Source: Bacteroidales bacterium (GTDB taxonomy: Bacteria > Bacteroidota > Bacteroidia > Bacteroidales > JBGRPZ01). From it: DNA of 64,000 bases. The notes under the pieces were generated by a model. It searched no databases and was not told where the DNA came from. It saw nothing but the letters and a program-made list of their open reading frames with translations. Positions 1-64,000 of this stretch are shown here, in pieces. The stretch lies in NCBI GenBank assembly GCA_041725955.1, contig JBGRQE010000001.1, positions 47,890-111,889 on the forward strand. Direction: 5' to 3'. The number at the start of each line of letters is the position of its first letter. Position 1 is the stretch's first letter. A program made the translations under genes and the position numbers.

Positions 1-165
1 ACTGTAGCTGCTGATGCTGTAGCTGCTGGGGTTGCAGTCACAGTAACTGCTCTTGCTGTAGCTGCTAGTGGTGGTGTAGCGGCTATAGCTGTAGGTGGTC
101 TTGCAAAGGCAGGTTTATTGGGTGCTATTGGTGGAAGTTTAGCTAATGCTTTGAAATTTTGGTAG
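1..165 (+). CDS. C-terminal fragment of an Ala/Gly/Val-rich hydrophobic protein (5' end outside window)
   Basis: Frame 1 is open from base 1 to TAG at 163-165: TVAADAVAAGVAVTVTALAVAASGGVAAIAVGGLAKAGLLGAIGGSLANALKFW*. Low-complexity, small-residue (GxxxG/A-like) hydrophobic tail. No family recognised. Confidence 0.4.
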   Translation, partial: TVAADAVAAGVAVTVTALAVAASGGVAAIAVGGLAKAGLLGAIGGSLANALKFW

Positions 166-168
166 TAT

Positions 169-399
169 ATGGAAAGTAGGATAAGTAGAATAAAATATAT
201 TTTTATATGGGTGTTAAGTTTTTTTATTTCTTTTTGGATATTAGAATCAACTGATTATCTCTCTGATTTCAGTCTTAATATATCACTCGAAAACTTAAAG
301 ATGTACACCATAAAAGCCATTTTAAGCTCTTTATTAGCTACCAGTATAGTCTATGTTTTTGAATTTGGTTTTCGTTTTTTATTCTTAAAAAAGAAATAA
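169..399 (+). CDS. small (76 aa) two-TM membrane protein, unknown function
   Basis: ATG lies 3 nt after the upstream stop. Two hydrophobic segments (IFIWVLSFFISFWIL; AILSSLLATSIVYVFEFGF) and a basic C-terminus (LKKK). Confidence 0.45.
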   Translation: MESRISRIKYIFIWVLSFFISFWILESTDYLSDFSLNISLENLKMYTIKAILSSLLATSIVYVFEFGFRFLFLKKK

Positions 400-539
400 T
401 AATTGTATTATCTGACCCAGAGTCCGATAAATTTCCTGTTTTTTTCTTTTTTAATTCACTGTTTAAATCGTTGGTGGTGATTTAAAAAGTATGCTTCAAT
501 AAACCAATGGCAATTAAGGAATAAAGTTAAATTTGGGTT

Positions 540-660
540 ATGCAAATAACAATAAAACTTCTATGCCCCAATTGGCATAGTTCAAATTTGAAGAAAAATG
601 GTCATAAATACAATAGGAAACAAAATTATTATTGCAATGATTTCATAACGTTTCAATTTT
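540..660 (+). pseudogene. possible relic of an IS1/IS1595-type transposase N-terminal zinc ribbon
   Basis: The translation CPNWHSSNLKKNGHKYNRKQNYYCNDF follows the pattern CPxCxS...KKNG...KQxYxCxxC. Two Cys positions read W (TGG) and F (TTC), each one nucleotide away from a Cys codon. No transposase body follows. Confidence 0.25.
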
Positions 661-691
661 ACTGTAACGCTATTTTAGGACGGGACACTCT

Positions 692-728
692 CAAAAAACA
701 AGGCTGCCTGAATAAGTCAGACAGCCTT
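692..728 (-). terminator. rho-independent terminator downstream of the nitroreductase gene
   Basis: On the minus strand: AAGGCTGTCTGA-CTTAT-TCAGGCAGCCTT, a 12-bp stem with one U.G pair, followed by GTTTTTT. Confidence 0.55.
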
Positions 729-753
729 AAGTATTTAAATTGTTTACTTTTTT

Positions 754-1362
754 TTACATATCCGCAAAGTTTCCAAATTCTTTAGAGAAGACAAAGCTTT
801 TGCTTGTGTTTCTCTCTCTTTTATTATGTTCCATTTGCGCTATATTTTCGGGTAGTTGACTGGGGTCGCCGATATAGCCAATAGCCATTACTGCAGTAGA
901 TTTATAGTTTTCTGGAATTTTAAATAATTTATTGGCTACATCAGGTTCAAATCCACTCATCTGATGAACATGAAGACCTTGTGCGGTAGCCTCAATAGAG
1001 AGGTGTGCTACTGCCTGACCTAAATCGTAAGAAGCAGTTGGATTAGGGTTTTCGTTTAAAGAAAAAGTTTTACGACAAATATTAAGTACCAGTATAGGTG
1101 CTGTAGCGGTCCAGATCTGGTTAAATTCCACTAAGGTGTCGACGATTTTTTTATAAGTTTCATCCCCTTTAAATCCAATAATAAAGCGCCAAGGCTGCTC
1201 ATTATATGCGGAAGGAGCCCAGCGGGCAGCCTCGAATATTTTGTGTAGTTTATCTTTTTCAATTTCTTTACCTGAAAAGGCCCTTGGACTCCATCTTTCT
1301 ACCAGTAAGTCGTGAATATCATGATGTACAGGAGCCTTTCTGTCAACAGTTTTCTTTTCCAT
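754..1362 (-). CDS. nitroreductase family protein
   Basis: Conserved nitroreductase-like sequence begins at an internal Met (MEKKTVDRKAPVHHDIHDLLVERWSPRAF...YNEQPWRFI), with ATG at 1360-1362. The 53 extra codons in the track ORF (to 1521) overlap the kinase stop and look non-coding. Confidence 0.85.
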   Translation of the reverse strand: MEKKTVDRKAPVHHDIHDLLVERWSPRAFSGKEIEKDKLHKIFEAARWAPSAYNEQPWRFIIGFKGDETYKKIVDTLVEFNQIWTATAPILVLNICRKTFSLNENPNPTASYDLGQAVAHLSIEATAQGLHVHQMSGFEPDVANKLFKIPENYKSTAVMAIGYIGDPSQLPENIAQMEHNKRERNTSKSFVFSKEFGNFADM

Positions 1363-1511
1363 ATTTATATAAGAGTTTAAATTAAAGACGAATATCTTTT
1401 TGGGGTGGGAATGGTTTTGATGGTTGTATAAAGATACAAAAGTTTTGGGTTTCAGTGATTCAGATTTGGTATTTTGAAAGTTCAAAAATGAATTAACGGA
1501 ATCAGAAGCTC

Positions 1512-2873
1512 CTAAATGCAAACAATAAAGCTAGTACCCAAACCTTGTTCCGACTCGACATTAAGATCGCCATTATGCATTTGGATAATCTGGCGCGATA
1601 GGCTTAAGCCAATACCACTTCCTTGCTTCTTTGATGTAAAGAATGGCATAAATATCTTATCCATAATATCGGGTTTTATCCCTGGACCATTGTCGTGAAT
1701 TTCTATTTGAGTTTGGTTTTTATTTTGGTAGGCCCGTAAGGTAATTTTTGCATATTCTGTTTGATTGCCGTGTAATGCATCAATGGCATTTCGAATAAGA
1801 TTAATTAGAACTTGTTGCAGCAGATCGGGATCGGCAGTTAATTTTATCTCTTCAGGAAAAATTTGAATGTTCAGATCTATATGTTTCTCGTTTAGCTCTT
1901 TGGTGAAGAGTTGTTTTAATATAGATAGCCTGTTGTTTAGCGAGAAATATCTAAAGTTGGGTTTAGGAATACGGGTAAGGTTTCTGTATAGTGTAACAAA
2001 GTTTAATAGTCCTTGCGATCTGGTTTCAATGGCTTTCATAGCCATATTTACATCCTCCAGATCATTCTGATCTAGCTTTTGCCAGCAAGGCTTATTATTC
2101 TCGTCTTCTGTAATAATTATATCTTTTATAGTTCCTGCAAGTGAACTGATGGGAGTTATAGAGTTGGTGATTTCATGGGTAAGCACACGGATTAGTTTTT
2201 GCCATGATTCAACTTCTTTTTGATCCAGTTCATTTTTAATATTCTGAAGCGAAATAAGGGTCATCTCCTTATTGCTCATTCTAAACTTAGCAGCATGGAC
2301 GGAAATTTGAGATAGCTCTTTTTCCTGAAATAAACGGAAAAGGTTTTTTTCATTATCCTTAAGATTAACAAATTGATTGGATAGGTCGTCTTCAATCTGA
2401 TTAAGATCTTTTATATTGCGTAAATGGTTTAGCTTAAGGATTTTCTTAGATGTATTATTAAAGATGTGAATCTTTCCATGTTTATCGAAAACAATGATTC
2501 CTACATTAATATGCTGAACAATGGTTTGTAGATAAAGGAAATGCTCTTCAGTTTCGGATCGGTATTTTTGGAATTCATCAATTACCTTATTGAATTCATT
2601 ATCTAAGTTATTAAAGGTTTTCCCCATTTTTGGGTCCTTAAAAGATACCGAGAAATCGTTAAACTGTATGCTTTGCAAAAACTTGCTAAGCTTGCGGTTT
2701 GTATTCTCCAGGTAGTGTATAAGGCGAATGATAATCCATACAATTATTATTACCAGAAATAATGTAGAAAAGTTAATGCCGAACTTAATGGAGTTATAGC
2801 AAAGTATAAAAATCATTAAGCTCAGCAGGCATACTCTAAGTATAATATTTTGTCGGAAATTTTTAAAGACCAT
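1512..2873 (-). CDS. sensor histidine kinase (NtrB/AtoS-like)
   Basis: 453 aa. Two N-terminal TM helices, H-box LTHEITNSITPI, and HATPase_c boxes (IRNAIDAL, DNGPGI, GSGIGLSLS). Overlaps the upstream regulator gene by 11 nt. Confidence 0.85.
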   Translation of the reverse strand: MVFKNFRQNIILRVCLLSLMIFILCYNSIKFGINFSTLFLVIIIVWIIIRLIHYLENTNRKLSKFLQSIQFNDFSVSFKDPKMGKTFNNLDNEFNKVIDEFQKYRSETEEHFLYLQTIVQHINVGIIVFDKHGKIHIFNNTSKKILKLNHLRNIKDLNQIEDDLSNQFVNLKDNEKNLFRLFQEKELSQISVHAAKFRMSNKEMTLISLQNIKNELDQKEVESWQKLIRVLTHEITNSITPISSLAGTIKDIIITEDENNKPCWQKLDQNDLEDVNMAMKAIETRSQGLLNFVTLYRNLTRIPKPNFRYFSLNNRLSILKQLFTKELNEKHIDLNIQIFPEEIKLTADPDLLQQVLINLIRNAIDALHGNQTEYAKITLRAYQNKNQTQIEIHDNGPGIKPDIMDKIFMPFFTSKKQGSGIGLSLSRQIIQMHNGDLNVESEQGLGTSFIVCI

Positions 2874-4242
2874 ATTTCTCGATTCTACGATATAGCGATG
2901 CTCTAGTTAGTCCAAGTTCGTTAGCTGCTTTACTAATATTTCCGTTATGCTTATCAATAACCTTTCGGATTAAGATTTTTTCTGTTTCTTCAAGATTTGT
3001 AGTTTTGGGAATAAAGTCGTCATCTTTATTTTCCTCATTTTGTTGCAGAAAAAAATCATGAGGCTCCAGAATATTATTTTCACTTAAAATTACAGCTCTT
3101 TCAATAGCATGTTGTAGCTCACGAATATTTCCTGGCCAGTCGTGTTTTTGTAGCCTTTTTAATGTTGATGAGTTTATTCGTTTTGTTGGTAAGTTATATT
3201 TCTTACAATATTTTTGAAGGAAGAACTCAGTGAGAAGTCCAATATCTTCGACTCTATCGCGCAATGGCGGGAGTTTAATTTCGACAGTATTTATACGATA
3301 AAGTAAATCCTGACGGAACTTACTCTCTTTTACCATTTGATATAGAGGCATATTCGTAGCGCAAACCAATCGGGCATTTATAGAAACTTCTTTATTAGAT
3401 CCCAGACGAACCACCTTACGGTTTTGCAGAACGCTAAGCAGTTTTGCTTGCATATTAAAGCTAAGGTTTCCTATTTCATCAAGGAATATAGTTCCTCCAT
3501 TTGCAGCTTCAAATCTACCGGCACGATCTTCCTTGGCATCGGTAAAAGCACCTTTTTTAAAACCGAATAATTCACTTTCAAACAAACTTTCGGAGATTGC
3601 GCCTAGATCGACGTTAACAAAAACTTCTTTGTTTCGAGGAGAGTAGTTGTGTATAGAGCGGGCGATAACTTCTTTTCCGGTACCATTTTCTCCAAGAATT
3701 AAGATGTTTACATCAGTACGTGCAACTTTCTTTAGAGTTTGCATTACTTGTTTCATGGCCAAGGAGGTGCCAATGACAAAATCTTCTTGTTTGTTGCTAG
3801 AATCTACAAGGGCTTTGTTTTTTGTTTTCAGGCTTTCGAGTTCTACTTTAGATTTTCTCATTTCTAAGGTAGCTTTAATTGTTGCCAGCAATTTTTTATT
3901 ATCCCAAGGTTTAAGCAAGAAGTTTGTTGCGCCTTCTTTTATACCTTGAACAGCCAGTTCGATATCACCATATCCAGTAATAAATATTACAGCTGCACTG
4001 GGGTCTATTTCCAAAATTTTATTCATCCAGTGGAAGCCTTCTTTTCCGCTGGTAGCGTCTCGTGAAAAGTTCATATCCAAAATAAAGAGATCATAGTTCT
4101 CATTTTGAATCAGAGTCGGGATGTTTTCAGGGTTTTGTTCGGTATGAACAAATTCTATATGTTGTCTTAAAAATAATCTGGCTGCGAGTAAGACATCTTG
4201 ATCATCGTCAACAATGAGTATTTTGGCTTTTATTTTTTCCAT
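2863..4242 (-). CDS. sigma-54-dependent response regulator (NtrC family)
   Basis: 459 aa. REC domain (ILIVDDDQD...ILDMNF). AAA+ sigma-54 interaction domain (Walker A GENGTGKE, loop GAFTDA, Walker B FLDEIG). C-terminal Fis-type HTH (AANELGLTRASLYRRIEKYGL). Confidence 0.9.
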   Translation of the reverse strand: MEKIKAKILIVDDDQDVLLAARLFLRQHIEFVHTEQNPENIPTLIQNENYDLFILDMNFSRDATSGKEGFHWMNKILEIDPSAAVIFITGYGDIELAVQGIKEGATNFLLKPWDNKKLLATIKATLEMRKSKVELESLKTKNKALVDSSNKQEDFVIGTSLAMKQVMQTLKKVARTDVNILILGENGTGKEVIARSIHNYSPRNKEVFVNVDLGAISESLFESELFGFKKGAFTDAKEDRAGRFEAANGGTIFLDEIGNLSFNMQAKLLSVLQNRKVVRLGSNKEVSINARLVCATNMPLYQMVKESKFRQDLLYRINTVEIKLPPLRDRVEDIGLLTEFFLQKYCKKYNLPTKRINSSTLKRLQKHDWPGNIRELQHAIERAVILSENNILEPHDFFLQQNEENKDDDFIPKTTNLEETEKILIRKVIDKHNGNISKAANELGLTRASLYRRIEKYGL

Positions 4243-4294
4243 TTGAAACGCTTGATTTTGGATTTTTTTTTAAACGCGTAAAGGTACAAACTAT

Positions 4295-4320
4295 GTTCAA
4301 AAATGTACAAAGATTTGAAC
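4295..4320. promoter_or_regulatory. candidate enhancer (UAS) for the adjacent sigma-54 activator
   Basis: Perfect inverted repeat GTTCAAA-N12-TTTGAAC, about 80-100 bp upstream of the TGGCAC element in the divergent intergenic region. Confidence 0.3.
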
Positions 4321-4396
4321 GGAAATGAACATTTTGTTTCCTTTTGTATATTTTCCGGATAAAGCTATGTGCTTGTTATACTGCAAAAACAACGTC

Positions 4397-4411
4397 TGGC
4401 ACAGAATTAGA
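4397..4411 (+). promoter_or_regulatory. candidate sigma-54 (-24/-12) promoter for the HlyD/ABC operon
   Basis: TGGCACAGAATTAGA has a perfect -24 element (TGGCAC). The -12 element is degenerate (TTAG/TAGA versus TTGC). It lies about 40 nt upstream of the start codon, next to a sigma-54 activator gene. Confidence 0.3.
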
Positions 4412-4438
4412 GTATATAAAAACTGAGGTATAAAAGAA

Positions 4439-5698
4439 TTGATACAGATGGATCGAATAATTGAGAAAAAAAGATGGACTATTAAAAAGATGTTTAGCTA
4501 TACGGCTGCAGGAATATTTGCATTATTTATTATATACCTGTTCTTTTTTAGAGATAACTCTTCAAAGTTATATGTCGAGGACGATTATATTACCATTGCT
4601 GAGGTTAAAAAAGGAGACTTTCAAGAATTTATTCCAATAGATGGGGTTGTTTTTCCAAAGAACACTATTTATATAGATGCCATAAATGGAGGGAATGTAG
4701 AGCGTATACAAGTGGAAGATGGAGCTATCCTTAATAAAGGAGACACCATTCTTAAGTTGGTAAATGCTGCTTTGGAGCTTAGTTTTATGGAGCAAGAAAC
4801 ACGAACTTTTGATGCGATAAATAATAACCAAAACTCTCAGATAAGTTTAGAAAAAAGTCGTTTTCAATATCAATTAAAGATTGCAGAGATTCAATCTGAA
4901 ATTGACCGAACAACACGAAATTTTGAACGTCAAAAAGAGTTGTTTAACAAGGGCGTAATTCCTAAGGTAGAGTTTGAGGATTCGGAAAGAGACTTTGTCT
5001 TAAACTTAAAAAAGTTAAAGATTAATCTTAGGTTACAGGAATTAGATTCTATAAGTGGTGCCAGACGGAGCAAGCAGTTAAAGCAATCTATGGTTCGTAT
5101 GGAGAATAACTTGAATATGATGAAAAAAAGCCTAGATAACTTATATATTAAGGCTCCGGCTCAAGGTAAGTTATCTTCATTTTCTGTAGAGATTGGGGAA
5201 ACAAAATCGGCAGGAGAACATTTAGGGCAAATTGATTTAATGGATGGCTTTAAAATTAGAGCTAATATCGACGAGAGATATATTGCACGTGTTTCATTAG
5301 GGCAGGAGGCAGAATTTACTTTTGATGATGTGAAATACGATCTTGAGATAAAAAAGATATACACTGATGTTCAGGAAGGTAAATTTCAGGTAGATATGAA
5401 GTTTCCGGATACATATCCTAAGAATATAAAACGTGGGCAAACCCTTCAGCTTCGATTGAAATTTAGTAGTCCGCAAAAAGCAGTTATGGTTAAACGTGGT
5501 GGCTTTTTTCAGGATACCGGTGGACATTGGATTTATGTTATGGATGCTTCGGGCGATTTTGCAGAAAAGCGAAATATAAGAATCCATCGTCAAAATACCG
5601 ACTTCTATGAAGTTGTTGAGGGATTAAATCCGGGGGAAAAGGTTATTGTTTCATCCTATTCCAACTATGGAGAAAAAGACAAGTTAATTTTTAGATAA
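4439..5698 (+). CDS. HlyD/MacA-type periplasmic adaptor (membrane fusion protein)
   Basis: 419 aa. N-terminal TM anchor, lipoyl-like hairpin, long coiled-coil region (QISLEKSRFQYQLKIAEIQSEIDR...) and C-terminal barrel. The track start is TTG at 4439; the first ATG is at 4448. Confidence 0.8.
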   Translation: MIQMDRIIEKKRWTIKKMFSYTAAGIFALFIIYLFFFRDNSSKLYVEDDYITIAEVKKGDFQEFIPIDGVVFPKNTIYIDAINGGNVERIQVEDGAILNKGDTILKLVNAALELSFMEQETRTFDAINNNQNSQISLEKSRFQYQLKIAEIQSEIDRTTRNFERQKELFNKGVIPKVEFEDSERDFVLNLKKLKINLRLQELDSISGARRSKQLKQSMVRMENNLNMMKKSLDNLYIKAPAQGKLSSFSVEIGETKSAGEHLGQIDLMDGFKIRANIDERYIARVSLGQEAEFTFDDVKYDLEIKKIYTDVQEGKFQVDMKFPDTYPKNIKRGQTLQLRLKFSSPQKAVMVKRGGFFQDTGGHWIYVMDASGDFAEKRNIRIHRQNTDFYEVVEGLNPGEKVIVSSYSNYGEKDKLIFR

Positions 5699-5717
5699 TC
5701 TTTAGAAAAGATAGAAT

Positions 5718-6407
5718 ATGATACGTACAACCGATTTATGTAAAGTTTTTAGAACCGATGAAGTAGAAACCACCGCTTTAAATAAAGTGTCTTTTGGAAT
5801 CAAAAAAGGAGAGTTTGTTGCTATTATGGGTCCTTCAGGATGTGGAAAATCGACCCTATTAAATATTCTTGGACTTTTGGATAATCCTACCACTGGCGAG
5901 TACTACTTTCTGGATCATGAAGTTTCTAGATATTCTGAGAAAGAAAGAGCAAATCTTCGTAAAAGAAATATTGGTTTTGTATTCCAGAACTTTAACTTAA
6001 TTGATGAGTTGAATGTATTTGAAAATATTGAATTGCCTTTGATCTACTTGGGAATGAAGTCGTCAGAAAGAAAATCTCGTGTAGAAAAGGTAATGGAACA
6101 AATGAAAATATCGCATCGAGCCAAGCATTTTCCTTTGCAGCTTTCAGGAGGGCAGCAACAACGTGTAGCTGTAGCTCGCGCTGTAGTTGCAGAACCAAGT
6201 GTGATTCTTGCCGATGAGCCTACTGGTAACCTAGATTCTGTGCATGGTGAAGAGGTAATGAATATGTTGGCTCACTTAAATGAGCAGGGAACAACAATTA
6301 TAATGGTTACTCACTCGCAGCGTGATGCAGAATATGCAAGTAGAATTATCCGCTTGTTCGATGGTCAAATTATAAATGAGAATTTAAATAATCGTAAAGC
6401 AGTATAG
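5718..6407 (+). CDS. ABC transporter ATP-binding protein (MacB/LolD-type ATPase)
   Basis: Walker [10 protein letters not shown], signature LSGGQQQR, Walker B ILADEPT, H-loop VTHS. Confidence 0.92.
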
Positions 6408-6449
6408 TCTAATCTTTATTATTGCCGAGTAAATTTTAAATTAATAGTG

Positions 6450-6479
6450 GGGGCTGTCTTCTAAGGCAGTCTTTTTTTA
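6450..6479 (+). terminator. rho-independent terminator after the ABC ATPase gene
   Basis: GGCTGTC-TTCTAA-GGCAGTC stem (with G.U pairs) followed by T7. Confidence 0.5.
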
Positions 6480-6487
6480 TGGATTTA

Positions 6488-6520
6488 GATTTCGTGTTTC
6501 GATTTTCGAAACACGAAATC
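6488..6520. repeat. TTCG-rich palindromic intergenic element (copy 1)
   Basis: Perfect 15-bp arms GATTTCGTGTTTCGA / TCGAAACACGAAATC around a 3-nt loop. Shares the core ATTTCGTGTTTCG with the element at 28239. Confidence 0.8.
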
Positions 6521-6533
6521 CGAGATGCAAAGC

Positions 6534-7100
6534 CTAACCTAATGGCAAAATCTCTTTTTTATAAGTCTCCTTATATAGCTCTGCTAAAGCAATGTATAGT
6601 GCTAAAGCACCAGTGAAAATTCCTTCAATGCCAGCTATTTGTTTTAGCCCATGCATACCGGTAAAATCAGCAGTAGCCAAAAGACTAAACAATAGAGTAA
6701 CACATAGAAATAATAATTTACTGGCTTTATTGGCTTTTAAACTTGCCATCAAAAGCCCAAACGAAAATACTGCCCAAATGGCATGATAGAATCCCAATGA
6801 AGTGGGTTCTGGAACGTTTCCAATTCCCATCAAAGGAAATACCATAATAAAGATTAGCGATAGCCAAAAAGCACCATAAGCGGCGAAGGCTACCATACCA
6901 AACATATTATTACGTTTATATTCCCATATTCCCACCATAAGTTGTAGCATTCCTCCTAGCAATAGTCCTACTGAAAGGATCATTGCATCATGAGCAAACA
7001 ATCCTACTGCATGCAAATTCAATAATAATGTAGCAAAACCAAATCCTACCATCCCCAGTGGTGCTGGATTTGCAGTGTTAAAATTACTCCCTTCCTTCAT
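6534..7100 (-). CDS. satP: acetate/succinate uptake transporter, GPR1/FUN34/YaaH family
   Basis: 188 aa, six hydrophobic helices, and the diagnostic N-terminal motif NPAPLGM. Confidence 0.85.
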   Translation of the reverse strand: MKEGSNFNTANPAPLGMVGFGFATLLLNLHAVGLFAHDAMILSVGLLLGGMLQLMVGIWEYKRNNMFGMVAFAAYGAFWLSLIFIMVFPLMGIGNVPEPTSLGFYHAIWAVFSFGLLMASLKANKASKLLFLCVTLLFSLLATADFTGMHGLKQIAGIEGIFTGALALYIALAELYKETYKKEILPLG

Positions 7101-7238
7101 CTGTCTTTTTTAATAAATTTTATACAGCCCGCGAAAATATAAATAAGTATGCGAATACGAAATAAATAAGGCGTAAAACAAAAAAGTTTATGTATCAGGA
7201 ATTCTGCTAATTTTGCAGGCAAATTCAAAGCATCATTT

Positions 7239-8009
7239 ATGGTAAAGCCAAAAAAACATTTAGGACAACACTTTCTTACAGATCTAAGTATAGCTCAGCG
7301 CATTGTGGATGCACTATCAGAAGAACAACCAGATATTATTGAGGTAGGTGCCGGTACAGGAGTACTTACTCAATACCTTATGAAACGACCCAATCAGAAA
7401 CTTCATATTATAGAAGTGGATACTGAGTCTGTTGAATACTTAAATGCAACCTGGCCACAACTCAGTGAAAATTTATACTTCCATGACTTTCTGAAATACC
7501 CATTGGAGAAAATTACTGAAGATAAGTTCGCCCTTATAGGTAACTTCCCTTATAATATCAGCTCTCAGATATTTTTTAGAGTTCTTGATTATAAAGAACA
7601 AATTCCTGAAGTAGTAGGAATGTTGCAGAAAGAAGTGGCTGAAAGATTGGCTGCAGGTCCAGGGTCAAAAACTTATGGCATTCTTAGTGTTTTGCTACAA
7701 GCATACTATGATGTTGAATATTTATTTACTGTAGATGAAACAGTATTCAACCCTCCTCCAAGAGTAAAATCAGCAGTAATTCGTTGTACCCGAAATAATG
7801 TGAAAAAACTTGATTGCAACGAAAAGCTTTTTAAGCAAATTATAAAAGCATGCTTTAATACGCGTAGAAAAACTGTGCGTAATGGTTGTAAAGCATTGAT
7901 TGAAGATAAATCAGTAATGACTGATGAAATATTTAATAAACGTCCTGAACAACTTTCTGTAGAACAGTTTGTGTGGCTAGCAAACTTCGTAGAGAAGTAT
8001 AGAAGGTAG
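7239..8009 (+). CDS. rsmA: 16S rRNA (adenine1518/1519-N6)-dimethyltransferase
   Basis: 256 aa. KKHLGQHFL N-terminus, SAM-binding EVGAGTGVLT, and NFPYNISS motif. Confidence 0.92.
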   Translation: MVKPKKHLGQHFLTDLSIAQRIVDALSEEQPDIIEVGAGTGVLTQYLMKRPNQKLHIIEVDTESVEYLNATWPQLSENLYFHDFLKYPLEKITEDKFALIGNFPYNISSQIFFRVLDYKEQIPEVVGMLQKEVAERLAAGPGSKTYGILSVLLQAYYDVEYLFTVDETVFNPPPRVKSAVIRCTRNNVKKLDCNEKLFKQIIKACFNTRRKTVRNGCKALIEDKSVMTDEIFNKRPEQLSVEQFVWLANFVEKYRR

Positions 8010-8015
8010 TTTGAT

Positions 8016-8048
8016 GGATTCGGATTTCGAATTTCGAAACCCGAATCC
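8016..8048. repeat. TTCG-rich palindromic intergenic element (copy 2, variant)
   Basis: GGATTCGGATTTCGA-ATT-TCGAAACCCGAATCC: 15-bp arms with one mismatch and the same TTTCGA/TCGAAA centre as copy 1. Confidence 0.75.
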
Positions 8049-8169
8049 CCAATTTATAGCATTTCTAAGAACAATTTTACTCTTCTATAGCATACATTTG
8101 CCCGATTTTTAACGGGGTTGTAAATATATTGAATAGAAATTATTCAAAGAGTTAAGATTACAAACAGAA

Positions 8170-9798
8170 ATGGAAAGGATTTTTCAGCCTAAGCTTTTTT
8201 CTATTCTCAAGGGAGGATATAGAAAAGAGCAACTTAGCTCCGACATTTTAGCCGGAATTGTTGTTGGTATTGTTGCTTTACCACTTGCTATCGCATTTGC
8301 TATTGCATCGGGAGTTTCGCCCGAGAAGGGATTGATTACAGCTGTTGTTGCTGGATTTTTAATTTCATTGCTTGGAGGAAGCCGCGTTCAGATTGGTGGT
8401 CCCACGGGTGCATATATTGTAATAGTATATGCCATTATTGAAAAATATGGCCTTAATGGATTGATGATTTCTACGATAATGGCAGGAGGCTTACTGCTAT
8501 TATTTGGTTTGTTGAGGTTGGGATCATTGCTTAAGTTTTTTCCTCAACCGCTTATTGTTGGTTTTACTAGTGGTATAGCACTGACTATATTTTCTACTCA
8601 GATAAAGGATGCTACAGGAATGGCTATCGAAAAAGTTCCTTCTGCTTTTCTGGATAAATGGGCAGAATATTTTATGCATTGGAGCAGTATTAGTCCGTGG
8701 GCATTGGGTATTACTTTGGTAAGTATTCTGATTACTATTTATATGGGAAAGATTACCAATAAAATACCAGGATCTTTTGCCGCTATTATAATAATGACAG
8801 TATTGGTAGCTGTATTCGACTTGCCTGTAACAAGTATTGAAACCTTCTTTGGAGAGATTCCTAATGATATACAATTAAGCATGCCTGAATTTCAGTGGAG
8901 CCAGTTGCATAATTATTTTGCACCGGCTTTAACTATTGCGTTGCTCGGGGGAATTGAATCTTTGCTTTCTGCTGTTGTTGCCGATGGTATGATTAGTGGA
9001 AATCATAGATCCAATACAGAGTTGATTGCTCAGGGAATTGCCAATATAATAACTCCGTTTTTTGGAGGTATTCCTGCTACCGGAGCTATTGCCCGTACAG
9101 CAACTAATGTAAAGAATGGTGGTAGAACCCCTATTTCGGGTATTGTTCATGCCATTACTTTGTTGATGATTATGTTGTTTTTTGGAAAGTGGGCTAAGCT
9201 TATCCCGATGTCATGTCTTGCCGGAATTCTGATTGTTGTGAGTTACAATATGAGCGAGTGGAGAAGTTTTATTGGTATTCTTCGGGGTAGTGCCTTTGAT
9301 ATTATAGTTTTGATTGTGACTTTCTTACTGACCGTATTGGTCGATTTAAGCATTGCTATACAGGTTGGTGTTGTACTTTCTGCCTTGCTATTTATGAAAC
9401 GTATGGCTGATATAAGCAAGACATACGACCATCGTTTAGATTCAGATATTATTGAAGATTATTCGCATTTGCCTAAGCATATAAAGATTTTTGAGATTAG
9501 TGGCCCTTTCTTTTTTGGCTCTGCCAAGCAGTATGGTCAGGTAATTAAAGCCACAGGAATGAAATCGAAGGTATTGATTATTCGTATGCGTCATGTTCCA
9601 TTTATTGATGCTACAGGTTTACAGAATTTTGGATCTGCTATTAAGATATTGAAACAAGCAGGAATTCAGGTTTTGTTATCAGGAGTAAATACTGAAGTTC
9701 GTAAAGAAATAGATCGTAGTTCACTGCTAAATTTAGTAGGGAATAACAATATTTATAGTTCCTTTGGCGACGCTGTAAAAGCAGTTAAATGTGATTAA
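8170..9798 (+). CDS. SulP family inorganic anion transporter with C-terminal STAS domain
   Basis: 542 aa. Multi-TM SulP core (AGIVVGIVALPLAIAFAIASGV...) followed by a STAS-like tail (KVLIIRMRHVPFIDATGL). Confidence 0.88.
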   Translation: MERIFQPKLFSILKGGYRKEQLSSDILAGIVVGIVALPLAIAFAIASGVSPEKGLITAVVAGFLISLLGGSRVQIGGPTGAYIVIVYAIIEKYGLNGLMISTIMAGGLLLLFGLLRLGSLLKFFPQPLIVGFTSGIALTIFSTQIKDATGMAIEKVPSAFLDKWAEYFMHWSSISPWALGITLVSILITIYMGKITNKIPGSFAAIIIMTVLVAVFDLPVTSIETFFGEIPNDIQLSMPEFQWSQLHNYFAPALTIALLGGIESLLSAVVADGMISGNHRSNTELIAQGIANIITPFFGGIPATGAIARTATNVKNGGRTPISGIVHAITLLMIMLFFGKWAKLIPMSCLAGILIVVSYNMSEWRSFIGILRGSAFDIIVLIVTFLLTVLVDLSIAIQVGVVLSALLFMKRMADISKTYDHRLDSDIIEDYSHLPKHIKIFEISGPFFFGSAKQYGQVIKATGMKSKVLIIRMRHVPFIDATGLQNFGSAIKILKQAGIQVLLSGVNTEVRKEIDRSSLLNLVGNNNIYSSFGDAVKAVKCD

Positions 9799-9826
9799 AA
9801 GAGTTGGTTGTGAAAACTTATAAATA

Positions 9827-9868
9827 AAACCAGACCATTCAATAGCTGAATGGTCTGGTTTTATTTTG
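9827..9868 (+). terminator. rho-independent terminator after the sulP-like gene
   Basis: AAACCAGACCATTC-AATAGCT-GAATGGTCTGGTTT followed by a T-rich run. Confidence 0.75.
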
Positions 9869-10225
9869 TATGCTATTATTTCCTTGACTATACCTGGTTA
9901 AGTGCAGGTGTTTGGTTCGATAATTATTTCCTTAAAAAACTTAAGGAACTCCTCAAATTCTTCCTTTTTTTTATAAGTGAAATTGAATTTCTATGTGATT
10001 CCATAATATATTCACGTATTTTTGGAAAAGCTATGAAGTTGGGTTTTGTTATATGCATGGCATATGGACATGTTATTTTCCTATAAAACGTATTAGAGAA
10101 TAAAAGCAAACGACTTATTACAAACACTATTGACTCATTAGCTCTAGTTAAAAAAAATGAGCTGGCTTATGAACAGAATGTGATTGACCAAAATAAGTTG
10201 TCAGAATTATTTTAATAAGTGATAT

Positions 10226-12541
10226 ATGTATTTCAATAAAATTATTGGGTGTTTGTTGCTATTTTGTATAGTGATTAGTAGCTATGGAGAAAACTATTCT
10301 ATTTCAGGGATTGTAACAGATAATAAAAAAATGCCTGTTCCAGGATGTTCTGTTATTATGAGGTCAAAGATTGATTCATTATATTTTAAAGGAACAATTA
10401 GTGATTCTAATGGTGTTTTTAAGATTGTAGATTTACCTTCAGGGGATTATTTTTTGAAAATATCATTCTTGGGTTACTCTTCTTATATAAGAGATATTAA
10501 GTTGGATAAGAATAATGATTTGGGGAAAATTATTCTTCAGGAGAAACAACTTAATTTGGATGAAGTTGAAATTTCGGCAAGTATGGTAGAAAGGTTTTCC
10601 GATCGGAAAGAATATAAATTGACAAATATTGAGAAAGATTCATATAGTAGTGCTTTGAACGCTTTGGAAGTTTTGCCAAAGATTCAGATTCTGGATCAGA
10701 AAATTTCTACTTATGATGGAAAAGCTGTTAAAGTTCTGATTAATGGCATTCCATCAAGTTCCAGAGATTTGTCTGTTATTTCTCCTTCCAATATTTTGAA
10801 GATAGAATATTATACCAATCCGCCATTGCAGTTTTCCAATCTTGGGTTAGGTTCAGTGGTAAATGTTATAACAAAGCAGAACCAAAGAGGAGGTGTTGTC
10901 GGTTTTAATACTCAGAATGCCTTAACTACTGGATTCGGTAATAATGTTATTGATTTAAAATACAATTTTGGAAAATCTCAAATAGGTGTGCTTTATAGTA
11001 TTGGCTATCGAAGTTATACTAAACGAATATTAAATGAATCCATAGAGTATCTGAATTCGGAAAAGTTATATAGAAAGAACAAGATAGGTAAAAATAGTCC
11101 TTATAGTTATGAAGATCAGTTGGTAGAGTTGAATTATAATAATGTGAAGCTAAATGATTACACCTTTAGTACAAAGGTTTCATTAAAGTCCTTGAATAGG
11201 AGAAGATCTTCATTACAAGATGTTGTTTTGCTTTCAGGGAATAATAAATTGTTGAAAACTGCTGAAAGTGATGATAAGGATAATTATTTACGTCCTGTTG
11301 TTGATATATATTTTCACAAAGCAATGGGTGCTAAACAGAATATAAGTCTGAATGTTGTAGGTACTTATTACAATTCAAATTATGATTATAGATATACTGA
11401 GTTTTCTGGTGGTGTGCAAAATTTTAATACATCAACAGATATTGGTATAGATAAATATTCAGTGATTGGAGACGCAATGTATGGTTATAGACTTAAGAAT
11501 ACACAACTTTTTTATGGTTTGAGGTATATTTATAATAAGAGTCTTCAGCAAAATACATCTGGCCATGGTAAAATTGAAACCAATGAGATTTATACATTTT
11601 GTGGTTTGAAAGGGGAGATGAGTAAAAAGTTAAACTATAATATTAGCCTAGGATTTGATGAAAATATTTCTACAAAAATAGAGGGGAGTAAATATCAGTT
11701 TTTATATTTCAGGCCTTCCGTTCAGTTAAGTTATTTCTTAAATAAAATGTCTGAACTGTCATTTGTTTATGAGGTTAACACAGAAACACCTTCAATAGCT
11801 AATCTTACAAATAATCCATACTATAAGGATGAGAATTATTTATTTACAGGGAATCCCAATCTAAAACCCAGTAATTATCATAATCTTTCTTTGTCTTATT
11901 TCAGAGGATTTAAGAGTTTTGTTATAAATGCAAAGACCAGTTATGGATATGGTAAGGATGCCATTTTACCAGTTTTCGAAAAAAGCTCTAATTCTACGAT
12001 TGTAGAATCATTCCAAAATCTTGATTGTTCTCAGAATCTTAAAGCGAGTGTGTTTTTTCAATGGTTTCCATGGAAGAATTTTGTTCGTTTTAGGCTATAC
12101 AACGAATTGTCTTGCATTCATAATGTTATAGGAGAAAAAGAATGGGATTATACAGATTTCTATGTTGTTCCTTCTGTTTTTCTTTCATATAAAAGATGGG
12201 GACTCCAGTTTTTTTATCAATCAGAAAGGAAAGTTCTTTTTGGACAGCAGCAGATTATAAAACCAAGTATGGCTTTGTGCGAGCTTTCGTATAAACCGGT
12301 AAAAAACTTATCGGTCGCAGCTGCTATTCGTTATCCATTTTATAAAGCATGGAAACAATCATCAACGATTTTGTCTTCTGATATTATTTCTCGTTTTGAG
12401 TCTGAAAGAATTGTAGATAATGCCAATATGATTTACGTTAATTTGGTTTATAATTTCTCTTATGGTGTGAAAAAGAACCGAATAAAGCGAAGAATGAATA
12501 ATGAAGATAAGGATACAGGTATTTTAAATAGAAGCAACTAG
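10226..12541 (+). CDS. outer-membrane beta-barrel family protein with N-terminal CarboxypepD_reg-like domain (TonB-dependent-receptor-like)
   Basis: 771 aa. Signal peptide. Carboxypeptidase-regulatory-like domain (ISGIVTDNKKMPVPGCSVIM...GDYFLKISFLGY). Plug-like segment (VLINGIPS...ILKIEYYTNPP...VVNVITKQ). Long barrel with alternating aromatic strands. Confidence 0.75.
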   Translation: MYFNKIIGCLLLFCIVISSYGENYSISGIVTDNKKMPVPGCSVIMRSKIDSLYFKGTISDSNGVFKIVDLPSGDYFLKISFLGYSSYIRDIKLDKNNDLGKIILQEKQLNLDEVEISASMVERFSDRKEYKLTNIEKDSYSSALNALEVLPKIQILDQKISTYDGKAVKVLINGIPSSSRDLSVISPSNILKIEYYTNPPLQFSNLGLGSVVNVITKQNQRGGVVGFNTQNALTTGFGNNVIDLKYNFGKSQIGVLYSIGYRSYTKRILNESIEYLNSEKLYRKNKIGKNSPYSYEDQLVELNYNNVKLNDYTFSTKVSLKSLNRRRSSLQDVVLLSGNNKLLKTAESDDKDNYLRPVVDIYFHKAMGAKQNISLNVVGTYYNSNYDYRYTEFSGGVQNFNTSTDIGIDKYSVIGDAMYGYRLKNTQLFYGLRYIYNKSLQQNTSGHGKIETNEIYTFCGLKGEMSKKLNYNISLGFDENISTKIEGSKYQFLYFRPSVQLSYFLNKMSELSFVYEVNTETPSIANLTNNPYYKDENYLFTGNPNLKPSNYHNLSLSYFRGFKSFVINAKTSYGYGKDAILPVFEKSSNSTIVESFQNLDCSQNLKASVFFQWFPWKNFVRFRLYNELSCIHNVIGEKEWDYTDFYVVPSVFLSYKRWGLQFFYQSERKVLFGQQQIIKPSMALCELSYKPVKNLSVAAAIRYPFYKAWKQSSTILSSDIISRFESERIVDNANMIYVNLVYNFSYGVKKNRIKRRMNNEDKDTGILNRSN

Positions 12542-12778
12542 AATAGTTTTTGGTTCTTAATACAAAGGCAAATAAATTCTATAATAAGTTTATTGTAGTG
12601 TTTAAAAGCTATATTTGTTATTTAGATTTAGTTATTAAATATCGACTGCCATAGAAATTTGCATTTTTTGAGTCAAAGAATATTGCAAAGGAAAAATAAT
12701 TCGATTTATGGCAGTTGTGCATAAACTAAAGCTTGTTGCTTTTAGAAGTGGCAAGCTTTTTAAAAAATTAAGTTTAAA

Positions 12779-13996
12779 ATGAGGATAAATTATATTATTA
12801 GTTGTTCTTTAGTTTTTTTTATTTCCATTATTATTTTTTCTTCCTGTCAGCAAAATAAAGAAAAGTGGCAATCTGAGAATGCAACAAAATATTTAGATCA
12901 AAAAACACTTAGAAAGAAGAGGGTTTTTTCATTTCCAATAGATTCTAATATTGCTTTAGTGAATAGCAATTCTTTTAGAATAATGAATGACAGTATAATG
13001 TTCTTTGGAAATAATGATCAATCAAAGGTATTTTATTACAATATTAAAAATGGGGAATTATTAAATTCATATTATTTTCCTCCAGAGGGGCCTAATGCAT
13101 TAATAAAAGATATGTGTAATTATTTTATACCTTCTTCTATTGATGATGTAATTACGTTTTGCCACAGAAAAGCAGAGCTAGGAGTTTATCAGGATGGACA
13201 ATTGAAGCATAGAATATCTCTTGTTGATACAGCGAATTTTAATAAGAAAGCTCGCCAAGGTAAGAATCCATTTTTTTCGTATCCTGCCAAACCTAGTATA
13301 TTTGATGTCGTTGATTCTTCAGTTTTTGTTACATATTTTCAGTCAAAAGAAACTGAATGTGGAAATATTCCTGCCTTTAGAGTTTTTAAAATTCCAATCA
13401 ATACTCATGATAGTATTAAAGCAATGATTCCGCTGGCACAGAATTATAAAACAGGGTATTATGGACATTCTTTTAATTCCACATTGCCTTGTTTAACTTA
13501 TAATTCAAAAAAGAAAGTTATTTCTTCACACCAACCAGCATCTCATTATATTGAAAATTACAATTTGAATGGAGATTTATTGGAAACTAGTTTTGTAGGA
13601 TCTAAATATTATAGCAACGTAATACCGCCGTTTTCAGATCAATATGAGAAAAACAGAAGAGAGGAAGTAGATCAATATCTTGCTACCCAGTTTCACTTTT
13701 TAGACTTAATTTATGATCAATATCGTAATTTGTATTATCAGTGGTGTAAACTTCCTGTGCCTCTTGATATATTTAAGCAAACGGGCTGGTATACTTATGA
13801 GTGTAGCTTATTGATTCTTGATGAGGATTTAAAAAAAATTGGAGAGGTAGATTTCAAAGGGGGAAATAATTCAAACAACTATAATGTGTGGAATACAATG
13901 ATTTGTCCTGAAGGATTAATTTTAATGAGGAATGATTTGTATGAAAAGAACCCCAATTCTTTCTATTTTGAAGTTTTTGATGTTGTTGAGAAATAA
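12779..13996 (+). CDS. lipoprotein, possibly DUF4221/TolB-like six-bladed propeller family
   Basis: 405 aa. Lipoprotein signal with Cys23 (IIIFSSC). The size and the EGPN motif (PPEGPNALI) recall DUF4221-type Bacteroidota lipoproteins. The family call is from memory only. Confidence 0.4.
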   Translation: MRINYIISCSLVFFISIIIFSSCQQNKEKWQSENATKYLDQKTLRKKRVFSFPIDSNIALVNSNSFRIMNDSIMFFGNNDQSKVFYYNIKNGELLNSYYFPPEGPNALIKDMCNYFIPSSIDDVITFCHRKAELGVYQDGQLKHRISLVDTANFNKKARQGKNPFFSYPAKPSIFDVVDSSVFVTYFQSKETECGNIPAFRVFKIPINTHDSIKAMIPLAQNYKTGYYGHSFNSTLPCLTYNSKKKVISSHQPASHYIENYNLNGDLLETSFVGSKYYSNVIPPFSDQYEKNRREEVDQYLATQFHFLDLIYDQYRNLYYQWCKLPVPLDIFKQTGWYTYECSLLILDEDLKKIGEVDFKGGNNSNNYNVWNTMICPEGLILMRNDLYEKNPNSFYFEVFDVVEK

Positions 13997-14013
13997 TTTT
14001 TGATGGAATTGTA

Positions 14014-15105
14014 ATGGGGATATTTACAAGTATAAAGGGAAAAATAATCTTGGGTTTTGAGTTTTTCTTTGTTTTATTTTTGATTCTAGCATGTAATAAT
14101 AATGAGCATAGAAAAAATAGTCAAGTAATTACAGATACTAAGGATAAAGATATTGCTAAGGTAAAGGTAATGCCTTTGTCTTTAAAAAAATTTCCATCAC
14201 AGACTTTTGTCAATGCTAAATTGATTGCTAAAAATAAAGTTGATTTATGTTTTTCAATGAGTGGTAAGTTGATAACATTGAGGGAAAAAAATGGGAATTG
14301 GGTTAAAAAAGGAGATGTAATAGCTTGTTTAGATCGTGAGCGTTTAGCGTTAGAATTGAGAAGAGCTAAAGATCAATTAGCTTTAGCATATAACCAACTT
14401 ATTTCATTGTCTTTAGGTTTTGAACCTGAGGTAGGTGATACCGCAAAAATTTCACCTAAGGTTTTGGCTAATCTAAAGCTAGAAAGTGGTTACAATAAAG
14501 CACTATTATTATTGAAAGAGAAGGAAATAAATTATAAAAAGTTGAGACTGTGTTCGCCGATAGATGGTCAGGTTGTAATGCTTGAGGCTCACGAGAATCA
14601 ATTGGTTAATGAAAATAAGTTTTTTTGTCGCGTTATTGATAATAGAAATTTTTATGTAAAAGCAGAGTTACTGGAAACAGAGCTGAGAAATTTACATATT
14701 GGTCAAAGTGTACAGGTTAAACCCTTGGCTTATTCTGAAAAAAGTTTCAAAGGTAAGTTAGTAGAAATAAATCCTCAGGTAAGTAACAAAGGGTTGGTAA
14801 ATATAAAAGCTACAGTTGAGAATTCTGAACAGCTTTTACTTGATGGAATGAATGTTGAATTAGTTATTGAGCAGAATACCCCTAATCAAATTGTTGTCCC
14901 TCGAGATGCTATTGTTTTACGTTCGGGGAAACCAGTTGTTTTTACTTATGTCGATGGTAAGGCATACTGGAATTATGTCAAAACGTCTTTAGAGAATGAT
15001 CAATTTGTATGTATTAAGAGTGGTTTGAAAGAAGAAGATTTAGTTATCTATAATAATAATTTTCACTTGAATCATAATAGTCCTGTGGAGGTATTATCAA
15101 ATTAG
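14014..15105 (+). CDS. efflux RND transporter periplasmic adaptor (membrane fusion lipoprotein)
   Basis: 363 aa. Lipobox LILAC (Cys27), lipoyl-like hairpin (GKLITLREKNGNWVKKGDVIACLD ... SPIDGQVVML), and a beta-barrel/MP domain tail. Confidence 0.8.
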   Translation: MGIFTSIKGKIILGFEFFFVLFLILACNNNEHRKNSQVITDTKDKDIAKVKVMPLSLKKFPSQTFVNAKLIAKNKVDLCFSMSGKLITLREKNGNWVKKGDVIACLDRERLALELRRAKDQLALAYNQLISLSLGFEPEVGDTAKISPKVLANLKLESGYNKALLLLKEKEINYKKLRLCSPIDGQVVMLEAHENQLVNENKFFCRVIDNRNFYVKAELLETELRNLHIGQSVQVKPLAYSEKSFKGKLVEINPQVSNKGLVNIKATVENSEQLLLDGMNVELVIEQNTPNQIVVPRDAIVLRSGKPVVFTYVDGKAYWNYVKTSLENDQFVCIKSGLKEEDLVIYNNNFHLNHNSPVEVLSN

Positions 15106-15139
15106 TGTATGGAAATAGCTTATTGTTTTTGAAGGTAAT

Positions 15140-18100
15140 TTGAAGATTGTTATGGTTCGTTTTTTAATTCATAGGCCAATTGCTGTATTTATGGTAGTGT
15201 TGGCTCTTACTTGTTTTGGGGTAGTTGCATGGTTTAAAATTCCTCTGTCTTTGATGCCGAATATTGATATACCTGAAATAGGAGTATATTTTAATTTACC
15301 AGGAAAATCGGCTCCACAAATTGAAAGACAGGTTTTGCAATCCTTACGGAAGTCATTGCAGCAAGTAGACAACATTAATAGTGTTGAAAGCAAAGCAAAA
15401 AATGAAGCAGCTATTGTTAAGCTTCGTTTGTCGTATGATGCAGATGTGCAAAGAGTGTATTTTGAGATCAACGAACAAATTGATCAGATGATGAGTCTTT
15501 TTCCCAAAGATATAACTCGTCCACTGGTAGTGAAAGCAAGTACTAACGATATTCCAACCTTTTATGTTGACGTATTTTCAAAGTCCCGACAGGGTAAATC
15601 TGTTTATTCTTTGTCCGACTTAAGTGTTTTGGCTGAAAAGGTTGTGAAACCTTATTTCGAACAGCTAAAAGAGATCGGATTTGTTGATATAGGAGGGGCT
15701 TCTTTTTCTGAAATTAGAATTCAACTTAAGCAACCCCAATGTGATGTTCTAGGCATAAATGAGACCGATCTATTGTCTATTTTAAGGGAAGAGCATGAGA
15801 TGGCTAGCGATATTCTTTTGCAAGAAGGTATGTTTAAGTATATATTGCACTTTGGGGCTACTTTAAATAGTATTGACCAGATAAAAAAAATGTGGATTTC
15901 TCTCCCCCAGGGGCGTAAATGTCAAATTGGCGATATTGCAGAATTAGAAAAGCATTCTTTACCTCCAAAAGGATTTTATTTTGCAGATAATAATCCAGCT
16001 ATTTTATTAGCTGTTAGTAAGCAAGCTGATGCTCGAATGGAGGATTTATCACAAAATATAGGGGCAACTCTTTCCACTCTTCAGCAATTATACCCAGACT
16101 TACAATTTAGGGTCAATAGAGATCAGAGCACGCTTTTAAAATATTCGATAAGCAGTCTTCTGCAGAGTTTATTATTGGGAATAATACTTTCTTTATTAAT
16201 TTCTTTTGTTTTTATTAAAAGATGGAGAGAGTCTTTGATTATTCTAATTTCTATACCTGTTTCCTTAATTATTGTTTTATTCTGTTTTTACTTTCTCGAC
16301 TTTAGTTTAAATATCTTGTCGTTAAGTGGTTTAATACTTGGCTTGGGAATGATGATTGATAATTCAATTATTGTCGTTGAAAATATTGGACAGTATGTCA
16401 AGAAAGGTATAAACCTAGAAGAATCGTGTGTTGTAGGAAGTGAAGAGATGATTAAGCCTCTGTTGAGTTCAATGCTGACTACTTGCAGTGTTTTCTTTCC
16501 CTTAATCTTTTTAAATGATCTTACAGGGGCAATTTTTTTAGAACAAGCAATTGCTATTGGATTAAGTTTGGCGATTTCTTATTTGTTTTCAATTCTGGTT
16601 CTTCCGGTTTTATATTTTAATTTTTATAAAGGTAAAAACAATTTCCTTTCTGCATATTGTTCTAAAAGCCAAGAGGACTCAAGGCTTGATAAGATTTATT
16701 TTTTGAGTGTAAAGAAATTATTTTGTTTTCCACGTTTAGCAATATTGGGTTTTATATCGCTAATTTTTATAGGAATCTTTTTGTTTTTCTTTGTTCCTCG
16801 TTCCGGATTACCAGAATTCCGAGATAAGGATGTTGTTGTGAAAATAAAATGGAATCAGTCAATATCTCTTCAGGAGAATCAAAAACGAGTAAAGAATTTG
16901 TTTAATGCTATTCCTGATTTAAATATTCGATGGCATATACAGTGTGGTGAATCAGGCCTTAAATTTCAGAAAAAATTATTTCATGAAGCAGAGTATTGTA
17001 GTGTTTATGTTGATACTCATTCATTTGATGAATTAGGCGTTTTTTCAAATGAATTTACTAAACAAATGAAAAAGGCTTATCCTGAAGCATCATTAGACTT
17101 TTCCAGACCTAAGAGAAGCTTTGAACAAATATTTGCTCAAAGTAAAGATTTCTTAACTTTTCGATTTTATCCTAATCCTAAAGACAAAATGCATATTGGA
17201 AAAGAAGATTATGTAAAAGGGGTTTTAGATTCATTGTCTTTATTGAAAACAAACTATAAGCTTGAAAGGAAACCATGTCTTCATTTGGTAATAAACCGAA
17301 AAAAACTATTATTATACGATATTTCTTATAATAAAATGTTAGAGATTCTGGAGAGGAATATTGGTTGTACTTATGATATGATTATTCCTTCGGAAGGAAA
17401 TTATATGCCATTGCGTATTAAAAAAGAGTCAGAGTATTTTTTTGAATCTTTTAATAATCTGAAGGTTTCGAATGCTACCGGAGAGTTGTTTTCTATAAAA
17501 GAATTTATTAAAACGAGCTATAAAGAAGATCAAAAACAAGTTTGTGGCGATATTCGAGGGGTTTATTATGATTTTCCCTTAAATGATTCTAAGGTTGAAG
17601 AAGTGCAAGAAAAAGTTACTACCTTGAAAAAAAATCGTCCCAGGTGGACCTGTTTACTAACAGGAAGCTATTATGATGATCAGGAAATGTTTGAACAGTT
17701 TAGCTTAATACTATTACTGGGGGTTTTTATTCTTTACTTTATCTTAGCTGCTCAATTTGAATCTTTTCTTCAACCATTAATAGTCTTAATTGAAATTTTC
17801 TTTGATTTGTGCGCTATATTTATGCTACTAATCATTTCTGGTCAGAGTTTAAATCTGATGTCTGGGATAGGTATTGTAGTTGTTAGTGGAATAATAATTA
17901 ATGATTCCATACTAAAAATGGACACAATGAATCGTTTGCGAAGAAAGGGAGTTTCTGTTGAGCAGGCGATTCATATTGCAGGGAAGCTTCGGTTACGTCC
18001 AATTTTAATGACAAGTTTGACAACTATTCTTGCACTAATTCCATTGTTTTTTTCAAGTGGATTGGGTGCAGATTTACAAAAGCCTATGGCAATAGTTATT

Positions 18101-18193
18101 GTTGGGGGTATGTTGTTAGGAACTTTAATTAGTCTGTATTTTATTCCTCTTGCCTATTTTCTGATCTATTCTTCAAAAAACAAGAGGATATGA
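15140..18193 (+). CDS. RND efflux permease, AcrB/AcrD/AcrF superfamily (subunit 1)
   Basis: 1017 aa with 12-TM/two-large-loop architecture. TM4-like motif GLGMMIDNSIIVVENI. The track start is TTG at 15140; the first ATG is at 15152. Confidence 0.88.
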   Translation: MKIVMVRFLIHRPIAVFMVVLALTCFGVVAWFKIPLSLMPNIDIPEIGVYFNLPGKSAPQIERQVLQSLRKSLQQVDNINSVESKAKNEAAIVKLRLSYDADVQRVYFEINEQIDQMMSLFPKDITRPLVVKASTNDIPTFYVDVFSKSRQGKSVYSLSDLSVLAEKVVKPYFEQLKEIGFVDIGGASFSEIRIQLKQPQCDVLGINETDLLSILREEHEMASDILLQEGMFKYILHFGATLNSIDQIKKMWISLPQGRKCQIGDIAELEKHSLPPKGFYFADNNPAILLAVSKQADARMEDLSQNIGATLSTLQQLYPDLQFRVNRDQSTLLKYSISSLLQSLLLGIILSLLISFVFIKRWRESLIILISIPVSLIIVLFCFYFLDFSLNILSLSGLILGLGMMIDNSIIVVENIGQYVKKGINLEESCVVGSEEMIKPLLSSMLTTCSVFFPLIFLNDLTGAIFLEQAIAIGLSLAISYLFSILVLPVLYFNFYKGKNNFLSAYCSKSQEDSRLDKIYFLSVKKLFCFPRLAILGFISLIFIGIFLFFFVPRSGLPEFRDKDVVVKIKWNQSISLQENQKRVKNLFNAIPDLNIRWHIQCGESGLKFQKKLFHEAEYCSVYVDTHSFDELGVFSNEFTKQMKKAYPEASLDFSRPKRSFEQIFAQSKDFLTFRFYPNPKDKMHIGKEDYVKGVLDSLSLLKTNYKLERKPCLHLVINRKKLLLYDISYNKMLEILERNIGCTYDMIIPSEGNYMPLRIKKESEYFFESFNNLKVSNATGELFSIKEFIKTSYKEDQKQVCGDIRGVYYDFPLNDSKVEEVQEKVTTLKKNRPRWTCLLTGSYYDDQEMFEQFSLILLLGVFILYFILAAQFESFLQPLIVLIEIFFDLCAIFMLLIISGQSLNLMSGIGIVVVSGIIINDSILKMDTMNRLRRKGVSVEQAIHIAGKLRLRPILMTSLTTILALIPLFFSSGLGADLQKPMAIVIVGGMLLGTLISLYFIPLAYFLIYSSKNKRI

Positions 18194-21100
18194 GAACTCA
18201 AAAACCAGTATCTATTCCTTATTCTTTTGGTTTTGTTTTAATATTTACTCTTCTTGCTATTGTAGGATTTTCTTTAATACCAAAATTAAATTTTACGCCT
18301 TTTCCAAGTGAGAAAAATAGGACCTTCTTGGTAAACTATTCGTGGCCAAAACATTCTGCTCAGCAAGTTAATGATCGAATAACCTGTGTTTTAGAAGCTC
18401 AATTAAATCATATAAAGGGAATAAAAAGTATAGAGGCAACGTCAAATTATGGTTGTGGTGAATTGCTTATAAAGGTTTTACCTAAGGTTGATACAGATAA
18501 ATTTAGGCTTAAATTACAAATGCTTTTGCGCAGTGTTTTTAATGAATTGCCCAAAGGAATTGATTTTCCAAGAATTAGTTATCAAACATATAAAAAGTAT
18601 AGTTCAAAAAGGCCTATCATTGTTTTGAGTATAAGCAGCACAAAAGATCTGTTAAGTATTGAAGATTTTTTTTACAGAGATATGTCATTTCAGTTATCAA
18701 GGATAAAAGGAGTGGGAAAAATAAAACTGCTTGGTCAAAAAGATAGCCACTTGAATTTCTATCTCAAAGAAAAACTTATACAATCTTTGGGGCTTTCGAA
18801 AAGAGAGATTAAGAATGTTTTGAATATTGCCTTTAAGGAGAATGATTTAGGAATTGTTTTCAATAAAAATAGTCTAGGGAATAAGTCTTCAGAAATAAAC
18901 TGTATTGCAAGAGTAGAAAAAGCAAATTCTATAAAAGATCTAAAACTTATTCCTGTTCGCAAATGTCAGGAGCGTATTATTTTAATTAAAGATATATGTG
19001 ATAGCGTTGCACAAAAAGATATATATAAAACTATACTAAGGGTTAATGGAAAAAAAGCTTTGTATGTAAATATTTATCCTGATGATGCTACAAATCAATT
19101 GTCTTGTAGAAAGAAAATTCTGGATAAAATATGTGAGTTACAACATTCTACAGAAAAGGACTTTACTGTTTCTTTAGAGGAAGATCATTTAAAGCATTTA
19201 GAATCAGAAATGTTTCGTGTTTTATGTCGAACATTGATTGCAGTGCTAGTACTGATGGCCTTTTTATGGCTATATCGACGAAATATTTGGTATATACTTA
19301 TACTCACATACTGTTTATTGGTGAATATGGGGATTGGCTGTATATTCTATGTTCTTTTTGGAATAGAAATTCACTTATATTCTTTGGCAGCTATTACAAT
19401 TGTACTGGGCTTAGTATTGGATAATATGATGGTAATGCTAGATCATATTCAACATTTCAAAAATAAAGCAGCAATTTTGCCAATTGTAGCTGCTTGTATG
19501 ACTAGCATTTCAGCTATTGGAATGATCTTTTTTTTACCGGAAGAAAGGCAAATTGGCTTGGCCGATTTTGCTTATGTTTTAATAATCAATTTAAGTATTT
19601 CCATATTTTGCAGTTTGTTTTTTCTTCCCGCGATAATTACTTTTTTTCCACAAAAGAAAATATATAATAAACTTAGAAGTCGAAATAGAGTAAAAAGGAT
19701 ATTGAAATTAAATAAATATTATCATTCATTAATTATTCGACTACGAAAATATAAGATAATAATAATCATTCTTTCTTTTTGGATTATAGGATTTCCAATT
19801 TATTTACTCCCTCCTAAATGGGATGCAGATCATTTTGCAGCCCGAATTTATAACGCAAGTATTGGATCAAGAAAATATCAATATGAGTTGAAAGAGCATG
19901 TGGATCGTTTATTGGGAGGGTGTTTATACATTTATAATTATCATATTTTTGATGGAACAAGTAGTTGGGAACCTGATGAAGACAAAGGTTATCATCTAAA
20001 GATTGAGGCTGATTTTCCTGCAGGGGTTAAGATTTCGCATATAGATGAAGTTGTACGTAAAATTGAGTCTAAGATGAAAACATTTCCTGCAATTAACAAA
20101 TATAAAGCCAGGATTGATAACCAAAAATTACATTTCGAAGTTGATTTTCTTTCTTCATTAAAGAAAAACAACTTGCCAATGGCTTTAAGAATAAAAATGA
20201 TTCATATGTCGGATCAATTTAAAGCTGCATCCTGGCATATTTATGGTGTAAAACCTGACTATTATAGTAAGCCTATCTCAAATTATTATGTTGAAGATAA
20301 TACTTTTCTGAAATTGGAAATGAGAGGTCCTGATAGGTTAATACTAAATAAGTTGTTAGAGAATATTGTTAAGCGTATCAAAGAGTATCCTCGTATTTCG
20401 CAAGTTCAAATTTTGAATAATAATGAAGATGTTTCAAAATATAAAAGCTTTAATTTAAATCTAAATAAATCCTTTCTTGGGATTTATAATATCAAGAAAG
20501 CAAAGGTTCAATCCGCTATCAGTGAGTATAATCAAGAGGGTAATGAATTTATGCATGGATATATTGATGGGCATCCTTATGTTTTTTGTTTGAATAAAAA
20601 AGAGGATGTAAAGTGGTCATTATGGAATTTAAGAAACAAACCATTAATAGATAGTTTATCATTTAGAGGAGATAATTTATTTTCCATTTCACCTAAGGAT
20701 AAATACGTTTCTATATGTCGTAAAAATCAGGCCTATTTTCAGGTTCTGGCATTTAAATATAATGCAAGTTCTACAGCAAAAAATAAATTATTACAAGATA
20801 TATTGAAAGTAGAAAATGCAAAATTACCACCAGCTTATTATCTCTCTTTGGAGAATCAAGAATTAATGAATGAATTAAAGGAAAAAAAGAAACAACCCTA
20901 TTATTTAGTTCTGTTAGCATTAGTTTCTGTTTTTTTTATATGCGCTATATTATTCGAGTCATTTATTTTGGCTTTATTGATTATACTTATTTTACCTATA
21001 AGTTTGTGTGGAGGATTATTTGTCTTTTATTTTTTTGATGTGCATTTTTCTGAGGGTGGCTTGGCTTCGTTCTTAATTCTTAGCGGTTTAGTCGTAAATG

Positions 21101-21381
21101 CTGCAATATATCTATTGGCAGAATTCAATAGAAAATTGAAAATACAAAAGAATAGAAATCAAAAAAGTATAGGTGTTTATCTAAAAGCTTTTAATCATAA
21201 GATAACTTCAATAATTTCAACAATTATATCTACATGTTTAGGGATGTTGCCATTTATCTTCTTTGGGCAAAAGAATGACTTTTGGTATAGCTTGGCTGCT
21301 GGAACTATTGGGGGACTTTTATTCTCAATTATTGTATTAATTATTTTTATTCCTTTGTTTCTGAAATTCGATTCTAAATGA
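18190..21381 (+). CDS. RND efflux permease, AcrB superfamily (subunit 2, divergent)
   Basis: 1063 aa. ATGA overlap with the upstream RND gene. TM4-like motif LGLVLDNMMVMLDH. The C-terminal half again has 6 TM helices. Confidence 0.8.
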   Translation: MRTQKPVSIPYSFGFVLIFTLLAIVGFSLIPKLNFTPFPSEKNRTFLVNYSWPKHSAQQVNDRITCVLEAQLNHIKGIKSIEATSNYGCGELLIKVLPKVDTDKFRLKLQMLLRSVFNELPKGIDFPRISYQTYKKYSSKRPIIVLSISSTKDLLSIEDFFYRDMSFQLSRIKGVGKIKLLGQKDSHLNFYLKEKLIQSLGLSKREIKNVLNIAFKENDLGIVFNKNSLGNKSSEINCIARVEKANSIKDLKLIPVRKCQERIILIKDICDSVAQKDIYKTILRVNGKKALYVNIYPDDATNQLSCRKKILDKICELQHSTEKDFTVSLEEDHLKHLESEMFRVLCRTLIAVLVLMAFLWLYRRNIWYILILTYCLLVNMGIGCIFYVLFGIEIHLYSLAAITIVLGLVLDNMMVMLDHIQHFKNKAAILPIVAACMTSISAIGMIFFLPEERQIGLADFAYVLIINLSISIFCSLFFLPAIITFFPQKKIYNKLRSRNRVKRILKLNKYYHSLIIRLRKYKIIIIILSFWIIGFPIYLLPPKWDADHFAARIYNASIGSRKYQYELKEHVDRLLGGCLYIYNYHIFDGTSSWEPDEDKGYHLKIEADFPAGVKISHIDEVVRKIESKMKTFPAINKYKARIDNQKLHFEVDFLSSLKKNNLPMALRIKMIHMSDQFKAASWHIYGVKPDYYSKPISNYYVEDNTFLKLEMRGPDRLILNKLLENIVKRIKEYPRISQVQILNNNEDVSKYKSFNLNLNKSFLGIYNIKKAKVQSAISEYNQEGNEFMHGYIDGHPYVFCLNKKEDVKWSLWNLRNKPLIDSLSFRGDNLFSISPKDKYVSICRKNQAYFQVLAFKYNASSTAKNKLLQDILKVENAKLPPAYYLSLENQELMNELKEKKKQPYYLVLLALVSVFFICAILFESFILALLIILILPISLCGGLFVFYFFDVHFSEGGLASFLILSGLVVNAAIYLLAEFNRKLKIQKNRNQKSIGVYLKAFNHKITSIISTIISTCLGMLPFIFFGQKNDFWYSLAAGTIGGLLFSIIVLIIFIPLFLKFDSK

Positions 21382-21403
21382 GTCTGTTCAAATGAGTCTG
21401 TTC
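21376..21403. repeat. perfect 14-bp tandem duplication spanning the RND stop codon
   Basis: AAATGAGTCTGTTC occurs twice back to back (21376-21389 and 21390-21403). Confidence 0.9.
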
Positions 21404-21417
21404 CAATAAGTGTGTCA

Positions 21418-21682
21418 CTATCACTCTTACCTTAAATCACTACCATTCCCACCTTTAAATCCACCGACACCTGCCCTTTAATTGATAAAAACCTCCTAGA
21501 TATTTGACGAAAACCTTCTAGGTATTTGATAAAAACCTCCTAGATATTTGGTGAAAACCTCCTAGATATTTGACGAAAACCTTCTAGGTATTTGATAAAA
21601 ACCTCCTAGATATTTGATAAAAACCTTCTAGGTATTTGATAAAAATCAAGTGTGTGTTAGGTATTAACTTACTGGGTTGCGT
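21418..21682 (+). repeat. composite head / 7x22-bp tandem repeat / tail element (copy A)
   Basis: Head 21418-21483. Seven contiguous 22-bp units at 21484-21637 (GATAAAAACCTCCTAGATATTT and variants). Tail 21638-21682. The architecture is shared with 49130-49372. Confidence 0.9.
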
Positions 21683-21686
21683 ATTA

Positions 21687-21713
21687 AAGGGGTCTGGTTA
21701 GATCCTTGTTTTT
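21687..21713 (+). terminator. possible terminator-like hairpin following repeat element A
   Basis: AAGGGGTC-TGGTTA-GATCCTT (imperfect stem) followed by GTTTTT. Confidence 0.3.
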
Positions 21714-21820
21714 AAACCATTTCAAAAAGAAAAGTATTCTTTAAGCGAATCTTACTACAGAATAGAAAAATATATAATAAAGGCTGTTCGGTAAGTGTAG
21801 AACAGCCTTTATTGTTTGAT

Positions 21821-23155
21821 TTACAGTAGTTCTGAAGCCAGATTGGCCAGCTCCGATCGTTCGCCCTTTTCCAACCGGATATGAGCATAAATATCATGAT
21901 GTTTAATTCTGTCGATTAGGTATGATAGTCCGTTACTTTGACTATCTAAGTATGGGGTATCAATTTGGTAAACATCGCCAGTGAAGATGATTTTTGTACC
22001 TTCCCCAGCACGAGTAATAATGGTTTTTACCTCGTGAGGAGTAAGGTTTTGGGCTTCATCTACAATAAAAAAGATATTCGACAAACTTCGTCCACGGATA
22101 TAGGCAAGAGGAGAAATAACAAGCTTTTCGGTTTGAAGAGACTCTTGAATTTTTCCGTGTTCTGGGTCAGATTCATTATACTGATTTTGGATAAATTTAA
22201 AGTTATCCCATAGCGGTTCCATATAAGGTCCGAGTTTATCCTTGATATCTCCGGGTAAATATCCAATATCTTTATTGCTTAGAGGAACTACAGGGCGGGC
22301 AAGTAGTATTTGCTTATAGTCGCGTCTTTGCTTTAGTGCACCAGCAAGAGCAAGGAGTGTTTTTCCTGAACCTGCCTTTCCCATAAGAGTAACCAATTTT
22401 ATATTTGGATTTAGTATGGCATGGAAAGCAAAGACTTGTTCTGCATTTCGTGGTGTAATTCTTTGCACCATTTTCTTTTGAAGGTGCTCTATTCTTTGAT
22501 TTACAGGGTTATAATAACATAGGACAGAAGTTTTCTGATAATGAATTATATAGTAGTGATTAGGGATAGGTTCTGTGATTCCAATATCCTCAGGTGCAAT
22601 TTCTCCTTCTTTGTATATTCTATCAATAATTTGGGGTTCAACTTCCATGGTAGTTTTTCCAGTATAAAGTTCGTCTACATTTTGAACCTTACCTGTTTCA
22701 AAATCTTCGGCTTGCATGCCTAATGATTTTGCTTTTAGTCGTAGGTTTATATCTTTACTTACGAGTACTGTTTTAGCTTTTGGGTTTTCTTGTGCTATGC
22801 ATAGGGCAGCATTTAGTATTCTGTGGTCGGCTTTATTACTATCAAAAATTCTTGTTGCATCCGGGCCAGAGTGACCATTCATAATTACTTTGAATCTTCC
22901 TGCTCCGGGGTGCTCAAGTTGTAACCAATCTTTTAAAGTATGCTTTTCGCTTAGTTTGTCCAGGATTCGAATAAATTCTCGGGCCTCGAAATTTTTAGTA
23001 TCACTGCCTTTTTTGAAGTTGTCGAGTTCTTCCAAAACGGTTATAGGAATCACGACATCATTATCCTCAAAAGAGTGTATTGCCATGTGATTGTATAAAA
23101 TTACAGAAGTGTCAAGAACATAAATTTTTCTTGCTGGTTCATTTGCTTTTGGCAT
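21821..23155 (-). CDS. PIN-domain/PhoH-like ATPase (PhoH2/YlaK type)
   Basis: 444 aa. N-terminal PIN-like domain (IYVLDTSVIL...). C-terminal PhoH ATPase (Walker A GKAGSGKT, Walker B FFIVDEAQN). Confidence 0.88.
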   Translation of the reverse strand: MPKANEPARKIYVLDTSVILYNHMAIHSFEDNDVVIPITVLEELDNFKKGSDTKNFEAREFIRILDKLSEKHTLKDWLQLEHPGAGRFKVIMNGHSGPDATRIFDSNKADHRILNAALCIAQENPKAKTVLVSKDINLRLKAKSLGMQAEDFETGKVQNVDELYTGKTTMEVEPQIIDRIYKEGEIAPEDIGITEPIPNHYYIIHYQKTSVLCYYNPVNQRIEHLQKKMVQRITPRNAEQVFAFHAILNPNIKLVTLMGKAGSGKTLLALAGALKQRRDYKQILLARPVVPLSNKDIGYLPGDIKDKLGPYMEPLWDNFKFIQNQYNESDPEHGKIQESLQTEKLVISPLAYIRGRSLSNIFFIVDEAQNLTPHEVKTIITRAGEGTKIIFTGDVYQIDTPYLDSQSNGLSYLIDRIKHHDIYAHIRLEKGERSELANLASELL

Positions 23156-23341
23156 AAGTAGTTTTTTTAGTAATCATTTTTTGGGCTAAAGGAAACGTGC
23201 TCAGAATTTCTTAGGAGAGACTTTTTATAATAAAGGAGCAACAGTATCCTTTTTATATATGTAAATTTATAAATATTTTTTCTCAATTTTGTTCCCACAC
23301 GAAATCTGCCAAATAATATCTGGATAAAAAATACATTAAAT

Positions 23342-26116
23342 ATGACTGCTAAAAAGCTCTTTCTTCTTGATGCAATGGCTCTTATTTACCGAGCATATTT
23401 TGCAATGAGCAAAAATCCCCGAATAAATTCTAAAGGATTGAATACTTCTGCCATTCTTGGTTTTACCAATACTTTATGGGAAATAATAAAAAAAGAAAAG
23501 CCTACTCATATAGGTGTGGCTTTTGATACAATGGCTCCTACTGTTCGTCATGAAGGATTTATCGAATATAAAGCCAATAGAGAGAAGATGCCCGAAGATT
23601 TGGCGACTTCAATTCCGTGGGTGAAAAAAGTTATTGAAGCTTTTGATATTCCATTATTATATGTTGATGGTTATGAGGCAGATGATGTAATTGGAACCTT
23701 GTCGAAAAAAGCTGAAGATAGTGGTTTTGATGTATTTATGATGACTCCAGATAAAGATTATGGGCAATTGGTTACATCAAAAGTAAAAATGTATAAGCCT
23801 GCACGAATGGGAAATGGTGCTGAGGTTCTTGGTGTAGAAGAAATTTGTGCCAAGTATGATTTAAAAGAACCTAAACAGCTTATCGATATTTTAGGATTGA
23901 TGGGTGATGCTGCGGATAATATTCCTGGTGTTCCTGGTGTTGGCGAAAAGACAGCTATCAAGCTGCTTAAGGAATTTGATAGTGTTGAAAATTTATTGGA
24001 AAATACCGACAAGCTTAAGGGAAAACTTAAGGAAAAAGTTGAAGAAAATGCTAAACAAGCATTGATGTCTAAGGAATTGGCAACTATTATAATGGATGTT
24101 CCTATTGGTTTTGATGAAGAAGCACTTGAGATAAAGAGCTTTCAACAAGCAAAAATCCGCGAATTATTTGATGAATTAGAATTTCGCAACCTAGCTAAAA
24201 GAATTTTTGCTGAACTTTCTACTCAGCACAGTAAGCAAGTAGTTCAAGGCGATTTATTCTCTTTATTCGATCAGGAAGAACCCTCTGAAGAAGAAGTTTC
24301 TATAAATACCATAAATAATACTGAGCATAAATATTATTTGGTAGATAATGAAGTGGATTATAAAAAATTAGTAGAAGATTTAGGTAAACAGAAATCATTC
24401 TGTTTTGATACAGAAACTACTGGTTTAGATACTTTGCAAGCCAAATTGTTGGGCATTTCTTTTGCTTGGGAAAAGGGAAAAGCCTATTATCTTAAAGTTC
24501 CTGCCCAAGAAGAAGAAATTGCCGACTTTCTGATTCCTTTACATTCAATATTTGCAAACGGTGGTATTGAAAAAATTGCACAGAATCTGAAATACGATTT
24601 ATCCATTATGAATCGGTATAATGTGAAGATTGCAAATCCTTGTTTTGATACAATGCTTGCCCATTATATTGTTCAGCCAGAGTCGAGACATAATATGGAT
24701 GTTATGGCCGAGAATTACCTTAGTTATAAGCCTGTTGCTTATGAAGAGATTGTTGGCAAAGGTCGTAAACAATTGAGTTTGGAACAGATTGATATTCAAA
24801 AAGTAAAAGACTATGCTGCCGAAGATGCTGATATAACTTTTCAGTTAAAACAAAAAATTAAGGAAGAACTGGATGCCTCAGGGCAGAAGAATATTTTCTA
24901 TGATATTGAAATGCCTTTAGTTGAAGTGTTGGCTTCTATGGAGAAGGAAGGTATACGTATAGATATCGATGCTTTAAAGGAAATTTCGGAAGATCTGGAT
25001 ACCCAATTAAAGAGAATTGAAAAGACTATTTATGATGAAGCGGGTATAACTTTCAATATAGCTTCTCCAAAACAGCTGGGAGAAGTGTTGTTTAATCAGA
25101 TGAAGATTGTAGAAAAGCCAAAGAAAACCAAGAGCGGACAGTTTTCTACTTCTGAAGATGTATTGAATAAATTGGCTGCAAAGCACCCTATAGTCGAAAG
25201 TATATTGGAATATAGAAGTCTGAGCAAGTTGAAGTCTACTTATGTAGATGCTTTACCAAATCTGGTTAGTCCGGTAGATCATCGTATTCATACCAGTTAT
25301 AATCAGGCTGTTGTAGCTACAGGGCGATTGTCTTCCACCAATCCGAATTTACAAAATATACCAATCCGTACTGCCCGAGGAAAAGAAATTCGTAAAGCAT
25401 TCGTTCCTAGAAATGAAGACTTTATACTTCTTGCAGCAGATTATTCTCAGATAGAATTGAGGATTTTTGCCAGTTTATGTCAGGATCCAGCCTTGGTTGA
25501 AGCCTTTAAAGAAGGAGTTGATGTTCATACTGCTACGGCTTCAAAAGTGTATAAGGTTCCTGTAGAAGAAGTTGATGCTGATTTAAGAAGAAAAGCAAAA
25601 ACTGTAAACTTTGGAATTGTTTATGGTATTTCGGCTTTCGGTCTTGCCGAGCGTTTGGGAATTTCCCGACGTGAAGGGTCAGACATAATCAAAGCTTATT
25701 TTGAGGAATATCCACAAATTAAGGCTTATATGGATAAAGTTGTAGAACAAGCGCGTGAACAAGCTTATGTTTCTACCATTTTGGGTAGAAAAAGATATTT
25801 GCGTGATATTCAATCTGCCAACAGCGTTGTTCGTGGTTTTGCCGAGCGAAATGCGATAAACGCCCCTATTCAAGGATCTTCAGCAGATATGATTAAATTG
25901 GCTATGATTAATATCTATAGAGAGATGAAAGATAAAGATCTAAAATCGCGTATGATTTTGCAGGTACATGATGAATTGGTTTTTGATGCACATAAGGAAG
26001 AGATAGATGTACTGAAGAAGATCATCCGTAAACATATGTTGGAGTCAATGCCACTGGATGGGGTTCCTTTGGAAATTGATATGAAAACCGGAAGAAATTG
26101 GCTTGAAGCTCACTAA
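23342..26116 (+). CDS. polA: DNA polymerase I
   Basis: 924 aa. 5'-3' exonuclease N-terminus (LLDAMALIYRAYFA), 3'-5' exo region, and polymerase motifs (RRKAKTVNFGIVYG, QVHDELVF). Confidence 0.96.
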   Translation: MTAKKLFLLDAMALIYRAYFAMSKNPRINSKGLNTSAILGFTNTLWEIIKKEKPTHIGVAFDTMAPTVRHEGFIEYKANREKMPEDLATSIPWVKKVIEAFDIPLLYVDGYEADDVIGTLSKKAEDSGFDVFMMTPDKDYGQLVTSKVKMYKPARMGNGAEVLGVEEICAKYDLKEPKQLIDILGLMGDAADNIPGVPGVGEKTAIKLLKEFDSVENLLENTDKLKGKLKEKVEENAKQALMSKELATIIMDVPIGFDEEALEIKSFQQAKIRELFDELEFRNLAKRIFAELSTQHSKQVVQGDLFSLFDQEEPSEEEVSINTINNTEHKYYLVDNEVDYKKLVEDLGKQKSFCFDTETTGLDTLQAKLLGISFAWEKGKAYYLKVPAQEEEIADFLIPLHSIFANGGIEKIAQNLKYDLSIMNRYNVKIANPCFDTMLAHYIVQPESRHNMDVMAENYLSYKPVAYEEIVGKGRKQLSLEQIDIQKVKDYAAEDADITFQLKQKIKEELDASGQKNIFYDIEMPLVEVLASMEKEGIRIDIDALKEISEDLDTQLKRIEKTIYDEAGITFNIASPKQLGEVLFNQMKIVEKPKKTKSGQFSTSEDVLNKLAAKHPIVESILEYRSLSKLKSTYVDALPNLVSPVDHRIHTSYNQAVVATGRLSSTNPNLQNIPIRTARGKEIRKAFVPRNEDFILLAADYSQIELRIFASLCQDPALVEAFKEGVDVHTATASKVYKVPVEEVDADLRRKAKTVNFGIVYGISAFGLAERLGISRREGSDIIKAYFEEYPQIKAYMDKVVEQAREQAYVSTILGRKRYLRDIQSANSVVRGFAERNAINAPIQGSSADMIKLAMINIYREMKDKDLKSRMILQVHDELVFDAHKEEIDVLKKIIRKHMLESMPLDGVPLEIDMKTGRNWLEAH

Positions 26117-26135
26117 ACTCTAAAACGTACCAAAA

Positions 26136-27251
26136 ATGAGTAATATCGTAAAGGATTATAGAACAATATTAACCCTAGATGCTGGGGGAACAAACTTTGT
26201 TTTTCAAGCTGTTCGTGATGGTAAGATCCTTGAACCAGGAATTACACTTTCTGCACGACAGCATACATTGATCGATCTGCTAAATACTGTAGTCGAGGGG
26301 TTTGAAAGCTTGATGCTTCATCTGAAATTAAAAGCTAATGCAATTAGCTTTTGCTTTCCGGGGCCTTCAGATTTTAAAGCTGGTATTATTGGTGATCTTC
26401 AAAATCTTCCTCTATTTCGCGGAGGCGTGGCTCTAAAGGCAATGCTTGAGAATCATTTTGATATTCCTGTTTTTATAAATAATGATGGTGATCTTTTTAC
26501 TTATGGTGAAGCAAAATCGGGTTTTTTGCCAAGAGTAAACAGACTTCTGGAGGAAGCTGGTAACGAAAAAAGATATCAGAACTTATTGGGAATTACTCTG
26601 GGAACTGGTTTTGGTGGAGGTGTTGTAATTGGTGATACTTTGTTGGAAGGGGATAATTCTTCAGGAGGGGAGATTAATAGAATGAGAAATATTATGTATC
26701 CCAATACCAGTGTTGAAGATAGTTTATCTATCCGAGCAGTGCGCAGAATCTATGCCAGAGAAGCCCGTATAAAGATTAGTGAAAGTCCAACTCCAAAAGA
26801 AATATTTGAAATTGGTATGGGGCAGCATCCAGGAAATGTGCATGCTGCAAAAAGGGCTTTTGATGAATTGGCAGTGGTTTGTGGTGAGGCAACTGCAAAT
26901 GCTGCTACTATTGTTGATGGATTGGTAGTTATTGGTGGTGGCCTTGCAAATGCATATCCTTTGTTTCTGGATAAAATGGTGGAACAAATGAACCGTAGAT
27001 TTGAAACCATGAATGGAGAATTTCTTGAACGCCTTGAAGTAAAAGTGTATAACCTTGAAAATCCAATCGATTTGGAAAAATTCTTAAAGGATGATAGTCA
27101 TAAAATTAGTGTTCCTTTTACGGATGTTCGTATTTCTTATAATCCAGTAAAGAAAATAGGAGTTGGAATTACCGAAATGGGAACTTCCAAAGCTGTGGCA
27201 ACAGGAGCTTATGATTATGCAATCCAACAATTGGAGAAAATAGGGCGTTAG
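26136..27251 (+). CDS. ROK family sugar kinase-like protein
   Basis: 371 aa. Actin-like ATPase motifs (LDAGGTNFVF, NNDGDLFTYGE, GTGFGGG). I do not see the CxCGxxGC zinc motif. Confidence 0.7.
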   Translation: MSNIVKDYRTILTLDAGGTNFVFQAVRDGKILEPGITLSARQHTLIDLLNTVVEGFESLMLHLKLKANAISFCFPGPSDFKAGIIGDLQNLPLFRGGVALKAMLENHFDIPVFINNDGDLFTYGEAKSGFLPRVNRLLEEAGNEKRYQNLLGITLGTGFGGGVVIGDTLLEGDNSSGGEINRMRNIMYPNTSVEDSLSIRAVRRIYAREARIKISESPTPKEIFEIGMGQHPGNVHAAKRAFDELAVVCGEATANAATIVDGLVVIGGGLANAYPLFLDKMVEQMNRRFETMNGEFLERLEVKVYNLENPIDLEKFLKDDSHKISVPFTDVRISYNPVKKIGVGITEMGTSKAVATGAYDYAIQQLEKIGR

Positions 27252-27258
27252 TATTTTA

Positions 27259-27314
27259 GGTTCGAGTTTCGGGTTTCGTTGTTCGTGTTTCGTTGTTCGA
27301 GTTTCGTTATTCGG
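27259..27314. repeat. 8 x 7-nt tandem array (GTTTCGN)
   Basis: GGTTCGA GTTTCGG GTTTCGT TGTTCGT GTTTCGT TGTTCGA GTTTCGT TATTCGG, followed by a partly complementary CGAAA-rich segment (27321-27345). Confidence 0.85.
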
Positions 27315-27381
27315 GTGTGAAAAACAGAATGCGAAAAACGAAATTAGAGATCCAAAAAATTAATCAAATAATATATTTAGT

Positions 27382-28224
27382 ATGAAACTTATCCCAATAG
27401 ATGCGGGAAATTTTTGGCTAGATGGCGGTGCTATGTTTGGGGTAGTACCCAAAGTAGTATGGTCTAAGCATTATCCTTCCGATGAGAATAATCTTTGTAA
27501 CTGGGCACTCCGCTCTTTATTAATCGATGAAGGTGATCGCAAGATTCTTATTGATACAGGAATGGGTAATAAGCAAGAGGATGCTTTTTATGATCGCTAT
27601 AAACTTAGTAATAAAAATCAATTGCTTGCTTCCTTGAAACAAAATGGATATGAGCCAACAGAGATAACCGATGTTATTCTTACTCATTTGCATTTTGATC
27701 ATGTTGGAGGTGCGATTACTCAATCAGAAAAAGGTGATTTGGTAACCAGTTTTCCCAATGCAAAATATTGGGTGAGCAAATCTCAGTGGGAATGGGCAAC
27801 ACATCCAAATCCAAGAGAAAAAGCAAGCTTTTTGATGGATAATATTCTTCCTATACAAGAGTGTGGACAATTAAAATTGATTGGCGAGGAATTTCCAATA
27901 TCAGAAAATATATATGCTCGTATTTTTAATGGTCATACTATTGGCCAGATTATCCCATATATAAAGTATAAAGGTAAAACGATTGCCTTTATGGCCGATT
28001 TACTTCCTTCTGTAGCACATATTCCCCTAGCTTGGATTATGTCTTATGATGTTCAACCTTTACAAACTCTTGAAGATCGTAAGCGGTTTTATAAAGAAGC
28101 CATACAGGATGATATGATTATTTTTCTTCAGCACGATTTGTTGCATGAGGCTTGCCGTCTGCAAGAAACTCCAAAGGGAGTAAGAGTGAAAGATACTTTT
28201 ACTCTTCAAGAATTTTTCAAGTAA
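27382..28224 (+). CDS. MBL-fold metallo-hydrolase
   Basis: 280 aa with the HxHxDH motif (THLHFDHVGG). Confidence 0.85.
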   Translation: MKLIPIDAGNFWLDGGAMFGVVPKVVWSKHYPSDENNLCNWALRSLLIDEGDRKILIDTGMGNKQEDAFYDRYKLSNKNQLLASLKQNGYEPTEITDVILTHLHFDHVGGAITQSEKGDLVTSFPNAKYWVSKSQWEWATHPNPREKASFLMDNILPIQECGQLKLIGEEFPISENIYARIFNGHTIGQIIPYIKYKGKTIAFMADLLPSVAHIPLAWIMSYDVQPLQTLEDRKRFYKEAIQDDMIIFLQHDLLHEACRLQETPKGVRVKDTFTLQEFFK

Positions 28225-28238
28225 ATTTTTGAGATTTG

Positions 28239-28271
28239 TATTTCGTGTTTCGAAAACCGGAACACGAAATA
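28239..28271. repeat. TTCG-rich palindromic intergenic element (copy 3)
   Basis: TATTTCGTGTTTCG-AAAAC-CGGAACACGAAATA: 14-bp arms with one mismatch, sharing ATTTCGTGTTTCG with 6488-6520. Confidence 0.8.
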
Positions 28272-28378
28272 TAAACTCTGTAACACAAGGTAGGAAATAA
28301 GAAAAACGAACTTCCAAACACAAGAAACATCAGTAAAATCTACTATCTTAGCAAGGCAATAATAATCAAGTCAGTATT

Positions 28379-31300
28379 ATGCCCAAAATATACACCCAAG
28401 GAATAGGAAAAATTAGTTTTTTGTGTCTTTTTATTTCCCTTTTTATCTTCCCAAGCAAAAATATATTAGGACAATTTTATAATGGGTCTCAAATGACTTT
28501 CGGTAAAAATAGAGTGCAGTATAAGGATTTTATATGGCTGTATTATCGTTTTGATCGTTTGGACACTTATTTTTATCAGGGAGGTGCTGAATTGGCTCAG
28601 TTTACATCGAAAACAGCAAAGGCCGAGCTGCATAATATGGAAAAGCGTTTGGGCTATAAATTGGAAGAAAAGATTCAGTTTTTAGTGTTTAATAATTATT
28701 CCGATTTAAGGCAAACAAATATCGGTCTTCAGGAAAATGAATCGTATAATTATAATACTGGTGGGATTTCTCATATAAAAGGAAATCGGGTTTTATTATA
28801 TTTTGATGGAGACCATAACCACTTAAGAATACAGATTAGAGAAGGTATTGCCGAGATGATCTTCAATCAGATGGTTTATGGAAGTAGTGTTGGTGCTCAG
28901 ATTAAGAATAATGCATTGATATATATTCCAGAATGGTATAAGAAGGGCTTGGTATCTTATTTGGCCGAGAGTTGGAACACTGAGAAAGATAATGAGCTAC
29001 GCGATTTATTCTTACATAATAAAGTAAAAAAATTCAATCAGATATTATCTGAACACACCGCTTTGGCAGGGCATTCAATGTGGTATTTTATCGAACAAAC
29101 GTATGGTATGAATAGCTTAAATGCTTTGGTTCAGATGTCGAGATTAAACCATGGTGTTGAGTTGAGTTTATTATATGCTTTGGGGGTAAATACAAAACAG
29201 TTGTTTCGTGAATGGTATAAGTTTTATGAACGCATATACAGCAGCGAACAATTTGATGCTGTTTCAGGTAAGTTGCTTCCATTAAAGTATAGGAAATACA
29301 GAAAAATCACTGCTATAAATAAGCAGCCTGGAGGGCAGATTATTGCATATGCTACCAATGAATTGGGGCAAAGTTCTTTGTTTTTGTATGATAAGATTAA
29401 GGGCAAAAGTAAAAGATGTTATAAAAAGGGATTTCGTGTTGGTGAGTTTCAAGATTTGAGTTATCCTTTATTGTCATGGCATCCTATGGGGAAAATACTT
29501 GCTTTTATTGTAGAGGAAAAAGGATTGATATTTTTACATTTATATAATCCTGCTACTCGTGAAATAGAAGTTAGGAATATGCATCAATTCACAAAAATCA
29601 GTCAGTTCTCTTTTAATAATAATGGAACACACTTAATATTGGCAGGAGTTCGTAATGGTCAAAGTGATTTGTTTTACTTTAATATTGCTGCCAATTCTTA
29701 TAAGCAATTAACAGATGATATTTATGATGATCTGTATCCTGTGTTTTCCGAACATAACGATTATATTTATTTTAGTTCAAATCGTCCACACGACTCCTTA
29801 TCTCCTTTAATAGAAAATCAAAGACCTCTAAAGAATTTAAATGTATTTGCATATGCTTTTAAGAATAAGCATGATCAATTGATTAATATTAGTAAGACAA
29901 AAAATGGGAATTGTATTTATCCAAAGGTTCGTAAAGACAATTCGTTATTTTATTTAAGTGATGAGTCTGGAATACGAAATGTATACCTAGGTGCTATTGA
30001 CAGTACAATAAATCATGTAGATACAATTGTTCATTATAGATATACTGCAAAGGCTTATCCTATTACGAATTTAACTCAATCTGTAGATTATCTGGATGTA
30101 GATCAGAGAGATCAAGATATGTTTGTTTTGAGTAGGGAAAACGATATGCATAAGGCTTATAAGATTGATTTTACTGCATTGCCAAAAGAGAAAGTAGTTG
30201 TTGAAGAGACTGTTTTCTATAGGCGTAAATTAGAGGTGAGAGATTTACAAAAGAAAAAAAGAAGTAGTTTAAGCCATAATAAAAAGAGAAAGCGATTTTA
30301 TGTTTCTCGCCGTGGAGGCGATGATAAAGAAAGAGAAGTAGGATCAAAAGAATTTGTTGCCCTTGAAAACTCTAAAGATACTACTGCTGTCGATTTAAAT
30401 ATTCCTTTGCCTTCATATGAGGATTTGTTGGACACAATGAGTTTTCCAAAGAAAAGGAATTATTATGTAGAATTTTTTATAAATAAGGTAACTGCCCGCT
30501 TAGATTATTCATATTTAAATACCAATTACCAACCTTATACTGGAGGGAAAAATGATTTCTTTTTTGGCCCGGATGGAGGAGGAAGTTCGTCGAGTAATCC
30601 TATATACTTAAATGGAGGTTATAATGGATTCTTTGAGCTTGGTATATCTGATTTGATGGAAGATCATCGCTTAAGTGGTGGAGTAAAGTTAAGTCCCGAT
30701 TTAGTGAATAACGAGTATATTGCCAGTTATAGTAATTTAAAGAATAGAACGGATTATAAACTTACTTTCCATAGACAGATTTATGAAAATTCAAAAACGG
30801 ATGGTATACAAAGAGTATATTCACATGAAATGATTCTTCAGGCAAGCTATCCTTTTAACGAAGCACTTAGCTGGAAATCTTCACTTGCCTATAGAAATCA
30901 GCACGGTTTATATCTTGCTGTAGATACTTATTCTTTAAGTATGCCCAAAACTACTCAGAATTGGGGGATTTTGCGACAGGAGTTGGTTTTTGACGGAACC
31001 CGGAGTTTAGGGTTGAACTTATATGAAGGAAGCAGATATAAGCTTTTTGGCGAGTATTACCAGCTGTTTGATAAGTTAAATGAAAATCTGTTTGTACTAG
31101 GTTTGGATATCAGGAAATATATTCGAATTCATCGTGATTTTATTTGGGCCAATCGTTTAGCAGCCAGTACTTCTTTTGGCCGAAATAAATTGCTTTATTA
31201 TATGGGAGGAGTAGACAGCTGGTTAACACCAAAGTTTAGTAGCAAGACTCCTGTCGATTATCGTGAAAGATGGGCATTTCAAACATTGGCAACCAATATG

Positions 31301-31690
31301 CGCGGTTTTAAGCAGAATATTAGAAATGGAAATAATTTTGTTGTTTTCAATTCAGAGTTGAGGTTTCCGGTTTTAAAGTATATAATGAATCGTCCGTTAA
31401 GAAGTGATTTATTAAATAATTTCCAAATTGTAGGATTTGGAGATATTGGTACGGCTTGGACAGGTTGGGATCCTTTTTCAAAAGAAAATGCTTTATATAC
31501 CTACTATATTCATAATGGACCAATGCGTATACGTGTAGAAACCGATAAAGATCCATTGGTAGGAGGGTTTGGAACAGGTTTGCGTACACGTTTATTGGGA
31601 TATTTTATTCGTACGGATTTAGCGTGGGGAATTGAAAATGCGGTTGTTCAAGATCCAGTATTCTATGTATCTTTAAGTTTAGATTTCTAG
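28379..31690 (+). CDS. large secreted/outer-membrane protein with PD40 (TolB-like) propeller repeats and a C-terminal beta-barrel-like domain
   Basis: 1103 aa. Signal peptide. PD40-like repeats (SWHPMGKILAFIVEEKG; NGTHLILAGVRNGQSDLFYF; YPVFSEHNDYIYFSSNR). K/R-rich linker (KKKRSSLSHNKKRKRF). C-terminal region of alternating strands ending in ...VSLSLDF. Confidence 0.55.
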   Translation: MPKIYTQGIGKISFLCLFISLFIFPSKNILGQFYNGSQMTFGKNRVQYKDFIWLYYRFDRLDTYFYQGGAELAQFTSKTAKAELHNMEKRLGYKLEEKIQFLVFNNYSDLRQTNIGLQENESYNYNTGGISHIKGNRVLLYFDGDHNHLRIQIREGIAEMIFNQMVYGSSVGAQIKNNALIYIPEWYKKGLVSYLAESWNTEKDNELRDLFLHNKVKKFNQILSEHTALAGHSMWYFIEQTYGMNSLNALVQMSRLNHGVELSLLYALGVNTKQLFREWYKFYERIYSSEQFDAVSGKLLPLKYRKYRKITAINKQPGGQIIAYATNELGQSSLFLYDKIKGKSKRCYKKGFRVGEFQDLSYPLLSWHPMGKILAFIVEEKGLIFLHLYNPATREIEVRNMHQFTKISQFSFNNNGTHLILAGVRNGQSDLFYFNIAANSYKQLTDDIYDDLYPVFSEHNDYIYFSSNRPHDSLSPLIENQRPLKNLNVFAYAFKNKHDQLINISKTKNGNCIYPKVRKDNSLFYLSDESGIRNVYLGAIDSTINHVDTIVHYRYTAKAYPITNLTQSVDYLDVDQRDQDMFVLSRENDMHKAYKIDFTALPKEKVVVEETVFYRRKLEVRDLQKKKRSSLSHNKKRKRFYVSRRGGDDKEREVGSKEFVALENSKDTTAVDLNIPLPSYEDLLDTMSFPKKRNYYVEFFINKVTARLDYSYLNTNYQPYTGGKNDFFFGPDGGGSSSSNPIYLNGGYNGFFELGISDLMEDHRLSGGVKLSPDLVNNEYIASYSNLKNRTDYKLTFHRQIYENSKTDGIQRVYSHEMILQASYPFNEALSWKSSLAYRNQHGLYLAVDTYSLSMPKTTQNWGILRQELVFDGTRSLGLNLYEGSRYKLFGEYYQLFDKLNENLFVLGLDIRKYIRIHRDFIWANRLAASTSFGRNKLLYYMGGVDSWLTPKFSSKTPVDYRERWAFQTLATNMRGFKQNIRNGNNFVVFNSELRFPVLKYIMNRPLRSDLLNNFQIVGFGDIGTAWTGWDPFSKENALYTYYIHNGPMRIRVETDKDPLVGGFGTGLRTRLLGYFIRTDLAWGIENAVVQDPVFYVSLSLDF

Positions 31691-31767
31691 GAAACAATAA
31701 ATTTGTTTAGAATGCTTTCTTCTTTATAGCACAATTAAACTCTAGAACTGACTAAAATATAATCTAT

Positions 31768-32133
31768 ATGAAACTTAAGGAGATTATTATTCTATTACTG
31801 ATTGGTCTTTTTTCAGGTTTTTCTGGGGGACTTTTAGGTATTGGAGGAGGTGTATTTATTATTTTACCACTTATGAGCTTTTTAGGATTAGATCAAAAAA
31901 AAGCTCAGGGAGTGAGTATAGCCGTTTTACTACCACCTACAGGATTTTTGGCAGCTAGAGAATATTTCAAAACTGGTGATTTAGATATTTATTTCGCTAT
32001 TGTAATCGCTATTAGCTTTGTGGTTGGAGGGTATTTTGGATCAAAGTTGGCTTTGAAATTACCCGTTAAAACTCTTAGATTATTATTTGGAATTTTCTTG
32101 ATTATCATTTCTGTAAATATGTTTTTTAAATAG
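31768..32133 (+). CDS. half-size (4-TM) TSUP/TauE-SafE family membrane protein, paralogue A
   Basis: 121 aa. GGLLGIGGG motif and LLPPTGFLAA motif. Clearly paralogous to the next gene. Confidence 0.75.
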   Translation: MKLKEIIILLLIGLFSGFSGGLLGIGGGVFIILPLMSFLGLDQKKAQGVSIAVLLPPTGFLAAREYFKTGDLDIYFAIVIAISFVVGGYFGSKLALKLPVKTLRLLFGIFLIIISVNMFFK

Positions 32134-32224
32134 CTTAATATAAATTTAGCTAAAGGAATGAGAATAATTTTTAACTTCACAGAGGAAGATTGACTATATA
32201 GAATTTTGGCTCTTTGAAAAATAT

Positions 32225-32605
32225 TTGACTATAATGACTTTATCAACTTTAATCATTCTTCTAATCATCGGTATAATTGCAGGAGCGTTTAGTGGTCTTG
32301 TCGGATTAGGTGGTGCATTAATAATTATCCCTGCAATAGTATTCATTTTTGGTACCGAGCAACATATTGCACAAGGTACAGCATTAGCCATTATGCTACC
32401 TCCAGTTGGATTTCTTGCGGCATATAATTATTATAAAAAAGGTCATTTGAATATTTCTTATGCAGCTTTAATTGCACTAGGATTCTTTTTTGGTTCCTAT
32501 TTTGGTGCAAAAGTAGCTTTAGATATTCCATCTGATGTTCTAAGAAAGATATTTGCAGTCGTTTTATTTTTGCTTGCATTGCGTTTTCTTTTTAAAAAGA
32601 AATAG
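32225..32605 (+). CDS. half-size (4-TM) TSUP/TauE-SafE family membrane protein, paralogue B
   Basis: 126 aa from TTG at 32225; the first ATG is at 32234. SGLVGLGGA and MLPPVGFLAA motifs. Confidence 0.75.
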   Translation: MTIMTLSTLIILLIIGIIAGAFSGLVGLGGALIIIPAIVFIFGTEQHIAQGTALAIMLPPVGFLAAYNYYKKGHLNISYAALIALGFFFGSYFGAKVALDIPSDVLRKIFAVVLFLLALRFLFKKK

Positions 32606-32874
32606 TTGCTGAGCGAATCAAAGTTTTCTCAAATAAATCTATTATTATCCAAGAAAAAATAAGAAAATAAAACCTTAAAACTTATTCTCATGTTAAGCTT
32701 TTATTAATCAATTTATTGATGCCTAAAACCTATTGTGTTGTTAATAAGTTTTCATATTTAAATGCAGTTTGTTATTATCTTGCAACCCGAAAAATACAAA
32801 CCCGCTATACGGGTAAATAACTGAAGTCCAGAGTCTTTTTTATAAAAAATAATTATTAAATTACATCTAGCAGC

Positions 32875-35562
32875 ATGGAAAACAAGTCCTATACTGAAAA
32901 GGAGAGAATTGCCTTTAAAGAAAAAGACACTTTGGTTTTTGATAAAGAAACCAAGCTCACACAATCTATATCTAAAGAAAAATCTCCATCAACAAATGGA
33001 AAATCTAATATTATGAATTCCTCAAAAAAGGATGTATCTACACCTCTAAAATCTTATCCTCACGAACAAGTATTAAAAGCTGCTACAGAATACTTCAAAG
33101 GAGATGCCCTCGCTGCTAGTGTATGGATGAATAAATATGCATTGAAAAATAGCGATGGTGAAATTTTTGAATTGACTCCTGATGAAATGCATCATCGTCT
33201 TGCTCGTGAAGTTGCACGAATTGAAAAGAATTATCCTAACCCTATCTCAGAAGAAAAGCTTTTCAGTCTATTTAAAGAATTTAAGTATATAGTTCCTCAA
33301 GGAAGCCCTATGGCAGGTATAGGAAATAATTTCCAGGTATCTTCTCTATCTAACTGTTTTGTGATTGGAACAGATGGTGATTCTGATTCTTATGGGGGAA
33401 TTATGAAGATTGACCAAGAACAAGTGCAATTGATGAAGAGACGTGGAGGTGTTGGACACGATCTTTCTCATATTCGACCTAAAGGCAGTCCTGTAAAGAA
33501 TTCTGCACTAACATCTACAGGTATTGTGCCTTTTATGGAACGCTACTCTAACTCTACCCGCGAAGTTGCTCAGGACGGTCGTCGTGGAGCTCTTATGTTA
33601 AGTATTTCTGTAAAACATCCCGACTCAGAAGGTTTTGTTGATGCCAAAATGGAGGAAGGGAAAGTAACAGGAGCTAATGTTTCCGTAAGAATCAATGATG
33701 AGTTTATGGAATCAGTTAAAGCTCAGAAAAACTTTGTTCAGCAATATCCTATATCAAGTAAAACCCCAAGTTTTACAAAAGAAATTGATGCTAAGAATTT
33801 ATGGGATAAGATTATCCATAATGCATGGCAGTCTGCAGAACCAGGAATCTTATTCTGGGATACTGTAATTCGTGAATCTATACCTGATTGTTATAAGGAT
33901 TTAGGTTTTGAAACTTTGTCTACCAATCCATGTGGTGAAATTCCGTTGTGTGCATACGATAGTTGTCGTCTGTTGGCTATAAATTTATATAGTTATGTGG
34001 AAAATCCTTTCACTGATAAAGCTACATTCAACTTCAATCTTTTTAAAGAGCATGCTGCTTATGCTCAAAGAATTATGGATGATATCGTAGATCTTGAAGT
34101 AGAAAAGATAAATGCGATTCTTAATAAAATTAATGCAGATCCTGAAGGTTTGGAAACCAAGAGAATTGAAAGAAAACTTTGGGAAGCAATTCGTGAGAAA
34201 TCACTTCAAGGTAGACGAACAGGTATTGGTATCACTGCAGAGGGTGATATGCTTGCCGCATTAAATATTCGTTATGGTTCTGAAGAAGCAATTAAGTTTT
34301 CTACAGAAGTACATAAAACCCTTGCCGTTGAAGCTTATAAATCGTCTGTAAACTTGGCGAAAGATCGTGGTGCTTTTGAAATATTTGATTATAAACGTGA
34401 AGAGAATAATCCTTTTATTCAACGTATCGCAGCTGAAGACCCTTCTTTTATCGAAAATTTGAAGAAGAATGGTCGTAGAAATATCGCAATGTTAACCATC
34501 GCTCCTACAGGAAGTGTGAGTATTTGTACTCAAACAACTTCAGGTATTGAACCTGTTTTTATGGTTTCTTATAAACGTAGAAAAAAGGTTAATCCAAACG
34601 ATCAGAATGTTAATATTACTTTTAAAGATGAGATTGGCGATTGTTGGGAAGAGTATAATGTATTCCATCCTAAGTTTGAGGTATGGTTGAAAGAAAAAGG
34701 TTATGATGTTGATGAAGTAAAGAGCATGGATGATGATAAACTTCAGGAAATCATAGAAAAATCGCCTTATTTTAAAGCTACTTCAAATGATGTAGACTGG
34801 GTAAATAAGGTGAAAATGCAGGGTGACATTCAGAAATGGGTTGACCACTCAATTAGCGTAACGGTAAATGTTCCAAATGATGTAAGTGAAGATATTGTTA
34901 GTAAAATTTACATGACTGCTTGGGAAAGCGGATGTAAAGGAATGACAATTTATCGCGATGGTTCACGATCAGGTGTATTGGTAGCAAAAGATTCAAAGAA
35001 AGAGAATTCTTTTAACGAAACTGAAGCTCCAGCACGTCCGAAGAAAATTGAAGCAGATGTTGTTCGTTTTCAAAATGATTATGATAAATGGATTGCTGTA
35101 ATAGGTACTCTTGATGGAAAACCATATGAAATTTTTACGGGTAAAGCTGAAGGATTCTTCTTGCCAACATGGGTAAATAATGGATGGGTGAAACGTAGTA
35201 AGAATGGTGGCGGAAAAGCTCGTTATGACTTTATCTTTATGGATAAGGATGGTTATAAAGTTACTATCGAAGGGCTATCTCGTTCCTTCAATAAGGAATA
35301 TTGGAATTATGCAAAGTTGATTTCCGGAGTATTGCGTCATGGTATGCCATTGCCGTATGTAATTGATTTGATTGGTAATCTTAACTTTGATAAGGAACAT
35401 ATAAATACTTGGAAGAATGGTGTTGTTCGTGCATTAAAACGCTATATTCCTGATGGAACTGTGGCTGCGCGTAATACATGTAGTGAGTGTAAACAAGATT
35501 CTTTGATTTATCAAGATGGTTGTTTAATCTGCAATAATTGTGGATTCTCAAAATGTGATTAA
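32875..35562 (+). CDS. nrdJ: adenosylcobalamin-dependent (class II) ribonucleotide reductase
   Basis: 895 aa. TNPCGEIPL active-site motif, IAPTGSVS, and a C-terminal Cys cluster (CSECKQDSLIYQDGCLICNNCGFSKC). The first 46 codons are low-complexity K/E/S-rich; an alternative start is ATG at 33013. Confidence 0.9.
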   Translation: MENKSYTEKERIAFKEKDTLVFDKETKLTQSISKEKSPSTNGKSNIMNSSKKDVSTPLKSYPHEQVLKAATEYFKGDALAASVWMNKYALKNSDGEIFELTPDEMHHRLAREVARIEKNYPNPISEEKLFSLFKEFKYIVPQGSPMAGIGNNFQVSSLSNCFVIGTDGDSDSYGGIMKIDQEQVQLMKRRGGVGHDLSHIRPKGSPVKNSALTSTGIVPFMERYSNSTREVAQDGRRGALMLSISVKHPDSEGFVDAKMEEGKVTGANVSVRINDEFMESVKAQKNFVQQYPISSKTPSFTKEIDAKNLWDKIIHNAWQSAEPGILFWDTVIRESIPDCYKDLGFETLSTNPCGEIPLCAYDSCRLLAINLYSYVENPFTDKATFNFNLFKEHAAYAQRIMDDIVDLEVEKINAILNKINADPEGLETKRIERKLWEAIREKSLQGRRTGIGITAEGDMLAALNIRYGSEEAIKFSTEVHKTLAVEAYKSSVNLAKDRGAFEIFDYKREENNPFIQRIAAEDPSFIENLKKNGRRNIAMLTIAPTGSVSICTQTTSGIEPVFMVSYKRRKKVNPNDQNVNITFKDEIGDCWEEYNVFHPKFEVWLKEKGYDVDEVKSMDDDKLQEIIEKSPYFKATSNDVDWVNKVKMQGDIQKWVDHSISVTVNVPNDVSEDIVSKIYMTAWESGCKGMTIYRDGSRSGVLVAKDSKKENSFNETEAPARPKKIEADVVRFQNDYDKWIAVIGTLDGKPYEIFTGKAEGFFLPTWVNNGWVKRSKNGGGKARYDFIFMDKDGYKVTIEGLSRSFNKEYWNYAKLISGVLRHGMPLPYVIDLIGNLNFDKEHINTWKNGVVRALKRYIPDGTVAARNTCSECKQDSLIYQDGCLICNNCGFSKCD

Positions 35563-35606
35563 TTATTAGATTAAGATAGATTTGTACTTAATAGTATAAA
35601 TCAAAG

Positions 35607-35645
35607 AAAAAGAGCAGTTTGATTTTTTCAAACTGCTCTTTTATT
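35607..35645. terminator. bidirectional terminator between nrdJ and the convergent operon
   Basis: AGAGCAGTTTGA-TTTTT-TCAAACTGCTCT, a perfect 12-bp stem flanked by A-run and T-run. Confidence 0.8.
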
Positions 35646-35661
35646 TAGTGCTTTTTTATTT

Positions 35662-36072
35662 TTAACACTTTGGACGTCGATGAACGTCAAAGATCATATT
35701 GTCTCTAAATTCATTGATTTTATTTGCTAGATGGATAAAGATTTTTAAATCATGAGAATTAAAATAGGCTATACATTTTTGATCTTTATTGCACATTGCA
35801 GCAAATTTAAGTTCTATGTCAAGACCATATTTCTTTAGCCATTGCATTGCTGAGGGTTGTTCGTCAATGGCTGCGTCAAGAATTGCAAATTCTACAAATC
35901 CATTTTCTGTTAACCATTTCAGAGCTTCTTCACTTCCCTGAATCGATGATGAAAGGGCAGCCAGTTCGGGGTAGCCATTTTCTAATAACCATTGATGAAT
36001 TTTTTCATTTCCAGTCATTGTTTCTCCAAAAGCCATCCAAATTTTTGTCGGGTAATCAAGTATACTTTTCAT
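35662..36072 (-). CDS. hypothetical protein with four ~25-aa helical repeats
   Basis: 136 aa. Repeats: GNEKIHQWLLENGYPELAALSSSIQ / GSEEALKWLTENGFVEFAILDAAID / EQPSAMQWLKKYGLDIELKFAAMCN / KDQKCIAYFNSHDLKIFIHLANKIN. Overlaps the upstream gene by 17 nt. Confidence 0.5.
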   Translation of the reverse strand: MKSILDYPTKIWMAFGETMTGNEKIHQWLLENGYPELAALSSSIQGSEEALKWLTENGFVEFAILDAAIDEQPSAMQWLKKYGLDIELKFAAMCNKDQKCIAYFNSHDLKIFIHLANKINEFRDNMIFDVHRRPKC

Positions 36073-36301
36073 ATATCAAATCAATATCTTTAGCTAAATT
36101 CCAATCTTTTTCGGTAACTATATTACCGGCATCGTGGGTGTTTAAACTTATACTTACAAAGTTATAGCAATTATTCCAATTGGGATGGTGTTGGTGTTTT
36201 TCGGCAGCAAAAGCTACTTCAGTCATAAAGGCGAAAGCAGCAGAAAAATTGGGGAATTTGAATTCCCTATATAAGCGATTGTTATCGTGGCACCATTTCA
36301 T
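36056..36301 (-). CDS. pterin-4-alpha-carbinolamine dehydratase (PCD/DCoH) family protein
   Basis: 81 aa. FxFxNFxxAFxFM...AEKxxHHPxW pattern (YREFKFPNFSAAFAFMTEVAFAAEKHQHHPNW). Confidence 0.85.
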   Translation of the reverse strand: MKWCHDNNRLYREFKFPNFSAAFAFMTEVAFAAEKHQHHPNWNNCYNFVSISLNTHDAGNIVTEKDWNLAKDIDLIYEKYT

Positions 36302-36312
36302 AATTGTTTCTT

Positions 36313-37659
36313 TTAGACTTGTTCATTTTTGAGCATACGGTAGAGGGTTGATTTACCAATCTGAAGTTTTTTCGACACCAGAAGGACATTTTGATTATAC
36401 TTATCAAGATAATAACGAATTATTTTTTTTTGGTAGCTTGCCAAAGGCATTTCTTCTTCATGTTTTTCTAGGAAATCGGGTGTTTCTGTAAAAGAAATAT
36501 CTTTAGAATCAATTATATTATTATCACTTAAAACTACTGAAAGATCAACAATAGCTTTAAGTTCTCTGATATTTCCAGGAAATTTATAAGAAGACAATTT
36601 TTCCAGAGCTTGATGGCTTAATGTTTTTATTGGTTTTTGATTTTCTTTGCAAAATTCACTACAAAAATATTTAGCAAGAAGAGAGATGTCATTTCTCCGA
36701 TCGCGTAATGGAGGTAAGAAAATGGGCAATCCTAATAAACGATAATATAGATCCTTACGGAAGTTTCCATTTTTAACTTCTTCAATAAGGTTTTTGTTAG
36801 ATGCTATAATAAGTCTGAAATTTGTTTTTATTATTTTGTTGCTTCCAATACGATGAAATTCTTTTTCTTGTAATACTCTTAATAGTTTTACTTGTATATT
36901 AGGAGGGATTTCAGTGATTTCGTCTAGGAAGAGTGTTCCTTTATTTGCTTCCTCAAGTTTCCCTATTCTACGTTTATCCGCACCAGTAAAAGCACCTTTT
37001 TCATGCCCAAACAATTCACTTTCCATCAGAGAGCTTGGGGTCGCACTTAGGTTTATTGCAACAAATGATCGGTTTTGCCTATTCGAATTTCTGTGAATGG
37101 CTTTGGCTACCAACTCTTTTCCTGTTCCTGTTTCTCCTTGAATAGAAATAGAAATATTGGTTTCCGTAGCTTTTTTCATCAATTCAAAAACTCTCTTTAA
37201 GCATGTGCTTTTTCCTTTTATATCTTTTCTGAAATTCTTTATAATGTCCTTTTCTGAATAATATTTATTGTAGTTTATGGATGTATCTTTTTTATTTTGC
37301 TTAATGTTTTCTACAACTTCCCATAGTCGTTGTTTTACATCCTCATCTTTTTCGAAATAATCACATGCCCCTGCCTTTAGAACATTAATAGCAGTAGATA
37401 TTTTTTCTTGTCCCGAAATCATTATAACAGGAGTGAAAATATCTATTGATTTTATTCTCTTTAAAACATCAATTCCTAACATATCGGGTAAGGAGTAATC
37501 CAGAGAAATTAATGATGGATTTAAATGCATATGTTTTAAGCAATCTACGCCCTTGGAGAAGTGATATACTTTGTTTGCTGGATTTTTTTCGAGGAAGTGT
37601 TTTAGCATAGCCCCATAAAAAGAGTTGTCCTCTACGATAAAGATCCTAAATGGCTCCAT
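36313..37659 (-). CDS. sigma-54-dependent response regulator (no adjacent kinase)
   Basis: 448 aa. REC domain (RIFIVEDNS...SLDYSLPDM). AAA+ domain (GETGTGKE, canonical GAFTGA, FLDEITEI). C-terminal HTH (SKKLQIGKSTLYRMLK). Confidence 0.9.
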   Translation of the reverse strand: MEPFRIFIVEDNSFYGAMLKHFLEKNPANKVYHFSKGVDCLKHMHLNPSLISLDYSLPDMLGIDVLKRIKSIDIFTPVIMISGQEKISTAINVLKAGACDYFEKDEDVKQRLWEVVENIKQNKKDTSINYNKYYSEKDIIKNFRKDIKGKSTCLKRVFELMKKATETNISISIQGETGTGKELVAKAIHRNSNRQNRSFVAINLSATPSSLMESELFGHEKGAFTGADKRRIGKLEEANKGTLFLDEITEIPPNIQVKLLRVLQEKEFHRIGSNKIIKTNFRLIIASNKNLIEEVKNGNFRKDLYYRLLGLPIFLPPLRDRRNDISLLAKYFCSEFCKENQKPIKTLSHQALEKLSSYKFPGNIRELKAIVDLSVVLSDNNIIDSKDISFTETPDFLEKHEEEMPLASYQKKIIRYYLDKYNQNVLLVSKKLQIGKSTLYRMLKNEQV

Positions 37660-37872
37660 TCTGTATAGTTCAAATGAATTTTTGGAAATTAATTATTGCA
37701 ATCTTGTCTGTAGATAAAAATACTTTTACGCTTTTTGGTCTTTTATTCTGAACTAATTTACTAAAAGTATTTTCAAAGGGCAAAAAACTGGAAATAATTT
37801 ATTTTCATCATGTTTATTAATCTTTAAATTTGCAGGCGATTTTGGGGTTCATCATGTAAATTTCAATAAATA

Positions 37873-38499
37873 ATGAGTAAGTTATCCTTACCGATTCGGT
37901 ATGTGATGAAGGTGTATCTTTGTGGTATAATAGTTTTTCTTTTGTTCCGTATTGTTTTGTTCTTTAGTAATTTTAATATGTTTTTAAATCTGCCCAATGA
38001 ACGAATAAATTTGTTGTTTAGATCTTTTCTTATGGAATTTCGATTTGATACTGTAATTGCAAATTACATATTATTTTTTCCTTTTATACTTTTAAGTTTC
38101 TCATCTGTTTTTAAGGGAATACAAAAGGCTACATATCGTTTTTTTAATTATTATATCAGTCTTTTGTTTATAGGTTCATTTTTTCTTTGTGCTGCTGATA
38201 TTCCTTATTTTACCCACTTTTTTTCGCGACTAACCACTGCATCAATGGCATGGACTGATAATTTGGGTTTTATGTTTAGTATGGTTTTCCAAGAATTTAA
38301 GTATTGTGGAATGATAATTCCTTTAATTCTTATTTGTTTCTTGTTTGTTCGTCAGTTGATTAAGATTAGAAAAACTGCATTATTAGAACTGGAACAAGAT
38401 CGTGGGATTTCCTTTAAAGGATTTACTTTTCATTTTATTACTTTTTTACTGTTTGGAGGTTTAATGTTTTTGGGTATTCGAGGTAGAATCGAAGAGTAA
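37873..38499 (+). CDS. membrane protein resembling only the N-terminal TM module of LTA-synthase/sulfatase-family enzymes
   Basis: 208 aa, about 5 TM helices. The pattern FRSFLMEFRFDTVIANYILFFPFILL resembles the N-terminal TM domain of LTA synthase family proteins. No sulfatase domain follows. Confidence 0.4.
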   Translation: MSKLSLPIRYVMKVYLCGIIVFLLFRIVLFFSNFNMFLNLPNERINLLFRSFLMEFRFDTVIANYILFFPFILLSFSSVFKGIQKATYRFFNYYISLLFIGSFFLCAADIPYFTHFFSRLTTASMAWTDNLGFMFSMVFQEFKYCGMIIPLILICFLFVRQLIKIRKTALLELEQDRGISFKGFTFHFITFLLFGGLMFLGIRGRIEE

Positions 38500-38574
38500 G
38501 AGATCTAGATTACAATAAAAGTTCATTTTTTATATATATTGCATGCTTAAAAATTAGACTTTAAAATTTAAATC

Positions 38575-40149
38575 GTGAAAGAAAAGTTTTCCAGTCATGT
38601 TGTGGGATTGATTTTAATATCAACCATCATCCGTTTGTTTTTTTCCGCGTTTTTAGAGTTCGGGAATGATGAGGTATATTATTGGACTTATGCTTTGTAT
38701 CCAGATTGGAGTCATTTTGATCATCCTCCTATGATTGGATGGATGATTCAACTTTTTACCGGGAATTTATATTTTGATGGAGAATGGGCGATTCGTTTAC
38801 CCTCTGTAATTTTAGGAGCGGTAAATACATGGGTTTTGTTTTTGATTGGAAAGCGAATCAAGAATGAATTAACTGGTTTTTTCGCTGCCTTTCTTTATAC
38901 CTGCTCAATATATTCATTTTTGTTGGTAGGGGTTTTTATTCTTCCCGATACACCAATGATTTTCTTTATGCTTTTGGCTTTTTATACTTTTTTGAAAGTG
39001 TTTATGTCGGAATCAATAGGTAAGTCTGAAAGACAAGGAATGATATTGGCTGGTGTTCTTACTGGTTTAGGTATGATATCCAAGTATAATGCTGTTTTTG
39101 TTTGGGTTGGAGCAGGATTGTATATACTGCTATTCAGCCGCAAGTGGTTTAAAGAGCTAAGCTTGTATGTTTCAGTAATTATTTCACTTATAATTTTATT
39201 TCCTGTAATTTATTGGAATGATCTGAATAATTGGATAAGTTTTACTTTTCATGGAGAGCGTGTAGATATATTTGAATCGGGCTTAAAATTAGATTATTTT
39301 TTCTCTGAATTGGGGGGAGAAATCTTATATAATAATCCTGTTTATTTCATACTGATAATTTGTGTCTTTGTTGCTTTAATCAGAAAGAAAGATTTACAAC
39401 TCCAAGGGCAATCAATGAGAGTTATATTATTGATGTCTTTGCCCATAATTGGTGTATTTCTATTGTTTTCTTTATTCCGACGTACTTTACCACACTGGAA
39501 TTCGCCAGGATATGTTATTTTAATGCCTCTGGTAGGTGCTTTTCTTGCTGATAAATTTCGTAGAAATTTAAAACCTATTTTATTTCCATGGCCTTTAAAG
39601 ATTGCATCTGGCCTTTTAGTCGTGATTCTGCTTTTGGGAGCATTACAAATCAAAATGGGTGTCCTTGGTTTGGATAAGCAAAGCAATTATTATGAGTTGG
39701 GAGAAGATGATGTTTCTTTAGATATGTATGGCTGGACTCAAATAGAAAGACAATTTGCTGAATATAGACTCGATGCTATTGCAAAAGGAGATATGCCTAA
39801 AGATGCTCCTATTATTTCTTATAAATGGTTTCCTTTAGCAAATTTGGATTACTATGTGGCTCGACCTCTAAAGATGAGAACTTTGGCAATAGGTCAACTG
39901 CAAGATATTCATAAATATGCTTGGATAAATAGAATCAGAGGAGGTTTTTCAGAAGGAATGGATGCATGGTATATTACAACATCAAGAAATTTCAAATCGC
40001 CTGTAGATATTTATAAGCCATACTTTCAGGAAATCAATATTGTAGATACAATTCAAATTTATCGAGGAGGGCAAATAGAGAAACGAGCCTTTGTTTATGA
40101 ATTAAAGGATATGAAAAAAATACCTATTGATGTATTGAAGGCTCTATAA
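38575..40149 (+). CDS. glycosyltransferase family 39 (ArnT/PMT-like) membrane protein
   Basis: 524 aa, multi-TM. First-loop motif GNDEVYYW. GTG start. Confidence 0.8.
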   Translation: MKEKFSSHVVGLILISTIIRLFFSAFLEFGNDEVYYWTYALYPDWSHFDHPPMIGWMIQLFTGNLYFDGEWAIRLPSVILGAVNTWVLFLIGKRIKNELTGFFAAFLYTCSIYSFLLVGVFILPDTPMIFFMLLAFYTFLKVFMSESIGKSERQGMILAGVLTGLGMISKYNAVFVWVGAGLYILLFSRKWFKELSLYVSVIISLIILFPVIYWNDLNNWISFTFHGERVDIFESGLKLDYFFSELGGEILYNNPVYFILIICVFVALIRKKDLQLQGQSMRVILLMSLPIIGVFLLFSLFRRTLPHWNSPGYVILMPLVGAFLADKFRRNLKPILFPWPLKIASGLLVVILLLGALQIKMGVLGLDKQSNYYELGEDDVSLDMYGWTQIERQFAEYRLDAIAKGDMPKDAPIISYKWFPLANLDYYVARPLKMRTLAIGQLQDIHKYAWINRIRGGFSEGMDAWYITTSRNFKSPVDIYKPYFQEINIVDTIQIYRGGQIEKRAFVYELKDMKKIPIDVLKAL

Positions 40150-40172
40150 TTGCATTTCAATATATAATAAGG

Positions 40173-40207
40173 AAAAGGCTGTCTAAAAGTGAGTTAGACA
40201 GCCTTTT
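40173..40207. terminator. bidirectional terminator between convergent genes
   Basis: AAAAGGCTGTCTAA-AAGTGAG-TTAGACAGCCTTTT. Confidence 0.8.
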
Positions 40208-40231
40208 GTATTATATTAAAGCTATATTAGC

Positions 40232-41518
40232 TTATACATTTCTGCCGAAACGTTCAAAAGCAGATCTTTCAAGATCTTCTCTATGATCAGGATGTGCAAT
40301 GTTTATCATTGCTCTTGCTCTTTGTTGTAGGTTTTTGCCGTATAAGTCAGCAATACCAAACTCTGTAACTACATAATGCACATTTGCTCTTGTAGTTACT
40401 ACACCCGCACCAAGCTTAAGGGTTGGGCATATTTTTGTTAATGCACCAGCTTTTGCTGTTGCATGAAGAGCAATAATTGGACGGCCACCCTCAGAATAGC
40501 CTGCTCCACGGATAAAGTCAATCTGACCACCAACGCCAGAGTAGTGTTTTGTTCCGATAGAATCAGCACAAACCTGTCCGGTGATATCTACTTCTAGAGC
40601 AGAGTTAATTGCACAAACCTTTGGATTTTGACGGATTACATTAACAGCATTAACATAAGCAACATCCATCATTGCTACTCCTGGGTTATCATCTACAAAG
40701 TCGTAGGTTTTGCGAGTACCCATAAGGAAACTAGCAACAGATCTACCTCTATCTAATTTCTTTTGGCTGTTATCTACAATTCCTTTCTCAATCAATGGAA
40801 TTAAACCATCAGAGAACATTTCTGTATGAACACCCAAGTGTTTATGATTGGTTAGAGCAGCCAATACAGCATTTGGAATCGCTCCGATACCCATTTGAAG
40901 GGTTGCTCCATCATCAACAAGACTCGCGCAGAACTGTCCGATCTTCATATCTGTCTCAGAAGGTTCTGGGAAGCTTGCCTCAATAATTGGCTGATCGTTA
41001 TCAACAAAGGTGTCGATTTCTCTGATATGAATCATTGCATCACCAAAAGTTCTTGGAACTTTAGGGTTAATTACAGCGATAACATGTTTTGCTTCTTGAA
41101 CTGCAGCTAAGGTACAATCAACAGAAGTACCTAAAGATACATATCCATGACTATCAGGAGCACTAACCTGAATCATTGCAACATCTACAGGAAGAATTCC
41201 TTCACGGATTAATTTTGGAGTTTCACTTAAGAAAACAGGAATGTAATCAGCACGTCCTTCTTGAGTTGCTTTTCTTACATTATGCCCCACAAAGTAAGAA
41301 TCAAGATGGAAAATACCCTCATATTGAGGTTCGGTATAAGGAGCTGGTCCTTCAGTATGAATATGTAGAATATTTACCCCTTTTAATTCATCAGCTCTTG
41401 CTACCATTGCATTTACTAAAATATGCGGTGTTAGCGCAACGCTGTGAAGAAAAACTCTGTCGCCCGACTTAATTACTTTTACTGCTTCTTCAGGAGAAAC
41501 ACTTTTATACATAGCCAT
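40232..41518 (-). CDS. acetyl-CoA hydrolase/transferase family protein (4-hydroxybutyrate/succinate CoA-transferase-like)
   Basis: 428 aa. The N-terminal (KSGDRVFLHSVALTPHILVNAM) and C-terminal (GVGGQIDFIRGA) patterns are typical of the family. Confidence 0.85.
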   Translation of the reverse strand: MAMYKSVSPEEAVKVIKSGDRVFLHSVALTPHILVNAMVARADELKGVNILHIHTEGPAPYTEPQYEGIFHLDSYFVGHNVRKATQEGRADYIPVFLSETPKLIREGILPVDVAMIQVSAPDSHGYVSLGTSVDCTLAAVQEAKHVIAVINPKVPRTFGDAMIHIREIDTFVDNDQPIIEASFPEPSETDMKIGQFCASLVDDGATLQMGIGAIPNAVLAALTNHKHLGVHTEMFSDGLIPLIEKGIVDNSQKKLDRGRSVASFLMGTRKTYDFVDDNPGVAMMDVAYVNAVNVIRQNPKVCAINSALEVDITGQVCADSIGTKHYSGVGGQIDFIRGAGYSEGGRPIIALHATAKAGALTKICPTLKLGAGVVTTRANVHYVVTEFGIADLYGKNLQQRARAMINIAHPDHREDLERSAFERFGRNV

Positions 41519-41687
41519 AATACAGCTTATTTTACAGTGATTATATTGTTATTTTTTTCACAAACAAATTAAGTACATTTTTATTGTCCTACTATTAATT
41601 TAAACAGATAGTAGCATTGTATCGTATATACTAATTTGTTTAATAGTTGCTTAAGGCCTGAATTTAATTAAATTCTAAATAAAGAAT

Positions 41688-42164
41688 TTATTTTTTTCGT
41701 ACCAATTTTACCCCAGTTTTAACAAATCCAAGGTTGTTGTACTTGCTTGTTCTGTTTTCAATTTTAATACTTAGGTCTCCTTTTTTTGTAATTTTAAAAT
41801 CCTTCCTTAATGGATATTCGTAGTGAGAGATACTATTTTCTTCTGTTATTTTTACTTTTGTACCTGGATTTTTAAAGCTGAAATTATATGTATTTACTCT
41901 GCGTGTATCGTCAGGAGTATATAATACAGCATTAAAACGAATATCATCAGGGACAAGTTCTACTTTTTTGTTAATATCGCAGAAGAAGTATATATCATAC
42001 AAGCTTTTAGTATCTTCGATTTTATAGTTGAATTTTGGTGTGTTAAATCGAATCCAATTTTCGTTATCAAAAGAAATTGATTGAATTTCAATTTGATTTT
42101 TCTGTTCACAAGAAACACAAAGAAAAAAGCAAACGATTGCTGCAATATTTAGAAATTTACCCAT
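41688..42164 (-). CDS. small lipoprotein, unknown function (size and context recall GldH, not verified)
   Basis: 158 aa with lipobox FLCVSC (Cys19). The GldH resemblance rests only on length and the lipoprotein signal. Confidence 0.45.
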   Translation of the reverse strand: MGKFLNIAAIVCFFLCVSCEQKNQIEIQSISFDNENWIRFNTPKFNYKIEDTKSLYDIYFFCDINKKVELVPDDIRFNAVLYTPDDTRRVNTYNFSFKNPGTKVKITEENSISHYEYPLRKDFKITKKGDLSIKIENRTSKYNNLGFVKTGVKLVRKK

Positions 42165-42186
42165 AATTTATAATTTTGAAAAAAAC

Positions 42187-42819
42187 ATGGCAAAGATAAA
42201 ATTTTATGTTGTCTGGAATGGCGTAAAACCAGGTATTTATAATAATTGGCAAGAGTGCCAAGCTCAAATCAAAGGTTTTGCTGGTGCAAAGTATAAGTCT
42301 TTTTCTTCTGCTGAAGAAGCGAATCGTGCTTTTGACATAGGCTACAGCGAATCTATGCAGCAAGTGAAGTCAGGAAAATTGGGTAAGGGTAAAAAGAATA
42401 TTAATGATGTTCCATGTGTTTTACCTTCTATATCTGTAGATGCTGCTTGTTCAGGAAATCCAGGGAAAATGGAATATCAGGGTGTTTGGACTGCTACTGG
42501 AGAAAGAATTTTTTATCAAGGACCATTTATGCCTGGAACCAATAATATTGGAGAATTTCTGGCTTTGGTTCATGGCTTGGCATTATGTAAGCAAAAGAAT
42601 TTAAATTATCCTATATATTCCGACTCTCGTACGGCCATTAGTTGGGTGAAGAATAAGAATATAAAAACTACACTACCTAGAAATGCTAAAACTCAAAAGT
42701 TGTTTGATTTGGTAGACCGAGCTATCTATTGGCTGAAAAATAATGATTATTCAACTCAAATATTAAAGTGGGATACCGAAAATTGGGGGGAAATACCTGC
42801 TGATTTTGGAAGGAAATAA
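42187..42819 (+). CDS. rnhA: ribonuclease HI with N-terminal hybrid-binding (RNase H1 / viroplasmin-like) domain
   Basis: 210 aa. N-terminal domain KFYVVWNGVKPGIYNNWQECQAQIKGFAGAKYKSFSSAEEANRAF. C-terminal RNase H fold (SVDAACSGNPG...NNIGEFLALVHGL...IYSDSRTAISW). Confidence 0.85.
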   Translation: MAKIKFYVVWNGVKPGIYNNWQECQAQIKGFAGAKYKSFSSAEEANRAFDIGYSESMQQVKSGKLGKGKKNINDVPCVLPSISVDAACSGNPGKMEYQGVWTATGERIFYQGPFMPGTNNIGEFLALVHGLALCKQKNLNYPIYSDSRTAISWVKNKNIKTTLPRNAKTQKLFDLVDRAIYWLKNNDYSTQILKWDTENWGEIPADFGRK

Positions 42820-42944
42820 AATATTCAGGGCCGGGCTAGGAAGTGTAAAACACTTCCTAAACTTTCTTATGATCACTACTTTTTTCCGGCTTCTGACTCT
42901 TTGGCTCATAAGAAGGAGAAGTTCACAAAAGTGAGAGAATCTCC

Positions 42945-43928
42945 TCAGTAGTCTCTTGATCGGAGTTTTTCTGCAAACTCTCTGAGATATATCTTTTTGT
43001 TTTCCTCAATATTTATTTTATCGAGCGAATCCATTGCTTTCTGATAATATTGGTTGATTTCTTGATTTACAATTTCTTTAATATTTAGATCATTGTAAAT
43101 GTTTGTCACCTCTTTAACTTTAATTTCATCCTCATGTTGCATTTCTGGGTTGAAATAATTTTTTAGAGAGGCACATTGTTTTCCAGAAGCTAGTTCAAGG
43201 GCTTTTAGGCAAAGGAATGTTTTTTTATTGGTTACAATATCATTTCCGTTTACTTTACCAAACTTACTTTCATCTGAATAAACATCCAAGAGATCATCTT
43301 TCAATTGAAATGCTAATCCGATATTAATTCCATAGCTGTATATGAAATCTGCATCATCTTTACTGGCATCAGCTAAAATAGCACCTGTTTTCAATGAAGC
43401 AGCAACCAGTACAGCTGTTTTTAGACGTATCATTTCGATATAATCGTTGATACATACCTGATCTTGATTTTCAAAATCCATATCATATTGTTGTCCTTCA
43501 CAAACTTCAATAGCGGTTTGTGAAAACAATTCTAAAGAATCCTTTAATCGGGATGAGTCTGTTTTTAGTGCAGTCTGGAATGCTTTTGCAAATAGGGCAT
43601 CTCCTGAAAGGATAGCGATATCGCTATTCCATTTTCTGTAAACAGTAGGTTTCCCTCTTCGAATAGGGGCTTTATCCATTATATCGTCATGAATAAGGGT
43701 AAAGTTATGAAACATCTCAAGGGCTACAGCAGGATAAAGGGCTGTTTTGTAGTTGCCATCAAACATTTCACATGCAATTAAGGCTAAAACTGGTCTTAAT
43801 CGTTTACCGCCTTGATTCAAAGTGTATTCAATAGGAGAATATAATAATTCTGGCTCCTGAACTTTTGAAATCTCACAAAGAATTTCAGTGAGTTCTTTTC
43901 TAAGAAAATCGATATCGTGCATTTCCAA
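42945..43928 (-). CDS. polyprenyl diphosphate synthase (short/medium-chain, GGPP/FPP synthase-like)
   Basis: 327 aa with Asp-rich motifs LIHDDIMD and KDDLLD. Confidence 0.85.
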   Translation of the reverse strand: MEMHDIDFLRKELTEILCEISKVQEPELLYSPIEYTLNQGGKRLRPVLALIACEMFDGNYKTALYPAVALEMFHNFTLIHDDIMDKAPIRRGKPTVYRKWNSDIAILSGDALFAKAFQTALKTDSSRLKDSLELFSQTAIEVCEGQQYDMDFENQDQVCINDYIEMIRLKTAVLVAASLKTGAILADASKDDADFIYSYGINIGLAFQLKDDLLDVYSDESKFGKVNGNDIVTNKKTFLCLKALELASGKQCASLKNYFNPEMQHEDEIKVKEVTNIYNDLNIKEIVNQEINQYYQKAMDSLDKINIEENKKIYLREFAEKLRSRDY

Positions 43929-44031
43929 AAAATATAATTATGGACTTTCTCAACTGAAGTTAGCTTTCAGTTTCGAAAGTGCAAACCTAGTGGTAAAGTA
44001 TGGTTTTTGCAAACCAAGAAAAATAATTCGT

Positions 44032-45003
44032 TTATTTATTTCTCTCGGCAGTATATTTTACAAGTGTTTCAAGAGAATTTCTTGATTTAGAATCAGGGAA
44101 TTCTTTTAGAATATCCAATGCTTTATTTAAATATTCATACATCTTATCATTGGCATATTTAATACCACCACTTTGATTTACTTCTTTAATTACTTCCATA
44201 ACTTTCTCTTCATTATCATTATGCTTTTTAATGGTTTTGATAATCCTTTTTCTTGTATCGGAAGAAGAGTTGTTTAGCATATGGATAAGAGGAAGTGTCA
44301 TTTTCTGTTCCTTTATATCAATGCCAGAGGGTTTGCCTGTTTTATTGACTACCTGATAATCGAATAAGTCGTCTTTTATCTGAAAGGCAATGCCTACATA
44401 TTCGCCAAAAAGACGCATTTTTTCAATTGTTTCTTTATTTGCTTCTACCGAAGCTGCACCAACAGCACAACAAGAGGCAATTAGCGAAGCTGTTTTTTGT
44501 CGGATAATATCAAAGTAGATATCTTCTTTGATATCCAATTTTCTTGCTTTTTCTATTTGTAGCAATTCGCCTTCACTCATTTCACGTACTGCTGTTGAGA
44601 CAATTTTTAATAAGTGAGTTTCATCATTGTCAATTGAAAGAAGAAGGCCACGAGAAAGTAGGTAATCGCCTAAAAGTACAGCGATTTTGTTTTTCCATAA
44701 TGCCTTGATAGAGAATACGCCTCTGCGAAAGTTAGAATCATCAACAACGTCGTCGTGAACTAGAGTGGCAGTGTGCAATAATTCGATTAATGTGGCAGCT
44801 CTATAGGTAGAAGGATTTATAGATCCACAAATGTCGGCGATAAAAAAGACGAACATTGGACGCATTTGTTTCCCTTTTCTTTTTACCAAGTATTTAGTGA
44901 TAACATTCATAAGGGGAACATTACTTTGCATTGAGGCAGAGAAGATCTTATCAAACTCGGCAAAATGATGTTTGAGGTGTGTTTTAAGTTCTTTTAATAA
45001 CAT
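44032..45003 (-). CDS. polyprenyl diphosphate synthase (long-chain, IspB-like)
   Basis: 323 aa with Asp-rich motifs LVHDDVVDD and KDDLFD. Confidence 0.85.
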   Translation of the reverse strand: MLLKELKTHLKHHFAEFDKIFSASMQSNVPLMNVITKYLVKRKGKQMRPMFVFFIADICGSINPSTYRAATLIELLHTATLVHDDVVDDSNFRRGVFSIKALWKNKIAVLLGDYLLSRGLLLSIDNDETHLLKIVSTAVREMSEGELLQIEKARKLDIKEDIYFDIIRQKTASLIASCCAVGAASVEANKETIEKMRLFGEYVGIAFQIKDDLFDYQVVNKTGKPSGIDIKEQKMTLPLIHMLNNSSSDTRKRIIKTIKKHNDNEEKVMEVIKEVNQSGGIKYANDKMYEYLNKALDILKEFPDSKSRNSLETLVKYTAERNK

Positions 45004-45138
45004 GCGATATTAATGAAATTACCAAAAAGTGCTTTATAAATAACAATAATTCGAATAAAGAGTTTTTTCTTTGTGAAGTAAAGAAGAAAAGCCCAAATAA
45101 TTGTACAATAAAGTAAATAAACAGCAAATAATATAGAA

Positions 45139-45921
45139 ATGGGTGGAATTTTGTTTAATGAAATTGTTTTTGGACCAATAAAAAGTAGAAGATTGGGGAT
45201 ATCTTTAGGGATAAATCTTTTACCAACGGATTCAAAATATTGTACGTTTAATTGCGTATATTGTGAGTGTGGATGGAACAGAAAGGCTGAAGGAAAGCCT
45301 ATTCTACCTACGCGAAAGCAGGTTGCTGAAGCATTAGAGAATAAGCTAAGCTTATATGCGGATGTGGCCGATGAAGAGAAACCAAATTCAATAACTTATG
45401 CTGGAAATGGTGAGCCAACAATACATCCAGAGTTTTCGGGTATTGTAGAAGATACGGTGCGTTTGCGTAATAAATATCTGCCAGAGGCAAAAATTACCGT
45501 TCTTTCAAATGCTACTTTAATTAAACGTGAAGAGATATTTGATGCATTGAGTATGGTGGATAATAATGTTCTGAAGCTTGATGCAGGAACCGAGGAAATG
45601 TGTAGAAGAATCAACCAACCTGGAGATTCTTTTGACTTTAATAGAATGCTTTTCTTATTAAAGAAGTTTCATGGAAATTGTATTGTTCAAACATTATTCC
45701 TTAAGGGTAGTTATAATGGTCGTGAGATTGATAATACTACTGATGAGGAAGTTGAATTATGGTTAGAACTACTGAAAGAGATAAAACCTAAATCGGTAAT
45801 GATTTATCCTATTGATCGGGAAACTCCTGCTCATGACCTTGAGAAAATTGACCAAGCCACTTTGGAAGCTATTGCCAAAAGAGTGGAAAGTTTAGGTATA
45901 AAAGCTCTGGTTTACGCTTGA
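45139..45921 (+). CDS. radical SAM protein
   Basis: 260 aa with a CxxxCxxC cluster (CTFNCVYC). Confidence 0.75.
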   Translation: MGGILFNEIVFGPIKSRRLGISLGINLLPTDSKYCTFNCVYCECGWNRKAEGKPILPTRKQVAEALENKLSLYADVADEEKPNSITYAGNGEPTIHPEFSGIVEDTVRLRNKYLPEAKITVLSNATLIKREEIFDALSMVDNNVLKLDAGTEEMCRRINQPGDSFDFNRMLFLLKKFHGNCIVQTLFLKGSYNGREIDNTTDEEVELWLELLKEIKPKSVMIYPIDRETPAHDLEKIDQATLEAIAKRVESLGIKALVYA

Positions 45922-46002
45922 TTTTTAAAGCTTAAAAGTCGTAGTACTGAATAAGTGCATAGTTTATTTTTGTATATTTATCATCTAAAATAATAACAAA
46001 AT

Positions 46003-46710
46003 ATGAAAAGAATTCTCTCCCTATTCATAGGACTACTAATACTAAGTTCTTCTTATGCTCAGCAAGATAATGTGCTAAAAGATACCAAAAAGAAGTTTAG
46101 TATAGGAGTTGATGTTTTTACTGATTTATGGCAAATTTCTGGCGATCCTGGAGTTGTTACTCCTACTGCCAGAGCTATTAATCAAGGAGCTAATGTTTTT
46201 GGAATGTATACTAAACCTCTAGGCAAAAGTAATTTTAGTTTTGCTATAGGTTTGGGTTTAGGAATGCATAACCTTTATTCTGATTCAAGAATTCAGGATG
46301 TTAATGCCGATGTAATTAAATTCGAAAAGATTCCTGAAGGAGTTAGTTATAGTCGCAGCAAAATCTCATTGACTTATTTAGATGCGCCATTTGAAATTCG
46401 TTTTCTAACTAAAGGCGATTTTAGAATTTCTGCAGGATTTAAAGTGGGATTGAAGATCAATTCACACGATAAATATAAAGGCGATTCGTATTCTTATGAC
46501 AAAGACAATAAATTAGTAACAGGAGCTTCTGTTGTAGAAAAAAGAAGAGATATTAATAACATTGAGCCTTGGCGCTATGGTGCTACTTTCCGTATAGGTT
46601 ACAAATGGGCAACTTTATTCGGATACTATCAATTATCTGATACTTTTAGAGGGAATAAAGGCCCTAAGATTGCACCTATTTCTGTTGGTATTTCTTTTGT
46701 ATCCTTCTAA
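46003..46710 (+). CDS. small outer-membrane beta-barrel (porin-family) protein
   Basis: 235 aa. Signal peptide (LLILSSSYAQQ), alternating amphipathic strands, aromatic C-terminal residue (…FVSF). Confidence 0.65.
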   Translation: MKRILSLFIGLLILSSSYAQQDNVLKDTKKKFSIGVDVFTDLWQISGDPGVVTPTARAINQGANVFGMYTKPLGKSNFSFAIGLGLGMHNLYSDSRIQDVNADVIKFEKIPEGVSYSRSKISLTYLDAPFEIRFLTKGDFRISAGFKVGLKINSHDKYKGDSYSYDKDNKLVTGASVVEKRRDINNIEPWRYGATFRIGYKWATLFGYYQLSDTFRGNKGPKIAPISVGISFVSF

Positions 46711-47325
46711 TTATTTCAGGATAAAAAATATTGAAAACATTAATATTGATCCTAATAAAAAGCCCACATATACCTGCAGAGGTGTGTGGGCTTTTAATTT
46801 TAAGCGCGCACTACCAATAAATCCTGCAAGAAGTAAAGGTGCATAAATTAATTCGGGTAAATAGGTTCCCAATGCAATATTAAGGCCAAGGAAAGTTCCA
46901 AAAACACAGCCTGAGCCAATCATATGAATACTAATTTTCCATTTTAACGTAATCAAAAGACTAAGCACAGCCGCTAGAGTTGCACCCAATAAAAATATAT
47001 TAAAAATATTATTGGGTAATACACTCGATAAAAGGTATTGTGCCAAGTAAAAGCATATTGCCACCAAAAGCATAGGGGCATATCTCTCTTCACGTGTAGG
47101 CATTTGGTAACTATGAACCAATTTTATCTTTTTTAAAATAAAAATACCGATCAAAGGTAGGATTACAGTGATTATAAATATACTAATCCCAATAACTGCT
47201 AAAACTCTAATAGGAAGAGAATAGATCAAGTAAATATCTAGTCTCATCATTAGAATTAGGGTATAAGTAGGCAATAACAGAGGATGAAAAACCCCTGAAA
47301 TGATTTTTGCTGTATTATTACTCAT
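46711..47325 (-). CDS. integral membrane protein, probable divergent PAP2-family phosphatase
   Basis: 204 aa, about 6 TM helices. PAP2-like remnants KISIHMIGSG and SARLKLKAHTPLQV. Confidence 0.45.
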   Translation of the reverse strand: MSNNTAKIISGVFHPLLLPTYTLILMMRLDIYLIYSLPIRVLAVIGISIFIITVILPLIGIFILKKIKLVHSYQMPTREERYAPMLLVAICFYLAQYLLSSVLPNNIFNIFLLGATLAAVLSLLITLKWKISIHMIGSGCVFGTFLGLNIALGTYLPELIYAPLLLAGFIGSARLKLKAHTPLQVYVGFLLGSILMFSIFFILK

Positions 47326-47354
47326 AAAAAAGCTCCTTAAAAGGTGTGTCTGTA

Positions 47355-48833
47355 TTATAATTCTTTCCTTAGTCGTGCCACTGATATATTCAATTGTTCT
47401 CTGTATTTGGCAACCGTACGTCGTGCAATATTGTACCCCTTTTCTTTTAAAATTTTAGTTAGTTGCTCGTCTGTAAGTGGTTTTTTCTTGTTTTCCGTTT
47501 GAATACAATCGTCTAGAATTTTTTTTATCTCGCGTGTGGATACTTCTTCACCATCAGACTTGGTTAAAGATTCGGAAAAGAAACTCTTTAGAAGAAAAGT
47601 TCCAAATGGAGTTTGTACATATTTTGAGTTTGCCACCCTTGAGATTGTAGAGATATCTAGATTCACTCTTTCAGCGATATCTTTTAAGATCATAGGTCTG
47701 AGTTTGGTTTCATCGCCAGTAATGAAATAATTAATTTGATATTCCATAATGGCATTCATGGTAACCAAAAGCGTATTTTGTCTTTGCTTGATGGCATCTA
47801 TAAACCACTTGGCAGAGTCTATTTTTTGCTTTACAAACATTAGGGCATCTTTCTGCTGTTTGTTTTTCTTATTCTCAGAATATGCCTCCAACATATTTGT
47901 ATAAGACCTGCTAAGTCTTAGTTCAGGTACGTTTTTTGAGTTAAGCGATAATTCCAGATCTCCATTATTATTGGTAATTATAAAATCGGGAAGAATATAA
48001 TGGTTTGTTTTGCTGGTTTCGCTTAATGAGTTTCCTGGTTTCGGATTTAGCTTTAGTACTTGCTCGATGGCATCTTTCAATCTATCAGCTGTAATACCCG
48101 AGCGTTTTATAATTTTCTCATAATGTTTTTTTGTAAATTCATTAAAGTAACGATCTAAAACCAATATAGCATCATCAATACTCTGTTTGTCTTCTTCCGA
48201 TTTTTTTCGTTTTAGCTGTATAAGTAGGCATTCTTGCAAACTTCGAGCACCCACCCCTGAAGGATCGAATGATTGTATAATCTCAAGAATGCCAGTGAGT
48301 TCTCCTTGGTCTGTGGTTAAGTTTTGAGAAAAGGCAAGATCATCGACCATGGCTTCAACATCACGTTGAAGATAGCCCGAATCATCAAGGTTTCCAATTA
48401 TATAAGATGCTATCTGATATTGTCTGTTATCAAGTATATGCTCGCCAAGTTGATTGATTAGTAATTCTTGGAAGCTTAAACCAGATATAAAAGGAATATC
48501 TCTGGGCTCATCATCTCCCATTGAGTTATTTGAACTTAGTTTATAGGAAGGAGTGTCATCATCTTCCATATAATCAGATAAATCGAATTCGTCTTCTTTA
48601 TTATATTCGTCTTCTTGTTTTTCTTCGTTATAATTATCGCTTTCTGCATTTTCGCTTGTATCGGCATCAAACTGATCGGGGTCGGCCATATCTTCCAGAG
48701 CAGGATTTTCTTCTATCTCTTGTTTAATGCGTTGCTCAATTGCCACAGAAGGTATTTGTAGAAGTTTCATCAACAGAATTTGCTGAGGAGAAAGCTTCTG
48801 TAGCAGTTTCTGCTGTAACTTTTGATTTAACAT
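47355..48833 (-). CDS. rpoN: RNA polymerase sigma-54 factor
   Basis: 492 aa. Gln/Leu-rich region I (MLNQKLQQKLLQKLSPQQ), acidic region II, and RpoN box ARRTVAKYR. Confidence 0.95.
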   Translation of the reverse strand: MLNQKLQQKLLQKLSPQQILLMKLLQIPSVAIEQRIKQEIEENPALEDMADPDQFDADTSENAESDNYNEEKQEDEYNKEDEFDLSDYMEDDDTPSYKLSSNNSMGDDEPRDIPFISGLSFQELLINQLGEHILDNRQYQIASYIIGNLDDSGYLQRDVEAMVDDLAFSQNLTTDQGELTGILEIIQSFDPSGVGARSLQECLLIQLKRKKSEEDKQSIDDAILVLDRYFNEFTKKHYEKIIKRSGITADRLKDAIEQVLKLNPKPGNSLSETSKTNHYILPDFIITNNNGDLELSLNSKNVPELRLSRSYTNMLEAYSENKKNKQQKDALMFVKQKIDSAKWFIDAIKQRQNTLLVTMNAIMEYQINYFITGDETKLRPMILKDIAERVNLDISTISRVANSKYVQTPFGTFLLKSFFSESLTKSDGEEVSTREIKKILDDCIQTENKKKPLTDEQLTKILKEKGYNIARRTVAKYREQLNISVARLRKEL

Positions 48834-49129
48834 CTTTTTCTGTTTGAATATTTTCCGAACAAAATTTCGGATTCCCCGAAGTGGTGTCTTTGAAACCCTG
48901 TTATTTGCTCTGATTATTAACGTTTTTCCTTATCAATCCCTATATGTTTAGGTGTAAAAAAAGTGTTATCTGTTTATTATTGACTTGGAATTATAAACTT
49001 AAAACACTTTGATTTTTTGAAGGTAGCAAAAACGGTTTACCTAATTTGTTTCATTTGATTTCTGAGACAAAGATAAGATTTTTATGAGATGTTTATTTTT
49101 ATATTTAGCAAGTCTTACTGTCCTAATTG

Positions 49130-49372
49130 CTATCACTCTTACCTTAAATCACTACCATTCCTACCATTGAATTCCACGACACCTAACATTAATTGACTTT
49201 AAATCTCCTAGGTATTTGGTAAAAACCTCCTAGATATTTGATGAAAACCTCCAAGGTATTTGATGAAAACCTCCTAGATATTTGATGAAAACCTCCAAGG
49301 TATTTGATAAAAACCTCCAAGGTATTTGATGAATATCTACTGGGGGTGGATGTTAACTTATTGGGTTGTGGT
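49130..49372 (+). repeat. composite head / 6x22-bp tandem repeat / tail element (copy B)
   Basis: Head 49130-49194; its first 32 nt are identical to copy A. Six units at 49195-49327 (GATGAAAACCTCCAAGGTATTT / ...CCTCCTAGATATTT). Tail 49328-49372 shares TTAACTTAYTGGGTTGYG with copy A. Confidence 0.9.
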
Positions 49373-49466
49373 GTAATCATTACCTGCCTTGGTCGAAAGG
49401 TAAGGGTACATATTAAAGCTAGCTATATGGAGTGCGTTTATCTAGAGAATATAATTGTCGTGTACT

Positions 49467-49515
49467 AAAAAAAAGGCTATAGATCGGAAAAGATCTATAG
49501 CCTTGTATTTATTTT
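49467..49515 (-). terminator. asnS terminator (bidirectional hairpin)
   Basis: A8-GGCTATAGATC-GGAAAA-GATCTATAGCC followed by a T-rich run. The T8 lies on the minus strand after the stem. Confidence 0.8.
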
Positions 49516-49555
49516 TTTAAATATTAAAGTCTCAATAAATTGATCTTCTATTTAT

Positions 49556-50998
49556 TTAGAATTCTGCATTTTGAGGAGTTCTTGGAAAAGGAATAACGTC
49601 TCTTATATTATTCATTCCTGTAACAAATAAGATAAGGCGTTCAAAACCCAGACCAAAACCTGCATGCGGAGCGGTTCCAAATCTACGACTATCTAAATAC
49701 CACCACATTTCTTTTTGTGGGATATCCATTTCGTCCATTCTGTCGGTAAGTTTTTTATAATCTGCTTCACGAACCGAACCGCCAATAATTTCTCCAATTT
49801 GAGGGAATAGAACATCCATTCCTTGAACAGTCTTTCCATCTTCATTTTGCTTCATATAAAAAGCTTTAATTTCTTTAGGATAGTCTGTTAAAATTACGGG
49901 TTTCTTAAAGTGTTTTTCAACAAGGAAACGTTCGTGTTCAGATTGAAGGTCTATACCCCAATCTTCTACAGTATATTGGAATTTACCTTTTTTGTTTGGC
50001 TTTGAATTCTTTAAAATATTTACGGCCTCAGTATAGGTTAGGCGAACAAAATCGTTTTCCAAAACAAAACGAAGTTTTTCGATTAATCCCATAGGAGAAC
50101 GTTGATCTTTTGGTTTGTTCTTTTCTTCGTCGAACAATCGTTTTTCAAGGAAATCTAGATCTTCACTGCAATTGTCTAAAGCATATTGAACAAGATATTT
50201 CAACATATCTTCAGCCAAGTCCATATTATCGTTAATATCGTTGAAAGCTACTTCTGGCTCAATCATCCAGAACTCGGCAAGATGTCGAGAAGTGTTTGAG
50301 TTTTCTGCACGGAAGGTAGGTCCAAAGGTATAAACTTTAGAAAGAGCCATACAAGCAAGTTCTACTTCCAGCTGGCCAGAAACGGTTAAGTTTGTTGGTC
50401 GGCCAAAGAAATCTTGACTGTAATCTATTGCACCTTCTTCTGTTTTTGGAGGTTTGCTGATGTCGAATGTAGTAACATTAAACATCTCACCAGCTCCTTC
50501 ACAGTCAGATCCTGTAACGATAGGAGTATGTATGTTATAAAAATTTCTTTCGGTAAAAAATTTATGAACCGCATAAATCATGGCATGTCTTATTCTAAAG
50601 ACAGCACTAAAGGTATTTGTACGGAAACGTAAATGTGCTTTTTCTCTTAGAAACTCTAAAGAGTGTTTTTTTGGTTGTAGTGGGTATTCGTCGGGATTTG
50701 CTTCTCCCAGTACTTCTAATTCATTTGCCACTAATTCAACTTTCTGTCCACTTCCTTGTGATTCAACAAGATCTCCTTTTACAGAGATTGAGGCACCAGT
50801 ATGAATTTTAGATAGAAGATCAATATCAATCTTCTCAAAATCAACGACCACCTGAATGTTATTAATGGTTGAACCATCATTTAGTGCAATAAATGCTACA
50901 TTCTTGCTTCCTCTTTTTGTTCTAACCCAGCCTTTGATGACCACTTCCTGGCCGCATAAACTTTCTTGGAAAATTCTTTTGATCTCTGTCCTTTTCAC
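49556..50998 (-). CDS. asnS: asparagine--tRNA ligase
   Basis: 480 aa. N-terminal OB fold ([25 protein letters not shown]) and class IIb motifs ([27 protein letters not shown]). Confidence 0.92.
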
Positions 50999-51205
50999 AG
51001 CCTGATAATGTTTAATGAATTGAAAATAGTTTACAAAGGAACGAAAAATCCAACAACTTTACATATAATTGCCTGCAATTTTAGTATATGAACGGCCTAC
51101 AACAATTATAATTAACACTGCGTTCTCTCTGAAAATGGGCAAACAATATTTTGGAAATTCTTGTTCTGTTTTCAGGTCGTTTTTCGAAATTAATTAAGGT
51201 ATAGA

Positions 51206-52312
51206 ATGGGTACAGATATAAAACTTGAAAAAATAGAATCGCTATTCTCAATGGAAGGAAAACCTTTGATTATTGGAGGTCCTTGCAGTGCAGAAAGTGA
51301 ATTTCAAATTCTCCAAACTGCTAAAGCACTTGATGCCTGTAATCAGGTAAAGGTCTTTCGTGCAGGTTTGTGGAAACCTCGAACCAGACCCAATGGTTTT
51401 GAGGGCGTAGGAGCTAAAGGTTTACCATGGATGCAGCGAGTAAGAAAAGAAACCTCTTTACTTACTGCTGTAGAAGTAGCCAAGCCCTCGCATGTCGAAA
51501 AAGTGCTTAAGCACGATATAGATATTATATGGTTAGGTGCCCGAACTACTACCAATCCTTTTTCTGTACAGGAAATTGCCGAAAGTTTGCGTGGTGTAGA
51601 TATTCCTGTGATGATAAAGAATCCATTGCATGCCGATCTGAAATTATGGGTAGGTGCAATGGAAAGACTTAATAGTGTTGGAGTAGAGAAGCTTATAGCT
51701 ATTCATAGAGGTTTTTATGCACATCATAAAACTCCTTTTAGAAATCCTCCATTATGGGAAATTCCTATAGAATTGCGCCGAATAATTCCCGATCTACCTA
51801 TATTGGTTGACCCAAGTCATATTTGTGGCAATACTGCATTGATTCCTTATCTATCGCAAAAGGCATTGGATTTGGAGATGAATGGCTTGATGATTGAAGC
51901 TCATTTTGATCCTGATAATGCACTTAGTGATGCCTTTCAACAACTTCGCCCAGATGAGTTTAAGAAGATGATTGATGATTTGGTAATTCGTAAGTTTAAT
52001 GGAGTTTCATTAAACGACAGTGCTTTGAATGCTCTAAGAGATGAAATTGATCGTTTGGACGACCAGCTTATACAAATATTGGCTCAGCGTTTAGAAATTG
52101 TAGAAGAGATCGGAAGGTATAAAAAAGAGAAGAATCTAACTATTCTTCAGCTAGAACGTTGGAATAAGGTAATCAGTGAAAGAGTTAAGTCGGGAGAAGC
52201 TTTAGGTCTTAATAAAGATTTTATGGAGCAGATTCTAAGAATAATACATGAAGAATCTATCCAAAAACAAAATGTGATTATGAATACCTCCCGTAAAGAT
52301 ACGGGAGAGTAG
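51206..52312 (+). CDS. bifunctional 3-deoxy-7-phosphoheptulonate (DAHP) synthase / chorismate mutase
   Basis: 368 aa. Type I-beta DAHP/KDO8P-like barrel (IIGGPCSAES...LWKPRT...DPSH). C-terminal AroQ chorismate mutase (LRDEIDRLDDQLIQILAQRLEIVEEIGRYK). Confidence 0.88.
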   Translation: MGTDIKLEKIESLFSMEGKPLIIGGPCSAESEFQILQTAKALDACNQVKVFRAGLWKPRTRPNGFEGVGAKGLPWMQRVRKETSLLTAVEVAKPSHVEKVLKHDIDIIWLGARTTTNPFSVQEIAESLRGVDIPVMIKNPLHADLKLWVGAMERLNSVGVEKLIAIHRGFYAHHKTPFRNPPLWEIPIELRRIIPDLPILVDPSHICGNTALIPYLSQKALDLEMNGLMIEAHFDPDNALSDAFQQLRPDEFKKMIDDLVIRKFNGVSLNDSALNALRDEIDRLDDQLIQILAQRLEIVEEIGRYKKEKNLTILQLERWNKVISERVKSGEALGLNKDFMEQILRIIHEESIQKQNVIMNTSRKDTGE

Positions 52313-52318
52313 TCTTGC

Positions 52319-53227
52319 TTACATCCAGTTTTTTCGTTTGAAGTAGTAAAACATGCTTCCAACGATAACCAGCATAAGTATGACAAGTATCCAGAAAGCT
52401 TGTACATTATCCTCAATAGGTAAGTGAACGTTCATACCGTAAAGAGAGGTTATAAAGGTGAGGGGCAGCAAGATGGATGAAATTAGAGTAAGGATTTTCA
52501 TAATTTCATTTGTCTTGTTGGTCTGCATTGAGTCAAAGGTTTTTGATAAGCCTTCAATCAATTCTTCATAATCTTCGGTCATATCCCACATTTTCTGATA
52601 GTAATCGAGGATATTACCCCAGTAATCTTCCATGTTTTCGGCATAACCGCGTATAGCTCCAATTTCGAATTTGTGGAACAGCCTTAGCTGAGGTTTGAAT
52701 ATGGTATTTATTAGGATTATATTTTTTCTGGTCACAGAAATTCTTTCAATAATTTTTTGAGGACCTAGGTTGAAAAGCTCTCTGTTTATAAGTTCAAGTT
52801 CAACACCAACACGTCTAAGCATAGATAATGACTCAGTCATTAAACGTTCTAAGATGCGATACAAAAGGGCATCTGAAGTACCTACTTCAAACTCTTCTTT
52901 TTTTTGGGCTTTTTCTTCAGCTTCTTTAAACATTAAACCTACTACCCAGTGCGATTTGCCTATGGTAATAATATAATCTTCTCCCCAGAAGATTTTCACT
53001 TCTTTGGTTTTAATAAATTTATTTTGGCGGTCGAAGTTTGGGAAATGAAGAATAAGGAAATAATAATCGTCATAACTATCAATTTTCGGACGCTGGTTGG
53101 TAGATCTACAATCTTCAATATCTAGTGGATGGAAATGGAAATTATCCCTAAGATACTTAAGATCTTCTTCTGCTGGGTTGACAATATGATGCCATTTTAG
53201 TGTTCCTATTTTGACAGTTTCAATCAT
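52319..53227 (-). CDS. corA: magnesium/cobalt transporter CorA
   Basis: 302 aa. YGMN signature (SLYGMNVHLP) before the last TM helix. Confidence 0.9.
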   Translation of the reverse strand: MIETVKIGTLKWHHIVNPAEEDLKYLRDNFHFHPLDIEDCRSTNQRPKIDSYDDYYFLILHFPNFDRQNKFIKTKEVKIFWGEDYIITIGKSHWVVGLMFKEAEEKAQKKEEFEVGTSDALLYRILERLMTESLSMLRRVGVELELINRELFNLGPQKIIERISVTRKNIILINTIFKPQLRLFHKFEIGAIRGYAENMEDYWGNILDYYQKMWDMTEDYEELIEGLSKTFDSMQTNKTNEIMKILTLISSILLPLTFITSLYGMNVHLPIEDNVQAFWILVILMLVIVGSMFYYFKRKNWM

Positions 53228-53604
53228 AAGATCTTATTTTTTGAAAATCAACTTTTTACTTTTCCCAAGGTGGCTTTACAAAGCTAAACAATTGATAGGA
53301 TTTAAAAAAAAATAATACATTTCTTTGTCCGAATATTCCCCTAAGCTTATACCATAGCACGCAGTTTTAACGATTTTTTCTGCATTTTGTTTGCAAAGGA
53401 AAGCTATTTTTATCAATTATTCTGATTAAGAAGGGACTGTTGTTAAAAAAAGAGCAGGCGTAGCTAGGATAGCTATCGACCTGCTTGGAATGATCATTCA
53501 CACACAAAACACGTCGCAAAGGTATCAAAAAAATGGTATTGTTTTTTTATTGGCCAAAAAAGTTTATACTTTCGAGGCATGTCTTTTTTAGAGATATTTA
53601 GATT

Positions 53605-55515
53605 ATGGTGAAGAAGAATAATTTTGATTTATTGATTCTACTATTTATTCTTATAGTAGGAAGTGTTCTGCGTTTTTATAAGCTTGGAGAAGTGAAGTTT
53701 ACTCATGATGAGTTTAGTACTTTCTTTGTTTCTGAACATAAGAATTTGAGAGATTTATGGATGCAAGGAGTTAAGCTTTGTGATACTCATCCTCCATTTA
53801 TACACACATTTTATTACTTTATAAAGAATGTTTTTGGTTCTGAGTTGTGGATCTTTAAGTTCTTTTTTGTTTTGATGGGTATTGCTTCTATTGGATTGGC
53901 ATATTTGCTAGGGAAAAAGTGGTTTTCTTCAACTACAGGATTATTAACAGCTGCATGTATTGGAGTTGTTCAGCTAACCGTTATGCACAGTCAGATAGCG
54001 CGTATGTATTCGAGTGGGTTATTCTTTACACTTTGCATGTTATATTTTTGGCATCGTTTTCTTTTTGCCGAAAAACGTTTTTGGCTTTCTTATATAGGGT
54101 TTGTTTTTTGTGGATCACTAATGTCTTACAATCATCATTTTACTCTTTTGTTATTGACAATTATTGGAGTAAGTGGTTTATATAGTATTCCTAAAAAAAG
54201 ATTATGGACGTATGTTTTAGCAGGTATAAATATTTTTATTTTATATCTTCCTAATCTTAATATTTTCTTTCATCAAGCTAATCAGAAAGGTTTGTCTTGG
54301 TTGGGTAAACCAGGATATTTATTCCTCTATAATTTTACTCGCTTTTTATTTCATTATTCATGGATTTTTCTTGCCTTAATTGCACTGTTAGTCGTCGTTT
54401 CATTATTGGGAAATAGGAATAAATCAACCCATTCAATATTGATGCGAAAGTATTGTATAGTATGGTTTATTGTGTTTTTCTCTGTTGCCTTTTTTTATTC
54501 TCAGTATGTAAGTCCTATTTTACAATATTCTATAATGATATTTATTAGCCCTTTTCTGATTATGCTCTTATTTAGCTTTTTTGAAGATAAAGGGAAAGTG
54601 TTTAAAGTATTGAGTGTTGTTTTTATACTTTCAATAGGTACCTATACACTTGTAAATAATCGCATGCATTATTCTATTTTCTATAAATCGCATTTTCTGG
54701 AACCTCTGAAAGAGGCAAATTATGCAAAATCAAAATATAAGGAAGACCTTGCTATTTTATTTAATGATCATGACGATATTAGAGAGTATTATTATCAAGA
54801 TAAAGGCTTTGTTTTCGATTTTCATGCGATTAACAGAATGAGTTTAAAGCAGGTTGATAGTTTACTCTCAGGTTTGAAAACTAACTATCTGTTTTATAGC
54901 TGGACGAAATATCAAAGACCTAATATTGATTTATTGGTAAGGAAATACTTTCCTTATAAACTCAATAAGTTTAATTATTTTAATGCTGAATCATCTCTTT
55001 TATCAAAGACAAATTCTTCAAATACAGTTAAGGATGATTTGATATTCTCTGAAGATTGGCCAAAAGATCTTAAATCTTTTTGGTTTAATAAGGAATTATT
55101 GAAGGATAGTGTTGGTAGAGAATATATATTGGTTGACAGTTTGCAGGAATTTCCTCTAGGAATAAAAATAAATCAAGATAGTGTTAAGTGGAGTAAGAAT
55201 TATGCACTGGAGATTGAAATTGAAGGTAGTACGGATGAGGAATTACAAAATTGCTCTCTGGCTTTGAGTTTCACAAATAATGATGATTTATTGATTTGGG
55301 ATGGCATTGCATTGAAAGATGCATTGATCCATAGTAATGGGCGTTTCTATTTATCTTATAAACGAAGATTTATTGATTTTCAGGGAGCTGTTATGCCAAA
55401 TAAAATTGAGATTAATATCTGGAATCCAGGAAAAAAAACCTTCAAGCTAAGTAGAATGAAGGTTTGTATTCGTAGTGCTAATCCTATAGTATATGGTCAG
55501 TTGAATGAAATTTAA
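53605..55515 (+). CDS. glycosyltransferase family 39-like membrane protein with large C-terminal soluble domain
   Basis: 636 aa. N-terminal TM then the KFTHDEFSTF loop (DE motif). About 11 TM helices followed by a ~270-aa non-membrane tail. Confidence 0.65.
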   Translation: MVKKNNFDLLILLFILIVGSVLRFYKLGEVKFTHDEFSTFFVSEHKNLRDLWMQGVKLCDTHPPFIHTFYYFIKNVFGSELWIFKFFFVLMGIASIGLAYLLGKKWFSSTTGLLTAACIGVVQLTVMHSQIARMYSSGLFFTLCMLYFWHRFLFAEKRFWLSYIGFVFCGSLMSYNHHFTLLLLTIIGVSGLYSIPKKRLWTYVLAGINIFILYLPNLNIFFHQANQKGLSWLGKPGYLFLYNFTRFLFHYSWIFLALIALLVVVSLLGNRNKSTHSILMRKYCIVWFIVFFSVAFFYSQYVSPILQYSIMIFISPFLIMLLFSFFEDKGKVFKVLSVVFILSIGTYTLVNNRMHYSIFYKSHFLEPLKEANYAKSKYKEDLAILFNDHDDIREYYYQDKGFVFDFHAINRMSLKQVDSLLSGLKTNYLFYSWTKYQRPNIDLLVRKYFPYKLNKFNYFNAESSLLSKTNSSNTVKDDLIFSEDWPKDLKSFWFNKELLKDSVGREYILVDSLQEFPLGIKINQDSVKWSKNYALEIEIEGSTDEELQNCSLALSFTNNDDLLIWDGIALKDALIHSNGRFYLSYKRRFIDFQGAVMPNKIEINIWNPGKKTFKLSRMKVCIRSANPIVYGQLNEI

Positions 55516-56141
55516 GCTATGCCAGAAGGAGAATTTTTTATATTTTCAAGAGCTATAGCAAACTCTTTGTCGCTAATAACTTTTTCTTTATTTAGCCATT
55601 GTAGTTTCCATAGCTCTTCCTCAAAAGGGGCAGATTTATCTATATAAAAGTAATTTTCTCTAATGTATTTATTTCTTGCTTTGTATATGTTATTTACAAA
55701 CTCGTCGAATTCAAAGGGTGTAGGTACATTTTGAATTAGGGTAATTCTTTCTCTATTATCAAGCATTATGCAAAACTCATTAATGGGGAGTAGTGTATAT
55801 AGTAAAATGCAAATAAAAGCAACAACTATAAAAGCAGAATTTAGAAATACGAGTTTGGGAATAATTTGAGTGTAGCTTAAAACCATTGATAAGAAAAAAA
55901 GTATAATCAGTGCAATGGCAAAGAAAAGGATTTCGTGGCTTCTTTTTTTATTTATAAAACATTTTCTTTCAATATGATCAAATGAAAAGTGCTTGGTGTT
56001 TTTTCCATTTTGACAGCTTGTCATTAAGCCATCCTCGGTTATTTTAATTTTCTGTTTACGAAAAAGAACCTTCTGTTCAATTTCCAGCATATTGGTTTTG
56101 TCTTCCCCAAATATCTCACTTATTCCTTTGCGTTTATTCAT
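55512..56141 (-). CDS. hypothetical membrane protein with SHOCT-like C-terminal segment
   Basis: 209 aa. Two central TM helices. C-terminus LNKEKVISDKEFAIALENIK resembles a SHOCT motif. Its 3' end overlaps the convergent gene by 4 nt. Confidence 0.4.
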   Translation of the reverse strand: MNKRKGISEIFGEDKTNMLEIEQKVLFRKQKIKITEDGLMTSCQNGKNTKHFSFDHIERKCFINKKRSHEILFFAIALIILFFLSMVLSYTQIIPKLVFLNSAFIVVAFICILLYTLLPINEFCIMLDNRERITLIQNVPTPFEFDEFVNNIYKARNKYIRENYFYIDKSAPFEEELWKLQWLNKEKVISDKEFAIALENIKNSPSGIA

Positions 56142-56236
56142 TTTATTTCTTAGTTTTTTTGCCCTAATTCATGAAAAGAACACTCATAGTAAAAATTTGT
56201 TTTAAAATAATTTAGTTTTTTAGATATTCAGGAACT

Positions 56237-56620
56237 TTATGAAAATAATTCCCATATTCTTGGAATAAATATTAGTAAACCTGCAATTAAAGCATATAAA
56301 GCGCATATAAGTACTCCTGCAGCCGATAGGTCCTTAATTATTTTTATATCATTATTCCTTTCTTTTGTTATATGATTGCAAAGTTTTTCTATGGCAGTAT
56401 TAAAAAGTTCTGCTGCGATTACAAGTGCTATAGCACTTAATATAAACAACCACTCATATATGTTTAAGTCGAGAATTATGCATAAAATTATTGATATTAT
56501 GGCAATGGTAAAATGAATGCGGGCATTGCGTTCGTTTTTGAACATATATGTCAGTCCGCGAACGGCAAAAGATATACTTCTAAAAATCCTATAAATGGAG
56601 AAGGTTGATTTATGATTCAT
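56237..56620 (-). CDS. dgkA: diacylglycerol kinase
   Basis: 127 aa, three TM helices, motif AAELFNTAIEKLCNHI. Confidence 0.85.
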   Translation of the reverse strand: MNHKSTFSIYRIFRSISFAVRGLTYMFKNERNARIHFTIAIISIILCIILDLNIYEWLFILSAIALVIAAELFNTAIEKLCNHITKERNNDIKIIKDLSAAGVLICALYALIAGLLIFIPRIWELFS

Positions 56621-56777
56621 TTCTCATTATTTTTAAGTGTTGTTATTTACTGGTATATGGCTATAATTGGTATGCTATAGACCGTGCAATTATTTTTATT
56701 TACTTGTTTGGTATTTTTTTTGTTTTCAATTCGTTTGTAATATTTTAACAAGGGAAACTACTACTAAATAAACAAGT

Positions 56778-59201
56778 ATGAAAATAAATAAGTTAGTTAT
56801 AGGAATAGCTTTTCTTTTGCTATCAGGAACTATATTTGCTCAAATTGATATGAAATATCAACTACCTTCGAAAGAAATACTAGAAATGGCTGATGCTCCA
56901 GCATCCCCAGGGATTCGCCTAAACAGGGATGTGAGTAAGATGATTTTAATGGAAAGAAGACAGTATAAAAGTCTTCAGGAAATGGCCGAAAAGGAAAGTC
57001 GTTTAGCGGGTCTACGAATAAATGCAAAAACCAGTGGGCCAAGTCGCCAGTCTTTCGTTTATGGTTTAAAAGTTAAGGATTTAAAGAGCGGAGAAATCAG
57101 TAAGGTAAAAGGGATGCCTGAAGATGCTCTTATTTCAGAGGTGAGATGGTCGCCAAACCAGAAACATATTGCTTTTCTTAATACAAAAGAAAACGGAATT
57201 GAATTATGGGTTGTAGATCTAAAGAAATTAGAAGCCAATCGTGTTTGTGATCCAATAATAAATAATGTTCTTGAAGAAGGTTATGGTTGGTGTAAGGACA
57301 GTAAGAGTCTATTGGTTAGTATTCTTCCTAAAGATAGAGGAGAGTACTTAAGTGGAAATATCTTACCAAAAGGGCCTATTGTTTCTGTTAATAATGGACA
57401 GAAAGCACAAAATAGAACTTATCAGGATTTATTGAAAAATAAAGTTGATGAAGCGAATTTTGATTATTTCACTACTTCAGAGTTAATTAAAGTTGATTTA
57501 AAAGGAAATAAAACTCCTTTCTTGGCGAAAGGTATTTATTATGGACTTCAGTTTTCTCCTAATGGAAAGTATATTACAGTAACAACCATTCAACGACCAT
57601 ATTCTTATATTGTACCATTGTACCGCTTTCCTAGAAATGTTGATGTTTATGATATGGAAGGTAATTTGGTAAAGAATATTGAAAATGTTCCATTAACAGA
57701 AACTCTGCCACAAGGATTTGATGCTGTTCGTAAAGGTAAAAGAAGTATCTCGTGGAGAGCAGATCAGCCTGCATCTTTAACTTATGTTGTTGCTCTTGAT
57801 GGTGGAGACCCAGAAGTTGAATCTGAATATAGAGATGAGTTGTTTCAGTGGAATGCACCATTTGATAAAGAACCAAAATCTTTGGCAAAAACCAAAAGAA
57901 GATATGCTGGCGTTCAGTGGGGAGATGACAAAACTGCTTTGCTTTACGATTACTTTTGGAGTGATCGAATGATTGGTACTTACCTTATGAACCCTTCAAA
58001 GGAAAATGGAAAGTTAAAAGTTATTCAAGAACGTAGCCGTCAGGATATTTATAGTGATATGGGTGATGCAGCTACTGAGTTGAATGATTTTAATAAAAGA
58101 GTGCTTTATATAGAAAAGGGAAGATACTTGATTATGGAAGCTCCTGGTTATACACCAAAAGGAAAGTTTCCATATATCGCAAAATATGATCTAAAAACAG
58201 GGAAAACACAAAAACTTTGGCAAGCAGAAAATAAGGATAAGCTAGAAACTGTAGCTTTTATTATTGATCCAAAGAAATCGATAATGTTAACAAGTATTGA
58301 AGCTCCTACTGAATATCCCAATTACTACTTACGCAATTTTAAAACAGGTAAGATGTTGCGCACTGTTACCAATTTCGAAAATCCTTATAAAGCTATGGAA
58401 GGCGTGCATAAGGAAGTAATCAAATATAAGCGTAAGGATGGAGTGGAGCTTTCTGCAACCTTATACCTTCCTAAAGGATATGATAAGAAAAAGAAAGAAA
58501 AATTACCTATGGTAATGTGGGCTTATCCACGCGAGTTTAAAGATAAAGCCGCAGCAGGTCAGGTGTCTTCATCTTCTAATGAATTTACATATTTATGGTA
58601 TGGTAGCCCTGTTTTTTGGGTGATGAAAGGTTATGCTGTATTGGATGATGCTGCATTTCCTATTATTGGTGAAGGAGACCAAGAACCTAATGATTCTTTT
58701 GTAGAGCAATTGGTTTCAAATGCAGAAGCCGCTATTGATGCTGTAGACCAGCTTGGTTATATAGATCGCAATCGTGTAGCTGTAGGAGGCCATTCTTATG
58801 GTGCTTTTATGACTGCAAACTTATTGACTCATTCCGATTTATTTGCAGCAGGAATTGCAAGAAGCGGAGCATACAACCGTACTCTAACTCCTTTTGGATT
58901 CCAAAGTGAGGAAAGAAATTATTGGGAAGCTCCATCAATTTATAATCGCATGTCTCCATTTATGAATGCAGAGAAAATGAAACATCCTTTATTGTTAATT
59001 CATGGAGATGCTGATAATAACCCTGGAACACATACAATGCAGAGCAAGAGATATTTTAACGCTCTAAAAGGATTGGGTGCTAATGTTCGTATGGTACTAC
59101 TTCCATTTGAAAGCCATAGTTACAGAGCTCGCGAATCTGTAATGCATGTATTGTGGGAACAAGATCAGTGGTTGGATAAATATGTGAAAAACAAGAAATA
59201 G
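56778..59201 (+). CDS. S9 family serine peptidase (prolyl oligopeptidase/dipeptidyl peptidase-like)
   Basis: 807 aa. Signal peptide and N-terminal propeller. Catalytic GGHSYGAF nucleophile elbow, HGDADNN, and ESHSY. Confidence 0.9.
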   Translation: MKINKLVIGIAFLLLSGTIFAQIDMKYQLPSKEILEMADAPASPGIRLNRDVSKMILMERRQYKSLQEMAEKESRLAGLRINAKTSGPSRQSFVYGLKVKDLKSGEISKVKGMPEDALISEVRWSPNQKHIAFLNTKENGIELWVVDLKKLEANRVCDPIINNVLEEGYGWCKDSKSLLVSILPKDRGEYLSGNILPKGPIVSVNNGQKAQNRTYQDLLKNKVDEANFDYFTTSELIKVDLKGNKTPFLAKGIYYGLQFSPNGKYITVTTIQRPYSYIVPLYRFPRNVDVYDMEGNLVKNIENVPLTETLPQGFDAVRKGKRSISWRADQPASLTYVVALDGGDPEVESEYRDELFQWNAPFDKEPKSLAKTKRRYAGVQWGDDKTALLYDYFWSDRMIGTYLMNPSKENGKLKVIQERSRQDIYSDMGDAATELNDFNKRVLYIEKGRYLIMEAPGYTPKGKFPYIAKYDLKTGKTQKLWQAENKDKLETVAFIIDPKKSIMLTSIEAPTEYPNYYLRNFKTGKMLRTVTNFENPYKAMEGVHKEVIKYKRKDGVELSATLYLPKGYDKKKKEKLPMVMWAYPREFKDKAAAGQVSSSSNEFTYLWYGSPVFWVMKGYAVLDDAAFPIIGEGDQEPNDSFVEQLVSNAEAAIDAVDQLGYIDRNRVAVGGHSYGAFMTANLLTHSDLFAAGIARSGAYNRTLTPFGFQSEERNYWEAPSIYNRMSPFMNAEKMKHPLLLIHGDADNNPGTHTMQSKRYFNALKGLGANVRMVLLPFESHSYRARESVMHVLWEQDQWLDKYVKNKK

Positions 59202-59430
59202 AATACTTTTTATTCTAAATAATAAAGGCTATCTCAAGTGATTTGGGGTAGCTTTTTTTGATTTGTCACCTTTTAATGACCTGTATGGTAGTTGATTGTG
59301 TTGGGGAATGAATAATGCAAAATTTAGAAAACATAATCTTAGCTTTATTGTTTCTCTCATGAATTATGATTTTTTAGTAATTTTGAAATCTAATTAAAAG
59401 ACTACAAATAATTATCTAATCCAAAAAGTC

Positions 59431-60510
59431 ATGTCAGAAAAAATCTTTGATGTCGTAGAACCAGGAGTATTATACGGAGATGCTCTTAAAGAAGTGTATC
59501 GTATTGCAAAAGAAAATCAATTTGCTATTCCTGCGGTGAATGTGGTTGGAACAAACTCTGTGAATGCAGTTCTGGAAGCGGCAAAAGAGGCTAATTCACC
59601 GATAATTATTCAGTTTTCTAATGGCGGTGCTTCATTTTATGCTGGAAAATCTCTTTCAAATGAAGGTCAGCAATCTGCAATTGCAGGGGCTATTTCTGGT
59701 GCAATGCACGTTCATCATATGGCTGAAATGTATGGTATTCCTGTAATCCTTCATACCGATCATGCTGCAAAGAAACTTCTTCCATGGATCGACGGTCTGT
59801 TAGAAGCTGGTGAAGATTTTTATGAATCTCATGGTATGCCATTGTTCTCTTCTCATATGTTAGACTTATCTGAAGAAGATCTAGAGGAAAATATTCAAAT
59901 TTGTGAGACCTATCTTAAGCGTATGAGCAAAATTGGTATGACTTTAGAGATTGAACTTGGAATTACTGGTGGTGAGGAAGATGGAGTAGATAATAGTAAT
60001 GTCGACGATAGTCGTTTATATACCCAACCTGAAGAAGTATCTATGGCTTACGAAAGATTGAGTGCTATTAGTCCAAACTTTACTATTGCTGCATCTTTTG
60101 GTAATGTTCATGGTGTTTATAAGCCTGGAAATGTAAAATTGGAGCCAATTATCTTGAAGAATTCTCAAGAGTATATCCAAAAGAAATTTAATACTAAAGA
60201 AAAGCCTGTGAATTTTGTATTCCATGGTGGTTCTGGTTCTGAAGAGAGCAAAATTAAGGAAGCACTTACTTATGGTGTTATCAAAATGAATATTGATACA
60301 GATACCCAATGGGCTACATGGGATGGTGTTCGCAAGTACGAAAAAGATAACCATGATTATCTTCAAGGCCAAATAGGTAACCCTAAAGGTGAAGATGAGC
60401 CAAACAAGAAATTTTATGATCCAAGAAAATGGATGCGTGCTGGAGAAGAAAGCATGAAGAATCGTGTATTGGAAGCATATAAAGACTTGAATTGTCTGGA
60501 CAGAAACTAG
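59431..60510 (+). CDS. fbaA: class II fructose-bisphosphate aldolase
   Basis: 359 aa. NVVGTNSVNAVLEAAKE..., HTDHAAK, and FHGGSGS motifs. Confidence 0.93.
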   Translation: MSEKIFDVVEPGVLYGDALKEVYRIAKENQFAIPAVNVVGTNSVNAVLEAAKEANSPIIIQFSNGGASFYAGKSLSNEGQQSAIAGAISGAMHVHHMAEMYGIPVILHTDHAAKKLLPWIDGLLEAGEDFYESHGMPLFSSHMLDLSEEDLEENIQICETYLKRMSKIGMTLEIELGITGGEEDGVDNSNVDDSRLYTQPEEVSMAYERLSAISPNFTIAASFGNVHGVYKPGNVKLEPIILKNSQEYIQKKFNTKEKPVNFVFHGGSGSEESKIKEALTYGVIKMNIDTDTQWATWDGVRKYEKDNHDYLQGQIGNPKGEDEPNKKFYDPRKWMRAGEESMKNRVLEAYKDLNCLDRN

Positions 60511-60530
60511 TTCGGAAATTAAATATTTAA

Positions 60531-60576
60531 AAAAGGGTGTTTGTAGAAGTCTAAAAGCTTTAGCAAACACCCTTTT
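60531..60576. terminator. bidirectional terminator between fbaA and the usp gene
   Basis: AAAAGGGTGTTTG-(20 nt)-CAAACACCCTTTT. Confidence 0.7.
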
Positions 60577-60585
60577 ACTTTTGTA

Positions 60586-61440
60586 TTATCTGCTTAATGT
60601 TTTAATAAATTCTTGTGGATGTATACTCATTACCGGGAATTTGGAGTGATGAACAAGGCGAGAAGCCATAGTTCCTAATAGAAATCCCATAGTGCCTGAT
60701 GTTTGTTCTGTCATGGAAACAATAAGGTTGGCATCAATTTCTTCGGCATATTTTAAAGTAACCTTTGCAATATGATCAGACTTTAAACTGACAATTGTAA
60801 AGTTAATACCTTCGCTTTCCAGATAGGCTTCTACTTGCTTTACATATTGGGTGGTGCGTTCTTTATTCGATTCCAGGTTAGAAGTATAAACCTTTAAAAC
60901 ATGAATTTCAGAATTAAAAACTTTGGCAAGTTCAACTGCAAAGGGCACTTTTTGTCGGGTTTCGAGCGAATCATCGAAAGGCAATACTATTTTTTTTAGA
61001 TATCTTTCAATACTTTTATCCGATAACCTAATTGTAATTATTGGATGAGTAGAAGCTGTTACAATTTTATTTGCATTAGATCCAAGGAAATATTCTTCCA
61101 TCCCTGAAACACCATGTGTGCCAACAATTACAAGCCAGGCGTTTATATCTTCTGCTTCTTGAACGATTTCTTTATATATTTTACCTTTTCTTATCTTGTA
61201 ATCAAGAACGCCTTTTGAAAGTCCAACTTGATATTTATTAATAAGCCTGTCTAATTTTTCTTTTGCTATTTCTGAGGATTTTTTCGAACTGGAATATGTT
61301 TCTTGCTCTCTACCTAATTCAGGTGTTTCCACCCAAACCATTCTAACATCTGCATCTGCTTTATCAGCAATTACCAATGCATGTTCTAAGGCATTAATAG
61401 AGCATTCAGAAAAGTCTATTGCGGCGAGAATTTTCTTCAT
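60586..61440 (-). CDS. tandem-domain universal stress protein
   Basis: 284 aa. Two Usp domains (KKILAAIDFSECS...VGTHGVSG; KKIVLPFDDS...). Confidence 0.85.
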   Translation of the reverse strand: MKKILAAIDFSECSINALEHALVIADKADADVRMVWVETPELGREQETYSSSKKSSEIAKEKLDRLINKYQVGLSKGVLDYKIRKGKIYKEIVQEAEDINAWLVIVGTHGVSGMEEYFLGSNANKIVTASTHPIITIRLSDKSIERYLKKIVLPFDDSLETRQKVPFAVELAKVFNSEIHVLKVYTSNLESNKERTTQYVKQVEAYLESEGINFTIVSLKSDHIAKVTLKYAEEIDANLIVSMTEQTSGTMGFLLGTMASRLVHHSKFPVMSIHPQEFIKTLSR

Positions 61441-61604
61441 GAAATGATGTTTTAAGTTATTTTGCTTTTGTAAATTTTAGCAATTGAATTTACTACATTA
61501 TTTCCATCTGTTTAAATGTTTTTTGTTTTTAGTATATCTAAAGGAATTGCTTTGTGAAAAAAACATTCAGGAAAGGTTGAGAATGGAGCAAGCTGTATTT
61601 TTTA

Positions 61605-61660
61605 AGTAAAAAAAAACATACTGCAATTCAAATATGAATTGTAGTATGTTCTTTCTTTTT
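61605..61660 (-). terminator. terminator downstream of the SPOR-domain gene
   Basis: A-run, then ACATACTGCAATTC-AAATAT-GAATTGTAGTATGT, then a T-run. A T-run follows the stem on the minus strand. Confidence 0.75.
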
Positions 61661-61674
61661 TTTAAGCAGATAAA

Positions 61675-62169
61675 TTAATAATTTTCTTGCTCAGTTTTGT
61701 TTTCCTCTTTTATTTTCTTCTCACCCATACTTGGATAATTGATTTTGTCTGAAGCTATCCATGCTCCAGGGTATTCTTTTTTTATTTTGCGTAAAAAGTT
61801 TTCTGCTTCTAATTTGGATCTAAAGTCCCCAACTCTTACTCTGTAGTTTGGAGCAAAAAAACTTATATATGCGGTTTGTTCAGGATAATCTTTAAGGAAT
61901 TTGTCATAGACCTCTTTAGCTTTCTTTTTGGAGTTATTTCCTGAGTCAAAAAAGATTTCAATACGACAACCTGGAATACTTGGATATTTATCGTTCATAC
62001 TTTTGTGCAATGAAAGCAAGCTATCGACACTTGGACTGGCATTTATTTTTAAGCTTCCTTGATTCTGATTTTCGGAAGTATTAGGGAAATATTGAGCATA
62101 CCCTTTATTTGAGCCAATCAAAAGGAGAAAGCATCCTCCAATAAGCATTTTTAAGAAATGCATTTTCAT
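61675..62169 (-). CDS. SPOR domain-containing protein
   Basis: 164 aa. Signal peptide and SPOR-like C-terminus (CRIEIFFDSGNNSKKKAKEVYDKFLKDYPEQTAYISFFAPNYRVRVGDFRSKLEAENFLRKIKKEYPGAWI). Confidence 0.8.
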   Translation of the reverse strand: MKMHFLKMLIGGCFLLLIGSNKGYAQYFPNTSENQNQGSLKINASPSVDSLLSLHKSMNDKYPSIPGCRIEIFFDSGNNSKKKAKEVYDKFLKDYPEQTAYISFFAPNYRVRVGDFRSKLEAENFLRKIKKEYPGAWIASDKINYPSMGEKKIKEENKTEQENY

Positions 62170-62264
62170 ACCTAAATTATTTTTTGGTTAATTGCTTAAT
62201 ATTCAAAATGTTTTTGCAGTATATTCTTCAAAGGAACTAAGATTGATTAATTCTTCCAAATGAA

Positions 62265-64000
62265 TTAAAATCTTTTTCTGCCTTTTTTCTTACTGTGTGC
62301 TTTATTACTAGATTTTCTTTGTGGAGGAAAATTGCTTTTCTCAGATCTTTGATTTCCTTCAATTAATTTAGGAATCCAATCTTTATGCCCCATATTAGTG
62401 AGACTGCGTTTTATATCGTTTTGATTTTCTCTTTTATACCAAAAGAAGAATTTCTGCTGTTCAAGTTTTTCATCTCTACTAATAGCAGAATATACAGGCT
62501 TTAAAGTGTAAGGGTCAAAACCCGAATAATAGCTAACTGTTGCTAAAGTCATTGGTGTAGGAGTAAAATCTTGAACTTGCTCAAGCTTAAAGCCCAGTTT
62601 TTTGGTTTTTATTGCTAAATCGGCCATGTCTTTTGCTGTACTTCCTGGATGGCTGGAAATAAAGTAAGGAATGATTTGCTGATTTAAATTTTCTTCTTGA
62701 GATATCTTTTCAAATTTATTTTTGAAGTCGTAAAAAAGATTAAAAGATGGTTTGCGCATTTTCTTTAATACATCATCTGAAGTATGTTCAGGGGCGACTT
62801 TTAGACGTCCGGATACATGGCGACTCGCTACTTGACGAATATATTCTTCAAAGTGATTACGACGAACAGTTTCCTGGTTATCTGATAAAAGCATATCGTA
62901 ACGTATGCCACTACCAATAAAAGCTCTTTTTACTGCAGGTAAGCGATCTACTCTTCGGTATATATCAAGTAAACTTTGATGATCGGTATTTAAATTTTTA
63001 CAAACCTTAGGGAATATGCAACTAGGGCGTTTACATTTTTTACATATGCTTTCATCCCTTCCTTTCATATGGAACATATTGGCTGATGGGCCCCCTAAAT
63101 CGCTGATATATCCTTTAAAGCCATCCATCTTTGTAATTTGTTTTACTTCTTTCATAATAGATCTCTCGGATCTTGAAGAAACATATTTTCCTTGATGGGC
63201 AGATATTGTACAAAAGGCACATCCTCCAAAACATCCTCTATGCATATTAACCGAGAATTTAATCATTTCCCATGCTGGAATAGGTCCTCGTTTATTGTAT
63301 TTTGGATGAGGGAGTCGTGTATATGGCAAATCAAATGAACTATCAATTTCTTTAGTGTCCATAGGAGGAAAAGGAGGGTTTACGACAAGGCAATCTTTTT
63401 CTATTTTTTGCAATAACCTAAAGGCTTCTTGTTTGTTGGATTCCTCTTCTATATGTTTGAAATTTGCAGCAAAAGACTTTTTGTTCTTTAAACATTGCTC
63501 GTGTGAATTTAGTTCGAGGTTTTCCCATTCTTTTGGGAGTGTATTTACTTCCTTTGCAGGAATCTTAAACCCAATCTGAGGAATGTTTTGAATATCTTTT
63601 AGCGAATACCCTTTGTCGAAATGATTTAGCAGCTGTTTAAGAGGGAGTTCACCCATGCCATAGACCAAAATATCGGCACTACTGTCAAAAAGTATTGATG
63701 GTTTTAAATGATTTGCCCAATAATCGTAATGAGTAAAACGGCGTAATGAAGCCTCTACACCTCCAATTACAACGGGAACATCAGGGTATATCTTCTTTAA
63801 AATCTGTGTATACTTTACAGTAGCATAATCTGGACGAAACCCTGCTTTCCCGTCAGGAGTATATGCATCATTAGAGCGTAGTCTTTTGTTGGCGGTATAA
63901 TGATTTACCATTGAATCCATACAACCTGATGTAACACCAAAAAATAATCGGGGCTTACCCAGTTTCTTAAAATCCCTTAAGTCGTCTTGCCAATTGGGCT
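62265..64000 (-). CDS. ygiQ: YgiQ family radical SAM protein (N-terminus outside window)
   Basis: The frame stays open upstream of the track's Met to the window edge (…PRLFFGVTSGCMDSMVNHYTANKRLRSNDAYTP…). Radical SAM cluster HRGCFGGCAFC. Basic C-terminal tail. Confidence 0.88.
   Translation of the reverse strand, partial: PNWQDDLRDFKKLGKPRLFFGVTSGCMDSMVNHYTANKRLRSNDAYTPDGKAGFRPDYATVKYTQILKKIYPDVPVVIGGVEASLRRFTHYDYWANHLKPSILFDSSADILVYGMGELPLKQLLNHFDKGYSLKDIQNIPQIGFKIPAKEVNTLPKEWENLELNSHEQCLKNKKSFAANFKHIEEESNKQEAFRLLQKIEKDCLVVNPPFPPMDTKEIDSSFDLPYTRLPHPKYNKRGPIPAWEMIKFSVNMHRGCFGGCAFCTISAHQGKYVSSRSERSIMKEVKQITKMDGFKGYISDLGGPSANMFHMKGRDESICKKCKRPSCIFPKVCKNLNTDHQSLLDIYRRVDRLPAVKRAFIGSGIRYDMLLSDNQETVRRNHFEEYIRQVASRHVSGRLKVAPEHTSDDVLKKMRKPSFNLFYDFKNKFEKISQEENLNQQIIPYFISSHPGSTAKDMADLAIKTKKLGFKLEQVQDFTPTPMTLATVSYYSGFDPYTLKPVYSAISRDEKLEQQKFFFWYKRENQNDIKRSLTNMGHKDWIPKLIEGNQRSEKSNFPPQRKSSNKAHSKKKGRKRF

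Follow-up and report, generated by a model that had tools for sequence, protein, structure and literature searches.

In the window, by which we mean the whole 64-kb stretch of DNA that was analyzed, the ORFs scanned with Pfam are ordinary chromosomal genes. None of the 42 scanned ORFs (each of at least 130 aa) encodes a Rep, Par, integrase, transposase, or Cas protein by Pfam. Six of them are unannotated, five having no Pfam match and one a sub-threshold match. A 1103-aa ORF (28379-31690) remains unmatched in Pfam, even with a cutoff of E = 1e-3.

Two intergenic regions of the window hold a repeat cassette of the same build on the same strand. Two AcrB-type RND pump genes precede copy A, which starts 37 nt past the stop codon of the second one and ends 7 nt before a plus-strand hairpin; a convergent PIN-PhoH gene and then polA follow copy A on the 3' side. 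Copy B, at about 49130-49412, lies inside the 722-bp spacer between asnS and rpoN, both encoded on the minus strand. A perfect Bacteroidetes -7 box, TAnnTTTG (TATCTTTG), is found on the minus strand at 49075-49068, 55 nt beyond the copy B leader and ~235 nt upstream of the rpoN start codon. This box, the only perfect one found, is probably the rpoN promoter; its position implies a long rpoN leader and places cassette B directly upstream of that promoter. The parts of both cassettes and the adjoining features are collected in Table 1.

Table 1. Positions of the two cassettes, their parts, and adjoining features in the window
Feature	Positions	Strand	Basis or remark
14-bp tandem repeat AAATGAGTCTGTTC, 2.9 copies	21376-21415	+	Tandem Repeats Finder
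Copy A, limits	21418-21681	+	Segment identity to copy B versus flanks
Copy A leader, part 1, CTATCACTCTTACCTTAAATCACTACCATTCC	21418-21449	+	Alignment; 32/32 identical to copy B, sharp left boundary
Copy A leader, part 2, C-rich	21450-21483	+	Alignment; 72% identical to copy B
Copy A core array, seven 22-bp units	21484-21637	+	Two unit variants, 66-bp higher-order period
Copy A tail, two decayed 22-bp units	21638-21681	+	13 and 11 of 22 versus core consensus
Terminator-like hairpin and T-run	21688-21713	+	Hairpin detected at 21688-21707, then GTTTTTAAAC
Copy B, limits	49130-49371, extending maybe to 49412	+	Alignment to copy A
Copy B leader	49130-49195	+	First 32 nt identical to copy A, remainder 72%
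Copy B array, six 22-bp units (first degenerate)	49196-49327	+	44-bp higher-order period
Copy B tail, two decayed units	49328-49371	+	13 and 12 of 22
B-specific 3' extension	49372-49412	+	Absent from copy A
Bidirectional intrinsic terminator	49473-49504	both	Shared with convergent asnS; separates copy B from asnS

Anatomy of copies A and B

A sequence-only reading of the window had described copy A as a three-part noncoding composite, free of spacers and with no Rep, integrase, or cas gene nearby. This description stands, as the units are contiguous and the Pfam scans were negative, and the base counts, the seven 22-bp units, the 62-bp duplicate, the 66-bp period, and the hairpin with its T-run were all confirmed. 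The head (21418-21483) contains 25 C versus 2 G, and the tail (21638-21686) contains 12 G versus 4 C. Tandem Repeats Finder placed the 22-bp array at 21482-21645 (7.5 copies, 85% matches, score 244) and also scored it as a 66-bp higher-order repeat (score 288); the stretch 21488-21549 recurs exactly at 21554-21615. Allowing up to three mismatches, the degenerate unit AAACCTYCWAGRTATTTG matched 15 times in the window versus 0.95 expected from shuffles, and 13 of these 15 matches fall inside arrays A and B.

Within the units there is a partial dyad, AAAACCT-NNN-AGGTATTT. A CTAG-centered partial dyad (ACCTnCTAGGT) had been described for each unit; it is perfect solely in the CCTTCTAGGT variant, and the commoner unit, CCTCCTAGAT, has a C/A mismatch in it. 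Because CTAG gives TAG in every frame on both strands, no ORF runs through array A. We rejected coding repeats as an explanation on the grounds of these CTAG stops, and a 63-aa ORF over copy B is not conserved in copy A.

Copy B was placed by Tandem Repeats Finder at 49201-49333 for its array, which is built of the unit variants CCTCCTAGAT and CCTCCAAGGT. Its array consensus is identical to that of copy A at 19 of 22 positions (86%). The tails of the two copies are 71% identical over their first 44 nt, the tail of copy A being G/T-rich and sharing TTAACTTAYTGGGTTG with that of copy B; beyond the tails, the outer flanks are at background level. The left flanks are unrelated (49% with gaps). The heads match at 32 of 32 positions over the first 32 nt and at 72% over the next ~34 nt, and the probability of 32 straight identities at 72% identity is ~3e-5. 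Such a run is unlikely against that background, so the start of the leader is either constrained or recently converted. The C-rich head of A and B is shared inheritance and counts as one observation, not two independent ones. In the nearest relative, the rpoN-proximal flank of the array at the same site (described below) does not look C-rich on the corresponding strand, as judged by reading.

The edges of both arrays decay in 22-nt phase. Compared with the core consensus, successive blocks match at 13 and then 11 of 22 positions in copy A, and at 13, 12, and then 10 of 22 in copy B; random windows match at a mean of 7.8 of 22 (99th percentile, 12). The tail is thus at least partly made of decayed 22-bp units and is not a module of separate origin. 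On the 5' side, the last 22-nt blocks of the heads match at 10 to 11 of 22, a marginal resemblance that in copy A falls in leader part 2 and in phase, and Tandem Repeats Finder also scores 21415-21461 as ~2 copies of a 22-nt repeat. The cassette therefore has a homogeneous center, decayed edges, and a unique conserved 5' end. Decay of the units toward the 3' edge is as expected if slippage or unequal exchange homogenizes the center of the array. The arrays change by whole-unit and multi-unit duplication, as seen in the 62-bp duplicate and 66-bp period of copy A and the 44-bp period of copy B.

In copy B, AAGGTAAGGGT (49397-49407) is an 11-nt, 91% inverted copy of the leader segment ACTCTTACCTT (49135-49145). 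This pair is a possible terminal inverted repeat; it is short, imperfect, confined to copy B, and one of 10 comparable pairs in that region. No target-site duplication is evident at the boundaries of A or B, and the loci of more distant Bacteroidales (L099-L104) are too diverged to read one. The AAATGAGTCTGTTC tandem repeat overlaps the RND-pump stop codon, abuts copy A, and is absent at copy B. It may be a by-product of local slippage or of a junction event at insertion.

The asnS-rpoN site in relatives

A two-unit degenerate pattern had no match in 185,579 species-representative genomes (GTDB, one per species), and a one-unit-plus pattern gave 13 single chance matches in JGI metagenomes, none of them tandem. 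Viral contigs, plasmids, and phages yielded no match to the element, a two-unit nhmmer profile found nothing over all collected loci, and the element was not found at 80 PhoH loci of other Bacteroidales. Arrays of 18 to 24 bp do occur near PhoH in distant Bacteroidales (L006, L018, L063, L073, and L074); these were set aside as heterogeneous, possibly partly coding, and unrelated.

The nearest relatives are the Logan assembly SRR33438324 (83% identity for rpoN and 89% for AsnRS) and GCA_041725915.1 (78% for PhoH, 75% for rpoN, and 83% for AsnRS). The latter is labeled Hyphomicrobiales and is probably mislabeled or mis-binned: its PhoH, RpoN, and AsnRS are 75 to 83% identical to those of the window, and gene order is shared (L094, L096, and L098).

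In more distant Bacteroidales (L099-L104), asnS and rpoN are adjacent and co-directional, with a spacer of 67 to 186 bp and no array. In the Logan relative, the asnS contig stops 172 bp past the stop codon, inside a 21-bp tandem array, and the rpoN contig begins in an array; the two contigs overlap by 27 nt, from which we infer that they join through one array. In GCA_041725915.1, eight copies of GAAG(G)AT lie within the 200 bp that separate the asnS terminator from the trkH terminator, at spacings of 22, 23, 22, 21, 23, 22, and 22 bp. The autocorrelation of this array at lag 22 is 0.56 (shuffle maximum, 0.41), and no other periodic cluster of five or more GAAG(G)AT motifs occurs in the 0.88 Mb of collected sequence. 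Three genomes each carry a 21- to 22-bp periodic array at the site downstream of asnS, and the asnS-rpoN spacer is compact and array-free in distant Bacteroidales but expanded and array-bearing here and in the two nearest relatives.

The units of these arrays are not demonstrably homologous. When the window arrays were locally aligned to those of the relatives, no part on either strand did better than shuffled sequence (p > 0.2 throughout), and we therefore limit our claim to shared position, period, and tandem nature. The likenesses first seen by eye between the window and the Logan relative, namely units of the form GATGAAA..CTAGGT.TT, GGTTGCG in the tail, and ACTCTT in the head, did not pass this comparison. 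In the 331 bp downstream of PhoH in GCA_041725915.1, no array is visible; copy A is probably the younger site.

Several smaller features accompany these loci. The GAAG(G)AT array of GCA_041725915.1 is covered by a called 80-aa ORF (L098, 11440-11682), which is almost certainly spurious. In the same genome, ATCTCCCC and ATCCTCCCCC motifs recur at ~23-bp spacing within a 1.6-kb gene-less stretch upstream of rpoN (L096, 8160-8240), which may mean that the separation of asnS from rpoN also split the array. The Logan relative has a second, unrelated 22-bp array, CTATTGGCTGAAGCACACTGTT, of ~6 units with a 44-bp higher-order period (L095, 13196-13329), located 45 nt past the terminator of an Ldh-family dehydrogenase gene. 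A C-rich, head-like motif after this second array (13340-13375) was not recovered by BLAST and was treated as chance. All five arrays found lie ~10 to 100 nt from a terminator-like hairpin, and 21- to 22-bp arrays beside terminators may be a recurring habit of the clade.

We considered whether the repeats arose by chance or through assembly. The source is a metagenome-assembled genome, tandem arrays are error-prone in short-read assemblies, and the contigs of the Logan relative break within the array. Exact unit numbers are possibly unreliable for the same reason, the array of copy A being 154 bp long with 62-bp exact repeats. However, two independent loci share a common 240- to 260-bp cassette with distinct higher-order structures and unique flanks, the unit pattern is far in excess of expectation (15 versus 0.95), and two other assemblies also have arrays at the syntenic site. 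Chance or artifact is thus a very improbable source of the element.

RNA and protein-binding readings

The strand asymmetry of head and tail had been taken to favor a strand-specific RNA. Under such a reading, A and B would be genes for a plus-strand small RNA, with the conserved 32 nt as a C/U-rich 5' seed and the repeated 22-nt modules titrating an RNA-binding protein or an RNA, and with termination at the downstream hairpins. Terminator-like sites do lie 3' of both copies on the plus strand, the 5' 32 nt are conserved between A and B, and copy B folds somewhat better than shuffles (z = -2.24), its head pairing with its tail. In addition, BrickBuilt regions of Porphyromonas gingivalis are transcribed, and one BrickBuilt locus was earlier called a putative sRNA (PMC4596501). 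The fold, however, is not a common property of the element. The head-tail stem of copy B relies on a 40-nt segment missing from copy A, and copy A folds no better than shuffles on the plus strand (z = -0.80). Arrays alone gave z = -1.7 and +0.2, and the whole elements gave +0.75 (A) and -0.87 (B) on the minus strand. The commonest unit, CCTCCTAGAT, is unfolded as RNA (0 kcal/mol), and single units fold weakly or not at all.

No promoter of the form TTTG-N(15-23)-TAnnTTTG lies upstream of A or B on the plus strand, and -7 boxes with one mismatch occur ~12 times per kb per strand, which makes them uninformative. Within the units, GATATTTG matches 7 of 8 positions of TAnnTTTG, but the -33 spacing is wrong, and this candidate promoter was rejected. 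An Rfam scan, which the sequence-only reading had proposed, gave no match at gathering thresholds in the whole window and just noise at E values up to 10 at both loci. With no promoter, Rfam match, or significant fold, the strand-specific RNA gained no support from the tests: a dedicated sRNA gene is not supported, and we consider a small-RNA function improbable.

Because copy A begins 37 nt past a stop codon, any transcript of it is more simply a 3' UTR. The plus-strand terminators after both copies and the closeness of copy A to the RND stop codon make passive 3' UTR transcription plausible. The hairpin at 21688-21713 probably ends the transcript of the RND operon, which would include copy A as its 3' UTR.

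A sponge of the CsrB/RsmZ type was a further candidate. AAGGAUG-like cores resemble the CsrA SELEX motif, and such cores in the relatives suggested it. We rejected it because the plus-strand units of the window lack GGA-type motifs (GGA in 0 of 13 by eye) and the strands are inconsistent; promoter, structure, and Rfam match were also lacking.

A second functional reading takes A and B as cis-acting protein-binding arrays that act as iterons or centromere-like repeats do. With one binding site every 22 bp, or about two helical turns, a protein that is dimeric or recognizes direct repeats would load one face of the helix and form a regulatory or architectural complex, at copy B just upstream of the rpoN promoter. 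Across three genomes the unit sequence changes, yet the period stays at 21 to 22 bp. GCA_041725915.1 keeps only the 6- to 7-nt core GAAG(G)AT, in 8 of 8 units, and the rest of the unit is near random. This core-only conservation is expected of binding sites, unlike a uniformly decaying satellite. Also consistent with binding are the partial dyad of the units, the fully conserved first part of the leader (32/32), and the presence of the probable rpoN promoter 55 nt outside the copy B leader.

Several observations weaken this reading. No candidate binding protein, rep, or par gene lies nearby, the element has no similarity to plasmid origins, and the dyad is broken in the commonest unit. Copy A sits between convergent genes, where there is no promoter to regulate, and there is no sigma-54 promoter near A or B. 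Nor do the units of the three genomes resemble one another significantly, which leaves no evident sign of a conserved protein-DNA code. Protein binding is therefore unlikely, though we give it slightly more weight than a small RNA.

Two specific binding candidates were dropped. A sigma-54 promoter or enhancer array was rejected for want of a strong GG-N10-GC promoter near A or B, and an IHF site (WATCAANNNNTTR) in the minus-strand unit has a spacing that is off by one.

The 22-bp array had been likened to iteron-type arrays. The R6K gamma origin carries seven contiguous 22-bp direct repeats. The likeness goes only as far as the 22-bp period of about two helical turns and the direct repetition. 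Our cassettes lack a rep gene, and neither DnaA boxes nor an AT-rich unwinding element was identified; they lie in a chromosomal housekeeping context, in two copies 28 kb apart, with no plasmid match. The tests gave the iteron reading no support: neither rep nor par genes nor plasmid or phage similarity were found, copy A lies between convergent genes, and the dyad is imperfect. A CRISPR array does not fit, since the units are contiguous without spacers and the Pfam-scanned window ORFs contain no cas domains.

Comparison with known modular repeats

The closest architectural counterpart is the BrickBuilt MITE of P. gingivalis, another member of the Bacteroidales, which has tandem 23-nt repeats without spacers between a distinct leader and tail (Klein et al. 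2015, Mob DNA 6:18; PMC4596501). Its 19 copies are all intergenic and species-restricted, with some loci in common with P. gulae; whole units are gained and lost between strains, and truncation proceeds from the distal ends (PMC4596501). Terminators lie beside 10 of the 19 copies, there is no Rfam match, and transcription is low or read-through (PMC4596501). BrickBuilt also has IS5-type 12-bp terminal inverted repeats, GAGACCTTTGCA and TGCAAAGGTCTC, a leader of up to 285 nt, and a tail of up to 318 nt (PMC4596501).

Our cassettes share the host order, the spacer-less tandem repeats (22 nt here versus 23 nt), and the leader and tail that flank the repeats and are common to copies A and B. They are likewise intergenic, near terminators, subject to whole-unit change and distal truncation, restricted in range, and without an Rfam match. 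Further likenesses are an excess of C over G on the repeat strand (A27 C25 G15 T31) and spurious "hypothetical protein" calls across repeats. However, the leader (~66 nt) and tail (44 to 85 nt) are shorter than the BrickBuilt maxima, two copies are seen in the 64-kb window versus 19, and no IS with matching ends was found. With up to two mismatches, GAGACCTTTGCA and TGCAAAGGTCTC had 5 matches in the window versus 4.9 by chance, none of them near A or B. The BrickBuilt unit AGACCATAGTATCCTCTCATATG compared with the window unit gave a best score of 12 over rotations and strands, versus a null mean of 11.1 (p = 0.30). As neither the IS5-like terminal repeats nor the unit sequence was matched, the element is not a member of BrickBuilt.

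BOX elements, which exceed 100 copies per genome and have a 45-bp boxB, offer a second comparison. In Streptococcus pneumoniae they consist of boxA, n copies of boxB, and boxC (Croucher et al. 2011; PMC3049150). They are enriched downstream of genes, their array length is most variable where arrays are long, and BOX RNA is tightly folded, with boxA hybridized with boxC (PMC3049150). Our cassettes are likewise composite, with a conserved 5' module followed by tandem units in variable number (seven or six here) and then a 3' module, and the ends of copy B can pair. In contrast, the BOX host belongs to the Firmicutes, and folding here is not significant (z = -0.8 for A, which has no pairing segment, and -2.2 for B). 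Sequence homology to BOX is unlikely because the hosts are in different phyla, and the likeness is one of architecture.

The MIRU minisatellites of mycobacteria and the REP/BIME clusters of Escherichia coli are interspersed extragenic units at the 3' ends of genes or between operon genes, and their number varies among strains. MIRUs carry small overlapping ORFs, and BIMEs alternate palindromic units in opposite orientation; neither is known to have a distinct leader and tail. They also differ from A and B in unit size and sequence.

Taken with these comparisons, A and B are best explained, in our view and with moderate confidence, as a lineage-specific, nonautonomous, noncoding, modular interspersed repeat with a minisatellite, of the BrickBuilt/BOX kind. 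What we observe is a cassette with a sharp left end at two or more unrelated intergenic sites. It looks most like a further case of the BrickBuilt/BOX-like repeats known in other bacteria and not like a new system. No transposase with matching ends was found, and a multi-copy family is putative, two copies being visible in the 64-kb window. The cassette would have spread through mobilization in trans or through recombination between copies, and the conserved 32-nt end may be the part that such spreading needs. It may persist beside intrinsic terminators because insertions are tolerated there. It would have no dedicated cellular function, and transcription would be passive only, with the RND efflux operon carrying copy A as its 3' UTR.

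The fallback of the sequence-only reading was a neutral satellite confined to this genome. A confined satellite comes closest to our findings, but the element is interspersed and modular like BrickBuilt and BOX, and strict neutrality fits less well because the first 32 nt, the unit core, and the 21- to 22-bp period are conserved beyond neutral decay. The 32/32 leader, the array consensus of 86% against a background of ~72%, and the core-only conservation in GCA_041725915.1 point to constraint. None is needed if the element is purely selfish or neutral, although constraint on transposition ends or gene conversion could explain the leader and the array consensus. For bacterial junk DNA, a 21- to 22-bp array kept at one site across relatives with 83 to 89% AsnRS identity is long-lived. 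The invariant leader, the conservation of the unit, and the conservation of core plus phase in the relative are why we do not call the element plain junk and why we keep both a binding array and an RNA role in view.

In their strongest form, such roles would make the arrays functional: clade-specific chromosomal binding sites, or a corresponding RNA, with a 21- to 22-bp period beside asnS and rpoN, selected for core and phasing. We regard this as doubtful, on a par with the small RNA. If true, the arrays would be an iteron-like architectural or regulatory device that is chromosomal and has no linked rep or par gene, and the invariant 32-nt leader would be a second recognition site.

If instead the modular-repeat reading is correct, an uncultured Bacteroidales lineage joins the few bacteria with minisatellite-bearing modular repeats (BrickBuilt, PgRS, and BOX). 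The invariant 32-nt leader, unit core, and fixed period would make it a tractable case for the question of repeat domestication. Such cassettes also have practical consequences. They interrupt short-read assemblies (in the Logan relative, two contigs end inside one), attract spurious gene calls (such as the 80-aa ORF in GCA_041725915.1), and are usable as strain-typing (VNTR) loci. They also mark points of rearrangement, the ancestral adjacency of asnS and rpoN being broken exactly at the array in both relatives.

Elsewhere in the window, a 7/14-bp tandem repeat, TTCGGGTTTCGTTG, is present in 3.5 copies at 27260-27316, between genes of the ROK family and the metallo-beta-lactamase fold. Two NtrC-type sigma-54 activator genes (2863-4242 and 36313-37659) and rpoN (47355-48833) occur within the same 64 kb.

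Follow-up and report, generated by a model that had tools for sequence, protein, structure and literature searches.

The window, by which is meant the whole stretch of 64,000 nucleotides that was analysed, carries one sequence module at two intergenic sites with unrelated flanks, here called copy A and copy B. Copy B lies within the 722-bp spacer between asnS and rpoN, with its head 297 bp from the rpoN ATG (the first-pass annotation had placed it at about 300 bp), and its plus strand is antisense to both neighbouring genes. Copy A lies between the convergent 3' ends of an efflux operon and of phoH2, where it starts 36 nt past the stop codon of an RND permease gene. The genes that frame the two copies, with two elements of the asnS-rpoN spacer that are given for context only, are as follows:

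18190-21381, plus strand: RND permease gene
21821-23155, minus strand: gene of a PhoH2-type helicase (phoH2)
47355-48833, minus strand: rpoN
49068-49075, minus strand: TATCTTTG, candidate Bacteroidetes -7 box for rpoN (context only), which recurs upstream of rpoN in the related loci L001 and L002
49473-49504, minus strand: intrinsic terminator hairpin of asnS (context only), able to act bidirectionally and located 100 nt past the tail of copy B
49556-50998, minus strand: asnS

Among the 42 open reading frames of at least 150 aa in the 64-kb window there is no transposase, integrase, replication or partition protein, and the neighbourhood is ordinary chromosome. The RpoN of the source has one 100% match in NCBI, its next relative shares 83% identity and all others share 75% or less. 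Copy A is followed by a terminator-like hairpin (21688-21707) that begins 7 nt beyond its tail. The efflux operon contains two consecutive RND permease genes (15140-18193 and 18190-21381) which overlap by 4 nt, the second being the one that ends 36 nt before copy A. The same 64 kb that hold rpoN also encode two sigma-54-dependent response regulators, each with a receiver and a Sigma54_activat domain (2863-4242 and 36313-37659, both on the minus strand), the first of which is adjoined by a histidine kinase gene (1512-2873). A second, small repeat family consists of hairpins (ATTTCGTGTTTCGA...TCGAAACACGAAAT) situated just past gene 3' ends at 6475-6519, 8010-8054 and 28226-28270, with a related site at 27260-27316 that is a TTCG-rich tandem with a period of 7/14 nt; these hairpin repeats resemble REP elements or a shared type of terminator.

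Anatomy of the module

Each copy consists of a head of about 70 nt, an array of 22-nt tandem units and a tail of 40 nt. Copy A (21418-21682) measures 265 bp and copy B (49130-49372) 243 bp, so that the two differ in length by one unit. Their parts are arranged as follows:

21418-21488, plus strand: head of copy A, with 25 C and 3 G, ending in what looks like a decayed unit of 22 nt (21467-21488)
21489-21642, plus strand: array of copy A, seven 22-nt units of types a and b in the order a-b-a, a-b-a, b
21643-21682, plus strand: tail of copy A, with the conserved core TTAACTTACTGGGTTGCG at 21664-21681
49130-49200, plus strand: head of copy B, with 22 C and 3 G; its first 32 nt are the same as in A and the remainder is 71% identical
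49201-49332, plus strand: array of copy B, six 22-nt units of which the first is degenerate (AAATCTCCTAGGTATTTGGTAA)
49333-49372, plus strand: tail of copy B, G-rich and C-poor, with the conserved core TTAACTTATTGGGTTGTG at 49353-49370

The head opens with a G-free 32-mer, CTATCACTCTTACCTTAAATCACTACCATTCC, which is invariant between the copies and occurs at exactly two sites in the window (21418 and 49130), both on the plus strand, where shuffled sequences lead to an expectation of zero. Beyond the 32-mer the heads of A and B are identical in 29 of 41 aligned columns. The tails share 71% identity from end to end, and their core TTAACTTAYTGGGTTGYG, in which 16 of 18 nt are identical, is found in the window at 21664 and 49353 only. 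The first-pass annotation had described the same module twice on the same strand, with the first 32 nt identical, a common tail, lengths of 265 and 243 bp and six units in B, one fewer than in A. The positions of the 32-mer and of the tail core bear out the shared ends, as do unit search and repeat finding the unit numbers and lengths; for the remainder of the head, said to be about 75% identical, the similarity holds at the lower figure of 71%. With a background of about 71% the chance of 32 straight identities is 0.71^32, or approximately 2e-5 by our own arithmetic. Conservation is thus uneven, complete at the start of the head (32/32) and high in the tail core (16/18) against about 71% for the rest, which would imply that the outer ends are constrained or have recently been homogenised or converted.

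In both heads the plus strand is C-rich and G-poor, and the two heads are the top two 71-nt windows for C-over-G skew on the plus strand of the entire window. The tails show the opposite bias, being G-rich and C-poor. Head and tail could also be regarded as merely decayed units of the array. A resemblance to the unit consensus is limited to the innermost 22 nt of the head, which match it at 14 of 22 positions in A and 10 of 22 in B compared with a random mean of 6.1/22, whereas the invariant outer 32 nt score 7/22, which is the random level. Because only this innermost segment resembles a unit, the head is taken to be a distinct module and not a decayed edge of the array.

The similarity between A and B breaks off sharply at both borders, and local alignments of the flanks are no better than those of shuffled sequences (P=0.98 on the left and 0.29 on the right). 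The same module at two sites with unrelated flanks excludes a segmental duplication, in agreement with the unrelated flanks noted at first pass. Adjoining the head of copy A is a 14-nt tandem repeat, AAATGAGTCTGTTC (2.9 copies, 21376-21415), that overlaps with the stop codon of the RND permease; nothing comparable is seen beside copy B.

Array units and their turnover

Tandem Repeats Finder detects 22-nt arrays in the window at 21482-21645 (7.5 copies) and 49201-49333 (6.0 copies) only. A unit search allowing three mismatches recovers seven units in A (21489-21642) and five in B (49223-49332), with the degenerate sixth unit of copy B located at 49201-49222. The units abut directly and have no spacers between them, which rules out a CRISPR array. 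The contig belongs to a metagenome-assembled genome, and unit counts in arrays of 130-150 bp such as these may be inexact if it was built from short reads.

Three types of unit can be distinguished. Type a (CCTCCTAGAT, with CCTAGA) is common to both loci, while type b (CCTTCTAGGT, the TCTAGG variant) is found in copy A only and type c (CCTCCAAGGT, the CCAAGG variant) in copy B only, as had been noted at first pass for the two variants. The alternation of types in copy A gives rise to a 66-nt period with 93% matches, compared with 85% at 22 nt. In copy B the degenerate first unit is followed by a-c-a-c-c, and a 44-nt period reaches 92% matches against 89% at 22 nt. Variants that are private to a locus, together with these higher-order periods, point to local duplication of blocks of units by slippage or unequal exchange after the loci had separated. 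The unit patterns thereby support the earlier proposal that the arrays evolved within each locus, and suggest that they changed independently by multi-unit duplication.

Distribution among relatives and in public collections

Five related loci (L001-L005) were compared with the window, L001 being the closest relative with 83% RpoN identity. L003 and L004 have the same gene order as the window, namely CorA, DAHP synthase, asnS, rpoN, a 203-aa gene and an outer-membrane beta-barrel gene. Their asnS-rpoN spacers measure 75 and 184 bp respectively, compared with 722 bp in the window, and contain no tandem array. There is likewise no such array in the two closest loci, L001 and L002, in which the gene upstream of rpoN differs, and none in the 331 bp downstream of phoH2 that precede the contig end in L005 (78% PhoH2 identity). 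Since the spacers of L003 and L004 are short and free of arrays, the comparison of spacer sequences shows copy B to be a gain specific to this lineage, and copy A was probably gained in this lineage also.

Tandem arrays of other kinds are present in these loci. L001 has two intergenic arrays with periods of 21 and 22 nt (1-48 and 13196-13329), one of them at the contig end. Kinship of the module units with these arrays was considered and dropped, as there is no sequence relation. Short-period intergenic minisatellites may be common in the clade. In L004, which is a complete 4.1-Mb genome, an intergenic gap (7513-8096) contains 4.8 copies of a 121-nt unit with 95% identity. Where the window has two adjacent polyprenyl synthetase paralogues (42945-43928 and 44032-45003), L001 and L002 show one.

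The origin of the sequence in a metagenome-assembled genome raises the question of an assembly artefact, in which a repeat-induced join or a collapsed array would have produced the arrangement; that the contig of L001 ends inside a tandem array indicates that such arrays can break assemblies. The probability of an artefact is close to negligible, however, given that the gene order on both sides of copy B matches that of the relatives and that the polA-phoH2 side of copy A matches L005. Differences between the copies in unit variants and in the divergent stretches of head and tail also identify them as distinct loci and not one sequence placed twice.

No further copy of the module, whole or partial, is found in the window or in L001-L005, against which low-stringency blastn searches with head, tail and units yield only words of 9-16 nt at chance level. 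The exact 32-mer of the head and a tolerant two-unit pattern have no match in species-representative genomes. JGI metagenomes gave no hit to the two-unit pattern or to a 21-mer from the head, and viral contigs gave none to the unit, head and tail patterns. A blastn search against plasmids and phages returned no match either, which rules out a plasmid or phage remnant. The first-pass annotation had spoken of a defined family, a description that is not upheld by two copies without a further member in the window, the five related loci or the public collections searched.

Coding potential and RNA structure

The plus strand of the element has stop codons in every unit. The sole open reading frame over the element encodes 63 aa on the minus strand of copy B, where it exists because type-c units lack TAG; it has no counterpart in copy A and matches no protein family. 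A word-indexed search found no homologue of this reading frame. An exhaustive HMMER search gave 24 hits, and those inspected are almost all translated short tandem arrays of other kinds (with periods of, for example, 11 or 22 aa), one being a leucine-rich-repeat protein. Judged from its reading frames, the element is non-coding.

Two of the HMMER hits were checked as DNA and correspond to 22-nt arrays on two unrelated metagenome contigs, L006 (450-725) and L007 (799-965), of which the latter has the palindromic core AATACCT-N3-AGGTATT. In the best rotation, their units and those of the module agree at 16-18 of 22 positions. Random 22-mers reach at least 16/22 about once per 1,000 trials, and 18/22 in none of 20,000. 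The flanks of the L006 and L007 arrays show no similarity to head or tail, and the arrays were rejected as homologues; the resemblance of the units, attributed to library size and search selection, is probably due to chance.

At the gathering score Rfam gives no hit, and the best sub-threshold scores of 20-23 bits, against cut-offs of 57-100, derive from a CCUCC motif. Folding z-scores relative to dinucleotide shuffles are -0.43 and +0.58 for copy B and -1.26 and +0.06 for copy A, and hence show no excess of structure. Pairing between head and tail had been raised at first pass, but on either strand the RNAduplex energies sit at the shuffle mean, and local scores for inverted repeats between head and tail are at chance level. 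Taken from two copies, these comparisons reveal no sign of a structured RNA or of a gene in the module.

It could still be argued that the module acts at the RNA level, with the C-rich, G-poor head of the plus strand serving to load Rho or the CCUCC-bearing units of that strand acting as an antisense RNA, or with the minus strand titrating ribosomes or an RNA-binding protein. The extreme C-over-G skew of the two heads is consistent with the former, as is the position of copy A in the 3' untranslated region of the efflux operon, shortly before the terminator-like hairpin. For the minus strand, the units read UAGGAGGU or UUGGAGGU and provide six or seven AGGAGG-like motifs per copy. A weak csRNA match below threshold in both copies, driven by the CCUCC motif, also speaks for an RNA-level role. 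Such a role is nevertheless quite unlikely. The type-b units break the AGGAGG core to AGAAGG, the copies have no promoter motif in common on either strand and no common terminator on the minus strand, and the plus strand of copy B is antisense to both of its neighbours. In addition, the Rfam threshold is never reached and the folding z-scores stay between -1.26 and +0.58.

Relation to the candidate rpoN promoter

The end of the copy B head lies 55 nt upstream of TATCTTTG, the candidate -7 box of rpoN. The asnS-rpoN spacer contains one perfect match to the TAnnTTTG motif, at 49075 on the minus strand, which is outside the element and between it and rpoN. As there are 87 perfect TAnnTTTG motifs in the window, a single match in the spacer is at chance level and the promoter assignment is an inference only. 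The repeat units themselves contain only one-mismatch versions of the -7 motif, whose spacing to a TTTG is wrong. Behind the -7 box that recurs in relatives, rpoN has an apparent leader of about 230 nt (48834-49075, minus strand) with a small hairpin at 48866-48880, and the 80 nt that precede the rpoN ATG align with the 2640-2807 region of L001, the 83% relative.

The proximity of copy B to this candidate promoter brings up the possibility that the units are binding sites for a protein on DNA, in an array similar to iterons or centromeres, and that copy B modulates the expression of rpoN. A strict period of 22 bp is close to two helical turns, so that bound proteins would share one face of the helix; the units have a conserved core, TATTTGRYRAAAACCT, and those of types b and c contain the short palindrome ACCT-N3-AGGT. 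This palindrome is broken in all seven type-a units, out of 13 units in total. Copy A, being placed between convergent 3' ends, has no promoter to regulate, and there is no replication, partition or regulator gene beside either copy. Considering also that plasmid and phage matches are absent and that the relatives run rpoN without such an array, a binding array has only a small probability.

Interpretation

The explanation that we favour, with a probability of roughly 50%, is that head, 22-nt array and tail form a lineage-restricted, non-coding interspersed minisatellite module that is selfish or neutral. That it constitutes an interspersed family is an extrapolation from the two copies known. 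The module would be copied to new intergenic sites by something that recognises its conserved, asymmetric outer ends, and would settle where it is harmless, that is downstream of terminators and upstream of core promoters. After its arrival each array would alter on its own, with blocks of one to three units being duplicated or lost; replication slippage or unequal recombination are the likely routes and could account for the locus-specific variants as well as for the difference of one unit in length. Any effect on neighbouring genes such as rpoN would be a by-product. Against the selfish-repeat interpretation stand the inverted termini, target-site duplication, IS5-like ends and transposase that were looked for in the window and not found, together with the lack of any related sequence in the collections searched.

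A function for the host could equally account for the fully conserved 32 nt and for the marked C-over-G skew of the heads. The module would then be an element in host use, whose invariant G-free head and phased units are recognised by a cellular factor. In one form of this proposal, a minus-strand RNA could present six or seven Shine-Dalgarno-like AGGAGG motifs just upstream of rpoN, within a phylum in which Shine-Dalgarno pairing is largely dispensed with, and titrate ribosomes or an RNA-binding protein; in another, the module could be a platform for Rho loading or protein binding that tunes the expression of sigma-54 and of the efflux pump through the number of repeats. We consider host use to be very improbable. 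The first-pass annotation had likewise proposed a functional module, which finds no support in the Rfam and folding results or in the transcriptional settings, as these differ between copy A, between convergent 3' ends, and copy B, between a terminator and the candidate rpoN promoter. Its overall interpretation therefore stands as far as the module is modular, dispersed and locally evolving, and fails with respect to a functional family.

For a selfish or neutral module several practical consequences follow. Arrays of this kind break or distort short-read metagenomic assemblies and can mislead gene callers, as illustrated by the 63-aa reading frame over copy B, and strain tracking could make use of them as variable-number markers. 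With copy B in place the asnS-rpoN spacer has grown to 722 bp, compared with about 75-184 bp otherwise, and the likely rpoN promoter is 55 bp from the element, so that a side effect on the expression of sigma-54 is conceivable. Unless a host function is demonstrated, current understanding is unchanged.

Comparison with known repeat elements

The closest known design is that of BrickBuilt, a minisatellite-bearing MITE of Porphyromonas gingivalis, which belongs to the same order, Bacteroidales, and in which a leader and a tail enclose 23-nt repeats that have no spacers (Klein et al. 2015, PMC4596501). The same layout is seen here, in that both copies have head, 22-nt units and tail in matching order. 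BrickBuilt is present in 19 copies which are strictly intergenic and often located just past the terminator of a gene, and its BLAST matches outside P. gingivalis are confined to the close relative P. gulae (PMC4596501). Its repeat number differs between strains, and both the number and the variants of its units differ between loci; the units contain frequent stop codons and have no match in Rfam (PMC4596501). The module thus shares with BrickBuilt the intergenic habit (as seen for both copies in the 64 kb), a position past terminators, confinement to one lineage, the locus-specific turnover of the array, the stop codons in the units and the lack of an Rfam match. The units, in contrast, have no sequence similarity (AGACCATAGTATCCTCTCATATG against AAACCTCCTAGATATTTGATGA), and the best cyclic alignment of the module unit to the BrickBuilt unit on either strand scores below the shuffle mean. 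BrickBuilt also has predicted long stem-loops, a leader of up to 285 nt and a tail of up to 318 nt, and is active as a promoter in reporter constructs in E. coli (PMC4596501). The module has a head of 71 nt, a tail of 40 nt and no predicted long stem-loops, and is known from two copies as opposed to 19.

A comparable arrangement is found in the BOX element of Streptococcus pneumoniae, which has the structure boxA-(boxB)n-boxC, is mostly intergenic and varies in length with how many internal modules are present (Croucher et al. 2011, PMC3049150). Large copies of BOX can create spurious open reading frames, and a stem-loop is predicted to form by pairing of boxA with boxC (PMC3049150). Like BOX, the module has two different end modules around a variable tandem array, of seven units in A and six in B. 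BOX differs in having terminal inverted repeats and target-site duplications, neither of which is found in the module, in which head-tail pairing is at chance level; it moreover belongs to a different phylum and has no sequence relation. The boxB unit is about 45 nt in length, as compared with 22 nt for the module unit.

The layout that is common to BrickBuilt, BOX and the module leads to the possibility that the latter is a true MITE of this type, which is moved in trans by a transposase encoded elsewhere and whose outermost ends have been lost or were never displayed by these two copies. In BrickBuilt, leaders and tails erode from their distal ends and both terminal inverted repeats are kept in 4 of the 19 copies (PMC4596501), so that missing IS5-like ends in two copies are not decisive. 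Copy B has one inverted match in which 10 of 11 positions are complementary (49135-49145 against 49397-49407); this is within chance (P=0.30) and has no counterpart in A. The best matches between the ends of the module do not exceed those of shuffled controls. IS5-like 12-nt ends (GAGACCTTTGCA / TGCAAAGGTCTC) with at most two mismatches do not occur near either copy, and their count across the window is that expected by chance. No target-site duplication was detected either, as the flanks share only words of 4-5 nt, at offsets that differ between A and B and never at the borders. The sharp stop of the A/B similarity at both ends is ill-suited to a truncated longer element, the 64 kb contain no transposase, and a stable stem-loop as in BOX and BrickBuilt is missing. 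On balance a true MITE is unlikely, and as far as the two copies show, a classical MITE with inverted termini, target duplication or an IS5-type end can be rejected. Chunjie-type MITEs, considered for their supposed internal sub-repeats, were dropped as an analogue, since according to the review in question they are ordinary MITEs whose inverted termini measure 21 bp and whose direct repeats measure 9 bp.

Other tandem repeats share individual traits with the module. PgRS/MITE464, also of P. gingivalis, has 41-nt units, repetitive flanking segments and IS5-like terminal inverted repeats (PMC4596501). It is like the module in being interspersed in a Bacteroidales species and in having internal tandem direct repeats. 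The MIRU of mycobacteria, attributed to Supply et al. in 1997, are reportedly units of 46-101 nt located within operons, where overlap with stop and start codons is frequent. They are similar to the module in that tandem units without inverted termini are found in variable number at many intergenic loci, and unlike it in lacking distinct head and tail modules. Plasmid iterons come close in period and number, as the gamma origin of R6K has seven 22-bp iterons, which adjoin a rep gene and an AT-rich region in the replicon; the six or seven direct repeats of the module have the same period. The module, by contrast, is chromosomal and set among housekeeping genes, without a rep or par gene and without a match to plasmids or phages.

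The sequence family described here is new, whereas its architecture is already known. If the interpretation as a selfish or neutral minisatellite module holds, repeats composed of a head, a minisatellite and a tail are not peculiar to Porphyromonas and the streptococci, and would be present, with unrelated sequences, in uncultured Bacteroidales as well. By analogy, the module appears to work in the manner of BrickBuilt and BOX, and would be filed neither in those families nor as a MITE.
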